A DNA stretch of 61,715 nucleotides, the filler included, from Rhabdomonas costata (taxonomy: Eukaryota), in assembly GCA_019059605.1 (NCBI GenBank). It is 14 parts of 14 records of this genome, joined end to end, with 100 filler letters (N's around TTAATTAATTAA, not from the genome) between each part and the next. Parts side by side here need not be neighbours in the genome. Positions count along the whole stretch, not along the records: positions 30,916 to 35,219 come from JAHMHO010000283.1; 13 more parts are not named here. The stretch is one strand, 5' to 3'. Under the pieces are notes generated by a model. That model saw nothing but the letters and a program-made list of their open reading frames with translations. It had not been told where the DNA came from and did no database searches. Positions 1-61,715 of the stretch are shown in pieces. Both the position numbers and the translations under genes were made by a program. The number at the start of each line of letters is the position of its first letter. The first letter of the stretch is position 1.

Positions 1-99
1 GGGTGGGTGTCTCTCTGAAGGACTTGAAAGAAAGATTGCTGCTGTGCATTGGGGTTGTACGTATTGCGGTGCCGCTTGATGGCTTGGGCCCTTCGTTCA

Positions 100-3000
100 T
101 GGGCACAGCGATGCGTTGCTGGCCTGATCACCGCCGATTTCCGGCCTGGTCGGGGACATGGCCAGTGCTCGCACCACGGCGATGGCTGCCCTGCCCGCCT
201 CGCGGGGCGTTACCTCACCCCCAGCCGCCACTGCGGGGGCTTCGCCGAGCTCTGCTCCAAGAGAGTTCTGTGGGCCCTCGCAGACGCGGGGGAGCTTCTC
301 CCAGTGCTGGCCACGCTTGGGCAGCCCCGCTCCAGCAGCGGTGGTGCTTCATCTCTCGCCGCCGCCAACCCTGCAGTCACAGCTGCTGCTGCTAGTCGGC
401 AGAATGGGGAGGAGTGGGAGGCCGCTCTCGCCCGAGTGCTTCTATCTCAGTGCGGGTGTGTGTTAGTATGCGTTTCTGTGAGTGGGTGTGGGTACAGGTT
501 TAGATTTACCGCAGCAAGCGCGGTTACCAAGTCCGTGGACGGGGGTTGCGAGGGGTTGGCGAATCGTGTGCGAGAAGAGTGGCACTTGGGACAGGCGAGA
601 GGTGGGAGGGCTCAAAGAACCAAATGACACCCCTGTCTATTGCATATAACAGTGGCTGAACTCTGTCGGTTGCTGAACTAGCGCTGGGAAGAAGGGGGAG
701 TGCCAAGCTGCACGGTCACATAGCTGCTGAAGAAAGTTCAGTATGAACTTGGCACTGTTTTGGTGAAAGAGGTCGCAGCCAGAAAACCGCCCAGTCTTTC
801 GCAGAGTATGTAACTCTGCGTCCTGTGTTTGCTAAAACGAGGCTGAAACTTTTTTCAGTGCTTGTCCACCGTTGCGGTGTGGTGTGGTGTGCTGGCAGGA
901 CCTCTGTGGAGCACGTGCTGCTGTACACTGCGTTGGCCTTCCACCGGCACAGCTTGGCAGAGATGGCCCTGCAGGGGGAGCCCAGCCGCGGGGCGTGCCT
1001 GCGGAGGGACAACAAGGAGGAGGAGGCGCAGTTGGAGCAGCATCAGGAGCAAGACGAGAGCTCCCTGTGCGCCATTCTGCGGGAGTACTGCGGCTTTCAG
1101 GGCCTGGAGGACCAGAGCCGCGAGCGACGCGAGTTCCAGACCGCCCTTGCTGCGGTAGATGCCCAGCCCTTGTCGTGGTCCACCAGTGATACCTAACTGC
1201 TCTTTCTCTTTTTCCAGGGCTCTAATGGACTCCTCAGTCTTCGGAGTACACGCAAGCATGCGCGCGTGAGCGCATTCGGAGGGGATGGAGGAATTGACAG
1301 GTGGCGAAAGTATGTTCCTAACAAATGTGCTGCAGCTGCGAGGGGCTGTGCTGTTCGACTGTAAGCGATTTCCCCGATTTGTACGAAAAAGGAAGTATCG
1401 CACTGGAGTGGTCGCATGGATTAACCCCTCCAGTTCTCTTTGATCCGGACTTGCCGCCTGAGGCTGGTTATACCCTTGCCTTAATTATCTGCAGGTCTCT
1501 CAGGCCCCCGAGGGGTCCTACAGGGTGGCCTCGCCAGCACTGGTCCGCTTTGTGCTGCTGCACGGCTTCCGGGTTTACCTCACTCTGAAGCTTGCCCTGA
1601 GCCATGGGAGGGGTGGCTATGCGGAGGACTTCTTCGCGGCGCTGGTGGCCCATCACCCAGGCCTCCCCCTGCGAGCGTGTTATGACGACACGGGAGGGAC
1701 AGGTGGAGGAGCCAGAGCATATTTTGAGAGATTTCGAGCGGTGGTTGTGGAGGGAAAAGAGAGAGCTGCAGCTTCTGTGGCGATCGTTTCCTTGGTCCTT
1801 TTGAATAAGGTCCTTCAAAATGTGTATATTTTTGTGTTGTGGAGCATTTCTGGGTTGCGTTGGTTCGTTTTAAGGTGCGGCATACCTTTGAGTGTTCACT
1901 GGCCGCACAACCATAACTTGCTCCCAGGGCGGCATGTGAATGGAGACAGTGGGCGTTGGAGGGAGAATTGCCCATGGTTACCACTGGTAATGTTTAGTTG
2001 TGGGAACAATTTTTACTCTTGGAATACACGAAAATAATAGGATGTACCATATACATAGGTCCCCACGCCCCTCAGCCGCCCGTTCCCGCTCGGGCCTCAG
2101 GCTGGCCTCCACCACTACAACAAACTGATGCTGCCTCCCTTGTCGATCTAGGCGCAGTACCATCGCCCAAACCCCTTAATACGGAAGAAAACTCATTTTG
2201 GATGCATTGGAACAGTTTATGCATCCAACCCACTTCTAAATTTTCATAAAATTTTTGTGCTACTTCTGATCACTACTTTTCGCGCAATGTCTGCTTCCGT
2301 TTTCAGCGAAGGCCGAGCATGGTACCCAGGACGGCAAAGGACTTCGTCGGGTTTGATTGTGAGTGCTCCTCTCTCTTCCCCTCTTGCCTTTGCGCACACA
2401 CTTTTGACTTTGTCGGTGTGTGTAGGGGGTTGCTCGGGGAGTTGCTCCCCGACCAATGCTTGGTCAACGGCAAACTTCTGTTGCTATTGCGCGTTTATCT
2501 TCAGCGGTCATGCAATGTTTTTAAATGGCTCACTCACTTGCATTTAGCTTGCATGGCTCATTCTTGTTGTTCGACACAACAAATGGGATCCAGAGGGAGA
2601 CAAAATGTCTGGAAGCTAGTGCCCGAAGGTGACTGCGTACGTGTGGTACGTTTTTGGAAACTTTTTTTTATAGCTTTTGGTGTTTGTTCTGAAAACTCTG
2701 TGTTGAGATGAAACACGCGGCAGAAGGGCCCTTCTATGCCCTGTATGGCTCTTCAGCATCGGACAATTACCTCTGTGTGACGTTATTTTTCACGCAAGAC
2801 ATGATGAGCAAAGATTTCTGCGGTCCTACAAATTCATGTTTCGTTGATGAGAGTGCACTCAACACGTTACGTTACCTGACTTTGACACCAGTTGGACATC
2901 TCCCACTCCGTGAACCTTGGAATGCTATAATTGGAACAACGGCCGGGAGGTTTGGGGGCATTGTGCCCGCTTGTGTGTCGGAGCAGCTTGTTTCTCAAGT

Positions 3001-4290
3001 GTTTTTGCATCGCTCGGCCTCCTTGCTTTGTAGGCCTGCATCCGAGTCCGCAGCTCGTCCTCGTCCACGTCGTTGTCCTCCCAATCTTCGCGGAAAAGCT
3101 CGGCTTCCCCGCACCGGCGGAAGCGGAAGCGGAAGCGGAGGCGCAGTCGAGAGAGCCGTGGGGGCCGCCACAGGAAGAAAACAAAGGCCAAGGCAAGTCA
3201 TCCCTCGGCGCGGCCCTCCTGGGGTTGCCACAGCAGCTCAGCCGACGAGCAGGATCCTTGTGAGAGGTTCGGGGACAAGCCGTTAGTGGGGTGGAGGCTG
3301 GACCTCCCGCTGCAGGTGCGACCTGTCGTGCGGTCCCGACCTCCCACACGATCACACTCACACTCACACACACTTTGCGGTGGTTTGCAGTGCCTTCCCA
3401 ACCTCCCGTACCCAACGTCCCAGGGGCACACTCTTTTGCCTGACTCCACTCGTATTCTCGTCACTTCATCATCTCGCCCCTCCCAAGGTTCTGGGATGCT
3501 TCCCCCAATAGGCGTTGCTGAGGAAATGATTCCCCCTGTGGCTTTCCCTCCCGTAAGAACCGCCGTGACCTGAACAGCCATGACTAGTTTTCTGTTTTGC
3601 AGGAAAAAATGATGGCTCATACGGCCCGCGTCATGTCAAAAGTGAGTATTACAGCCGAAGCCATAATTCTGCAAAAACTGACCATGGAACCTCAAAGGCG
3701 AGATGTGATGACACTGTTAAGGTCGTTGCAATGTTCAAAAAAGGCTGAAACCTGAAGCACACCATAAAGTCCCGCACCATGAGACAAAACCATGTCACTA
3801 TGTCGCCTTTTCATGCGCCGTATGCAAAGATACCTGCTCATAACAACTATGCTTTTCAATGTAATTTTTTAACGGACATTCCACAGCACACTTTCCCTCC
3901 AAAGAAATATCGCTTGTTAAAGTAAAACGCCTCCTTTAGATTCCATCTCAACAAGCTCTCGCCTTTAAGGTGGCGCGGGCAATCTGTTGTCCAGGCAGTA
4001 AAGCTACGAGTTGGGGTTAAGGTGGCACCAAGTCAGTGTAATGCCAATTTTTTCTCACCTCTTGTCGCGCTGGCGTCAGTTAGGCACTTCTACCACCATC
4101 CTCTCCTTCTCTTTCGGTGGGCGGGTCCGCTGCTCAGGGCGGCTCCAAGGCAGCCAGCTCTGTCACGGGGACCTTCGCGCTGCCGCAACTCCTGTCGAAC
4201 ATGTTTGTAAGGACGCTGCTGGGGCCCGCCGAGGAGCAGTCTTCACCACCCACGGGACCTCGCACCTCTCTGACATCTCCGAAGAGTGAT
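100..4290 (+). CDS. Multi-exon hypothetical protein(s), partial. Likely exons near 100-450, 899-1155, 1495-1702, 3034-3260 (Ser/Arg/Lys-rich) and 4110-4290
   Basis: GC-rich codon-like blocks with AG/GT borders, e.g. ctttgtag|gcctgc...gatcctt|gtgag reading SSSSSTSLSSQSSRKSSASPHRRKRKRKRRRSR. No family recognised, and the boundaries are approximate. Confidence 0.4.
3619..3983 (+). mobile_element. MITE-like dispersed repeat family A, copy 1 (~360 bp, imperfect terminal inverted repeats)
   Basis: Colinear with the reverse complement of 35935-36279 (shared ggaacctcaaaggcga, gatacctgctc, gacattccacagca, ttaaggtggcgcg). The left end gcccgcgtcatgtcaaaagtgag resembles the reverse complement of the right end, gcccgcgccaccttaaaggcgag. 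Confidence 0.7.
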
Positions 4291-4317
4291 CAAACAACCA
4301 CCAACCACACCCAACAC

Positions 4318-4417
4318 NNNNNNNNNNNNNNNNNNNNNNNNNNNNNNNNNNNNNNNNNNNNTTAATTAATTAANNNNNNNNNNNNNNNNNNNNNNNNNNN
4401 NNNNNNNNNNNNNNNNN
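4318..4417. other. Artificial contig linker (44 N + TTAATTAATTAA + 44 N). Identical linkers at 8740-8839, 13156-13255, 17574-17673, 21998-22097, 26405-26504, 30816-30915, 35220-35319, 39631-39730, 44036-44135, 48430-48529, 52803-52902, 57326-57425
   Basis: The same 100-nt spacer with stops in all six frames recurs 13 times, and genes are truncated at the junctions. Confidence 0.99.
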
Positions 4418-5967
4418 GGGTTTTTGTTGGTGTTGGTGTTCGTTTTGGCGGAAGGGTTGGGCAGATTCGGTTTCGGGAAGGATTCGAGCTGCCGCGGGCC
4501 GGCGGCGGCCGGTGCGAGTGAGTGAGTGGTGGGAAGTTAGGTCGTGGAAATTCTTGTGAAACGTAACAGCAGAATGGGGAGTGGGTGGGTAACTCGTGCA
4601 GCCTGGTTTCGTTCCTCACACCAAACTTTCAACTCCCACCCCAGCTTTATGTCTTTGGGATGGGATGCATTTTTTCTGCAGAGAAGTGGAACCACCCAAA
4701 GAGAGGACTCTGCGAGGGAACGGAAGCCTGGGTCACGCTTCACAGCTGGTGTGCGCAGGGTGAGCCCTTTGTTCGATTTTGTTGTTTCCTTTTTTTTTTC
4801 TTTACTTTCGAGGATGGAAGAGGCGTAGAGCCCCAGACATGAAAGGATCACCGCAACCACCGCGAAAGTAAAGGTGAGCCCATGGGGGATGAACTGGGGA
4901 CCTGAGACATGGCAGTACATGTGACACGGAAACGTGTGAGGTGGCGGGGGCTGGAAAATAGATGCGGAGGGGAAGTTCGAATAAGAAAGAGCAGAGAAAT
5001 GGGCCAAGGAAGGATCTAAGAGGAGTGATAATAAGGCTATGGGCTGCAGCTGAGTCCCGAGCGAAGGAAGGCAGGTCGAGACATTCACGACACCATGGCT
5101 GACTCTGAGTTTGGCAAAACGCTCATGCGCATGAGCAAGGCCCCCCCTAACACCACCAAAGGATACTAGATAATAATTAGGCTTAAGGGCAGTTTATCGG
5201 CTGAACATGACATTCGTACAAGAAGGCAAGAAGGCAGAGCGGGCACTGTAGCAGAAGCTCACGGACAAAAAGAGAGCCGTGAGAAGCCTGCGTTATCCAC
5301 GAGTAAGAGAGATTTTTTCGCAGCAACACCAAAGGATACTAGAGAATGTGGGAAATGCGGCACATGAACATTGTATTGAGCGTAACGGCAGTGCAGCGAC
5401 GGGAAACTCTAAATACAGATAGAGAGAGAGGAGGGGCGGGGCTTCACAGCAGTTTATCGGCCGAAAATGAGATTCGTAGAAGAAATTTTTGGAAAACTTT
5501 TGCAGGGGGTAAGGTGGCGATTCACGTGTCCCGAATTTTCAGATAAAAATTGCACACACACACACACCCCTCCCTCCAGATCAATGTCACTTTCGGCCAA
5601 TAAACTGCCTGGATTCCGAATAGTGTCGCATTACTACTCAGCTGAGTAGTTATTACTATTCACCCCCTGAGTAGCGATCACCATTCAGCTGAGTAGTGCA
5701 CTGAATGGTGATTCCGATAGTGTTGGCTTGAGGAGCGTCTGATATGGAGGGGAACTGTCCTCTTCTTTTCGTACATATCGATCTTACCCGAAATTGGAAT
5801 GCCTTTGGGAGCGGTTTTGGAGAATTCCGGGAACCTTGCGGAATCCCCTGTTTTAGTTGTGAGGATTTTTGGGGACGAAACCGCATCCTGCGTGCACGCG
5901 GATGCCTGACTTTCCCGGACCTCACTTACTGCATTTCGTTTTATAGTTTGTCAACCTCAACCCGAAG

Positions 5968-8646
5968 ATGAAGGGCGCGAACATCGAAATTCTTGGGGCT
6001 GGCCACTTGGCTCGGAACACCACCAACCGGTGGGGCTCGGTGTCCCTGTCCCACAGCGTGCTGGGAACGTGCCCCTCTCCGGTGGCCTTTGGGGTGATGG
6101 CCAAGGCCACCGATGCTCTGATTGGGTTCAGCACTCCCGTTCCTGTGGGGCAGCCATTCAGCAAAGCGAAGGCGTTCTACGTCTTCCTGAAGAATGGGTC
6201 GAAGGTTTTCCGGGGCGAAGGGCAGCAGGACCACACTGAAAAGTACGGCGACAAGTGGGACGCCGAGGACATTGTTGCCGCGGTGCTGGACTGCCGGAAG
6301 AAAACCATCTCCTTCTGGGTGAACGGCGAGGACCAGGGGGTGGCCTTCTCCCGTGTGGACCTGTGTGAGTCCCTGGTGCCGTACCTCGCGGTGCAGGCGG
6401 GCACACTGCTGGCGATGACCTCAGGCCCTGCGCTGGGAGAGGGCGTGCTTTGGCTGACGGAGGCCCTGCCTCACCTCCAGCAGCACCCCTCCTTCGTGCA
6501 GCCCGCTCCCCGGACCATCCGTGTCAACCGAAGGTGAGCCTCCTCGTCCCCTCTCGCCCCCGCCCCTTCCCTTCCTCGGGAGTTTCCCATTTTAATGCGG
6601 GAGAGAGAGGTGGTGGCCAGGTTTTTGTTTTGGGTTTTTTCATTACGGCCAGGCTCTTTTCTTTCACCCAAACGTTGTGCACCGGTTTGCCTGGTAATTT
6701 GTTTTGTGAAAAGGTTGCCTATGTCCTCTTAGAGTTGTGGTTTTTTGCTTGCGATATTGCCTCCGTCCCCCAGCCCTCCGCGTAACCCGTTGAGCTGGCG
6801 TTTCCCACGGCAATTCCCAAAGAAGCCGTGTGGCAGGCCACGCTCCCGTCTCCCATGCATGGCACTGTACTCGGCGATTTCTTTCTTTTATAGCACAGCG
6901 AGGAGTAGGGGCTGATAGTACGCGCTTTCTGTGTTGTGGTTTGGTCTTGAAAAGCTGTGCCCCACCGGTGGAGGCCTTGTTTCGGAAGGCGGACGAGGGA
7001 ACGCGGCGGAAGTTTCTGGAGCTGGTGGAGCAGCGGATTGACGGCGAGGACTGCTGCCTGATGGGAGGCGAGAGGTGCATCGAGGTGGTGGACGTGTGGA
7101 CGGTATTCAACCCAATGCTGCAGGAGCAGTACGAGCGGCACCGCGGGCTGAAAGAGATCTATGCCTTCCACGGGACTGCAGCGGAGAATCTTGTTGCGAT
7201 CTGTCAGCAGGGATACTCTCCGGACTGCCGGTACGTCAACGCGTACGGGGTGGGCACCTACACGGCGAAGAACCCGATGGTCTCTGTGGGGTACTGCAAA
7301 GGGGACTGTTACATGGTGCTGAACCGTGCGAAGCTGCTGGAGGACAGAGGCAGCTGTGGGGACGTGTGGGTGCCAGGCTGCAAGTGAGCATCTGTTTCTG
7401 CTTGTTTTGCTTCTTCCCCCTCACGCCACACGCTCGGGTGTCGATATGGGTGGATATTACGGGGAGCAAACCTGCGTGCAAGTCTGCGATGTTTTGCATC
7501 GCACAGCAAGTGAAATTCCTTGCCGCTGCCAAATTTTGTTTTGACAAGACGTCAACTGGAATAGGATGCACGTTCACAGGGAATGTGAGGGAAGTTGCAG
7601 GGTAGTGTGCATTTCATTGCAAAGCGTTGCAAACCTTCCCGCCCATGCGGTCTTTCGGTTGTTGTTGAGTCTGATAGGCACGGTGTGCGCGTCTCGTCTT
7701 TTGTGTTGCCTTCGCAAGCAGGGGCGATGACATGGATGGGGTAGCGCGTTGTTGTGAGAGGCAGTTGGTGCCGCGTTTTGTTCGGGCATGCCGTACTGAT
7801 TCGAGTGTGTTGTGGTTGCACTTGCATTTTCTCTCTCTCTCTCTCTCTCTTTCTCTTTCTTTTTTCTGATTCAGGTATTACGTGGTGAGGGATGTGACGC
7901 GCCTTTTGCCGTGCGCGGTGCTGGTGTTCCGGCTCCCGGGGCAGCCCCTGCGGCGTGTGCTGGACCTGGAGCAGAGGGTGCTGGGGCTGGAGGTGCAGCT
8001 TCTTGTGGACACGGGGATCGTTTCGCACCAGAAGTACGATCGCACCGCGGCCTCCGCTGTGCTTTGTGAGCGGGCCCATCGGAGCTGCACCATGACAGAG
8101 AAGTCCACCACAAAGGTAACTCCGTGCGACTGGAGCGCTGCAGGGCTGTTTAGGTTGTGGAGCATCTGGACATGTGGTGAGGAAGAGCGGCATTTTTTTT
8201 GAGTTGTTGCCACTGACGGTAAGGCGCCGACGTTCTGGTCGGCTTCTTCATCTTTTTCATGTTTCTGATATGGAGTGCAATCTGCGCCGAGGATTACGAT
8301 GCTCTGGCAAGTTCCAAGTTTCCAGAAGCTTCCTCTCTCTCTCTCATTCGTTCTCGTTCTCTCTCTGTTCTTCACAGATCGCCATTGGGTTCTTTGGAGC
8401 TTCCGTCTCCGAGGAGGAGATCTGGCAGGTTCTTGCGCAGCATCTGCCTGAGCTCTCGCGGGACTGCATGGAGGAGTATTCGATTGATTTTGAGGGCATG
8501 CGGTTCCGCATCCTGGTGGCCCAGCTGAAGAAGCCCCTGCTGAGAAGCGCTGTGCTTCAGATGGAGGAGCGGCTGAAGAGGGCTCCCCTGTGGGTGGATG
8601 ACGTACAGCTCTTCCAGGAGAAGAAGAACGCGCAGCCCTGCCCCCG
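5968..8646 (+). CDS. SPRY/B30.2 domain + PARP-family (mono-)ADP-ribosyltransferase + RRM-like domain protein, 3' truncated. Exons 5968-6533, 6955-7383, 7875-8115, 8378-~8646
   Basis: SPRY signature DIVAAVLDCRKKTISFWVNGEDQGVAF. ART motifs AFHGT, AYGVGTYTAKNPMVSVGY and KYYVVRDVTRLLPCAVLVF. All three GT-AG introns are phase-consistent (2, 2, 0). Confidence 0.85.
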
Positions 8647-8962
8647 GGCGATCTGTGAAGAACAGAGAGAGAACGAGAACGAATGAGAGAGAGAGAGGAG
8701 AGAGGAAAGTTCTGCAAAATGGTATACACAAGAGCACACNNNNNNNNNNNNNNNNNNNNNNNNNNNNNNNNNNNNNNNNNNNNTTAATTAATTAANNNNN
8801 NNNNNNNNNNNNNNNNNNNNNNNNNNNNNNNNNNNNNNNTGTGGTGGTTGCGCACCAACGAGATCACGCAGTCCTGCTGCACCCCCGCACATCAAATAGC
8901 TCGAGGCCTTCTGACCAAAGGGGACTCACGAAAAGGGTGGGGAGAGCGACCTCCACGGTAAC

Positions 8963-11731
8963 CAAGATTTGTCCCATCGCTGGGGTGCAGCAGGACTGCG
9001 TGATCTCGTTGGTGCGCATCCACCGCGCCAGCTGGCCCGGGGTGGCGATGGTGTCCTGGGTCGGGATGCAGATCGTGGCTCCCAGGAACAGAGGGGTGAA
9101 GATGTCCCGCTGCAGCGGGTCGTGGGCAATCCCGCTGCACATCGCGAAGCGGTCCTCGCTGGCCATCCCAAACCGCTGCGACATCCACGGGTAGAAGGCC
9201 GTCAGCGGGCTGTGCTTGCCCATGACCTGAAAAAGCAGTGGGCAGAGAAATCAAACCACTCACACAAAGAGGATGTCAAATAAATCCCATAAATCAATGG
9301 GACCCAGCCAACTCATCTCGAGGGCGACCCCAGCAGCGCAAGAATTCTGAGGGAGAGGTTGGCCCTGCAAAAAGTCGATTGCCCCCAGCCGTTCGAAGTG
9401 AAGATGAATTGCTGCGCACTTTGGTAGTCGGATTCGTGCGGTTGGCGACCTTTTCTCTTTAGTGCCGGAGGGCCTGCAATACGAGAAAATTGTCCCCAGA
9501 GGCACCGCACTCAGGCGTACCGCCTGTCAGCGCCATAGCACACCAAATATTGTGCAGTGTTTTGGCCATGATCAGAGCAGAGGCCTGTTAAATGAACTAG
9601 ATGGATGATTGGCAAGTGAAGGAAGCACACCCCCTTCGGGACCCCGGTGGAGCCAGAGGTGAAGGTCACCACTGCAGTGTCCGTTGGGGACACCGTCACG
9701 CTGGGCATGGCCGAAGAGCAGTTCTCGAGGAGCTTGGAGAGGGCCTCCGAGGCGGGCTCCGCCACGCTGTGGTTGGACTTCAGACGCAACCCTGCGCACA
9801 TAAGCAAGTGATATGCCTTCCTCACAGGCGAAGCAAGCCGTAAAAAAAACTGACCATGACCCTCCCTTGTCATCACGTTCTTGGGCATTCTTTCTTTTTC
9901 CGGCTCCTCTCTCTCTCTCTTACCTTCTACGTTTTTCCTGCTTCTCTCTATTATGACGCTCTTGCGGCCTGTGAACCGTCACGGCCATCGCTGTGTACAA
10001 CCCACTTTGGTTGCAAACATGCAAAAGAGTTTGTGTCTTTCTTCCCATTGTCTTACCCTGCACACTGGAAAACGAAAGTTTGCAAAGAAAAACTTCCTTT
10101 CGGTGGAGTTGCAAATAAACCCCTGCACAATTGTAACTGTGGGATCATATAGCAAGAATACCGCACCTCAAGAACCACCACTCCACCTCAAAACGTGAGT
10201 CTCAGTGTTCGCACAGTGTTTGCAAGCACGCAAGCGAGCGAGAGCTTATCATCACAAATCGGTAAACCTTTCCAAAAAGCAAATCAATCTCGCACACATT
10301 CAAGAAAAACGGGACAACAGCTATATGGCACGATACGGAGGGAAACCAAAACCAAAGAGCCGGACCCTTCAGGAAAGTCAGCAGGTCCTCCGGCGGAGTG
10401 CCCGCGGCAGCCACCTGGAGCCAGCCCTTGGGCTGCGCGATCCGCATGCACAGGATGATCCGCTCCGAAGGGTATGCTTTGTTTATACGGGTGGATTGGT
10501 GGGCAGCACGCGTACCCCGTTTACAAGAAAATTAGGACCACAGAACAGCACATGAAACGCCAAATCTCTTCAGTTTTTCGGGCATCGTCTGCATCGACAT
10601 TATTTTCGAAGACCACGGCTTGTTAATAATATTCGGTTTCTTTCCTCGTAGGGCCTTATTCCATTCCATCTCATTCCCCAAGCCAGGCGACCTTCTTCCC
10701 TGTGCCTACATCCCCACCAAAGCCACAGAACTCCGATCCCTGAATGCCCCGCAGAGAATGATTGTTAAGCAGAGTTCAGCAAAGCAGAGGCACAGCGAAA
10801 ACAATGGTTGGACAGCCAAGTACCTGCAAAGGCGGTGAGTTTGGAAAGTGATATAAAAAATAGGGAAAGGGTACGACTCCATCCAACTCCGTGGTGGTCG
10901 TGGTGGTGAGGAGGGAGATGCCTGGGTCCATCATGGAATAAGCCGCGCCAGCCTTGAACACCGCGAGGATGGCCAGGATAACGGCGGGCGAGCGCGCGCC
11001 ATAGAGCCCAACCACGTCCCCGGGGGCGATCCCGTCCCGGATCAGCCGGTCCGCCAGCTGCGACGACAGCTTGTCCAGATCCCCGTAACTCACCGTCTGG
11101 TCGTTGTAGGAAATCGCTGTCCGCTGCGGCAAAAAAAAGAGGTCTAAAAGCAACGCGCCACACCAACGAGGATCCCCACATTTCTAGCGCAACCCATGAG
11201 GAGCTTATCATACGAAAAATGAGAAAGGAAGAGCCAAGAGAACAAGCGAAAACGAAATACGGGCACACAAAACCACAACTCCACCAAGTCCAAGATTGCC
11301 CTAAATTCTGCGAAATTGGCATTGCCGTTCCATTACACGGTTAATGGCGAAAATGCAATCAGCTGTGCTTGCGGGGCAGGCACACAGACGACCCCATGTT
11401 GAGAAGCGCCCAAAGAAATAGTGTACGTTAATCCCCGGCCGCACACCTCGGGGTGCTTCTCGGCGTTCTGGTGGAAGACCTGGTGAATCGCCCCGGCCCA
11501 CTCCGTGTCCTGTGGCGCAGTGGTGTTGGGAAGAACCTCCCGAGCCTTCTCGGTCACCAAGCTGTAACGGTAGATCCCGGAGATCGCCACCCAGACCAGT
11601 CGGGTGGCCAGCAGGACGTACTGCTGCACCAAGTCCTGGGCAAGGGCCTCGGTAAACAGCGCGGTGTGGTAGGCCAGCTGCACCGAGGTGTCCTTCACGT
11701 GCAACACCAGCTCGTAAGGACAGCGGTTCTC
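8963..11731 (-). CDS. LYS2: L-aminoadipate reductase (Lys2-type NRPS-like enzyme), internal part covering the adenylation domain. Exons ~11731-11446, ~11123-10922, 10476-~10367, ~9791-9631, ~9226-8963
   Basis: The spliced product contains GAIHQVFHQNAEKHPE, KAGAAYSMMDPAYPSER, VTFTSGSTGVPKGVMGKH and SGIAHDPLQRDIFTPLFLGA...TPGQLARWM...TPAMGQIL. These closely match fungal Lys2 motifs. Confidence 0.9.
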
Positions 11732-13669
11732 CTTTGAAAGCAAGCCACAGTGTATCACCATGGTGCACTTTGCAAGCCAGACAATTTTGAGAGCTGGGTC
11801 ACCTGGAAGAAAGCAGCATATGAAAGTTCAGAAAGTGTGGACCTGACCTCAAAAGCAAGAGGCAAGAGTAGAGGATCAAAGGAAGAGATCAAAGCAGTAA
11901 CAACCAAGATGTTGTTGAAACCCAGTTATTTCACCACCCGTTTCAGCTTCCAAGTCCAAAAATGCGTTGCACTTTCGTTTGTGACTTTTCTGAGAGGCGG
12001 ACAAGATTGGTTTGTTTTCACCTCATTAAATGGAAAATGCCAAGCGAGATTTGTGGAAGCCACAATCGGGGGGAACCAAATCAACACGCCAACGCAGGGC
12101 AATCCAAGCACACAGGATAAGAACTTAGGCCATTTCATATGGGGGGAAGCGTTTTAAACGGTATAACGCCGTTATTGGGTTGAGGCCGTGTAAAAGTGCA
12201 GATGCATACCACGGGGACGCACGGAGGGCGCATCCAATGGCCAGCCTTTCCTCCTGGATGTCAGCTGAACGGCCTTCAGGGCTGGAGCTGCTGTCCATTT
12301 AGAGATGGCGTCAGATGTCGCAACCGAAAACCGTCACAGAGGAGAAGCAGCACCCAGGGAAACCAAACTTACCCGAATGCCAAAGAGGCAAGGGCAGAGC
12401 AAGATAAGAAAGGGGAAGAAAATCCGCTAAAAAAGGCACATGCGAGGTACAGCGGCGCTCGCCCCAATGCGTATGTGCGCTTGGGGGGCTATTACGAAAG
12501 CGCGATTTTAGATTTTTCGAGCGTTTTTCCAAGGACTCTGTCTATTGTGTGCATCGCTTACTATTCTTTCTTCCTGGCATTTCGGCAGATGGTGCGCAGG
12601 GGGTTGTTCAGTTTCCCTTTGAGTGCCGAGGCGAAGGTTCTACGGCTCTACCCTGCTCGTAAGGAAAAGAACGAGACGTTTATGGAGCACCCCATCGGTC
12701 GGACGCACCGACATCCTCTCAAGCTTAGCAAAAGCAGTATCCACAAGTTGCCAAAAATCTGGAAGGGTGCCAACAGAATTCTATGATGCAAAACAAGGGC
12801 AGAGGTGCGCGCAAAGATAGAGAGCTCAAAAGCCCTCAACACAGAGCACAAAGCATGCTATGATTCGCGGTAGTGCAGCCACACAGAGCGCAAGGAGCTG
12901 GCTCGGTGTCCTGTCACTGTCAGCGAAGAAGAATTCACACCCCCACAGCAGAAGACCCCAAAACACGCAGGCAAACAACAGTGATCCGGCAAACATGCGG
13001 ATGGACTCGACTCCAACACAAAACCCATAACGAGTCTCATAAACATAGCTTCCTATGGTTCCTTAAGCAGCAGAAGAGTGCGACAAAGGTAAGGAATACA
13101 CAAAACCGAGGAAGCTTCAGGGCACACAACGCAAAGCAGCACAAAGCTGGCGCCTNNNNNNNNNNNNNNNNNNNNNNNNNNNNNNNNNNNNNNNNNNNNT
13201 TAATTAATTAANNNNNNNNNNNNNNNNNNNNNNNNNNNNNNNNNNNNNNNNNNNNTGTGGTGGGGCTGACCCGTCCATGAAAATTCGAAGCAAAATTTGG
13301 ATCTCGAGGGTTTCTCATAATGTTTTATCCAGCGGAAGAGGGAGAGCCCATAAGGAGATGCGCAGGGGTAGTATTGGTTGTAGCCGGATGGGCGCCGCTC
13401 CACTCGTGACCGGCTGCGGCTTTCCGAGAGGTCATCTCCAACTAGTGGACATGTGGCCCTAAGTTCTTTGTCTACAATGTTACCTGCATTGGAAAGACAA
13501 GCAAAGCTTGCCAGATAATGGCACAACTTGTTGCTGCCCGACCTGGCAGATATGACGACAATACGGACAAAAATGATTCTGAACGCAAGTTGGGATGGAG
13601 AAGAAAATGTATTAAAGACGTGCCCACTACAGGCCAGGCCAAAAGGGCTCCGCGAACTAAGCACGGGGA

Positions 13670-16600
13670 TTGAAAACTCGAGGACGGCTCGGGGAAAGGA
13701 GGCAGCGCTATGCCAGAGAGTGGCCATTATAGTCACTCGTGCGGCGCGCAGTGCAGGACCTGGATTGCCCTCCCAAGTGGAGGTGCCTGCAACGGACAGC
13801 TGCCTCTCCCCCCCGGCGCAGCTCTCGGAGTCCATCTGGCTGAGGTCGTCATCTCCGCTCTCCCGGCTGCGGTCGGAGTCCGGCCCAGGCACCACCACGG
13901 CCCCGCTGACGGAGCGCTGCTCGTGCTCGTCGCGGCGGAGCAGAAGGCGCCGGATGGCACTGTCCAGCAGGGCCTGACCCCCAGGGCAAATAGAGAAACT
14001 GAGGATCGGCGAGATGATGAAAAAGTCGTTAAAGGCTCATGGTCACATTCCCGCCTCACCCACTCGCTCCTGCGGCCGCGAAGGTGGCCTTATCTACTTG
14101 AAGCCCACCTTCAGCTAAGGGCCCAGATACTGCTCTCATCTCATCTCAGAAACCACGAAAGCTAAATCACTGTACTCACCCCGCCCACGTACCCGCTCCT
14201 GGTGCCGGCCGCAGAATGTCGTGCAGTGGACCTGAATGCGGCGCCTCAGGGCGTCCAGCCCAAGGTTTTCGTACTCTTGACTCTCCTGAGAGGGCATCGC
14301 GGGCGAGGAACCGGAGGGTGGAACACGAACGAAAGCTGAATAAACTAGAATCCACAGGAAGCGATACGCGCACAGCAAAGTAGCAGCTGTAGCTCCCGGC
14401 ATATCGGTTTCATAAGAATTCTTGCTGGGTGGCAAGTTACGTGGCGCCGAAGCCTGGCCTTTTTCAGCACACCTTGGCCTCACGTGGGAAACAGCTGCCT
14501 CACCTGACCATGGCAGTGAGCACACACTGAAAAGATGGGGCGAAATCGCACTTTGCACTTGGAGGGCGTTGAAAAGAGGGTTTCCTTTTGCAAGCCCAAC
14601 GATGCACCAGAGAAAGGCACCTGCACGGTGTACACGCTGAGCTTCGCAGACTGGCCCTTCATCTTGTACGCCGTGGGAAGCTTCTGGAACATGAACTTCC
14701 CCCCGCAGTTCGCCGTGGTGGCCTCGTCACACAGGAAGGTGCTGCGCGTCTGCTCGCACAGCTGCATCAGTCGGCAGGCCAGGTTGACGGTGTCCCCCAG
14801 GATGTCAAAGGCCTTCCTCTTCTCCGAGCCCACAATCCCGCAGAAGGCATTGCCGGTCGCAACACCTAGTAAGGAACAAAGAAATGGAAAGAGAAAAAGC
14901 AAACCAAAACCTTCGCACAAGCACAAGCGCACCAGAAAAAAACAAAAAAGCCAACACCAATGAATGAAAGCTAGGAGCATCTTCCCTTGGACCAGTCCAT
15001 GGAAATGAAACCTGGGAGTCATATCGAGCAAGGAGCCCAGAGGGGGGTCTTCCTTGCGACTTCTTTGCTGCTCTGGCTCGGTTGTCGAAAAACCAGGTGT
15101 GAAATTTGCAGCAGCAGCTTCTGTGACCGTGACCACATATACATCATGGTGGTTTTTTCCTTTTTTTTTTTTGGTTTTTGCGAAAACTTTTATGTAATTG
15201 CAAAAAAGAAAGACCGACCCTAGCAAGGACCTCAATGGGACAATAAATCCGTTTGGGTTGAATGAGAGCACAATGTCCCGTTCTGCTGTTAACACAAACA
15301 CAAACCGCTGCAAGTCCGGGAACCGTGGGCCCAGGGACTTTCCAACCTCGTGCTCTGAACCTCCGCAAGAAGCAAGCAGCAACGTGCTCGAACTCCTGGA
15401 ACATAATCGCGCCAAAACGTTTTTTCTTGAAAGTATACAACCCATGGTGAGCAAACACACCGATACGGCAGCTCATGTTGGGGTTGATTTCCGGCGTGGC
15501 GAGCATCTGGATCACGCTTTGGATCGCTGGAATCGCCGGGGTGGTCTGGGTCTGCAGCCCAAACACGGCCACCAGGTGCAGGCCCTTGTCATCCTGCATC
15601 AGCTGCAGCACCTCCCCGTCGTTTTGGGTGACAATCTGATGAAAGACAGAGCGCAATAAAAAGACTGAACAGATATCTCTACCCCCAATCCTTTCCTCAC
15701 CTCAGCAAAACGTTTCATTCGAATGCCAATGACATTAAGACTTCTCCACCATTATACCGACATGCTTCAAAGTGACAAAGCTGGAAAGTTTTACACACAT
15801 GGGGGTTCGGGGGAGGGGTTGTCACCTCCAGAGCAGCGGCGCCGAACTCCTTGACATCCTCGGCAGCGCTGTATTCCAGCTCGGGCTGCCCCAAGAACAA
15901 CACCGTGAGGAACCTGAAGCGTGCACCCCCCAGAGTTCCGTTCCGAGGTTCTGAATTTTCCAGGAAGGATGCCATTCACAGGACATGCCCTGACATCCAG
16001 ATAACGGAAAATGGGACAACCACAATCGCTTTCCTATACCGGAAGAAAGCACAAGATGAGATCGCACTCCAAATCTCAAATCCTCGAACTTGGAGCAGCC
16101 ACAGACCGGGAGATTTTCCCTGCAGTGCCACAGATAATGGATGGTGCTACGAACGAGTCCACTCTCTTTCTACTTTCATGGGCTCACCAAGACTGGGCTC
16201 CCTGAGGCATTCCCTTCGTGAGAAAGCGACTGGATCTAACTGAGAACTTCCTTCCGTGAAGTTGATGCACACTTGGGCACACGCCAGTGAAAAAAACGTG
16301 AAGAAGCATCTGAACCGCTGCAAGGCCAGGGTGGAGGTGGGCTGCCCAGCGCCCCCTGAGGTGGCCCCAATGTGATCCACCAGGATGCGGGGGAGAAACT
16401 CTCCTAGCAGCTTCTGCATGGGCGTGGGCCAGCCCTGTGTGGAATGGAAGGTGGTGTGAATCCAGCCGAACAGGTACAAACCAACAACAAACCCCATTCC
16501 GCCTCGTCAACGGGTGACTCCATTCTGATGGCTGAGCAATGCGGCCAAGAATGTTCTCAAGTTCGGCCAAAGTTCGAATTTCCCGCGTAGTACGTTTTCC

Positions 16601-17573
16601 ACCCGAAAGGAGGTCTCATCTCTTTCCGATGGCAAAAACACATTCAAGTGATGCAAGAAAGGGCAACCTTCACAAAGATGGCACATGAAATTCTGAAGTC
16701 CATCCATCCTTTTATCATTCTCTGTCCGAAGCCAAAATATCTGGATGTTCTCATGTTCACGAAAAAGGCGAACGTACGCGTTTCGATATGTATGCGGTCT
16801 TCTTGAACACCATCCGGGTGCTCGGAAATCAGCCGTGCGCAACCACACGCAACCACGCGTGCCACGGAGCGCACCCGCCACGTACCAAGGGAAGGGGCAA
16901 TGAAACTCTGGCGGACTCCTTCTTCTGGGGGTTGTGCAGGTTCTCAACAAGGTAGCACCCGTTGTCCAGCTTTGTCGCGGTCAGCATGTCGCCCAGCAAC
17001 GCTCGGGCTGCGGCTGTGATGCAGACCTGCCCGGAGGTAGCCGCGTTGACGGCATCCCCCACGGTGATCAAAGGTCGGCCCGCCAGTAGAAAGAGCCGGC
17101 GGCCCGTACCCTCGACCAGAAACCCTGGGAGCGTCACAATGAGCATCCGAAAATGTGTAGGGGTTTCAGAAAATAACAATGAGAACCAAGACGGCTCGAC
17201 CACCACCTCAAAGATGGCGGGGGAAGAGAGATGTACGCTGAGCTCTACCCTCTGGAAGCCAAACAGGCGCAGCCTTCAATGCCTATGCTTTTTACGCAGA
17301 GGTTGGTCCGAAGGGTCGGACGAAAGGAACACCACACAAACTTCCTGAGAATGAGCAAAGCGGAATAAATGAACAGCCCTGGAGGGGCCCTCCCACACAC
17401 GGATTCATGCAAAACCACAATCTCTGACAGCCGTCAATCGCCACACCGCAACCTAATGAAACACCCCAACACCACAAAAACCCACTTCCCGCCTTTTCAG
17501 AAACAAGAGAATTCAAACCGAGGCAGCTCCCGTACGCCACCCCGAGGTGGATCTTCAGCACAATCGACGTCCC
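13670..17573 (-). CDS. Soluble-type (ADCY10-like) class III adenylyl cyclase with tandem cyclase domains, partial, at least 8 exons
   Basis: LKIHLGVAYG...FLLAGRPLITVGDA (C1). QRFLTVLF, QDDKGLHLVAVFGL and GVATGNAFCGIVGSEKRKAFDILGDTVNLACRLM (C2), followed by FCGRHQERALL. GT-AG introns checked. Confidence 0.88.
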
Positions 17574-17705
17574 NNNNNNNNNNNNNNNNNNNNNNNNNNN
17601 NNNNNNNNNNNNNNNNNTTAATTAATTAANNNNNNNNNNNNNNNNNNNNNNNNNNNNNNNNNNNNNNNNNNNNGTGGTGGGTGTGTTTGGTGGTTTTGGT
17701 GATTC

Positions 17706-19705
17706 GTCATGGTTTCGTCGTGGAGTCTCCAAGACTCGATTGCACCACCCATCCTCCACCATCCGCAACTTCAGCGTTTGAGACGTACTGAGTGAGAGGA
17801 TCGAAATCCACGTCATTCAGAGTTGGGCCCAAAGACGTCGTGGTCAGCGTGTTCTTGGCGAAGTCCCACACCAGACCCGAGGAGTGGACTGGCGTGCGAA
17901 GACAGGAAACAGTGAGAGGATAAGGAGGGAGTGTCTTCAGACCTCGAACGCCAAGCCAAGACAGATGGTGACAGAGTTGTGGTTAAGAAGAGTTATTTTT
18001 CTTCGGTTGCGGCGAATGGGTATTGGTTACGTTCTATTTCCCAGACCAATCTAACTTAGATCTTTCCATCGAGAAGGGAACAAGACAGTCCTATTGTCCA
18101 GCTGGTACTCGAACCACCACTGCGACAGAGTCCCGTGCACAGGGCATGGACAGGTTCGATGAAAGGACAATCCCACACGTGTTAGTGGTAATGGTAACGG
18201 CATTCTCACTGAATAATTGCACAGCTAATCCGCAAATCCGGTCTGTTCTCTCGGGAGCAACCCGTTGTCGATTCATAGAATTCAGCGCATAAAGCCAGGG
18301 AGGATGCGGGCATATGGCGCAGCCATCCTTCTCCACCTGTCGTGGTGCTGGTGAAGGTGATGGTGACATAAACGCTGCAAACCAGGCAAAAACAGGGAAA
18401 AAAATAACAGAAATACATGCGAGGCACGCACCTTCATCGCTGTCGCGGGTTCCCAGTATGCTCACGGCGGTGGAGCTGATGAACTTTGGCGCCCAAAGTC
18501 GGCCAACAAATTGCCGGCAGTACAACACAACCCCGTTCAGGTTGAGCACCTGTGATGGGTGAGGCAGACCCACCCGATCTCAATTTTAAGGCTCTGGCAG
18601 CATGTGCCTTGACCGCATGGCGCACACTCGTGTACAGTGCGTTTCTGCAATTAATATTAAGGCCCCGCGAGAGGTTGAGCAGTGCAAAAAAAAAAGGGAC
18701 ACCTCTACCACACTGGCGAAGACTTTCTTGCGGTAGATGAAGTAGGGGTGCAGCAGCAAGGCCCCCGAGAAAACTCGTAGAAGGTTCTCGTCGCTTCGAA
18801 CGACACGCCTGATGGAGGGCCACAACGGTGGACCACGCCTCAATCAGACAACGATCACAATTGTTTTTTGTTGTCTTTGATTAGATTTATATGAGTACGA
18901 ACATGAATTCATATATCCTGTGCATCTCCGTCGGACACATTCTCCGCATTCTACCCCTATCCATCCCCATTGTGCTTGCCACACCAAACGGCAAACATTG
19001 CTCTTGTTCATTTCGCTATCGGGACAAATTTCTATTTGACACTGAAGGGTTCCTTTGCAGCCATCAGCAGATTCACGGAATGTAACTCTCTCAAAAGCAT
19101 TTATGAAAGAAATTCACGCACGGGGGGCTTTACAAATCACAAGTGCATGAACGAGTACTAAAATTTGCACAAGAACGCACAAACTGAAAGCATGCATGTA
19201 TCTAAGGGATCTGGTTGTTCTAGCGCTCGCATCAGTCAGAGACAGTGACATTCGAAAATGGGCAGCTGAATTCCCAAACGATGTGCGAGCAGCTTTTTTT
19301 TTCGTCGGTAAACACTGACGCGGCCGGACCATCGTGTAATGTGATAAATAGGGGATGAGACAAATTTGCTGCCGGGCTCCATTCACTCACCATCCACTCA
19401 ACAGCTTGGGTCAGAGTGGATGCTAGCGCTAGGGAAATGATGCTGCAGGGGCGGAAAAGGGTGCGGGGCGGAAGGGATTACCGGCGCATTCTGCTGTTGA
19501 CCCACATGGCAAAGTTATTCGAGCACCCCTGCGAGAGAAGGAAGCTCACGTCTGGGGCGTCCCATAGTCCACTTGGGGTATCACTGGCGAGAGTCTGGTT
19601 CGATGCACAGGCCCGCGCTGCCACAGCCACGCTCTCTGAAGGGCCGGGGAAGAGGCACCCAATAAGCAGAGACCAAGGGCAAGCGCTTATCCAACTTTAC
19701 CCTCA
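17706..19705 (-). CDS. Multi-exon hypothetical protein, partial
   Basis: Exon-like blocks with AG/GT borders near 19520-19705, 18703-18830, 18432-18549 and 17706-17890 (ending ...GDSTTKP*). No family recognised. Confidence 0.35.
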
Positions 19706-22473
19706 CCTCGTTAGAACCACAGGTCAGGAGGATTTGGGCAAGAGGTTCTGCTCCGTGCTATTGTTGTGTGCTCTCAAGCGGAAAGAGAACATGGAATAGG
19801 GGAGTCGTCAACCATTCCTTCACTGACGCAAATCACTGACGCTCAGCATTGTAAAAGGCAAAGCTGTTGGTATCGCCAACGTGGTTGAGCTCAAAGGCAT
19901 TGCACTGGGTTCCATTCACTCAGGCATACTGTCTTTCAAGGTTATCAGATGTAGGACTGGATTGGAATGCCGTCAGTGCGCAACTCTCAGATGCGCGTTC
20001 AGTGCATAGTTTCCTGCTGAGGCCTTCACCACGCTCAGTGACAAAGCTTGACCCATTGAATATCGTGAATCTACGAGAGGCAGAGGAGATTGCCCACCTG
20101 TCTCGCTCAGCACCGCAACGGCAACTGTTGGGGTTGCTGAGCGACAGCTCGCGGAGGCGGGATTGGGATTCCGCCGAAGCTCCTGGCTCACGGTGGGCAC
20201 AGCGCTGGGGAACCTCGCAACAACGACAGTGCTGAGCTGCTTGGAGTCAGTGCCGCGTTGTCCGCGCAGGAGAACATCCACCAGAACAAGCACGCCAAAA
20301 AGCGCAACCAGAAGGAAAATGTTGAGACACGTCGGCTCCCCAGGCGTCATTTTGCCAACCGCTGGCTCCTCTCGGCGGTGCTTGTCTTCTGCGCTCGTGG
20401 GTCGGAGGCTTCGGACACTCCAGCACACGTCCCCGCGTGCTTTAATGCATGCCGTGAACAAAGGAGTGACTTTTGGTGCCAGGCGATCTTAGGGTTTAGG
20501 GCCAGGCTTGCGCAGACAGTTCAGAAACATTACCAATTAAAAAGTACACGGAAAGCAAAAAAAAACTGCAGCACGCAGTAGAGACAGAAATTTTTGATTG
20601 ACTCTCGATAGTGATTTGAAAAATGCAATGGAATTATCATTTATTCCACAAAGAAGGCAACATCGCAAACGATATTGCATGACACCAATATGACAACTAC
20701 AAAGACTCATCGGTGCGCATGATTTCTCCAACCGCGTGCACCTCGACTAGAAAATTAACCCGAACCTTGCACATAGAATGTTCAAATCAGCAATCTCGGC
20801 AACATTAGTCTTCGAGAGTACCACCCGACCAATCAGAAGGAAGAAGCAAGGATCACCTGATGGGTCCTGTAACCACTGCAGAACTCGGAAGTGATTTAAA
20901 AGTACAGTGTGCTTCCGTGTTTGTGGCAATGGGACGCACAAGACCACCACCACAACTGATCAAGGAGCCTTTATCGCCCACTCCAACATGAACACGGAAG
21001 AAACATCAAAGGATCCTTCAAGCTCCCAGGGACTGAGTAATAGTGGACACTCACGCACGTGCTGAATCAATGCACTGGGCAAAGTGCTCCGCAAAATCCC
21101 CGCCGAAGAAGCACGTTCACACTTGATCACTGTGGAGGGTTGCAACCTCATCCTCCTTACTGCCAGCTGAAGTTCTTCTGAACCCTGATGCTTTGGTCTG
21201 AACCCTGAGGTATCAGACCGAAGCATCCGGCGGATGAGGCCATTGGTCTAGTCAGGCTCCGGAGTGCTATGAACCGCACATCAGCGCCAGTTCCAGCGGG
21301 GACACAACGACATGAGCTAACTGCAACGTCGTTGGGCATCGGCTGCGCGGCCTGGGGACGCGGATAGAAAGCTGGCTTGGGGTCTCAGCATTTGCCGCTG
21401 TGATTGGCGGGAAGCGCAATGGTCAGGGAAGTGCTGAGGCCATCCTTCGTGACTACCCGTAGGTGAGCTTGGGCGAGGGCGGGGAGAGGACCGATGCGAA
21501 AGCACCCCGGGCCCCACTGCGCGGGCAAGTTCAGGGGAAAGCTGAGGGTAGCTGACGCCTCACCTGAGCACAAGTCATGTACTTAGAAAACCGTTGTTGC
21601 GTGGCACCTTTCCCATGACACGAGAAGCTTCAATGCTTTTGCCAGCACCTATACTTACACTAACTGAAGCTGGGCAAGGCGTGGAGCAACAGCGTTGGCA
21701 AGCATTGATTTTGGTCTCCCTATATCGGCTGAATATTCCGTCATCAAGGAAGTCCAACACAGAAGGCCACAAATGAGCCCCATAAAAGGGATTAAAACCG
21801 AGCAGCGCCAGGCAAGAGCAGGACAGATACCACGGAAGCCAACCTGCTCCACCACCAGCGCAACCGAAGCTTTCCTGCTTACTGCCATGGGGGCGGTCTC
21901 CCACACGCAGCAGCTCAGTCCTCGTCCCAACCCATGAACCCCTCCAGTGCAAATAGATTCAGCTACACACCTGAAAAAACCGCATCCACCAAAACAANNN
22001 NNNNNNNNNNNNNNNNNNNNNNNNNNNNNNNNNNNNNNNNNTTAATTAATTAANNNNNNNNNNNNNNNNNNNNNNNNNNNNNNNNNNNNNNNNNNNNGTT
22101 GGGAAGCACTGTAAGGTTCGCCTAGCCTGGTAGGACAGTTGACACTCCAATGGCGAATTTGCAAACCTCACCTTTGGAGTGTCAACTGTCCTACCAGGCT
22201 AGGCGAACCTTACAGTGCTTCCCAACATGATTCTAAACATTCCGTGGGCCTTTATCTTATTGCTGAGCAGCGCCCTCCAAGTTCCAGCACACCGTCCAAG
22301 TTCCAGTGCCTGCAGGCGCCAATCTCAAATTTTCGGTAACAATCCGGGATTAATCCGGTAAGGTGCAAGCGGGCGGCGAAGCCTCCCTCGACTTGCTCAG
22401 CCACCTTCAGCCACCCTAATCTCTCCCTCCCTCACTCTTGGATATTTTCTGGTTTTTAACTCCCATTAAGAGC

Positions 22474-25400
22474 TACTCGTTGCCCCCAAAAAGCTGCTGC
22501 TCGTGCATTCGCGCCGCCATGGTTCTTAATTTTGCCTTTTTCGGCGACGTGCAGCTGACTGGGATTCTGACTCTCATGAAATAGTGCGTGTTTGTATGTG
22601 AGTGTGTGGGGTTAACCGGGTCAGGTTCGCGTGCGTTTATAAAGCGGTGATTTATCATTTTCGTGTTTTGTTCTTGGGATTTGAAGACAAGTTTTTGCAG
22701 ATGGTCAAGTGGCCATACACGTGTCCCCAAGGATTCCAGCAGATGGAGATTATTCCGGATATCTTGGGCCCAAGATCCCAGAAATTTAACGCTGGGCTAC
22801 TATTTTAGGGCTTTATATGGGTGCCCCACCCCCAACTACTACACAAAACCACAAAACCCGAGAGACTTTGGCTGATGACAGCTATATTAGGTGGTAGGCA
22901 CAGTGACTCGATGCATTGGTGGGGTGCCAGATTGGGGGAACCTGAAGGAATGAACGGAGCGGGGGGTGCCCATGCTGTACTGCAAGTGGGCCTGCAGGGG
23001 GGCCCGGTCGGGCTGTTGGGCCTCCAGGATTGCACGTAGGGCCTTGCCCCGGCTCGCCGGCCGCCGGGGCATCTGGCTGCGGAGCAGGATGGGCATGGTG
23101 TCCTGCAAGCGCAAGAGGGGCCGCGTAGTGAACAGAAGGGAAAAGTTGTAAAGCAAAAAGGTTGCTCCAAGGGAACACTGAGTACGGGGACGAGGCGATA
23201 AAACTGCCAAAAGGGGAGAGGAGAGGGTCCAGCGCCCGCCCACCCCCCAGCGACCCACTTGAATGTATGGGTAGTTTCAGGTAGACAGACCAGAATGGGG
23301 GAGTTGTGGACGAGAGCGAAGCCCTTGTACAGGAAGGTCTGGTTGGTGTGGCAGCTCACTCCGGTGCCGGCGGGCTGCGGTGACCCACCTCCCACGGCGC
23401 CTTCTGGGGTCATCAGCACAGCGCTGCCCTGGGACCTCCCCAGCACGCACCGCTGCGCGTCCGCCTCCTTTGGAAAAAGGGGAACGCACCCAGTGAGAAA
23501 ATATAAAACAAACCGGAACAAAATGATCAGAGGGGCCGCTGTAGTTTCCTGGAGGGCGGGTAAAGGTTCAGGATTTAGAGTACATTTGAAATATGTCGGG
23601 GTAGGGTACATTACCAAACCTCATTTTCTCGACTGCTTCCTGATGCCGACCTCAGTAAACCCGAGTAAGGCCAGCGCCCTAAAAAAAGGCTCGAAACTTT
23701 TAGCAGTTCTCAGGGTTAAACATGCCCTCCCCCTCCTAAAAAAAACAACCGCTCAGAAGGAGTCAAAAAGACTCCATTAAAAATGTCAATCAATAATAGC
23801 AAAGGTAAAAGCCAAAATGCCCAGATGCCACCGAAATCGAGCCATACTCACTGGACTTGGGAACAATTGCGCCTGCACTGGGAGGGAGTCTGCACCTCTT
23901 GTGATGGCCCTCACTATGGAATCTATGAGCTGGCACTCCAAAACATCGAACGAACCTGAAGGAGGACGTTGAACTCCTGCACGATCCTCTCCATGGTGGC
24001 GTTTTGGGCGACCATCGAAGTCACTGCCTTCTCCGTGTGCCGCTGGAGCAGCTTCACGTCCACCACAGCGCTGGTAGGAAAAAAAACAACCCACATCAAG
24101 AAACACCCGCCCACACTGAGTTGAGTGTAGAGGGTAAACACTTGTACCGATACTGTCAGGCGACCGAAATCGGATCGAATCTTTCTCAGGGATATTACGC
24201 TGGTCTCGAGTAGGCGGTCGGTTGAAGGCAACGCTCGCCCCAACCCCAACCACGTCATCCCCTCTGGAACATGGTGGCCAGCAGGTGCTTCTGGTTGGAC
24301 ATAAGTTAGTGGACGACGTCAGTCACCTCGGCGTGCTTAAATAACCGAAGTCTCGTTTCGTAGCGAAATGGTCACAGGGCCCGCCCTCACATAACAACAC
24401 ACCAGCATTGATACTCATCACCCCTTGCTCCCGAGACGGCCCCTCCCTCCGACGGTACCGGCTCACGTGCCAGCACCTCGCACTGCCCCATCATGACCTA
24501 CCATTTATCCCACTTGCACCACCATTGAACCACCACTTACCACTGCGTGCCAGCTTCCTCTGCAGCTCTGGCATGTGGGTGAACGATGAAACCCTTCCAC
24601 CCGGAGACACCTTCTGGAGCACTACCTGGGCGTCTATTTCGAAGTGCACGCATAAACATGCCACTGCCCAAAGGCTTGTGGGGTTAATACAAGATGAATA
24701 AAGATTCTAAAAATCCGAAGCCAACGTTTGGCTACCAACATCTGCGACATATCCCTCCCCCTTTGAGGGGACATATCACACAGGCGAGTGGCGAGAGTCC
24801 TTTTGCATGTCAGCATGTCCCCACCAAAGATTAACTCGGTAAGACCATTTTCCAAAGTCAACCCTCGGCAATCCTGGTAATTTCTTGCTATGAGCGGACG
24901 TATCCCTTGCTCTTTCCAAGCAACCTAGCATTCACTCGAGTGAAAAAGCGTCTGTCCCTAAGTCAGTCCTTCCCATGGGTGGGATGGGGTAGGTGGACTC
25001 TCACACTCCCTCTCCCTCACCTGTGGGCAACCACAGTTGAGCTGCGGCGACGTCGAACAAGTTCAGCGGCCAGATAGCTGCCTGGCAAGCCCGACGCGAC
25101 AAGCTCCCGCTCCTTTGGAAGGCACAACCATTCGAAGAGAGAGAAGGTGGAGTGAAGGAGAGAGATGGAGACGATCGCTGCTGACCATCAAGTGTTTCTG
25201 CGGGTTTAGCGCCCTTGCAGTGGCGTTCACCTTTCTCCCTCGAAGAAAAAAGAATCAAAAACAACGCTCTTCAGAGCTAATCAGGGTACAGGGCAGCCAC
25301 ACCACCATAAGCTCTCAAACAAAGGTAAAAAGTAACACAATCTGGGCTCTCGGCTTAAGCGGAATTTATTGGAAATGCCCTCGTGTGCACTGATACGTGC

Positions 25401-25790
25401 ATGAATAGGTGTGCAGGGGTATTGCCCACCTCAATCAAGAAACGTCGGGGTGCAGGCGCTTAAATAACAAATTGAACGTACTGCACTCGTGGAAGAGTGA
25501 GTCGGCTTTAATTTAGTGCAATGGTCAGCGCTACGGCTGGCAGTAACGCACTGCGGGCTCCCAGAATCGGACGATGGATGGTAGCGGTGCTACACTTTGG
25601 GTAGTGTCGAATAATAAACGAAGGGGAAATTTCACCTCAGCGGTGGGGTACGAAGGCTCTTGCACCACAGCTCTTGGCTGCTGCTGCGCGTCATAGTCCA
25701 GAAGGAGCTCCTCCGCGGTTAGCGACGCGGCCCCAGGCAGCTCTTCCGCCCCGGCCGCGGCTGGCGCAGCCGGCGGGGAGGAAGATGTGC
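22474..25790 (-). CDS. Multi-exon hypothetical protein, partial
   Basis: A chain of GC-rich exons with canonical borders: ~25636-25780 (ELLLDYDAQQQ), ~25021-25112, ~24541-24634, ~23956-24070 (AVVDVKLLQRHTEKAV), ~23292-23467 and ~22970-23102. Confidence 0.55.
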
Positions 25791-27701
25791 GGGAAGGTTC
25801 GGGTACAGTGAGAGGCTATGACAACGACGAAGGCGCCGGCAAAAACAGAAGCATGCAGACAGATAACACAACTGTCGCTCGCTCCCAACACAACTGCGAG
25901 AGAGAAGGTTCATACTCAGTGAGGGAAGAGGGCAAGAAACACAGCAATCAGCAAGACATCAACGAATGTTATGCACAGTTTATCGTGCCTCAAAAAAATA
26001 GCAAACTCATTAACGTAGTGGCATTTAGATGCAAACAATGGCTTGCATAATAAAAAAACCACACTGAAATAGATTCACCGCATGCATACATACAGATGAG
26101 TATCATGCATACAGGGAGAGAGATACCGAGTCCCAAAAGGAGCCATGGGCGTACGCTAGGCAGAACGGGCGTTGAACGCAGCGAGGGATGGAGTGTCCCA
26201 GCAGCAGCGAATAGAACAGCCAATGCTAAACACAAAACCGAACGAGAGCAGAGACAGAATGCTTCGAAGCAGCACGCGGCAGAGTTCACACCTTGACCTC
26301 GGAGAGGGCAGATTCAGCAGAGTGACTAGGGCTGCCTCGGTGCGGGGCTTCCACCTCGTCAGCTGACCTGTGCCAGCAGTGGCGAGACATTAGTACCCAA
26401 CACCNNNNNNNNNNNNNNNNNNNNNNNNNNNNNNNNNNNNNNNNNNNNTTAATTAATTAANNNNNNNNNNNNNNNNNNNNNNNNNNNNNNNNNNNNNNNN
26501 NNNNGGGTTGGTGGAGGGTCCCTCGGCAGGCAGGCGAGACCCTGAACAGGTTGCGGACACGGGGGACTCCCATCCTTCGGCTGGAAGGGGAACCCGGTAA
26601 GTGTGTCGGGGCATTCCCTTCGAGGAGAAAGATTTCGAGGAGCAAAATACAATAAGCTCTGTAGCAAGGGCCAACCAATGGAGTGCATGAGGGCGGAGTA
26701 CTAAAAGTGAAAGGCAACAAGAGCTGCCTTTCCTCAAGTGGTTCGTATATAAGACAAGAACACTTGAACAACCCTCTAGGCTCTATGGTGAGCAGCACGG
26801 TTCTCCTAGTTAAATGATCTGCCTAAACAAACTTTTCTTTAATTCTTTGTCTGAGGAAACGCCCTGCTTTTTGTGGTGGGTGAGAGGGAGAGGAATGCGG
26901 CAAAGAGAGTGCCGCAGAGGTTTCTATCTGTAGACCTGCGTGTGCGTGCTTCAGCTTTGCCCTGCGGCTTGGTGTCTGCTTTACCGGAAACAGCTGCTAC
27001 TGCTAGAATACACCAGTGCATAAACGCAGCACGGGCTGCAGTCTCTGTTAGCCCCCCTGGGCAGCTTCTCAGCCTCTGGACGGCGACTCTACCCCTAGTC
27101 TAAAGCTGTCGCACGTCGGCACGGCTCCAGGAGAAGAGGTGCTACGAAAAGAGGGGCTGGCAGGAACCGCGCAACGGATTCCAGAGAAACGCGTGCAAAG
27201 GTTTCCGTCCATAGTCCAATTGACAAAATTGACAAAGAAGTTCAGACGAGGGGACAAAGCCCAGAAACGTCCTCCTGTCTGTTGGGAGCTTCCACAGTTT
27301 CCCAGTTATAGACCAGCACCCTGAAAACAGCGCCTGCGACAGACTGAGTGTAGCCTGGATGCGGAAATGTTCTGAAATGCCTTTCGGATACGTCGCTTGA
27401 GCTCCACCAATGATCGAACGGGTTATCGATACACTTCTCGTCCTTCATCAGGTGTTCTAGTGGGAATTGCAGGCTCCTTCCAGTTGCAGAAACGAAAGAG
27501 AATGTGTGTGTGTGTGTGTGTTGGGTGCATAGCCCGCTGACTGCTGTTTGACTGGCTATTGCCCTCAGTACTTTCTCTTACGGAGCTGGACAGTTCTTTA
27601 CTGGGGGCTCATTTGGTGGGACGGGCCTCGGACTCCTTCTCCACGCCGAGATATGGCACCATTTAAGATCCCATTTTGGCCCTTTTAAGGCATTTCGACT
27701 T

Positions 27702-27897
27702 CTCAAGGGCCTGGATGCACTTTTCGGACATTTGCAGGCCTGCATATTGCCCCTGAGCTTTCGGCCGGGCCTGCTCAGCATACCTAAGGGAGCACCCAGG
27801 AGTGCTTCATGCTGGCACCGTGCTAGGCTGGAATTCTTTTGCATAGGCCCATTTTGGTACGTTTCTGAGCCCTCTTATTTCCTTACGCAGGCTTGGA
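27702..27897 (+). repeat. Dispersed repeat family B, partial copy
   Basis: Matches the reverse complement of ~56845-57062 (caagggcctgg.tgcacttttcggac, gctttcggccgggcctgct.agcatacctaaggg, cccaggagtgcttcatgctggcac). Confidence 0.85.
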
Positions 27898-28879
27898 ATG
27901 GTTTATTTTGGACCTTTGCTGGAGTATTACTATACTAAGCCTTTGCTTTCGGTCTTAGCATAGAGCCCAGGTGCGGACTGACCTCCTTGCTTGTTTCAAA
28001 AGAGAGGCGCAGCATCGGCGCAGCGGGGTTGTGAAGGCACGCGTTCCTTTTTGGCGTGGTGTTGAGCCCAAGAATTCCTACCCCGCACAAGACTCACAAA
28101 ATACTGTGCGGTATCACGCAGTACTGCAATGAGAACGCTTCTGTTACTGCTCACTCCTGTTTCTGTGCCTGGAGGTACTATTTATCAGCGTTGAGGTCCT
28201 GGGCTTCCTGCAGCTGGAGTTCTGTACCCATCCTTCAATTACTGGGGGCCACCAGCGCGCCACTCATTCTTCTTTCCTCTTTGCGTTCTTCTTCCACTTC
28301 CGCTCCGTATCAGTTCTCCGTTCCTCTTCCACTCCGCATCATCGCAATAAAGCGGAGTACAAGAACATCACCAATCTCCGTCACCTAAAAGCAGTCCTGG
28401 GTTGGAGCCCTCAACCGTTTCCGCAAACGAAACTCCTACCTTAAACTTCTTCCAAAAGGCGATGATGCCTGAGTGGAAGACTTTGGATGGGAGGAACTTA
28501 GAACCTACTGTGTCGGATCTGCTCTCCCTGCATGCGTGTGAAATTCACGCGATGCCTCATACATTCATGCTTGCATGTAGATACAAGGCACCTCCTTTCG
28601 CCTGTCTTTTTGTGAACCTCTTCTACTCCATCAACTCAGCACCTCGCCATAAATCTCTTTGGCTTTCTTTTCCGCTTCGAAAAGAATGTCTCACCACTCT
28701 CGAGTACATCTTGAAGTCGAAGGATGGGAGTCCCACAGATATGCAACTATTTCAAGGTCGCACCTGCATGCCGGAGGACCGAGCACGCTTGAGCCCTCTA
28801 CCAGCCCAGCGTCACCTGAGCATTGGTATGTAAATATTCCCAGTCTCGCGTCTTTCCCGTCCCCCAAGCGCCCGAGTCG

Positions 28880-29031
28880 ATTTAAGGGGGCCATTTTGGG
28901 TGTTTTGGGCCCTTTTTGCCTTTACACAGGCTTGGAAGGCGCTCGCTTTACCTTGAACTTGGGTTTTGATGAGAGAAAGAAACTGTAGGCTGACACACCG
29001 TCCGGCCACATGCACGGCGGTGTGCCAGCAC
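28880..29031 (+). repeat. Dispersed repeat family B, partial copy
   Basis: Matches the reverse complement of ~56740-56895 (ggccattttggg, ttacacaggcttg, gagaaaga, taggctg.cacac.gtccg, tgccagca). Confidence 0.8.
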
Positions 29032-30915
29032 TTATTTACCTGGTTGTTGGTAACCGCTGAGAATGTCTGTGTGTATGTGTGTTGAGAAAATAGTCCGTTC
29101 GCTGACGCGAGCCAGAAATGAAACGTGGCATAAAGGTGAGGGTGAAAAAGACCAAAGTGGCGGATGGTGGTGGGTTCTGTGTTTTGCATTGTATCACAGT
29201 AACGCTCGTTTTCTTCAACACAAACCACTAACAATTATGCAACCCAATTCCTGAAACATAGAACCTTGGATTAGGTACAGAAAAACAACAGCAAAAAAGC
29301 ATATGGTAAAATTTCGTTGTACACACTGCAGCATATCCTGTTCACTCGTAAAAAAGAGCATTTCATCCCAGACCCGCTTCTTTAAACAAATGTGTCTACA
29401 CGCGGTATTTCTGGCAGATTAACCGGCATTCAGTCAAGCAACTGCAGTGCACAAAAACATTCGGCTGACCACCGGCCGCTATTGCAGCGCAGACCACTGG
29501 GCGTTCGCGAACGCGTCGACATTCTCCACTGCAGGGACTGCAGGGAGTCCGCAAGTTTGACAAAAGCTGAACGCAAGCTTGCACTGGGAAAAGGTGATGT
29601 GTGATTGACAGAGCAATAGATGGACGCCTTACTTTCCCAAGAAACGCCAGCGCATACAATCCTAAAGCACAGAAGATAAAAAAGGGTTTACGACGCCATG
29701 ACGACATCACAAATGATGCTTATCAAGGAAGACCCCATCACAGACGGCATCCAAGCCAAAAGCACCAACCACGGTTCGAGAACAGCTTGGACAATAGCAC
29801 GTACCGATCCACACCTGATCAAAATCTGAACGAGTAGTGTGAGGCCAATCGCGCATTCCCATTCATTCCATCCCCAGGAAGTCAGGGTTCTTTGTCATTG
29901 GTTTAAATCACAGCAGTCCTTTTATGAAAAAGACAGAGAGAATACCACAAACTCTAACTTCACCACTGCTGCAGAGTACGCAAGTGCAGGTCAACGAATT
30001 AACAACACTGACGTTGAAAAAAAAGACCAAGAGTGCCATGCCATGCCAACGGCGAAGGCTCTCCGTGTATATCTATCTGTGTGTATCTGTGTCTTCTGGC
30101 ATGACATCGCGCCTTTTTTTTTTGCCACATCCAGTCACTAGTCTTACGCGTGTGGGGAAAATGGCCAAAATGAGCCGTCCCTTCCTTGCCTCCTCCGGCA
30201 CATGCCAACGCACACACACATCCACACACCACAGCGGCCCAGGAGGAAGGCCTGCTGCACAAAGACAAGGGCTTCACAATTGCGCATTTTTCACAACATA
30301 CCTGTTCTGCGGTGCAGAGACTTGCACGGAAAATGACCACCACAGCGGAAAATGAGGGGTGCGGAGGAGAAGAGCTGGCTACCCAGCGCAGAAAGAGAGA
30401 TACAGATACAACACACGGCACAAGTAGAAGCGCACTAGTTTGAGCAGGATCCCCATACTGACTGTAGATAAGCGAAGAGGGACAGACACGCAGAGCTCTG
30501 TTCAGGACATACGTTCTTGCGAAACTCATCAACTACAACCCCAGTTCAGCAGACACCTATATATCCACCATGGCAACCCTGCTGCACCGTAACCCCGCGA
30601 GAGGTTACGTGGAGAGTATTCCAATCGAGGTTTGACTCGGTGGTGGGAAAGGGAAGAAAACAAACAAAAAATATTACATTTCCCTCCTAGAAAAATCTAC
30701 AACAACTGGCTCACTTAGTCGAAACCCGCACAACCCTCCGGAGGATTTGAAGCCTCCAGAAGCCTCTGAAGCATCTGGAACATCGCCGCAGTGTCGATCG
30801 GCTTGCCCACCAACCNNNNNNNNNNNNNNNNNNNNNNNNNNNNNNNNNNNNNNNNNNNNTTAATTAATTAANNNNNNNNNNNNNNNNNNNNNNNNNNNNN
30901 NNNNNNNNNNNNNNN

Positions 30916-31590
30916 TGTGGGGGTTTTGGTAGAGACAGGGTGCATTGTGTGGTCGGGGATGTCTCCAGGCGTGAAGAGGCAGACAGGGTGATTGCCGAGG
31001 TGCTGGGGAAGTTTGGGCGGCTGGATATCCTTGTGAACAACGCTGGGGTTGAGGGGGAGCTCGGGCCGGTCGCTGCCCTGACCGATGATGCTCTCAGGCG
31101 CGTTTTTGAGGTGAACGTGTACAGTCAGTTCTATCTCTGCAGGGCGGCGTTGCCCCACTTCGTGGCGCGGTTTGCGAAGGACCGGCCGGAACTCACCGGG
31201 AGCATCGTTGTGGTGTCCAGCGTGGCGGGGAAGGAAGGGATGCCCGGGATGGGTGCCTACTGTGCCACCAACTGGGCCCGGCTGGGACTAATGAAGACCC
31301 TCGCCGTGGAGCTTGCGGGGATCCATGTCACCGTGAACGCGCTTTGCCCGGGGTCAGTTCGGACGCCCATGCTGGAGCGTTTCCTGGGGAAGGCCACTGG
31401 TAGTGGTGGGAGTGGGGTGGACCAGGGGGAGCTGTTTCGGTCCTTGGTGGAGACCTGGATTCCAATGAAGCGGGTGCAGAGTGTGGAGGATATGGGCCAG
31501 GCCGTGGTGTTCATGACCTCAATGCCGAACTTCACAGGGCAGGAAGTGGTGGTGGACGGGGGCCATTTGGCAACTTGCATCCCCAAGTGA
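30916..31590 (+). CDS. Classical short-chain dehydrogenase/reductase (SDR), 5' truncated, intronless over the visible part
   Basis: GDVS, GRLDILVNNAGV, GSIVVVSSVAG, YCATN (YxxxK position), VTVNALCPGSVRTPM, TGQEVVVDGG; stop TGA at 31588-31590. Confidence 0.93.
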   Translation, partial: CGGFGRDRVHCVVGDVSRREEADRVIAEVLGKFGRLDILVNNAGVEGELGPVAALTDDALRRVFEVNVYSQFYLCRAALPHFVARFAKDRPELTGSIVVVSSVAGKEGMPGMGAYCATNWARLGLMKTLAVELAGIHVTVNALCPGSVRTPMLERFLGKATGSGGSGVDQGELFRSLVETWIPMKRVQSVEDMGQAVVFMTSMPNFTGQEVVVDGGHLATCIPK

Positions 31591-32054
31591 AAGGACAAAC
31601 CATGGCGTTGGACACCAACTTTTTTCTGGGGGAAACAAGCCGAATTATCACTGAGGTTAGCACGGTCGAGGTCTCACCAAGCAGCTGAAACCGTCGTGTG
31701 CTTGGGGCAACTGGACAGATCTTAGTCCAGTTGGTAGTGCTGGGTCTCTGTGTCAAAAGGTGCTCCCCAAAAGCTCCCATATATAGGATGGTAACACGCG
31801 GTCGGATTGTTCCCTTGAGCTCAAACCTGTCAAAGACCTACATTCGTAATTTTTCAGCGGTCAATAAATGGAAATTTTTAATAAGGGCCCACTGATGTCA
31901 TCCGCCTGAAGATGTCATCCGCCTCCTTTCACCGCCTGTGTCTCTCTTTGGTCAGATTGTTCTTTGTTCCCTAATCTAGCGATCTTCTGTGGTCTTGCTA
32001 ATCTTTATTCCACCTCCGTCCGTACCCCGTACATCCTCCGTCACCCTATAAAAA

Positions 32055-34135
32055 ATGCTTCGCTTTTGCCCTGTTGCGGCACTCTGCCTTGCCCGCCGTG
32101 GACTCTCGCAGCCCCTGAAGTTGTCCGTGTGCTCCCACGTTGTCTCGAGAAGTGGGGCAGGCGTGCTGTGGCTGCGGCCGGTGCGGAGCTACGGCAGTGG
32201 GGTGTTCGAAGGCCCCGGAGCCACCGCCCCACAGAAGCCCCCAGAGCTGTCGGACTTTGTCGAGCCCCTTCAAGGCGAGCACCAGGTTCCCCTCTAATGA
32301 AGCTAAGTGTCACCAGCGCCATCAGTGGAACTGGTCCACGCAGGGTTTGGGTGGTAGTGCGTGAAGCCTGGGATGCTACATCCTGGAATTCCTCGGCTTC
32401 GTCAGATGAACCCTGGTCGAGAAACACTGCCAATATTCCCTCATCTCAAACGATCCAAAGGTGTCCGATTGGAGGGGGGGCAGTTCCGCAGTTCCGAAAG
32501 ACCGTTGGCGTTTGTGGCACTTCGCTGTCAAAGTATTCAAATATGCCGGAAGCCCTTGTGTAGGATTTCCTGACACGCTCGGTGTGGGGATTCCAGGTGC
32601 GTGAGTGTGTGGTGGGTTGTATGTGTGTGTGGGGGTGCAGATCATTGAGTCAGCCCTTGGGGCGATGGAGGGCTACTGCATCGCCCTGCGAAGGGAGCTC
32701 AAGGAGGCCGACCAGAAGGACCTCGCCCTGTTTGTCACCTTTCTCAAGGAGTACGTCGACCAAAAGGTGCACCTACCCTAACTCACTCGGATTATGAGTT
32801 TCTCTGTTGCCCGAGAGGAAGACCTTCAAATGGACCTGTTGCATTTTTGGTGGTGGTGGTGGTGGGGAGGGGTTGTTAAAACTGTAACACTATTAAGCGA
32901 TCCGAAATTTGAAGGCAAAAAAGTCGTCATTTGGGCCGCAGTGGCACAATAGACCCACCTCCGTGCTCGACAAATAACTTTGATGCTGTTTAACATTTGA
33001 GGCGATGTGGTAGTAGTGTACTTAATTTATTGTTGTAAATTCAAGGCTCTTGATTGACCTTCCTGCACGTCCCCGGCTCATCCGTTTGCTCTTGCCGCGC
33101 CGCGCCGCGGACTGTTCGCGCCGCGCCGCGCGCTGTTCCAGTCTAGCCCAGAGTTGCGCAGCTCCAAGCCCTTTCCTAACAGCGGCCTCTCCTCCACTAA
33201 CGGGCTCGCTCGCTTCCTATTTTACTAGTTCTTTCTTTTGAATTCTTCTCTTCTTCTTGCTGGGGCAGCACATCAAGAAGGAGGAGGGCATCCTGCTGCC
33301 AGCGCTGTCCGGCCGTCTTGCCGCGGGTGGAGTGCAGCAGCTGTACGCGGAACACAAGAAGATCCGCGAGGGCACAGCGAAGCTGGCCAGCTTGGTGCAG
33401 GCTTGGGACCGCAAGCCCGTGGTGAAGCACGGGCTCGACCTCCTCAAAACCATTCGCGTGCACATGGAGATGGAGGACCGCGGGCTCTTTCCTGTGGTGT
33501 GTATACGTATGCGGTTTGTTGACTGGGTGGGTGCCAAAGTTGGAGCATGGCTTATACGCTCAAATGAGTCTCTGCCGAGCAGCAACTCGACAAGTAGCGG
33601 CAGAATACTCGTCAATTCGGTATTCCCTGTAGGCAAAAAAGCCCGCCAACAAAGTAATGCCTCGTGCCGTGTGTCCGTTCGCTGCTGAACGACACTCGGC
33701 AAGTCGTTCGTGCCGAAGCAAGCCATCTCCACAACGAGGCATCTACTGGTGTAACAGGGGGAGTCCTGAGTTTGATGAGAGTATCAACGTTGACTTCGAG
33801 CTGATCCCGGTGCCTGATTATCTTAGTGGGACTACTTTTACCCTCCAACTTGAGCGTTATTGAAATTATCAAGCACAAGAAGAAATAATGTGAAACGAAA
33901 GTGAAAGGGGAATTCCAGGACACCAGTTGCTGTGTAGTGCAACAAAATGCAAGGCTTTTCGGTTTTCCGCCGCTCCTCACCGGGTGCGCAGGTGTGTAAC
34001 ACCGTCCCCTCGGCCGCGATTCCAGCGATCGCCGAGAAGTTTACCGCTGAGAATGAGCGGTGGAAGGCTCGCACCAAGGAGCTCGAGGACATGGCCTTGG
34101 TTTTGGTGAAGAAGTACATGCGATATGTCCCGTGA
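32055..34135 (+). CDS. Hemerythrin/HHE cation-binding domain protein with an N-terminal mitochondrial-type presequence. Complete, 242 aa. Exons 32055-32285, 32641-32766, 33269-33496, 33992-34135
   Basis: The spliced product reads MLRFCPVAALCLARRGLS...LQGEHQIIESALGAME...FVTFLKEYVDQKHIKKEEGILLPAL...LYAEHKKIRE...IRVHMEMEDRGLFPV...KKYMRYVP*. It has three phase-0 GT-AG introns and two EH / HxxxE repeats. Confidence 0.88.
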
Positions 34136-34723
34136 GCTACTTGAGATGGCCGCACTTGGGGGTGTTGGCGGCTGTCGCCCGTCTGTGTGTGTGTGCACTT
34201 GGTTGCGCAAGGGAGAGTGTATCAACTTGCGTGTGCGCGGAGGCGCGTGTACGTCTATCTATCGGTGTGGTGTACAGCACTGCAACTTCTCTGCGGTATA
34301 TGGCGGGCCCTTGATTGCCAAGTTTGAAGATGCTTTCCGCTTCTTAAATAGGTGGGTTCCTCCGGCGACTTAAGGGAGCTGAACGATTTTTTTGCTGCGA
34401 CATCTGGACACTTTTTTTGGGGCGGGTCTCTTGATTCGGGCCAATTTTTTTCACTGAGATGATCCATTTTTAGGGGAGGCTACCCAGATGATGGCCAGGA
34501 TCCCATTATATATGGATTGCTTTACCGGAATCGTGGAAGGAAGTGGTGAGGAGAGCGGGCCAAACCCTCTCTGATGCGCTTCGGCTGTGCCCTGAAAAAG
34601 TTTGCGGGATCGATGGGTTAGGAAGGGAATTCAACCACCTGATCTGATACAGCGAGGTAACAATTTGGGCACACGTTCCGATCGTTCCAGTGCATCAATC
34701 ATTCCAATTTTATAGTGACTGAA

Positions 34724-35219
34724 ATGGATAAGGCACCAGATCTCCAGGCATCAGATCTCTCCAACCCCCTGGAAGCTGCCCCAGACCCTGCGGTTTCACC
34801 CGCGAGTGAAGTGGAACTGCGGCTTCAAGTCAGCCTGCTTCACACCGAGCTTGCCTCAGTGTATTCCGAAGTCGCCCGGCTTCACTCTTTGACCCGCGAG
34901 CTGAATGACCTGCGAGCTGAGCACGACCGACTGGAGAAGGAGAAGCGAGAAGTCGATCTGAAGAAGCAGCGGAGCGCGAATCTGGTTGCCGCGACCTGGC
35001 AGGAGATTCGTCAGCTTCAGGAGCAGGTCGCCGCATTGCGGCCTAGCCTGTTCAACCCACAACCCCCTTATGCTTGGAATCGGGCTCGCTTTGCCTTCAC
35101 TGGTGGCGGTGCTGGTGGAGGGGGCCCTCGGCCGAGCTTTCTGGTGCATTCCCCGCACTCTCCTTCGGATGTGGAGGCACTGGTGGAGGAGCTGATGGCC
35201 TGTCGCGGACGCTACAGCA
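34724..35219 (+). CDS. Coiled-coil hypothetical protein, 3' truncated
   Basis: The frame is open from ATG 34724 to the contig end, with a heptad-like LHTELASVYSEVARLHSLTRELNDLRAEHDRLEKEK segment. Confidence 0.65.
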
Positions 35220-35319
35220 NNNNNNNNNNNNNNNNNNNNNNNNNNNNNNNNNNNNNNNNNNNNTTAATTAATTAANNNNNNNNNNNNNNNNNNNNNNNNN
35301 NNNNNNNNNNNNNNNNNNN

Positions 35320-37029
35320 GCAGTGTCGAGGGGTTGGCCTCCCCGGGATACGGCGGCAGGGGCGACGATGGTGAAAACGGCGACGATGACGAGTTCTTCG
35401 CCGACGGCACGGAGCTGTGCAGCACAGCAGATTTGGGGGACCACGACGGGGACGACCGATGGCTCACCCCGGTCCACGCCAGTCCGGCGCCCGAGGCCCC
35501 TCCCCGGGTCGGAACTGAGGCTGCGGTGGGGGTGGCCTTGGACTGGGGCACCCCTGTAGCGAAGAGGCAGAGAGTTTCCACGGAGCACAGCAGCCCTGGC
35601 GCGGCGGAGGAGGAAAAGGCGGAGCCCAGTCAGCTGGGGAGTGCGCCCGGGAAGGTGCGGGTGTGCTCTAGGTGTGGGTGCAGTCATTTTCTTCCTTTTT
35701 CTTTATCAGGGTGCCCCCAGCGCCGGCCTGCTTGCCTTGTGCTGGTTTGTGTCGTGAGTAGGTGTGAGTTCTGGAAAGAGATTATGCAGAGCTGCTCCCT
35801 CAGCTCGTGTTTCGGGTGTTTTATTTCGCGTCTCGGGTTTTCCGACGCACACACCACTCATCCTGCATTTTTACTGCCACTTCGCAGATGCCAGTGTAAC
35901 TTTTTTAACTGCAGCACCCCCGACACCAGTCTCATATATTGCGCGCGCCACCTTAAAATGTGAGATGTACTGTTAAGGAAGCGTTTTACATTATAGGCGA
36001 TATCTTCTGGGGCAAAAGTCTGCTGTGGAATGTCTGTTAAAAGGTTGAAAAGCATGGTTTTTGGGAGCAGGTATCTCTGCAAACGGCGCACTGAAAGGGG
36101 ACATGGTTTCTCTTATGGTGTTCGACTTCATGGGGTGCTTCAGGGATTTTTCAGGCATTTTTCGGACATCAAAACGACCGTCTGAATGCCATCACATATG
36201 TCGCCTTTGAGGTTCCATTCAGTTTTTCAGAATTATCTCTTCTGCTGTAACTCTGATTCGACATGACACTCGCCATATAACGATAGTTGACCCTCAGAAC
36301 TCAGAAGAATATGTGTAACCCGTTTAAACCTGTCCTCCGACCCTGTATATTGCCATCGTTTTCAGCAAGCACAAAACCCCCTGCCATTTTTGTTTGCACC
36401 AGCAGCAAAGAAAGGTTTTGTTTGCTACGAAAATGTTCGAATTTTGCACTCGTAGGGAATGCTACCACATCGCACATGCAGGTTGTGTGGCATGTGGTGC
36501 TGACGCGGATGGTTTTTCTGATTATAAGCATAATACAGTGGAAAGTCGAAAATCAAGAACTCCTTGGTTTTGAGCTTACGGTGTAACCTACTGTTTTTTT
36601 TGTGTTTGTGTGTGCTTACTGAGTCTCGTCTCTAACGTGCCTTTTTCACTGTGTGGTCAATCTAGTGACTTTTTGCTCATTGGGAGTAATCGCGAGTACC
36701 GCCTGGTTGGGGGGAGAAGGAAAGGACGAAGTCGTCCTGGCGAAGTGAGTTTGCCCCGTGCCCAAACCAGGAGGGTGCGGCATCATCCCATCTTCATGGC
36801 CCAATCCGCGAGGTCTTTGGACAGTTACACACACCCCTCGAGATCGAAATCTTCAGTACTACGCGCGCGCCCACGTTTCATTTTTGTCTCTCCTATGTGT
36901 GTTTGTATTTTTTTTGGGTACCTTCTGTGAATGTATTTCTTGCCGCACATACCTTACCCCCTATCGACACTTAACCTTGTCTTGCAGGGCTTCGCAGAGG
37001 AGGAGGATGGGGAAATGCAGTTCTCGTGA
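35320..37029 (+). CDS. 3' part of an acidic low-complexity hypothetical protein
   Basis: Exon 35320-~35654 (DDGENGDDDEFFADG...PGK|gtgcgg) and a probable last exon ttgcag|GFAEEEDGEMQFS* ending at ~37029. Confidence 0.45.
35935..36279 (-). mobile_element. MITE-like dispersed repeat family A, copy 2 (probably intronic)
   Basis: Reverse-complement homolog of 3619-3983. The ends tatattgcgcgcgccacc and gacactcgccatata are imperfectly complementary and TA-rich. Confidence 0.7.
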
Positions 37030-37759
37030 AGTTCACGCGGAAGGGCAGCGCGCTGCGGTGCCATGAGCGCCGCTCTGCTCTGTGGCTTTGCCCAACCCAT
37101 TGCCCTGTTTTCGCTCGGGAGATGTGTTTACGTCGTGGTGCGCTCGGTCCTGTCTTTTGTTTTTCCATTCTCTGGCTCTCCTTTGACTTTTTGTGCTCTT
37201 TTCGATGCCTCTGTAACTTGTTCGGGTTGGTGGGTGCGCTTTCTTCAGAGCGCGCCTTCTTTCTACAGGTGGGCCCTGTGGTTGTGGGCTGTGTGAGGAG
37301 GAGTGTACTGCTATTAGTGCTGTGCCTGTGAAGGTGTGCGTGGGATCAGCATCCTGTTGCCTTGTGACCAGGCACATCCAGAAAGGCGAACGAGCGGGAT
37401 CGGAGTTGTGTGGAAAAATGCAGCCAAAAAAGTTTGAGAATTGGGTCTGAATAATGGATACTATTTCTGGGGCTGTTGAATTTCTTGAGAGGTGGGGGGG
37501 GGGCGTTAAACGTTTAACACTGTTAAACACCAAAAGGTTTGGGTGGCCATAGCACGTCCCCGCCTCGTCCGTCGCGGCGGTTTGCCTCCGCCCCTAAACT
37601 ATTGTTGTCCCAGTCGATCGGTATAGCCCCCCCCTTAATTTCCATGTATTGCTCCGCTTGTTTTTTTTCTTTGTTCAAGGCTTTTTCCCTCCCCCTTTTT
37701 TCTTTGGTTCTTCATTCTTCACTTTTTTCGATTCTGCTTTCTGTTTTTGCTGTCGGAAA

Positions 37760-38272
37760 ATGTCGGCCTACCGCTCCATCAAAGGGTACTATGGCATGAA
37801 CCATGTCCATGGCTTTGCCACGCCAAAGCTTCGGCATGTGAAGCCCCTGTGGAAGCGGACGGTCAGCCTGGATCGCATCAACAAAAGCCTTGACCACTGG
37901 CGGATCAACCAGCAGATGTTCCTCTTCAGCAAATCCAATCCGTGGCTCTTCCCGGTTCGGATGCACCACCCACCGCACGCCAACCAACAAAGCCTGTCTA
38001 GTGTTTGGACGATCTTTAAACGATTTCCTCTGTACCTGTGCATTTACTTTGCCAGCCAAGAAACAGTGAAGCTTGAGGCAGTGGGAGAGTGTCTGAAAGC
38101 CTGCTATAGGCAGACCTCCAAAACCATGCCCATGCCTTGTGCACGAAGTGTGTGTGTGTGTTTCTTTCTTGCAATCTCTCTCTCATTCCGCTGCCGGGAA
38201 CGCTTTCAGGGCACGAAGAGGGACTGGCTTGGGGCGAAGGTCACCGCGACTCTGGAGGTCAAGCCAGAGCCG
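37760..38272 (+). CDS. Hypothetical basic protein, first two exons (37760-37954, 38210-38272); may continue near 39350-39583
   Basis: MSAYRSIKGYYGMNHVHGFATPKLRHVKPLWKRTVSLDRINKSLDHWRINQQMFLFSKSNPWLFP|GTKRDWLGAKVTATLEVKPEP, with strong GC3 bias and a phase-0 GT-AG intron. Confidence 0.65.
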
Positions 38273-38984
38273 GTCTGCTGTTGCATGAGCACCACACCCA
38301 CACACAGACACACAGACAAACACACACACCTCCCATAAACCCCTCTCCCTTTTCTGTTTCTGTGGGGGTTTCTTTTTCTCGGTTGGGCAAGTATTCGTTT
38401 TGTGGGTGAACCACACAACCCTATAACACCCCAAATTGAGAAATTAGTATGTGACATTTCTTTTAGCTTATGCTTATGCCACCGCTGGTCCTGGCACGCC
38501 CTTGCTCGAAGCGGGCTGGTGTTCTGTACGGCAGCGCGGATGCTCCAGGGAGCCAGGGAGCTTCGGTACACTTGGGGTTCGGTTTTGCCCTTTGGGAAAA
38601 AGTCAGGGACGGACAAGTCTGGTGATTTTGGGGCCTCGACCGAACTCGACTGAACCCTTTCCTGGAACCCGCGAAAAGATTGATGCCGCGGTTTCAGGCC
38701 GGGCCGCGTTTTTTTTTTGAAACGATGTCTTCCTTAAGGAAAACGTGGCGATGCTCCAGTAGGGGAAGGAAGTTTTCCTCTTCCTCCAGCATCCACAACA
38801 ACATCAACAGTCGCCAGTCCCACGGGCCACTGTAAGGCCCACCTTTAAGAGTAACGGAAGAAAGCCGAGGGGAGCAACTGCCTGGAAGCCATCTCGTGGG
38901 GGCCGGTGGACCCTCATTGTGCAGTTTACTTCACTGCGCGTCAGGGTGGAAGTGGTCCATTCAGTCATGATGATTGATAGTTGC

Positions 38985-39038
38985 CTTGTCCTTGTCCTTG
39001 TCCTTGTCCTTGTCCTTGTCCTTGTCCTTGTCCTTGTC
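38985..39038. repeat. (CTTGTC)n hexanucleotide microsatellite, about 9 units
   Basis: Directly visible. Confidence 0.95.
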
Positions 39039-39905
39039 TTTCCCATTGAGGGCCGTTGCACCAGCGGGACCTTATTTTGGAATTTAGGCCTGGTGGTTCC
39101 CGTGCGGTCGCCAAGCCATTATAGGCTGGACGAAGGAGCCGCTGGATGATGCCCAAGGCTCGAACAATGGGGTTAGCCGCTGGCTGTCAGGCTGCACAGT
39201 ATTGCCCCCCCCCCCCACTTCTCGAAAACAAACCTAAAATCCACCCAGAAAGAAGCGATGAGCTCATGTTGTGAGGCCACCGAAGCCATCAAAGCAGATC
39301 AGGAAGAGACCACCGACCCACCACTCCTATGGGTTCGGGGGGCTGCTCTTCAGATCCACATGAAAGGCCTGGTGTTCGACATCAACGGGTCTCTTTCCTC
39401 GAAGATTGGGTCCTCCTTGACAATCTTTGAGCCGGACGAGTCCGGGGCGGAGAACCCCCGGCTGATCACCGTGCCATGGATCACCCCTTGCTTAAGATGA
39501 AGGTGGAGCGGACTCCTTTTCAGGTTCAGGACTACAAGGCTGCCCGTATAGCCTGGTGGCTGGCGCTGAAGAACTATCCATGAAGGGTTGTGGTGAATGG
39601 AAAGGACTTGGGCTTCCCTTCACCACACCCNNNNNNNNNNNNNNNNNNNNNNNNNNNNNNNNNNNNNNNNNNNNTTAATTAATTAANNNNNNNNNNNNNN
39701 NNNNNNNNNNNNNNNNNNNNNNNNNNNNNNGGTTGTGGTGGATTTATAAGCAAAAAATTGTATAGATCTCAGGATCTCAGGTTTCAGATAGAAGCGGAAG
39801 AAAGGCCCATCATCCATTTTATTTTCCATTTCTATCTGAAACCTGAGATCCTGAGATCTATACAATTTTTTGCTTATAAATCCACGGCACAAGCACGGCA
39901 CACAC

Positions 39906-42900
39906 CACGTCCTCATTCTCCTGCTGCAGGACGGAGCACGTGGAGTAGACCACGCGGCGGACCTCTGGGAAGTTAAAAGCATGCCGCAGAAGCTTCACCT
40001 GCAGCGCGGAGAGCTTCTTCACACGCGCCTTATCTTCGGGACCTGTGCAACAAAATGCGATTGCCATGTGCTCCCATCACTTTGGGAGCCGCCACGCCTC
40101 TTCCCTCCTAAGCAACACTACCACACGCAGTTTTAAGCTTGTGTTGTTGTGCTGCAAAAAAAATTTGCACAGGGTGCGGTTGACATACGCGACGGCAGGC
40201 CCTCGGAGAATTGTAGGGTGTGAGGTGCACTTGTGATCACGACATCCCGACCAGTGCACGGCAGCGCACAGGAAGCAATATGCAATGGCAAGAAGACTGC
40301 CGAACATCCCGACCCCTCCCCCTTGCACCACCTACGCAACATTACGTGAGGGTTGCTGTGGGACCATCCGGCAGAGAAAGGGACACAAATGAAGAAAGTA
40401 GGAACGCACTCTCAGGCCCAGGGTTGAGGCTCTTGGTGCGAAAGTGGCCGGGACCAGTGAGCCTCTTCTTCTTCTTCGCCCGAGTCTCCGCGTCCTCGTA
40501 CGCAGCCTCACCCTTTCCGCTGGCGCCCTGCCCAATCCGCGCCCCACCCACCCCAACTTAGGAGGCTCACACTCTCCGCTTCAACCACTGTACCAGCCTA
40601 AACTGGGGTCTCACAACACTCTTTGGAAAAAGTTTCTGGGACACTAATCCCCCCCCCCAAAAAAAGACATGTAGTGTACAGCAGAATGCCCGCCCTTGGT
40701 CTGCCAAACTGCTTTGACAGAGCAATGCAATGACCACACCACCCGACATCTGCACAGGCATGCTACGCAAGCAAGCGTGTGAAATACTCCCATACAAACC
40801 TCAAAGGCCGACGTAATCGCATGACTGTCACGAAATCGCACATTTCATAGCACAAACAACAGGATTGGACTGAGCCTCAGGCAGGGGTCGGGAGGCGAGG
40901 AGGCAGGGGGGAGGGGAGCAACCTTCGCGTCACTTTTCTCGCTGTCGTCAGAGTCCGTGTCGTCCCCCACTGTGGGAAAGCCCTGCACCGGCTTCATTAC
41001 TGAGGATTCCTCGTTGCTAGCTCCAGGGTAGGACACCCGCTGCCCTTTGAAATGGGAGAATCGGTAAACGCTTTTTTGGGCGGGCGGGTAGGCAGGTGAT
41101 TATTTTCCGAGCTATACTGCCAGCGCTATTTGAAGAGCATGCGGCAGTCTCTACTTCAGCAGAGACCAGAGCGGGAAGAATTTAACAGAAGAAAGACAGA
41201 ACAGATTGAAAAAGAACAGTACAACGAAGAAAGAAACACTGCCAACGCCTAAGGAATAAAAACAAAAGTTAGTTGAATACGATTGACAAGCACATCATTA
41301 CGACTACGGAGGGGTTGAATGACCCGACCCATCCCGCAAACCAGTCCCTAAAGACGTCGAGACGGCCGAGGAAGCAGGTCACAACCTAAAAATCAGTTCA
41401 TCGTCAATAACGTCACACAAGGTGGCAAACTCACGATTCCAATTTATTGCGAAATTCTCCCAGAAGCCAACCACGGGCAGCCTGTATGCTTAAAAAGAAA
41501 ACCAGGAACACCGAGTGGGCATCACCTGCAATGATGGAGCTGTGGTACTTCATCACAGAACTTTCTCCGCGGCGAATGATTCCTTTTCGGAAGATCAGAT
41601 CCCCAAATGTAGGGTGGGTGGGTAGCCATGCAGCAAACCAGCACCAGAGGCGTTGAGCAAGTAGCTCAGCTATCTTATTTCCCATATATTCCACCAATCA
41701 TCAAATGCAGACCACCAGGCCCTCTTTTACACACATTCATATCTAATTTTGTTGCTGTTCTATCTCGCAGTTGGGGGTTCTCCACTCTTGTGTCAACTCA
41801 TGACAAACAGAAGATCCCAAAAATGCACAGCCAGAAGGGTGAAGTCCTAACTGGCTAACGGGCAAGAAAATCATCACGCAGGAAGCAATCAATCGCGAAA
41901 TGTAAAACATTAGCGTTGGTGCACAGGATCCGACGCACACCTGAGCCGGTGCAACTGGGGTCCACAAGAATTCCCGTGGTATCCCTGACAAAAAACAGCA
42001 CTGCTTACACATAACAGAAAAAATCAGTCCATAAAGTGCACCCCGCTGACCACACGCAAATTGAGCATGGAGGTCAGAGCTGTGCTCGCGCCGACAGAGA
42101 AGTGCGAAGATTACAACAAAAGCTAACGCCAGTTACTGAGACCGGCAACAGAAGTGAAAAAAATGGAGTGGAGTGAGGAGCGGAGGAAGAATAGGAGTGG
42201 GCGTGCACGAAACAACATCACAACACCCTGGAAATGGGAGAAACGGGGGAGTTTCCAGAACAAGCAGAGGGGGGCATTCACAAGACATGCAGAAGAGCGT
42301 GTTCATTGGGGAAAAGAACGAATGGGGAACCTGTTCCGCGGGTCGTTGGGGTCAACGTTGAGGAAGGACTTGTGCATGCAAGTAACGTGGGTGATCCCAA
42401 GGTTAGCAATGTTGCGCTTCAGGTCCGCCAACCTGGCTTTATTCCTGCACAAAGTCCGGAATCCATTGCGGTTTCTGAGAAACCTTCCGTAGGAATCCTC
42501 TAAAGATGAGGTATGAATATGCTGCTTTCAGGCAGCATTTCGCCTTTTTTAAACCAGCGAGGACCCATCCGCCTGTTTCAGGATTCTTGCCAGTTGCTCC
42601 TCACAAAACTGAGAGACTATTCAGTTTCACACACTCGAAGCTATCACGTAAACATGGCATAATCTGTCTGCTTTGAGGCAGCAGGCTCAGCAGCACAGCC
42701 TGGCACATTAAGTCGTTGACTTCTCACATTCAGCTTGGGTGACAATCGGGCGGAGAGGTTATATAATCGGCGATGATAGCCCAAATGTCCATTTCCGAAA
42801 TACACCACCCACCCACAAGGCCAAATGTAACTGGGTGAGGTCCTGCACCACAATGTCCTCCGAACTGTGATAGTGCATTGTACGCTGCTGGCCTCGGGTG

Positions 42901-43981
42901 CCTGTTGGAGGTACCTCGCAGGAGCGCACGGTGCCGTGCCGTGAGAAAGAGAGGCATTGAAAGCCGGGAGGGCTGTGCAAGGCACCTTTCTACGGCGATG
43001 AAAGAGGTGCACCCCTGAGAAATGCCCGCCGCAGCGGCAAGCTTCATCCCGGGGGCGGCACAGGCGTCCAGGACTTGGGGCATGCGCTCCCTGGAAAGCA
43101 CCATCAGGTGACAGCGCAGAAGAAAGTGAACGCACAGATCGGTTTTGCTGGAGAGCGGCTGTCTGGTGTGCTAAGCGCGCTGTGCGCTGGCGGATGCGGG
43201 GGCTGACTTTTTGTCGCTCTGGTGATCCCGGATATTTTCCGGAGTGTGCTAACCGGTGTGACGCATATTCTCGTTGATTGCCAATTCGCTCACCTCCTGA
43301 TCCCTTTGCCACAGGGGCGCCACGGGTGCAGATCACCACCTGTGACTTTGTGAGTCTCTGAAAGTATGCCGGTCCTTGGATTGTGCGAGTATATGTGAAT
43401 GAAAATGCGTTTGCCAAAGCAGGAGCACGGGATGGTAGAACACAACAAAAGGACAAAAAGAGAGGAGAACTTGCAACAGAAGGCACACAAAGTAGAAATG
43501 ACAATTCTTGTGGTGTACTGTGTTCATGGAATTCTTTGGATGGTAATCTGTGGTGAGGGGGGGCAGCCCTAGGCAGCACAGCGTTGTTGCGCTTGATTTT
43601 GGACAGTACAACCCCTTCCCAACAGCGTCAAATTCTCACTGCTTGAGAAAAGCGAAAGTGAAAGCGAGCCCACCCACTCGTCACCCAAACCGAAAACCCC
43701 GAGAACTTCTGCTCATTGACGATGATTGGTCGTCTCTGTTAAACACCAGTAAGAGGTGCCAGATAATTGTCCCGAGCACCTCCTCCAGGAACAGCACAGA
43801 AAGCGGCGCAAGCAGAGAGCGCCCCATGCACCAGAAAGGTCACAGAAAATGGCGAGACGCACGCCGCACGTACGCTGAGGTGGAGGAAGCGTGGACATTG
43901 AACCGGGCGCCGCCCATCAGCACCATGGCAGGGATGCAGCTGGCCTTGTCCATCAGAATGAACGAACCGTCTTTGACAAGC
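39906..43981 (-). CDS. NSUN5: NSUN5/Rcm1-type rRNA cytosine-C5 methyltransferase, internal part, about 9 exons
   Basis: Exons in order: LVKDGSFILMDKASCIPAMVL; QVLDACAAPGMK; ARLADLKRNIANLGITHV...KSFLNVDPNDP; GILVDPSCTGSG; IIRRG; RVKKLSALQVKLLRHAFNFPEVRRVVYSTCSVLQQENEDV. The HA.xFP..RVVYSTCS context is typical of NSUN5. Confidence 0.88.
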
Positions 43982-44189
43982 CTGAGCGGTGATGAATGAC
44001 CACCGTGCACTGCAGAACTTGCCCCACAACCCCACNNNNNNNNNNNNNNNNNNNNNNNNNNNNNNNNNNNNNNNNNNNNTTAATTAATTAANNNNNNNNN
44101 NNNNNNNNNNNNNNNNNNNNNNNNNNNNNNNNNNNGGGTTGGTGTGGCGATTTGCGCGGAATCAAAATCAAAATTAAAACCAAAATCAA

Positions 44190-47100
44190 AAGAGCGGAGC
44201 TGCTTCGCCAAGCGCAGAAGGCCGGTGCCAGTGCCAGTCGCACGGCCCTGGATGATTACCTGGAGGTCCTTGCGTTGGCCCAGGGCTCGGCAATTGTGCG
44301 GAGAGTGGAGTCCTCGGACGTGAACTCCTGCCAAGGTATGGACTTACGTCTCACCCGGCCTCCAGATTGGATTGTTTCTATTTTTGCCGCATCGCAGAAA
44401 GAAAAAGGCGATTAAATCGTATACAGGCAAGTCTGCAGACAGTTGTGGTCGCGAATATTGGCACAACGGAATCGAATTAATTCGACGCTGGGTTGCTGGG
44501 TTGTCCCATGAGACTTGGGTGCTACTGGTTTCGGTGGTGAGGTTACTGCGTAAACTTTTCCGTCGCCTTTGGTTTGCCTTCTTGATCCATCCATCATCTC
44601 AGCTCGTGACGCCAGTCGACCATTTGTGAGCTGAGTGTTTGCGCTGAACATTCGTCAAGTCTAGCTGTTGCTCCCTTCCTTGCTGCCTTTCCGGTCCCGC
44701 ACTTTCTCTCGTGTCATTTGGTGACGGGGGCCTGCGCAGTGGCACTGGAGTACGAGCTCATGTTCGCCCCAATTGGGCACCCATGGGTGGAAGGAGTAAA
44801 GCATCTGGTGAACAAAGGAACTCGAGGTTTGAGCCACCCAGTTCAATCAGGGAATTTAGGTTCTGGCATACTAGCAGCGAACCCTCGTGCTCGTGCTCGG
44901 CGCCGGCATGACGAACAAAAATCTACGTGCCCCCCCCCCTCCCCTCTTCGCCAGCTTTTGGGGCAAGTATACCGTTCAACTGAGCGAGGAAATAGGTGTT
45001 GAATGTTCCCATCCTTTCCTTTTCTGTGAATTGTAGAAGCGCCAAACTGTGCACGCCGCTGTATGGTGCGGAGTGCAGTGATCCTCAAACAATTGGTGGG
45101 TGGGAATCCTCCTTGGGTCACTTTACTGTTGCTTGACTGGCAGAGGTATTTTGGTGAGCCACTAAACTCGCAAATTTCCAGGAAGGTGACTCTATAGCGC
45201 TGATTTCCAACACCACATTTACGCAATGCCACATTAAAATATATGGCACAAAGGAAAATCCTCTCGCGAAGCTTTGGCGGACCTGCTACATGTGCAGCTC
45301 ACGTACGTGCTGAAGGCGCTTTGCGAGTCGGTACACCATTGCACACATATCGTTTGCATTTTACGATTCACTACTGTTCCCTTCCCTCTTCCCGGGCCTC
45401 CCGGTCAATGGATCGTCGGCTGCCCTCGCCTGCCCTTTTTTCATCACATGGTTCTGGGAGAAAGATCGCCATCTCAAACGGAGCATTTTGATGCTGTGGT
45501 GAAATCGGGGGATGGATTCTCGCCTGCATCCTGGTGCTTCCCTGCGATGCATAGTTTCTTTCATGGATTCTTGTCATGTGGTCACCTGCATCGTTTTGAT
45601 GGAGAACAGCTTCACCCCAAAGCAAGAGAACTTCTAGCGTAGACGAAAACCCTGGGGATTGGCACTGGCATTGTCAGAGAATATATAAGAAGGTCGGGCA
45701 GCCGCAAGAGGGAAGCACACAGTAAGCAAATTCCGACAAGATAGAAGATCTTGCATGGGGTTAGAGGGCGATGCACGCGCGGGGGAGGGAGGCTCCACGC
45801 AACACACTCTGTACTTTCATCTTCACTTTCTTTTGCCTCACCACCGGAATTCTCACTCCTCTCCGCGTCATAGCAAGCAACAAAATCTCGAAGAAAGCCT
45901 GAGACACCCAAAACTGCCGGATCCCCAACTTGCCTATATATTGGCCTGTCTGGGAAACGTTGGGTCCGTAAAATACACCGAAAACAGGGGGGGGGGTCCC
46001 CAAAATACACTTGATAGGGGGAAGGGTTCCCATAATGCCACTACTCCAATATCTTTCATAATGGTGCAGTGCTCAGCATGGTACGACCTTCACCCGCAGC
46101 TCACCCGGACATGCGTGAATTCGATGGTTGTTGGCCCCTTTCCCATGAATCACCAAATTGATAATTACCCAGCAGGATCGTTGCTTTATTGTTGGAAACA
46201 AACATTGATATGGGGCCAAGGGCCAAACGCGGACAGTAATATGAGGCCTTTCAATGGGGTTTTTCTTTTTTGTAGTTCCTTCCATGTGAAGCTACGGCTG
46301 TTTATTAAATGGCAAACCGTGATTATTAATCATTTTCTGGGCGATCGAAGTCAACGTATCCATGGCGACATTTCGGTTGTTGGGCCATGCCATCCATTCT
46401 GTTGCATTGGTAAGGTTTTTTCTGGGCCATGATTCCATCATACATATGGTGATATGGTGACGTATTTTCAGCACTCCTCCACCACGCCCACCCCTGAGCC
46501 TGGCGCGCCGTGGCTGGCTCACTACTCCGTGCTGGTCCACCCGTTCACGCTATTTCTTCCGCTGCATCGCTTTCTGGGCGCCACGGTCGCGGCGGCGTGT
46601 GCTGCCCTGGCTGCGGGAAGCAGTCCTCCAGTCACCCTGCAGGAAGTTTTGCTTCCAGAGGTACATGCCTTCTCGCCCAAAACCCTTTCCTGTGTGGTCA
46701 TCGTCATCTTAGGTAGTCCAATTGCTCGAAACTCTGCTGTCCTGATGTGTATTAATTGAGGTACGAAACGATCGCGATCGTTTTTATTTTCTTTGTCCTT
46801 CTAGCTAACGACTATGCTTGTTGGCAACTACTCTCTTTTAGCTCGGTCTTTGGCTGATGAGAGCGACATGTGCGAAGACCAATCCCGCGACTGCCGGAAC
46901 GGGGTGGGGGATTGGTTTTGTACAACGCTTTGTGTACCGTCGACAAGCCATCGGATGCGCCGTGAAAAGAACAGGCTGCTTCGGCGCTGCCTCCCCAAGT
47001 TTATCCCTCACTGCAGTGCAGCATGCTTGTGGTGCGGTACTTTCACAGGCCTTGACCCCGGACTACAGATTGCTCACCGTGGAGCCACTCGTGGCCCTTC

Positions 47101-47939
47101 TGGTGGAGCACCCGCTGGCTTTGCAAGTGGTGCGAGTGCAGGTCCACAACGGGCTTTGGAACCGCAATGACCACAATATTCAGTTTCAGGTTCACGTGGC
47201 TATCTGCTCTTTACCGTTCTACTTTGTGGTAGACCAAGGGTAATGGCAGCGGCTTCAGATATTGTCCGCGTGACATCGAAATGGCTCAACCCAAAAAAAA
47301 TTCGATCTCTATCAGGCATTTTCGGGCTTAGAAGCTGAAAGGGGGTTGTGAAAAAACTTGTACTCTCTAACTTTTGAGATGGCGTGGGCCGTATATTGCT
47401 CAAATTATTACTTATGTTCTCATAAGCATTCCCATATTTTCTGTCTTAATTTCTTCCAGTCTCTCTCTTGCATTATTCCCCCAACCACAGCTTCTTATTC
47501 ACCCATCACCCCTTACCCCACAGCGCACAACCCAACCTCCGATTTCAGATGTGAAGGATCCCAGGAAAATTGATATCAACCCACAGTTGCACAAAACCCG
47601 AGGAAATGCATCCACAGTCAGCTGCTCGGCTCAGAGTTCACCCCTTTCACTATAGCTTACTACCTCTATTTCTGAAAGGCTGTAAAAGGCGCAAGAGGCC
47701 CGGAAGCGGGTCGTCAACTCAACTCAGTTGTGCATTCTTACCATCAAGTATGGGCGTGGGTGGGTCAGAACAGTTGGGGCAGATCGTGTGCCTTTTCTCA
47801 GATTGAGGTTTACGAAAGCGTGTACATGAGGGGCTTCTCCTTCGTGTATGACCTATTCTGGTTGCAGTGCGGCGCGGTGCTGCTGGGACCCTCTTATTTT
47901 GTGTGCCTGGTGGCGGAGCGGTTCAAGCTGGAGTGGCAG
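44190..47939 (+). CDS. UBR1/UBR2/PRT6-family N-recognin E3 ubiquitin ligase, internal exons
   Basis: FTLFLPLHRFLG; LVEHPLALQVVRVQVHNGLWNRNDHNIQFQ|IEVY...YDLFWLQCGAVLLGPSYFVCLVAERFKL. This parallels the UBR1 pattern E.PLR..V..AQ.....W.RNG.S...Q...Y.......D...LQ. Confidence 0.8.
45831..46051 (-). repeat. Dispersed repeat family C, copy 1 (intronic)
   Basis: Reverse complement of 57078-57307 (tagtggcattatggg, tcaagtgtattttggggaccccccc, tgttttcggtgtattttacggacc, ttgttgcttgctatgacg.ggagaggagtgaga). Confidence 0.9.
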
Positions 47940-47957
47940 GTGTGACGTGGCACAAGA

Positions 47958-48004
47958 CACACTCACACTCACACTCACACTCACACTCACACTCACACTC
48001 ACAC
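47958..48004. repeat. (CACACT)n microsatellite
   Basis: Directly visible just inside an intron. Confidence 0.95.
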
Positions 48005-48576
48005 AGTCAAACGTCAAACACGCACTCAACGGGAGCCAAGGCAGGGCGGCTATCCGTGGAGAACCCCGGAAGAGGACAGAGTGGCAGGCAGTAGCATCGC
48101 CAACGCCACACGGGCAATGCGCAAGCCAGAGTAAGAATTTTCAATGGGACTCTTCCCTCCGCTCGTCTCTTTTGGCCTCTAACCCGCTGAGAGACCAAAT
48201 CCTTACCACCCATCCAAGACCAATAACTTCAGAGACACGTGCACCGTTCTTTTAAGGGAAATTTACTCCCACCATTTAGCATTATTGCACTCCGCGGTCC
48301 AACACCCTTCTCCAAAACTGAACCTGTTCGGTCTCAAGGCTGCCTTTTGATGCGCCCCAACCCAACCCAACCCAAAACCAATCCCTTTGCCCCTTGGAGG
48401 AGGATCTGTAATTGCTTGCCCCCAACAACNNNNNNNNNNNNNNNNNNNNNNNNNNNNNNNNNNNNNNNNNNNNTTAATTAATTAANNNNNNNNNNNNNNN
48501 NNNNNNNNNNNNNNNNNNNNNNNNNNNNNACCAAAAAACATTTTATGGGACTCCAAAAATCACAGCACTGTGGTAA

Positions 48577-48902
48577 CCGAAGGAGCGTGTCGAAAACTCC
48601 AGGGCGCCATCGCGCGCCTTCGCGTGCCATCGTTTTCGACACATACTGTCCCAGGGGCTGCATATTATTCGGACCCAATGCTCGCACAGCACATTAGAGT
48701 GATTGTGTGGTGCGTGGGAAGATTTGCCGACCTTTTCGGGATCTTCGTCAAGGAGCTTTGCGTACTTCCGCAGCTCGGCAGCTGCCGCTTTCGAAGCGGC
48801 AGGGCGAGGAAGAGACGAAAAAGCACAAAGGGAAGGTTTCAAACAAAACGCTTTTCTGCACAGCCTTCTCGGCAAGGCTCCGTGCAGAGGCGCACAAAAC
48901 AT
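48577..48902 (-). CDS. 5' exons of a hypothetical protein with a presequence-like N-terminus
   Basis: MFCAPLHGALPRRLCRKAFCLKPSLCAFSSLPRPAASKAAAAELRKYAKLLDEDPEK|gtcggc...gcag|PLGQYVSKTMAREGARWRPGVFDTLL. The leader is Arg/Ala/Leu/Ser-rich with no acidic residues. Confidence 0.55.
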
Positions 48903-50344
48903 CGTATCCTTTGGTTATGGCCGAGGGAGTGCTCCGTAAAACAAGCGGGGACTGTGGAGAATAAACGAACCGAAGAAAGAAAGGCCGATCCCTTATCCCC
49001 CCCCAAAAAAACACCACAGGTTCTTGCATCTCCATCCAATCCAGATAGGCGGGCAAACAGGAAGCAAAGATCACCCCATTCGAGCCCAGAGTAAGCACCA
49101 CTCCATCACTTCCAATAATGTTCCAGTCAGGCCCTACAGCACTAAGCTTTCCTTGCACTGTTCATCAAGCATTCGCAGTTGAGACAACCACCCTTTTACC
49201 TCACATTGGTCCAACACTCTCCCCCGACGCTCCTTTTCTCTCTTCTGTTGAACTTCCCGATCCCCGATTCAGGTTCGCTGTTCAAGACACTGACTTCGAA
49301 CACCTTTTTCGCCTGATTGTCATATGAAGGATCGCTCCGGCAAACCTTCGCAGCACTGGAAAAGCAGATGGGAAAGGAGCACGAAAGAAAAGAAAGGAAG
49401 GGATCAAAACATGGCACAGGATTCAACTTCCACTTTTTCAGCGAAAGGCCGGGATGCCGCTTTGCAAGCTCGCTCTATTGGGCTAGGCCGAGTTTGTGTA
49501 CAATTGGGCGGGGTTTGCCCAGCCCAATTGCGGCCCGTCAATTCAAAGAAACCAGTCAAAATATACTGAAACGCAAGCGAAGCACCCTCCTCTGGGATAA
49601 GAACGAAAGATTCGGGAGCGCCCTGCCCTGCCCTGGAAGACGCATGGCATCCGTTTGATGGGAAATCGATGGGGCAAGCCCGAAAGCAAAGGCGGCATCA
49701 TTCACTTGCGGTGAGCGTACGGCCCAGAAGAAAAAAAGGTTCGATTATTCTATTGGGTCAAAGCAAGCGGTCGCGGAGCCGTAACCCGGACTACCAACTT
49801 AAACTTCTCATGGTAAAAACGTCACCCACGTGACATAACGTAATGTTCCCATCGCTCATAACACACGCACATCCTTATCTGCGCCCGTTTCAATCGTTCC
49901 AGGTGCCACTCAGGGTAGCAGAAGTTCCTGCGTTTGCTTGCTGCTTGACCTGAGGGAATGTTCTACGAGGCCGAAGAGGACGCGCCTGTATACGAAGCGG
50001 TAGGCAGGAGACGGACAGCAGCTCGCCCGCAGGAAGGTCCCGCCAGTCCCAGGGGGCCCGCTGGCAACGCTGAGCAGCCACTGCTTGTTCCCCGTCCAGT
50101 ATCGCGTCGCGGGGATACGGGGATGGTGGGCATGATAGGCAGCACACTAGTGAAAGGAAGCTCATGTATGCTTTGTTGAGGAGGATCGGGGAAGGAAACC
50201 GTTCACAATCCACTGAAGCCCATCCAAAAATGACAAGAAGATGCTGCTCAAACGTGGGTGGATGGCGGTTTCGATACTGCTCGAAACGCCTGTAGTGGCT
50301 CGCAATCTCTGGAGAAGTTGCCTTATTCTTCACCATTTCAAGAC

Positions 50345-51150
50345 CCACATATCGATAAAAATGTCTGGCTAGCCCTGTTGCTGAAGTGTATCGTTCCCAC
50401 AGGCAGTGGTGATGATCCCCATTGCCACCCCGCTTCGCAGCTGATCTTGAAATACCTCCCCTTTCTCTGCGGAGAGCTCTCCACTGATTTGCGGGGCGAT
50501 GTCTTGCAAACTGGTCTCGTTGCAGTAGGCCAGTTCGTTCCTTGTTGACAGTGGCTTTCTTCTTGGTGGAAGTGGTCTGGAGGAGCACACAGATGTGTGC
50601 TCGGGTGTATTCCTCGGGGGAAAACACACTTCAAACAGCCATCTCGGTGGCCCGCAGTCCCCAAAACATATCCCTGACTCTGAGCATCCATGTATTCGGG
50701 ACCTGCAAAGCCATCACACGGGCAATGAGGACCAACTTCTCCTCCTCCGCGAGGTTCCAGGAAAAACGGAAGCGACAGTTTGTGAGGGACGCTGCGGTCG
50801 AGAAACGTTGCAGCAAAACCAGGAGTCACACAAGGTGGCGCTGAGGAAGAGAATGCGCACTCTTTTTGGGACAGTTAAACTTCTGACGAAAGCTGGAGGA
50901 TCAAGCTGGAGTAGTGGGCGAACAACACGTGACACCCATCGAAGATAATCAGATCGAGCTGTTCCTTGGGATAGGCCAGCTCAGCGGCATCGCGCAAGCT
51001 CAGCCAAGGTTTATCAGACAACTCGGCGAGCTTGGAAATCAAAACGGTGGACCTCTTTGTCATTGAAAAGCCAGTCAAGGAAACCACCAGCACCGACGAG
51101 GAAAAATACTTCAGCAGCGTCTCTGTCAAGGACTTTCCCGCCGCCACACT
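50345..51150 (-). pseudogene. Decayed RecQ-like SF2 helicase (frameshifted, apparently intronless)
   Basis: Motifs occur in the correct order across shifting frames: CGGGK/GKSL (I), VLVVSL (Ia), LDLIIFDGCHVL (II), ILFLSATL (III), SGELSAEKGEVFQDQLRSGVAMGIITTACG (IVa-V), PDIFID (Va-like). Confidence 0.65.
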
Positions 51151-52902
51151 TCCTTTGCCTTACAGTCTTTTTCAACTTGAATTGAACGTCGCCAAAATGG
51201 AGCACATGGCGGTCTTGTATGGAGGAAAGGCGATCGGGCCGGCCACCACCGCGTCGTCAGGGATATTGTCCAGAACGAGCTTTGTCCAAGTCTCTCAGTT
51301 GGACCTCGGGCACAACCTTTGTGTATTTTTTTGGATGAGTACCGTGAGACAACTGACAACGGGCTTGAGGGCAATATGTCTCGAGACCTAGGAGGGGTAT
51401 GTCTCCAGACTAAAGGGGCCAAGATACTGGGCACAGTGCAAGTCTTTCATTGCGGACGTGCAAAAGGTTGTTATGGGGTATGAAAGCGGTCGTTTTTTTT
51501 GAAGTGCTATGTAGGCAATAATATGCAATCATACGGGTCGCCGCCCATGGGCACGAGGAAAAACTGTGAGGGACGGGAAGGCGGGTGCAACTGCTGGCGA
51601 AAGTATCACAAAAGCGTGTGAATTTGTCACAAAAGCGTGTGAATTTGTTATCTGCAAAGTGCGCAATGAAGACCGGGATGATCGGTCTGAAAGGTACACC
51701 CATAGGTACCTCATACCAACTTAACATGCTCGCACCCGCGCCCAAACACACGCACGCGCGCAAAACATTACCGAGAGTTCTTCGCTGCTGCCACCACCAC
51801 CGGGTTCATTCCGACTGCAGCTCTTCGCCGCACATGAAACCGTCAGAGACTCCGGAGCACTCTTGGACATCCGGACGGAAACAAAATATACTCTAAAAAG
51901 GTGCAATGGTGAGGGAGGTTCTCCAAAACAATCCAAAAGGGTTTTCTTCGAGCAGGTCATCCAAACTCAACGCTGTGTCAGTCAGAATTCTTTGGACATA
52001 GAGACGAGCACCTCAGGTTCAATGCTCCGTTCATACAAAACCTGTGAATTATCGGGTGCTGAGTAAAAAATAAAGTACCTTCCCTTGTGGTGTTCCCTGG
52101 GTACTTCTTGTCACCCAACGGTTGTGGGTGAGCGGGTCAACAACGGGCCCGAAAAATGTAAAGCAAAAAAGAATAAATGTATGGTGGCGTTTGGATGCGG
52201 GTGATTTGTGTTGGATAGGCAACGTTGAAGGGCGTTACTTGGGCTATTCCTTCAGAGCGGTGCTGCTTGGCGAGCCGAGCCGCAAAACCCAGTCAAAGGC
52301 AATCTGGACGAATATCTCACAGCTTTCACCCCCACCCCACCAGTATGAACCAGAAAACAACGAATGGGGAGACGATCGTGATCACAGAAGCACTGCAAGA
52401 ACGCGAAGAAAACGACGGTTACCCAAAAACTTGCCTACCCACAGGGGTCGGGTGGGGTGCGGGGCAGGCGAAAAATGCAACGGGCCAACCCAAATATGCG
52501 CAAGAAAATGGCAAAAAAAAAAGCCGATTAGAAGCGAAAATTTTGCCCGGGGTCGATTACATCTGTTCGTTTTCAGAAGGACGGGGGCGAGCAATGACTG
52601 ACCTCAGGTTCGTGACCAGCCAGTCCGTGCAGTCGAACGGAGGCACGCCTGGTGCATGACGCGTGCTCACCCCCCCCCCAGCACGGACCCCGCGCATCTT
52701 TACTCAATCAAACGCTACAAACAAAGGATTGCAAACTTTGCGAAAAAAGTGCGAAAAAAAAACGAAGGTGCAAAATACTGCAAAAAATGCAAAAAAAAAA
52801 ACNNNNNNNNNNNNNNNNNNNNNNNNNNNNNNNNNNNNNNNNNNNNTTAATTAATTAANNNNNNNNNNNNNNNNNNNNNNNNNNNNNNNNNNNNNNNNNN
52901 NN

Positions 52903-53996
52903 TGTGGTTGGGCGGCGACTACGGTGCCAAGGCAAAGGACTTTGAGGACTCTATCACCCTTGTGGCGGAGGACGCAAGTAATCTTCGGCTGTGCGGAGTG
53001 ATCAACATCGGAGTGAAGTCGGTCTACCTTGGTGGGGAGGTCCACCCCATGGGTTACCTCTTCGGTCTTCGCGTAGATGAGGCCTACCAACGCCGTCGTG
53101 TAGGCTCTCAACTGATTCAAGAATGCTGGAGCTTCGCAGCTTCCAAAGGGCTCTCTGGGATATTCCTCTCCACGAATGAGGGCAACGCCAAGGCCTTCGA
53201 CTTCTTCACAAAGCAGGGGTTTGTGACGATCAGCCATAGGTACTGCGTCTACTTCAGTACTCAAGTCCCCGAAGACTCGTCTGCAGAAGCCGCTTGCGCC
53301 ACCGTACAAACCGACCTGAGCACCGCTATGGCGGTGACGGAGGCATCATGCCAGAAACAGGATTTGCAGCCCGTGAAGCTCAATCCTGTGTTTGGAAACT
53401 CATTTATTTTCTCTGTGGTCGCGGCAAATTCTGCAGTGGGCAGCCGCATTGGATTTTCAGCAGTTCGCATTCATCAGAAGACGTCCCTCAAGATCTCGCG
53501 CATTCTTTTCTTATCGCCAGCAGTTTGGCGCCATCGCCGTACCCGAGGAGTGTTGTGGACTTTGGGAGCAGGCCTGCTTAGCGGCCTCTCTGCCACAGTC
53601 CTTGCTCTTGTCAGACAGCACCGGCACTACGCTGCTGCTTTGCTGGCGGCTTTGGGGGCCACCACAAGCTTTGGGGTGGTCCTTCTGCGCAACTACGTTA
53701 AGCTTATTTTTCAGCTTGGCTCGGATGCACTGACGGCGCGGTTCTTTGCCTTTCACTTGACCGGCCCCAAGGATGACAAATTCGGCAGCGGCGTGGTTCG
53801 CAGAGCCGCGCAGGAAGCCCAGCGCCGAGGATATTCGGCAGCTATTGCCAACCTCTGCGAGGGCAGCCCCCCGACGAAATGGTTTGGTGCCATCCCTGGA
53901 AGTTCCTTCCGAGCTCTTTACATGATGCGTTGGCTCAAGGACACCGCGCCCCCAGCTGTGAACCCGGACATCTTCATCGACCCAAGGGATTTTTGA
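52903..53996 (+). CDS. HOOKLESS1-like GNAT N-acetyltransferase, 5' truncated, intronless, with a two-helix hydrophobic insert
   Basis: TLVAED...GVINIGVKSV...GYLFGLRVDEAYQRRRVGSQLI...LSTNEGNAKAFDFFTKQGF. The C-terminus IFIDPRDF* resembles plant HLS1-family F(V/I)DPR(E/D)F*. Confidence 0.82.
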
Positions 53997-55515
53997 CATC
54001 AAGGTTTGCTTTAGTGTTTTTCAGCATCCGGTTAGCCCGGGGTTGACAATAACTAGTATTGAGGGCTCTTCGTTGGAAAATTTAGTTTTCGATGTTTTAA
54101 CTGTGTTCTGCCTGGTGGATTTGAACCTGGTATCCCAGCGGCATAAATATGACCAGCCGTATCTCAAAAGTAATAGATAGGGGTAGATACACAATGAACA
54201 GGCCCAAAAGAAGCAAAGGCACCTCTAGGTAAACCCAGTTTTTTCACCCCCTTTCGAACCTTTTTCTTTTACGTCCGAAAATGATTTACAGTGCAAGTTT
54301 TTTTCATTTTTGAATTTTTGAGGTGTTGCAGACAATTTGATCATGGATTTTCGAAAGTGCTTGCAAGTAGTTGAGGAGCGGTGAGATCGAGGGCGAGTAG
54401 GCCACATCAGAGATGTTTGATGTGGCCTACTGTTGCCCAACAATCGGGCGAATAGGCGGCTGATGCAAAATTTGGAACACACGTAGCCTCTGATATTAGC
54501 TGTGTCCCAGGGGGGTTGCAGGGAGTCAAATGGGGCTGCCTTTTTCCTGCCGATATAGTTTCGGTGCGCACCACACGACGAAACCCCTCCTGAACATCAA
54601 TGTCCAACAAGTTACACCCCAGAGCTTAGAGAATGGTGAGCAACGAATTCCGATATGGAGTTTTTCCACAGTGGATGTCCGGTGTCTCTCTATCGCTGGC
54701 TTTTTGGTGTTGGATCCTCTTTTTACTATCAAGCCGTAATTCTTATCTTATGAAGTACCTTTGTGTGAGACGGGTGAGAGATTCTTTCTTCTAGCGCATT
54801 TTTTGGACCCCCTGTTGCAATTGGTTACTTTTTTCCTTCACAGGTCACCTCGGAATGGTTGTAGCATATATATCTTCAGCTGCACCTCGCGGCTCCAGCT
54901 GCATCTCGCGGCTTTCCTTCCTTGCTGCAACGGGTTGGAAATCTGGGCATCCTTTCAGTGCTGAAGAAGGGCTGTATATCATCCTGAACTTCTTCTTGTT
55001 TGTCATCGTGCCTTCGACTTGAAGACGCTAAGCTTTGTATTCACACTCTGCACATTGCCTGTGGTGCCTGTTAACGGTGGTAGGAAATCCAAAACCTGGC
55101 TGTGCTGTTGTCCATTCGTCGAGATTTATCGTGATTTTTTTGTCCGAAACTCCAGGCAGGACGGTTACTATCAGATGAAATTAAGCCCACCGTGTTTTCA
55201 CATTCTTGGGAAGAGAGTGAAGACGCGCTTTCAGAATAGGGCTTTGGTGTGACTTTCCTTGGGATTGCGATTACAATATATAACTCAAACTGTGAAGCGC
55301 AGTGCCTTGCGAATCGCGTTCTAGGTTCTAGGGATATGTGCCGGCAATTGCTGATATTGCAGAGACATACCGATTTCGGTGAAAATGGATAATAATTTTT
55401 GTTTTCTCTCTTTTTCAGATTGCTTTGGCATTTTTTGTTTTGCCGTTTTTCTCCCCCCTTTTTAGTACTGGTGCGTTCTTCTGTTTATTAGGCTCTGCGA
55501 TGAGTCGATAACCGA

Positions 55516-56559
55516 ATGAGTGGCAGCGAAGAGCCCGCTGCTGGTGCCCCCGAACTCTGCGCAACGCTCGTCGACATCACCACGCTGTTCACCCTCTCTC
55601 CTGAGCCCATCCGCGAGAGTGCCTGCAGCGCCCTTTACAGTGCCGAGCGCAAGCCCAGGCCTGCACCCCCTGCCGGCCCTTCCTCTGCTCCTGCTCCTTC
55701 GGGGGACCACTCCCCCGCCGCGGCGAACAGCACTTGTGGCGCGGCCTCCGATGACTCCTCGGTGACGGTCCGGGTGGTGTCCAAGCGAAGGAAGGGTGCG
55801 ATCCAGGCCGTTCAGGAGGAGCTGTGCATCCTCAGCCTGCTTGGGCTGCACCCCAATGTCCTGGGGGTTCTGGAGGTTCTGGAGGGGGACCAGAGCGTGT
55901 ACCTGGTGTGCCCCCGGGTGCACCCCGCCACCCTGGCCGACCGGGTGGCCACGGGCAGGGTGCCCACGGAGCGCCTGGCGCTGTTCCTGTTCCGGCAGAT
56001 GCTGCTCGCGGTGAGCCACCTGCACGCCCACGGCGTGATCCACCGCGACGTGGTCTCTCGCTTCCTCATGACGCGGAGCTGTGAGGGAAAGCGTGTTGGC
56101 CATGTTCCACTCTGCTAACCTTTCTTGAGCAAAAGAAAGGGAATGGGAATGATAAGTGCGGACGAGCGCTGAGGATCGCACGCCTACAAAGGGCATCGAT
56201 GATGCCGTGGAAGACGTATCCCAAGGCCGCCTGCACCACACCAGTGGGAAAAGAACGGGAGCCCATGGGTCAGATGCGGGATCTGGGGAATTAGGGAGGT
56301 GAGCCGAATAGAGGTCCTTCTCTTGGAAAGGTGGGTATTGTGGATTTTCGGTCGGATGTCCCGGATGTACTCCATTTTCTGGTGGCCCCTCTCACCGCAT
56401 TTTCGGCGCACAGAGGCCAGACAACATTCTGTTCTCGGACGACCGCGACTTCGCCACGCTGAAGCTCACGGGGTTCGACACTGCGATGCGGTGCAAGAAG
56501 GACGCCTCGGGGCACCCTGTGCTGCCGCAGGCCGCCCTATCGGGCGAGCGCTCCCCACG
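55516..56559 (+). CDS. CAMK-like protein kinase fold, probable pseudokinase, 3' incomplete. Exons 55516-56052 and 56414-~56559
   Basis: EELCILSLLGLHPNVLGVLEV, FRQMLLAVSHLHAHGVIHRDV|RPDNILF...LKLTGFD, joined by a phase-0 GT-AG intron. Confidence 0.85.
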
Positions 56560-56673
56560 GTACAGCGGAGGGAAGGAGCAGGAGCTCTCCACTCCACTGA
56601 CATTCCTTCACCCGCACCTTCGTGATGCGCACATATTTGGGAAAGACTGCGATTTTGCAGAGGCAACAAAACA

Positions 56674-56698
56674 CAGCAGCAGCAGCAACAACAACAGC

Positions 56699-56732
<34 letters not shown>
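56674..56732. repeat. (CAG)/(CAA)n trinucleotide microsatellite
   Basis: Directly visible; it abuts repeat family B. Confidence 0.95.
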
Positions 56733-56733
<1 letters not shown>

Positions 56734-56739
56734 GAATTG

Positions 56740-57062
56740 TTGCTGGCATACCGGCGTGTAGGCGGACTGTGTGCCAGCCTATAGTTCTTTCTCATATCAA
56801 AGCCCAGGCCCGATGTAAAGCCAGTGCAAAAGCAAAAGGTCCTTACAAGCCTGTGTAACCCAAAAAGACCAAAATCACCCCAAAATGGCCCTGAAATGGC
56901 CTCTAGCATGGCTCTAAACCGAAGCATTCTAGTCCACTTCAGTGCCAGCATGAAGCACTCCTGGGCTCTACCCTTAGGTATGCTAAGCAGGCCCGGCCGA
57001 AAGCTTAGGCTCAGTATGCAGGCCCGAAAAGGTCCGAAAAGTGCACCCCAGGCCCTTGAAAA
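56740..57062 (-). repeat. Dispersed repeat family B, longest copy
   Basis: Its reverse complement covers both 27702-27897 and 28880-29031. Confidence 0.85.
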
Positions 57063-57077
57063 TTATAAAATTAAAAC

Positions 57078-57307
57078 TATTGGCATAGTGGCATTATGGG
57101 GCCCCTCCCCTATTATCAAGTGTATTTTGGGGACCCCCCCTGTTTTCGGTGTATTTTACGGACCTTACGGACCCAAGGTTTCCCAGACAGGACAATCTAT
57201 GAACATCCCGCAGTTTTCGGTGTATTTTACGGACTCAGGCTTTCTTTGAGATTTGTTGCTTGCTATGACGTGGAGAGGAGTGAGATTTCCGGTGGGGAGG
57301 CAACAAA
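57078..57307 (+). repeat. Dispersed repeat family C, copy 2 (with an internal duplication of gttttcggtgtattttacggac)
   Basis: Reverse complement of 45831-46051. Confidence 0.9.
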
Positions 57308-57832
57308 TCTCAAAGAAAACCCACCNNNNNNNNNNNNNNNNNNNNNNNNNNNNNNNNNNNNNNNNNNNNTTAATTAATTAANNNNNNNNNNNNNNNNNNN
57401 NNNNNNNNNNNNNNNNNNNNNNNNNGTGTTGGGTGTGGTTGGGGTTTGGGGGGCAGATTTTGGTCCCAAGTGACGATGCACGACAAGCGAAGCATGCACA
57501 CTGGTATGGCCGGCAAGTAAGAAGCAAAACTCTCCGAGCGTTGTGTTTTCACAACCGCTTCACTCCTTTCTGGTGCTCAAAAACGGTCTGCCCCCAAATC
57601 CAATGCAATGCCACCCAATGCCTAGCAACACAGGCTTTGAGCGGACACAATCCCTGCCCGACATTATGATGGGGTGGGTCTTGGGGGGGGGGGTAACCGC
57701 TGGAAAGTCAAAACCTTTAAATGGGATGACGCTGTTCCATGGAGGATGGGGGTGCAATAAACGGGGTATTTCAATTCAACCGAAAACTTTCCGAAGATTG
57801 CCGATCACAAGAAGAGATACAAGGGCCACATA

Positions 57833-58908
57833 CTGGAGGGTAGAGTGAAACAGGAGGTCATAATTAACCATCGATACATTCGGAGTGGCACGCAGATCGG
57901 AAGGCAGGCTGAGCACGTCCAAGATTTCGCTGTACTGGAGGCTGGCTGCCACGCCAGAGAGATTGTGGAGACCAGCGCTCTTCAACCGGAAGGACTCCGT
58001 GAGAATGACGTCCTCCGCGGACTTGATTAGCTCCATGAAGGCAGTCTGGGTAGCTATCATCAGAAGACCCCGCAACTTCGTAGTTACAGTCTGCGAATTA
58101 AAAATCAGGTATCTGAAGAAAGGGTGTCATGATGTCAGAGCAGCAAAACTCCACACAAAAATTTCGTAATAAGGGCTCCAGAAAGACGGAGCAGTTTTTC
58201 ATAGTATTCACAACATGGCATTGCCTCATAGTTAGACCCTTCATCGGTGTCTGTTCTGTATTTCTGTCTTTCTTCAATTGTAAATTCCGATTCGCATCCG
58301 CTTTTTCGAGTATCTCTCTCAGCTCTTGTTTCTCGCCCTCTCCTTTGCTCACCACCCCTACGCATGCACACACGGCTGCTGTTCGCCTAAACCGCGGACT
58401 CTGGAACCTTGTTTGTTCGGGCATGTTCCTGTTGTTCTTGTGCGGAATTCCAGGTTCCCTAAAACTAATATTAATGCATTGACCAAAAGCAACATGACAT
58501 GATGGATTCTGGATGCTGCATGCGCAACATATATGACAACAGTCTCATGAAACGACAATAGAAAAAACAACGCACCTCAACTGAGTCCTGGCCCACGGTG
58601 TATAATCTGTTGATGCCCTGGTTGCCCATCATCCAAGACACAGTCCATACCGAGACCGCCGGCACACCCGTGAACAGGCACATCGACAGCACAAAGATCA
58701 ACCTCAAGGTAATCTTTGGACCCTTACGCCATTTTCGAGGCAGCTGATCCTCCGGAACGGCAGTCCTTCGGGTTAGGGATTCGGGCGGTGAGCTGCTGGT
58801 GCGTGGAAAAGGATCGCAGCTCCCATCGAAAGACGTTGCCGCTGGATGGACAACAGATACTCTGGAGGAGCGCGATGATCCCGCACGATTTCGATTTGGT
58901 GACAACAT
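57833..58908 (-). CDS. Membrane-anchored receptor-like protein, 5' exons (58908-58576, 58090-~57833)
   Basis: A Ser/Pro-rich N-terminus, a basic patch RKWRKGPK, one TM helix (LIFVLSMCLFTGVPAVSVWTVSWMMG), then a helical region. The GT-AG intron is phase 0. No catalytic domain is in view. Confidence 0.6.
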
Positions 58909-59830
58909 ATGCTGAAGAGTGCTTTTTCTCCACACTGGCAAACACAAAATAAGAAAAGGGGAAGTGCAGAAAGGTGCAGGTTAAAAAATGTTCCAACCTC
59001 TCAATAGAGAAAAGAAGCCGAGTAATCACAAGCGTCCCAAGGAAAGCTAATTCCACCCAAATGTTGTTTTTTGGCTGGAGTGATTGAGGGGGTGGGGGCA
59101 GTGGGAGGGAAGGGCACGTCCCTCGGGCTGACTCTCTCCACACGGATTTGAAAACGCTCTGGGAGAGGGCGGGCCCCGTAGATCTGCGGCACCACGCTTC
59201 TTCTTATTGGTCGACTTCCCGCGGATAAAGTGAGTCGAGACTTTTAAGGGGGTTAAGGGGGTTATATGGCGTAGCGCCACTACACAGTGCATAATACATG
59301 ATGCTGTGGTCCAACTTGCAGCAAAGGCAGGTGCCTCCGTCCTGAGGGACTCTCCACCCAGCATTTACCCAACAAATCGTTCCCACTTCAATGCAAAAAG
59401 CTTTTGAAAAACAACAACGAGTTGCAAAGATATGGAATTTCAGACATTTCCATTTCTTCCTCCTTTTGCTATTAAGTTCGAATTGGTCCATTTTAATATA
59501 TATGCTTTTTCAGTGGGAGAGAATATCGTCGTAAAACTATATTTTCGTTTGAAAGGACGCACAAAACCATTACCGTGGTGAACTCATAAAATTGACACAC
59601 TGAAATCGATCTGAAACATTGAACCGGCGCCTCAACACCGTTGTGCTTGTTACCTCACTCCCTACCACCTCATTTTATTGTACTGAAACCCACTGAAGCG
59701 AGCATTTGCGGACACAGACTTCAAACTCAAGGTGTCGCGCTTCTTTGAGGCTCCACGTAAAGTACAATGCCCAACTCAAGAAAACAAAGAATGGAACACG
59801 GACACGCCGCGCATAGTCATCCACCACGCC

Positions 59831-60923
59831 CTATCCATACTGCACCACAGAACAATCTGTGGTCTTCAGCTCACAGCTGCAGATCCACCGCGATACCACA
59901 CTAAGTGCAGCTCCCAGGAAGAGCATTCCAGGAAGGAAGGCCACGTCAGGTTCCGACCAGCACTGCCAGAGCCCACAGAAAAAGGCTGCCTTTGCAGCGA
60001 CCACGAGGGGCAGCAGAAGGATCGGCGACGGCACCTGCGGGCCACACATAGGCGGGTGAAGGAGCAGCCACACTTCCTGCAAGCCCAAATGCGCCCAGGA
60101 CTGAGCATTCAAAATGCACATTCGATCAGTCAAGAAACCTGCATGTTCAGAAAATGTCTTCCAATGATTTACAGTACTGTAGTTCCAACTCTTCTGCAAA
60201 AATAGGTGAGCGCCTATAATTGGGGTAGGTACCACCACTTTCTATACACGCAGAAGGCAAGATCGGCACAATTCCCCAGCCAATTCGCAGGCATCTCCCT
60301 TTTCCTCACCTCTGTGTTCCGAAATTGCCAGGGGATTTCGTTCGCGTCACCACAAGTCCAAATAAAAACAAACAGTCGATTGTGCAAAAAAAACAGTTTG
60401 CCTTGACCCAAAGTAGACGTCCGTTCTGAAGCACGCGCACCTTTTCGCAGTGCACCCGTCGGACATTCCCGCTTGGTAAGGTCGCCAGAATGGCGAAGGC
60501 CGGTCCGTTGATAACAGCCAGACACGCCCAAACCGCGACAACTGCCCCCAGCGTCCCAGCGTGTCCAGCCCAAGGACGAAGATGCCAAACCATTTCCACT
60601 AATGCTACAAGAAGAGAGTAACTGATCCCCACCAGGCTTCCCTGCGATGACAACTGTCGATGGGACCAGTGCTTCGGAAACACAGCTGCCAGCACTGCAC
60701 AGGAGAGGGCGACTTCCACAAGGCTAATTGTCAGGATTTGCCCTAGCCCCAAACTCGGAATCAGCCCAGGAGCGGCGGCCCGAAGAAAACCAAACAGAGT
60801 CCGAGTGAGGGTGGCGGCTGGTAGGTCGAGCAGCACAACGGGAAGGAGAACAAGCCATGGCACGGCGGAGGTGGAGAAGGGGTACGGAGGCACCAACATA
60901 TACCCCGACGGATCAAGCGTCAT
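59831..60923 (-). CDS. Hypothetical multi-pass membrane protein, about 228 aa. Exons 60923-60441 and 60034-59831
   Basis: A phase-0 intron (aag|gtgcgc...ccgcag|gtg) joins two hydrophobic ORFs with roughly six TM-like segments, ending in TAG. Confidence 0.65.
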
Positions 60924-61418
60924 GACCGCTGAAGTCTCTGCAATAGGCGATCAGATTTCTTGACTTACAGTTCATCGGATTTTCTTTTCGATTAGCTGGA
61001 AGCTGGCAATAAAGCTGTCAGGAAGTCAGCGGCAGGGCTGCAAGGGAGCAAACCATAGTCCTTAGCGATGCTGAAAATGCAGAAAGAGCATGGGACCCCC
61101 TTTGACGTGATTACCTTACCAAGCTCGGATCGGACATTCCGCGCTTGCCCACTAGTGCATTTGGTTCCAGCTCGCGACATTTTTTTGATTTTGCCCCGAT
61201 ATTTCTCCTGAATCGGGTTAGAGCGGAAGGGTTTTGAAAGAAAGCTCATTGCAACATTGCAATAACAGGCCGCAACCGTAATAATGATTGCTTCAGTTTT
61301 GTTTGTTTCACACCTTTGCCTCGGATTTACAATTGAACTTGCGTGAGCGTGACGATGCAATCTCATTCCTGCACCGGAAACTTGATAAACAAACGTGATA
61401 TTATCTCTCTCCCCTTAG

Positions 61419-61523
61419 GCGCACTCTTTGGGAGCTACAAAGACCTTCACCCCGGTGACGGATGTTACGGTGGTGCAGACCTGGATCCGTACATTGGCAG
61501 TGGAACTGACTCTTCGACTCAAG
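61419..61523 (+). CDS. Single exon resembling the Y-family DNA polymerase eta little-finger region
   Basis: ccccttag|AHSLGATKTFTPVTDVTVVQTWIRTLAVELTLRLK|gtctgc, a 105-nt in-frame exon with the S.G..K.F.......V..W...L..EL..RL pattern. Confidence 0.45.
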
Positions 61524-61715
61524 GTCTGCAATGCATGTTTGAAGATTAGCGATGAAGTGCTCCTGGACCGTGAAACATTCTCAAACAGTCACATCTCTTC
61601 TGTCTCGTAACCTGTGGTAACGTTGCGGCCGATAGTCACGCACTGCAACATCCTCTTAGAATCTCTCTGGGCGTCCTTTTCCTTTTTTTTTTGCCATGTT
61701 TAAAACCAAAAACCC

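Follow-up and report, generated by a model that had tools for sequence, protein, structure and literature searches.

A spliced nuclear gene for a bacterial-type, stand-alone hemerythrin-like protein with a presequence-like N-terminus in Rhabdomonas costata

Background

The question raised by this locus of the eukaryote Rhabdomonas costata is whether a hemerythrin of bacterial type is encoded there by a genuine nuclear gene and, if so, where in the cell its product might act and on what. The original prediction, made from the DNA alone, proposed a complete four-exon gene with a mitochondrial-type presequence, acquired laterally and serving as an organellar O2/NO buffer, sensor or Fe-S repair factor.

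The window, that is, the whole stretch of DNA analysed (61,715 nucleotides, filler included), is composed of 14 pieces of 4273-4423 nt (about 4.3 kb each) split by 13 identical joints. Since it is a chain of separate contigs, most of the apparent gene 'neighbours' are not true neighbours. The contig carrying the hemerythrin gene (30916..35219; 4304 nt, no strand assigned) is bounded at both ends by the artificial joint N44-TTAATTAATTAA-N44.

Results and discussion

Gene structure and genomic context

The gene occupies 32055-34135 on the plus strand (as do all features given below) and comprises four exons encoding a 242-aa product. Exon 1 (32055..32285; 77 codons), whose ATG comes after an in-frame stop (TAA, 32049-32051), carries the presequence-like segment, the conserved linker, the first part of helix 1 and the ligand H76, and ends at the donor CAG/GTTCCC (here and below, a slash marks a splice or cleavage point). 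Exon 2 (32641..32766; 42 codons) supplies the remainder of helix 1 and helix 2 to ...EYVDQK. Exon 3 (33269..33496; 76 codons; donor GTG/GTGTGT) includes the ligands H120, E124, H148, H184 and E188, and exon 4 (33992..34135; 47 codons and the TGA) encodes two C-terminal helices, which have counterparts behind the bundle in the bacterial homologues. The three introns (intron 1, 32286..32640, 355 nt, GC 0.54; intron 2, 32767..33268, 502 nt; intron 3, 33497..33991, 495 nt) are all of the GT...AG type and in phase 0. Within intron 2 a 21-bp repeat occurs twice (33096-33138). The acceptor sites are G-rich (...GCAG/) and have no pyrimidine tract.

This structure agrees with that of an orthologue, P0001 (221 aa). 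When the intron-free P0001 was compared with the whole window using tblastn, exactly four hits were obtained, one for each exon (E 1e-14 to 9e-31), with no hemerythrin paralogue elsewhere in the window. Exons 1 to 4 are colinear with P0001 at 61, 74, 63 and 70% identity, respectively, with zero gaps at the junctions, and over 204 aa the spliced protein shares 70% identity with it. A fragment of a second orthologue (P0005; 58 aa) spans the exon 3/4 junction uninterrupted (...RGLFPVICNAV...). Because both P0001 and P0005 read through this junction, the exon 3 donor is placed at 33496/GTGTGT, giving the 242-aa product, and not at 33493. The one-per-exon hits and the gap-free alignment bear out the four-exon gene originally proposed at 32055..34135; as read from its sequence, it is a genuine nuclear, spliced eukaryotic gene.

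The only true upstream neighbour is the 3' part of a short-chain dehydrogenase (SDR) gene (30916..31590; adh_short_C2, E 5.9e-40), a separate gene lying 465 nt 5' of the hemerythrin gene. Downstream is the start of a coiled-coil-like ORF (34724..35219), which belongs to no Pfam family and runs off the contig end. GC3 is 0.79 in the hemerythrin coding sequence and 0.75 in the SDR exon of the same contig; this host-like value and the three spliceosomal introns rule out bacterial DNA contamination. Co-transfer of the SDR and hemerythrin genes was also considered and rejected: an SDR adjoins one of the bacterial homologues (locus L024) too, but the two SDRs share only 27% identity.

The rest of the window is unremarkable. 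Pfam searches with 90 further ORFs returned generic eukaryotic domains only, and the window yielded no Rfam family, no tRNA and, with up to three mismatches allowed, no match to the dinoflagellate spliced-leader motif. Neither a plastid gene nor any other marker of lineage emerged from the Pfam, Rfam and tRNA searches of the window.

Family, fold and metal site

Exon 3 alone matches the hemerythrin HHE family PF01814 with 32.9 bits (E 1e-7; gathering cut-off 25.3), and P0001 does so with 62.8 bits (E 5.6e-17) over profile positions 4-127 of 127. By sequence, then, the protein is a stand-alone HHE hemerythrin-like protein, as had been suggested from four patterns, L..EH..I...L, F...Y.D..H..KEE..L.P.L, GG......EH...R and HM..ED..LFP, all of which are found in the translation.

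The PF01814 pattern H...HxxxE...H...HxxxE is filled, in conserved columns of a 34-row alignment, by H76 (codon 32280-32282), H120 (33269-33271) with E124 (33281-33283), H148 (33353-33355), and H184 (33461-33463) with E188 (33473-33475). This predicted ligand set of four His and two Glu should provide a di-iron centre. Where bacteria have the second His of their 'HH' pair, the R. costata protein has Ile121 (HIKKEE vs HHGKEE), as originally noted; the same position is Tyr in P0001 and Asn in P0006, a presumed bacterial protein. Given this replacement, the metal site may differ from the bacterial one. The suggestion that a ligand may have been lost is correct in that the second His is absent, but this is not decisive, as the aligned motif of YtfE, H-M-M-K-E, also has no second His.

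The fold was modelled on the orthologue P0001, and we infer the bundle of the R. costata protein from that model (the two being 70% identical). With the 34-row alignment, AlphaFold2 produced a four-helix bundle (pLDDT 87.2, pTM 0.81) with helices at 45-73, 81-110, 117-143 and 146-178, followed by two C-terminal helices. Residues 1-39 of the model are disordered and the part matching the presequence-like segment has a pLDDT below 50. Prediction from the single sequence was poor (pLDDT 42.9).

Structural comparison of the model using VIA-align placed three HHE proteins, all with structures from structural genomics, first: PF0695 (3cax; Z 16.2, rmsd 2.0, 151 residues aligned), NMB1532 (2p0n; Z 15.7) and the Rv2633c homologue (6q09; Z 13.7). 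FBXL5 follows with Z 11.9. The first three outscore every generic bundle (Z 11.5 or less), FBXL5 only marginally so. Foldseek also ranked the correct HHE proteins at the top, yet every E-value was above 0.1. The matches to PF0695, NMB1532 and the Rv2633c homologue cover about 150 residues and are accompanied by profile hits (E 4e-8 and 2e-5), but identity is only 15-17% and PF0695 has an extra domain. PF0695 and NMB1532 were given by their depositors as uncharacterised or of function unknown. Sequence-only searches of the PDB with exon 3 or P0001 retrieved no hemerythrin; these were recovered by the family profile alone.

Relatives and origin

The nearest non-orthologous relatives are stand-alone bacterial proteins that share this layout and measure about 180-190 aa. 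Sampling covered two phyla: they occur in 129 of the 401 genomes sampled from one phylum, and the second (that of G001) gave a match in two of 26 genomes, neither of them closer. Such proteins (for example, P0006, Desulfobacterales MAG L002:4001-4537 and Elusimicrobia MAG L001:4001-4537) are colinear with the R. costata protein across its mature part, including the helices after the bundle, and share the motifs EH / H.xKEE / EH / H..KED. They differ in having neither introns nor an N-terminal extension and in carrying HH where the R. costata protein has HI. Identity to the bacterial homologues is 24-35%, with no prokaryotic homologue above 35%. The bacterial-type architecture of the protein is supported.

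Eukaryotic relatives are few. A HMMER search with exon 3 of 1.84 billion representative proteins found a single orthologous cluster, and among 5.8 billion proteins a profile search recovered P0001 (full-length) and P0005 (fragment) as the only orthologues. The searches point to three eukaryotic holders in all, orthologues being found in at least two further organisms at 65-72% identity. Two scans of JGI metagenome contigs (with P0001 and with the conserved-linker alignment) gave no relative, and neither did a locus scan of prokaryotic genome contigs with P0001. A word-index search for longer proteins with exon 3 returned 308 candidates, none significant; the same search with P0001 returned only P0001 itself. 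Although the domain is very common, the eukaryotic subfamily to which the gene belongs is rare, being represented in the protein collections searched by a single full-length relative and a single fragment.

In a tree of the eukaryotic pair and the bacterial sample only, the pair lies inside the bacteria as sister to the homologue of locus L012 (support 87/86). The eukaryotic stem branch has 5.1 changes per site, which carries a long-branch warning. Lateral acquisition from prokaryotes, as first proposed, is plausible: the nesting in the tree is in its favour, but the length of the stem branch weakens this. We give about an even chance to a different history, in which there was no recent lineage-specific import and the gene stems from an old transfer or is of old eukaryotic descent and has since disappeared from many lineages. 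The low prokaryotic identity (never above 35%), the long stem, the three introns, the host-like GC3 and the orthologues in other organisms would all fit such an age. Against it stand the single cluster among 1.84 billion representative proteins and the two orthologues among 5.8 billion, together with the empty JGI metagenome scans, a patchy spread such as is expected of a transfer into one small clade, and, with the same long-branch warning, the position of the pair within the bacterial sample.

The N-terminal extension

About 66 aa at the N-terminus of the protein form an extension that is missing from the bacterial homologues: of the 33 bacterial ORF rows, 28 have lengths of 176-193 aa and begin at the column of residue ~67. 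An upstream 'extension' of the L012 homologue in the first alignment proved to be due to a stop-to-stop ORF reading and is not a genuine bacterial leader.

The extension has two parts. The first, presequence-like segment (residues 1-46, 32055..32192; MLRFCPVAALCLARRGL...WLRPVRSY) contains no D or E, has a net charge of +7 and ends ...VRSY46/G47. Residues 1-50 include six R, one K, eight L, seven S or T and four A but no D or E (net charge +7), the first acidic residue being E52, so that the basic leader ending in VRSY/G is as originally described. The second part is a Gly/Pro-rich linker (residues 47-66, 32193..32252; GSGVFEGPGATAPQKPPELS...) present in the eukaryotic proteins only and without bacterial counterpart. 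This linker (FEGPGATAPQK.PEL) is the best-conserved stretch between the R. costata protein and P0001, and is disordered in the P0001 model. By comparison, residues 1-38 do not align with residues 1-17 of P0001; 'VR.Y' is kept in P0001.

On these features the extension would fit a mitochondrial presequence, and the mitochondrial matrix is a plausible destination and our leading guess. The Eisenberg moment reaches 0.64 at residues 13-23, and R44-S-Y46/G47, judged by eye, resembles an MPP-type R-2/R-3 site. Of the mitochondrial targeting proposed at the outset, the composition and the VRSY motif are in agreement; an uncharged hydrophobic run at residues 4-13 (FCPVAALCLA, followed by RR) might equally well open a signal peptide or plastid leader, and the N-terminus of P0001 (25 aa before the 'Y') holds D, E and E and is not presequence-like. 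A search of open-access papers and preprints found no report of an organelle-targeted stand-alone HHE protein in protists.

The hydrophobic run is what makes a plastid destination worth considering, through either a signal peptide plus transit peptide (as for a complex plastid) or a transit peptide of green-alga style. These ten uncharged residues follow directly on MLR, and C11 and A13 would be the -3 and -1 residues if signal peptidase cut there; the next 33 residues are S/R-rich without an acidic residue, and the G-rich acceptor sites, lacking a pyrimidine tract, would be compatible with a plastid-bearing lineage. We nevertheless regard it as rather improbable. No Phe-type transit-peptide start lies beyond the putative signal cleavage site, P0001 has no hydrophobic N-terminal run, and the window contains no plastid gene or lineage marker. 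VRSY/G is, moreover, compatible with mitochondrial R-2/R-3 processing (MPP/Icp55 sites).

A cytosolic protein, with an extension that is no targeting signal at all, seems to us similarly doubtful. Such a reading would fit the onset of conservation with P0001 at W39, seven residues ahead of the proposed cleavage site, and the three acidic residues in the short P0001 N-terminus. Seven positive and zero negative charges in 50 residues would, however, be unusual for a cytosolic N-terminus, and a segment that cannot be aligned between orthologues otherwise 70% identical is typical of targeting peptides.

Predicted function

Among solved structures, the best profile match is the Fe-S repair protein YtfE/RIC of E. 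coli (PDB 5fnn, 7bhc; E 1.2e-16), with ScdA at E 9e-6. YtfE is described as a di-iron four-helix bundle tied to NO/H2O2 damage of Fe-S clusters, with the ligands H84, H105, H129, E133, H160, H204 and E208 (PMC9268430). In the profile alignment H120/E124, H148 and H184/E188 fall on YtfE H129/E133, H160 and H204/E208. Six of the YtfE ligand positions correspond; H105 lies outside the aligned part and has no evident counterpart. The likeness does not extend to membership of the NCBIfam RIC family (TIGR03652/NF008221), against which P0001 scores 20.7 bits and exon 3 12.9 bits, compared with a cut-off of 204.7. Neither exon 1 nor P0001 has a Pfam match to the ScdA_N domain of RIC, the first 66 residues being disordered or linker, and the two-domain YtfE superposes poorly overall on the P0001 model (TM about 0.29). 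An 18-kDa Neisseria RIC is listed in Table 1 of PMC9268430. The same source describes eukaryote-encoded bacterial-type di-iron stress proteins, namely Trichomonas vaginalis RIC1 and RIC2 and a Cryptococcus RIC-like protein; the Trichomonas and Cryptococcus homologues are given there as about 28 kDa, and are set beside the R. costata protein by description only.

The bacterial homologues often adjoin genes of NO/O2 stress. In a scan of 30 bacterial loci, which drew on 77 of the 108 flanking ORFs, eight show the homologue next to a gene for a flavodiiron protein, hybrid-cluster protein, NorB/haem-copper subunit or YgbA_NO (in L002 the order is hcp - HHE - norB), and four others have a ferritin, rubrerythrin, SOD, Fur or Fe-S assembly protein. 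Such context is meaningless in a eukaryote. It is because YtfE/RIC are the nearest characterised relatives, and because of these bacterial neighbourhoods, that a role in NO or peroxide chemistry is proposed here.

The function most likely to apply is, by analogy, one carried over from these relatives at 24-35% identity. We consider it about as probable as not that the whole of the following reading holds: a spliced, bacterial-type HHE protein that would be imported and whose di-iron chemistry with NO or peroxide would guard Fe-S enzymes. Relative to its bacterial homologues, the gene would have gained three phase-0 introns, a host-like codon composition and the ~66-aa extension at the N-terminus. 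Of this extension, the first ~46 residues would act as a cleavable import presequence, probably into the mitochondrial matrix, cut around VRS/Y/G, leaving the following ~20 residues as the conserved linker of the mature protein. The predicted di-iron site would then react with NO or peroxide, and this reaction would protect, or re-supply iron to, the Fe-S enzymes of the target compartment. What the analysis shows is the gene structure, the family, the ligand set, the orthologue's fold and that bacteria lack the extension; that the protein binds metal and is imported, into which compartment and to what biochemical end, is inferred.

A sensor of iron, O2 or NO, whose metal or redox state would alter stability or partner binding through the linker or C-terminal helices in the manner of FBXL5, BRUTUS or DcrH, is an unlikely alternative to this protective role. 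The sensor domains of FBXL5 and BRUTUS, from animals and plants, are likewise eukaryotic HHE-type di-iron bundles, and the FBXL5 hemerythrin domain is clearly similar in structure (Z 11.9); DcrH gave a weak profile hit (E 0.01). The eukaryote-only linker, best conserved yet disordered in the model, is what a docking motif would be expected to look like, and a hemerythrin-like protein of Symbiodinium, possibly a relative, is described as a RACK1 interactor in a yeast two-hybrid screen (PMC8070245). The hemerythrin domains of FBXL5 and BRUTUS are, in contrast, N-terminal modules of large E3 ligases, whereas the R. costata protein stands alone, without F-box, LRR or zinc-finger. Pfam searches with the exons and P0001 found no output domain (F-box, LRR, CHY/RING, MCP or GGDEF), profile similarity to YtfE is far above that to DcrH, and FBXL5 is absent from the 30 sequences matched at E 1 or less. 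In eight of the 30 loci, too, the bacterial homologues adjoin NO/O2-reducing enzymes and not regulators.

The R. costata protein has its fold and Pfam family in common with classical hemerythrin and bacteriohemerythrin, but that it carries or stores O2 as they do is very improbable, since helix 3 (H148-K-K-I-R152) is without the HxxxH of the O2-binding hemerythrins, which are described as a monophyletic HHE subgroup of their own (PMC4919030), and the score against TIGR02481 is 18.6 bits compared with a cut-off of 51.75. The O2 buffer is, on the same evidence, the weakest of the functions originally offered, and nothing anywhere in the contig supports the low-oxygen lifestyle that had been suggested along with it.

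Conclusions

This gene extends a known family modestly and does not amount to a new kind of system. At present it is chiefly a gain in annotation: the assembly is fragmentary, and the gene was unannotated on its 4.3-kb contig.

A bolder possibility, which we regard as speculative and rather unlikely as a whole, is that some small eukaryotic clade has a single-domain di-iron protein of bacterial type which is taken up by the mitochondria (or plastids), where it would do the job of YtfE/RIC, that is, NO release or iron re-supply at damaged Fe-S enzymes, using a pared-down site of four His and two Glu and a strictly conserved docking linker (FEGPGATAPQK.PEL) invented by eukaryotes. If this reading of a pared-down, imported YtfE/RIC-like protein were true, it would mean an organellar route of Fe-S repair beyond the canonical ISC/SUF machinery. 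If the protein is imported and active, a bacterial-style di-iron stress or repair factor would join the tool-kit for organellar Fe-S maintenance in a protist lineage, and the gene would be a clean example of one of prokaryote type being equipped with a targeting leader, with introns and with the codon usage of its host.

Gene structure

The window is made up of 14 pieces of 4273-4423 nt (GC 0.50-0.555) separated by 13 identical joints (4318-4417, 8740-8839, 13156-13255 ... 57326-57425), each consisting of 44 N, TTAATTAATTAA and a further 44 N, with stops in six frames in the linker. It therefore represents small contigs (about 4.3 kb each) strung together and not contiguous DNA, apparently from a fragmentary assembly, and ORFs reaching a joint are cut genes. 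The contig carrying the hemerythrin-like gene (30916-35219) also includes the 3' portion of an SDR gene and the beginning of a coiled-coil ORF.

The kinase, GNAT, SPRY, PARP, cyclase and AMP-binding exons lie on other contigs and are uninformative on the neighbourhood of the hemerythrin-like gene. In the protein-kinase gene (55504-56760), HRDV|RPDNILF is split by a canonical GT-AG intron (about 360 nt; 56054-56413), and downstream lies a (CAA)24 repeat (56664-56733) that gives an Asn run in one frame. SPRY and PARP catalytic-domain exons share a strand and a contig piece (5947-7387) and may represent one gene. The AMP-binding enzyme exons and the adenylate/guanylate-cyclase exon (8867-11183 and 14483-15472, both on the minus strand) are not necessarily from one gene since they occupy separate pieces.

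The hemerythrin-like gene (32055-34135, plus strand) is composed of exon 1 (32055-32285), whose ATG directly follows an in-frame TAA, exon 2 (32641-32766), exon 3 (33269-33496) and exon 4 (33992-34135), which ends with TGA. Its three introns (355, 502 and 495 nt) all have GT...AG boundaries and phase 0, with a GC content of 0.50-0.54; the coding sequence is richer, at 0.62 (GC3 0.79). The spliced product has 242 residues. Intron 2 contains two tandem copies of a 21-bp GC-rich unit (CGCGCCGCGCCGCGCACTGTT; 33096-33138).

Homology argues strongly for this predicted four-exon model. A HMMER pass with exon 3 against 1.84 billion representative proteins gave four matches at E <= 0.001, of which only P0001, an intron-free orthologue (221 aa, E 5e-22), is close. 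The exon translations are colinear with P0001 (61, 74, 63 and 70% identity for exons 1 to 4) with gap-free junctions, and over 204 residues the spliced protein shares 70% identity with it. When the entire window was searched with P0001 using tblastn, the four matches obtained were the four exons, with none elsewhere. A profile search of a 5.8-billion-protein index (7355 candidates) recovered P0005, a 58-aa orthologue fragment. This reads through the exon 3/4 junction without a break and so fixes the exon-3 donor at 33496|GTGTGT. The gene of the original prediction, with four exons and three introns, is confirmed and its model refined.

Domain family and predicted fold

Exon 3 alone exceeds the cut-off (25.3 bits) of the hemerythrin HHE cation-binding domain PF01814, scoring 32.9 bits (E 1e-7); exons 1, 2 and 4, searched singly against Pfam, gave no match. 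P0001 spans the full domain, from profile position 4 to 127 (of 127; E 5.6e-17). The hemerythrin assignment holds.

The structure was predicted for P0001, not for the window protein, using AlphaFold2 with a 34-row alignment (pLDDT 87.2, pTM 0.81; the single-sequence fold gave pLDDT 42.9). The model includes four long helices and two C-terminal helices, with residues 1-39 disordered. Foldseek ranked hemerythrin-like proteins first, with weak E-values. Using VIA-align, generic helical bundles reached Z <= 11.5; PF0695 (3cax; Z 16.2, rmsd 2.0, 151 aligned), NMB1532 (2p0n; Z 15.7) and an Rv2633c homologue (6q09; Z 13.7) scored clearly higher, and FBXL5 (Z 11.9) barely so. The family profile matched, among solved structures, YtfE (E 1.2e-16), PF0695 (E 4e-8), ScdA (E 9e-6), NMB1532 (E 2e-5) and DcrH (E 0.01).

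Metal ligands

Ligand columns were read from an alignment with 27 bacterial homologues and P0006, a 191-aa homologue. Every conserved metal-binding column is occupied in the window protein. The predicted ligands are H76 ('EH' of helix 1), H120 and E124 (HIKKEE), H148 ('EH' of helix 3) and H184 and E188 (HMEMED). In the second motif, the second His of the bacterial consensus HHGKEE is replaced by Ile in the window protein, Tyr in P0001 and Asn in P0006. The initial reading of HH as HI is correct, but the suggested loss of a ligand is less certain: YtfE also lacks this His, its aligned motif being H129-M-M-K-E133. According to PMC9268430, YtfE recruits a fifth His (H105) from elsewhere; no counterpart is visible in the window protein.

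The O2-binding hemerythrins are described as a separate subgroup of the HHE domain (PMC4919030). Their model TIGR02481 was not reached (18.6 bits; cut-off 51.75), and the O2-carrier signature HxxxH is absent from helix 3 of the window protein.

The N-terminal extension

Residues 1-50 of the window protein contain six R, one K and no D or E. Residues 1-38 cannot be aligned with P0001, similarity beginning at W39. Both proteins have a 'V-R-x-Y' ahead of the conserved part (VRSY|G in the window protein, VRHY|P in P0001), which we take to be compatible with an R-2/R-3 processing site of mitochondrial presequences. Mitochondrial import is plausible from these sequence features. A note of caution is that the 25-residue N-terminus of P0001, possibly incomplete, includes three acidic residues. 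Alternatively, the leader could be a signal-peptide core ahead of an S/R-rich transit peptide, in agreement with the uncharged hydrophobic run at residues 4-13 (FCPVAALCLA).

Residues 47-66 (32193-32252; Gly/Pro-rich GSGVFEGPGATAPQKPPELS, FEGPGATAPQK.PEL...) are near-invariant between the window protein and P0001 and form their best-conserved stretch. No bacterial homologue has this stretch, and the P0001 model shows it as disordered. Our interpretation is that it serves the mature protein as a linker or docking motif.

Bacterial homologues and origin

The closest non-orthologue in the indexed protein collection is P0006 (E 3.6e-11, 35% identity), which is colinear with the eukaryotic protein through the C-terminus and begins at the column of residue ~67 of the window protein. 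As a lead only, the Atlas clusters nearest to P0006 comprise bacterial hemerythrins of 185-197 aa (score 0.94). When GTDB species genomes were scanned with a pattern, the two loci recovered lay in an Elusimicrobia MAG and a Desulfobacterales MAG; profile searches (E <= 1e-5) matched 2 of 26 sampled genomes in the phylum of the former and 129 of 401 in that of the latter. Archaeal control genomes also contain PF01814 (6 of the 14 controls). Bacterial ORF homologues are 24-32% identical to the window protein. Most of the extracted ORF rows (28/33) are 176-193 aa long and none of the 33 has a credible N-terminal leader, so the window protein has the architecture of a common stand-alone protein of bacteria. 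Several bacterial homologues match NF053874 ('PA2171 family ribosome-binding persister protein') weakly (19-23 bits; cut-off 190), which may reflect a further branch of stand-alone HHE proteins with a different function.

A maximum-likelihood tree of 36 rows, with P0005 omitted as a fragment, pairs the window protein with P0001 at 100/100. The pair falls inside the bacterial sample, adjoining the bacterial homologue L012 (87/86), on a branch of 5.1 changes/site, and the join was flagged as a possible long-branch artefact. P0002, the one further eukaryote-like hemerythrin available for comparison, is very distant. This 470-aa protein, from the exon-3 HMMER pass, consists of two identical hemerythrin-domain units of about 235 aa in tandem.

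A lateral origin is plausible. A restricted distribution is favoured by the very few eukaryotic holders in the 1.84- and 5.8-billion-protein searches and by two scans of metagenome contigs that gave no relatives. Against a recent transfer are the low identity to every prokaryotic protein, the three introns, a GC3 similar to the value for the contig's SDR exon and orthologues in other sources (65-72% identity). The original prediction of a prokaryote-type hemerythrin with a mitochondrial presequence is partly supported: it is retained for the bacterial-type HHE protein and its leader-like extension, mitochondrial import and lateral acquisition being plausible.

Gene context and function

According to PMC9268430, nitrosative stress induces the di-iron proteins YtfE/RIC, which protect or repair Fe-S enzymes; Table 1 of this review includes an 18-kDa Neisseria RIC and eukaryotic cases from Trichomonas and Cryptococcus. 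The hemerythrin-like protein lacks the ScdA_N domain and does not classify as a RIC under NCBIfam (20.7 bits; cut-off 204.7).

Flanking genes were scanned at 30 loci (77 of 108 listed ORFs, the more distant and shortest being dropped), excluding L011, a near-duplicate of L010. At eight loci the homologue adjoins a gene for a flavodiiron protein, hybrid-cluster protein, NorB/haem-copper subunit or YgbA_NO, and at a further four, one for ferritin, rubrerythrin, SOD, Fur or an Fe-S assembly protein. For example, the Desulfobacterales MAG (L002) has the order hcp (Prismane, E 2.9e-171) - HHE - norB at 2338-7048, which looks like an NO-detoxification cluster with a NorB-type nitric-oxide reductase. 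Flavodiiron proteins flank the homologue at five further loci (L018, L021, L022, L023 and L032). These flanking genes support a role of the bacterial family in NO/O2 stress. The proposed low-oxygen lifestyle is unsupported, the window containing nothing for or against it. The window protein is a rare, new eukaryotic member of the well-known HHE domain family and, by analogy with its distant bacterial relatives, may itself act in NO/O2 stress.
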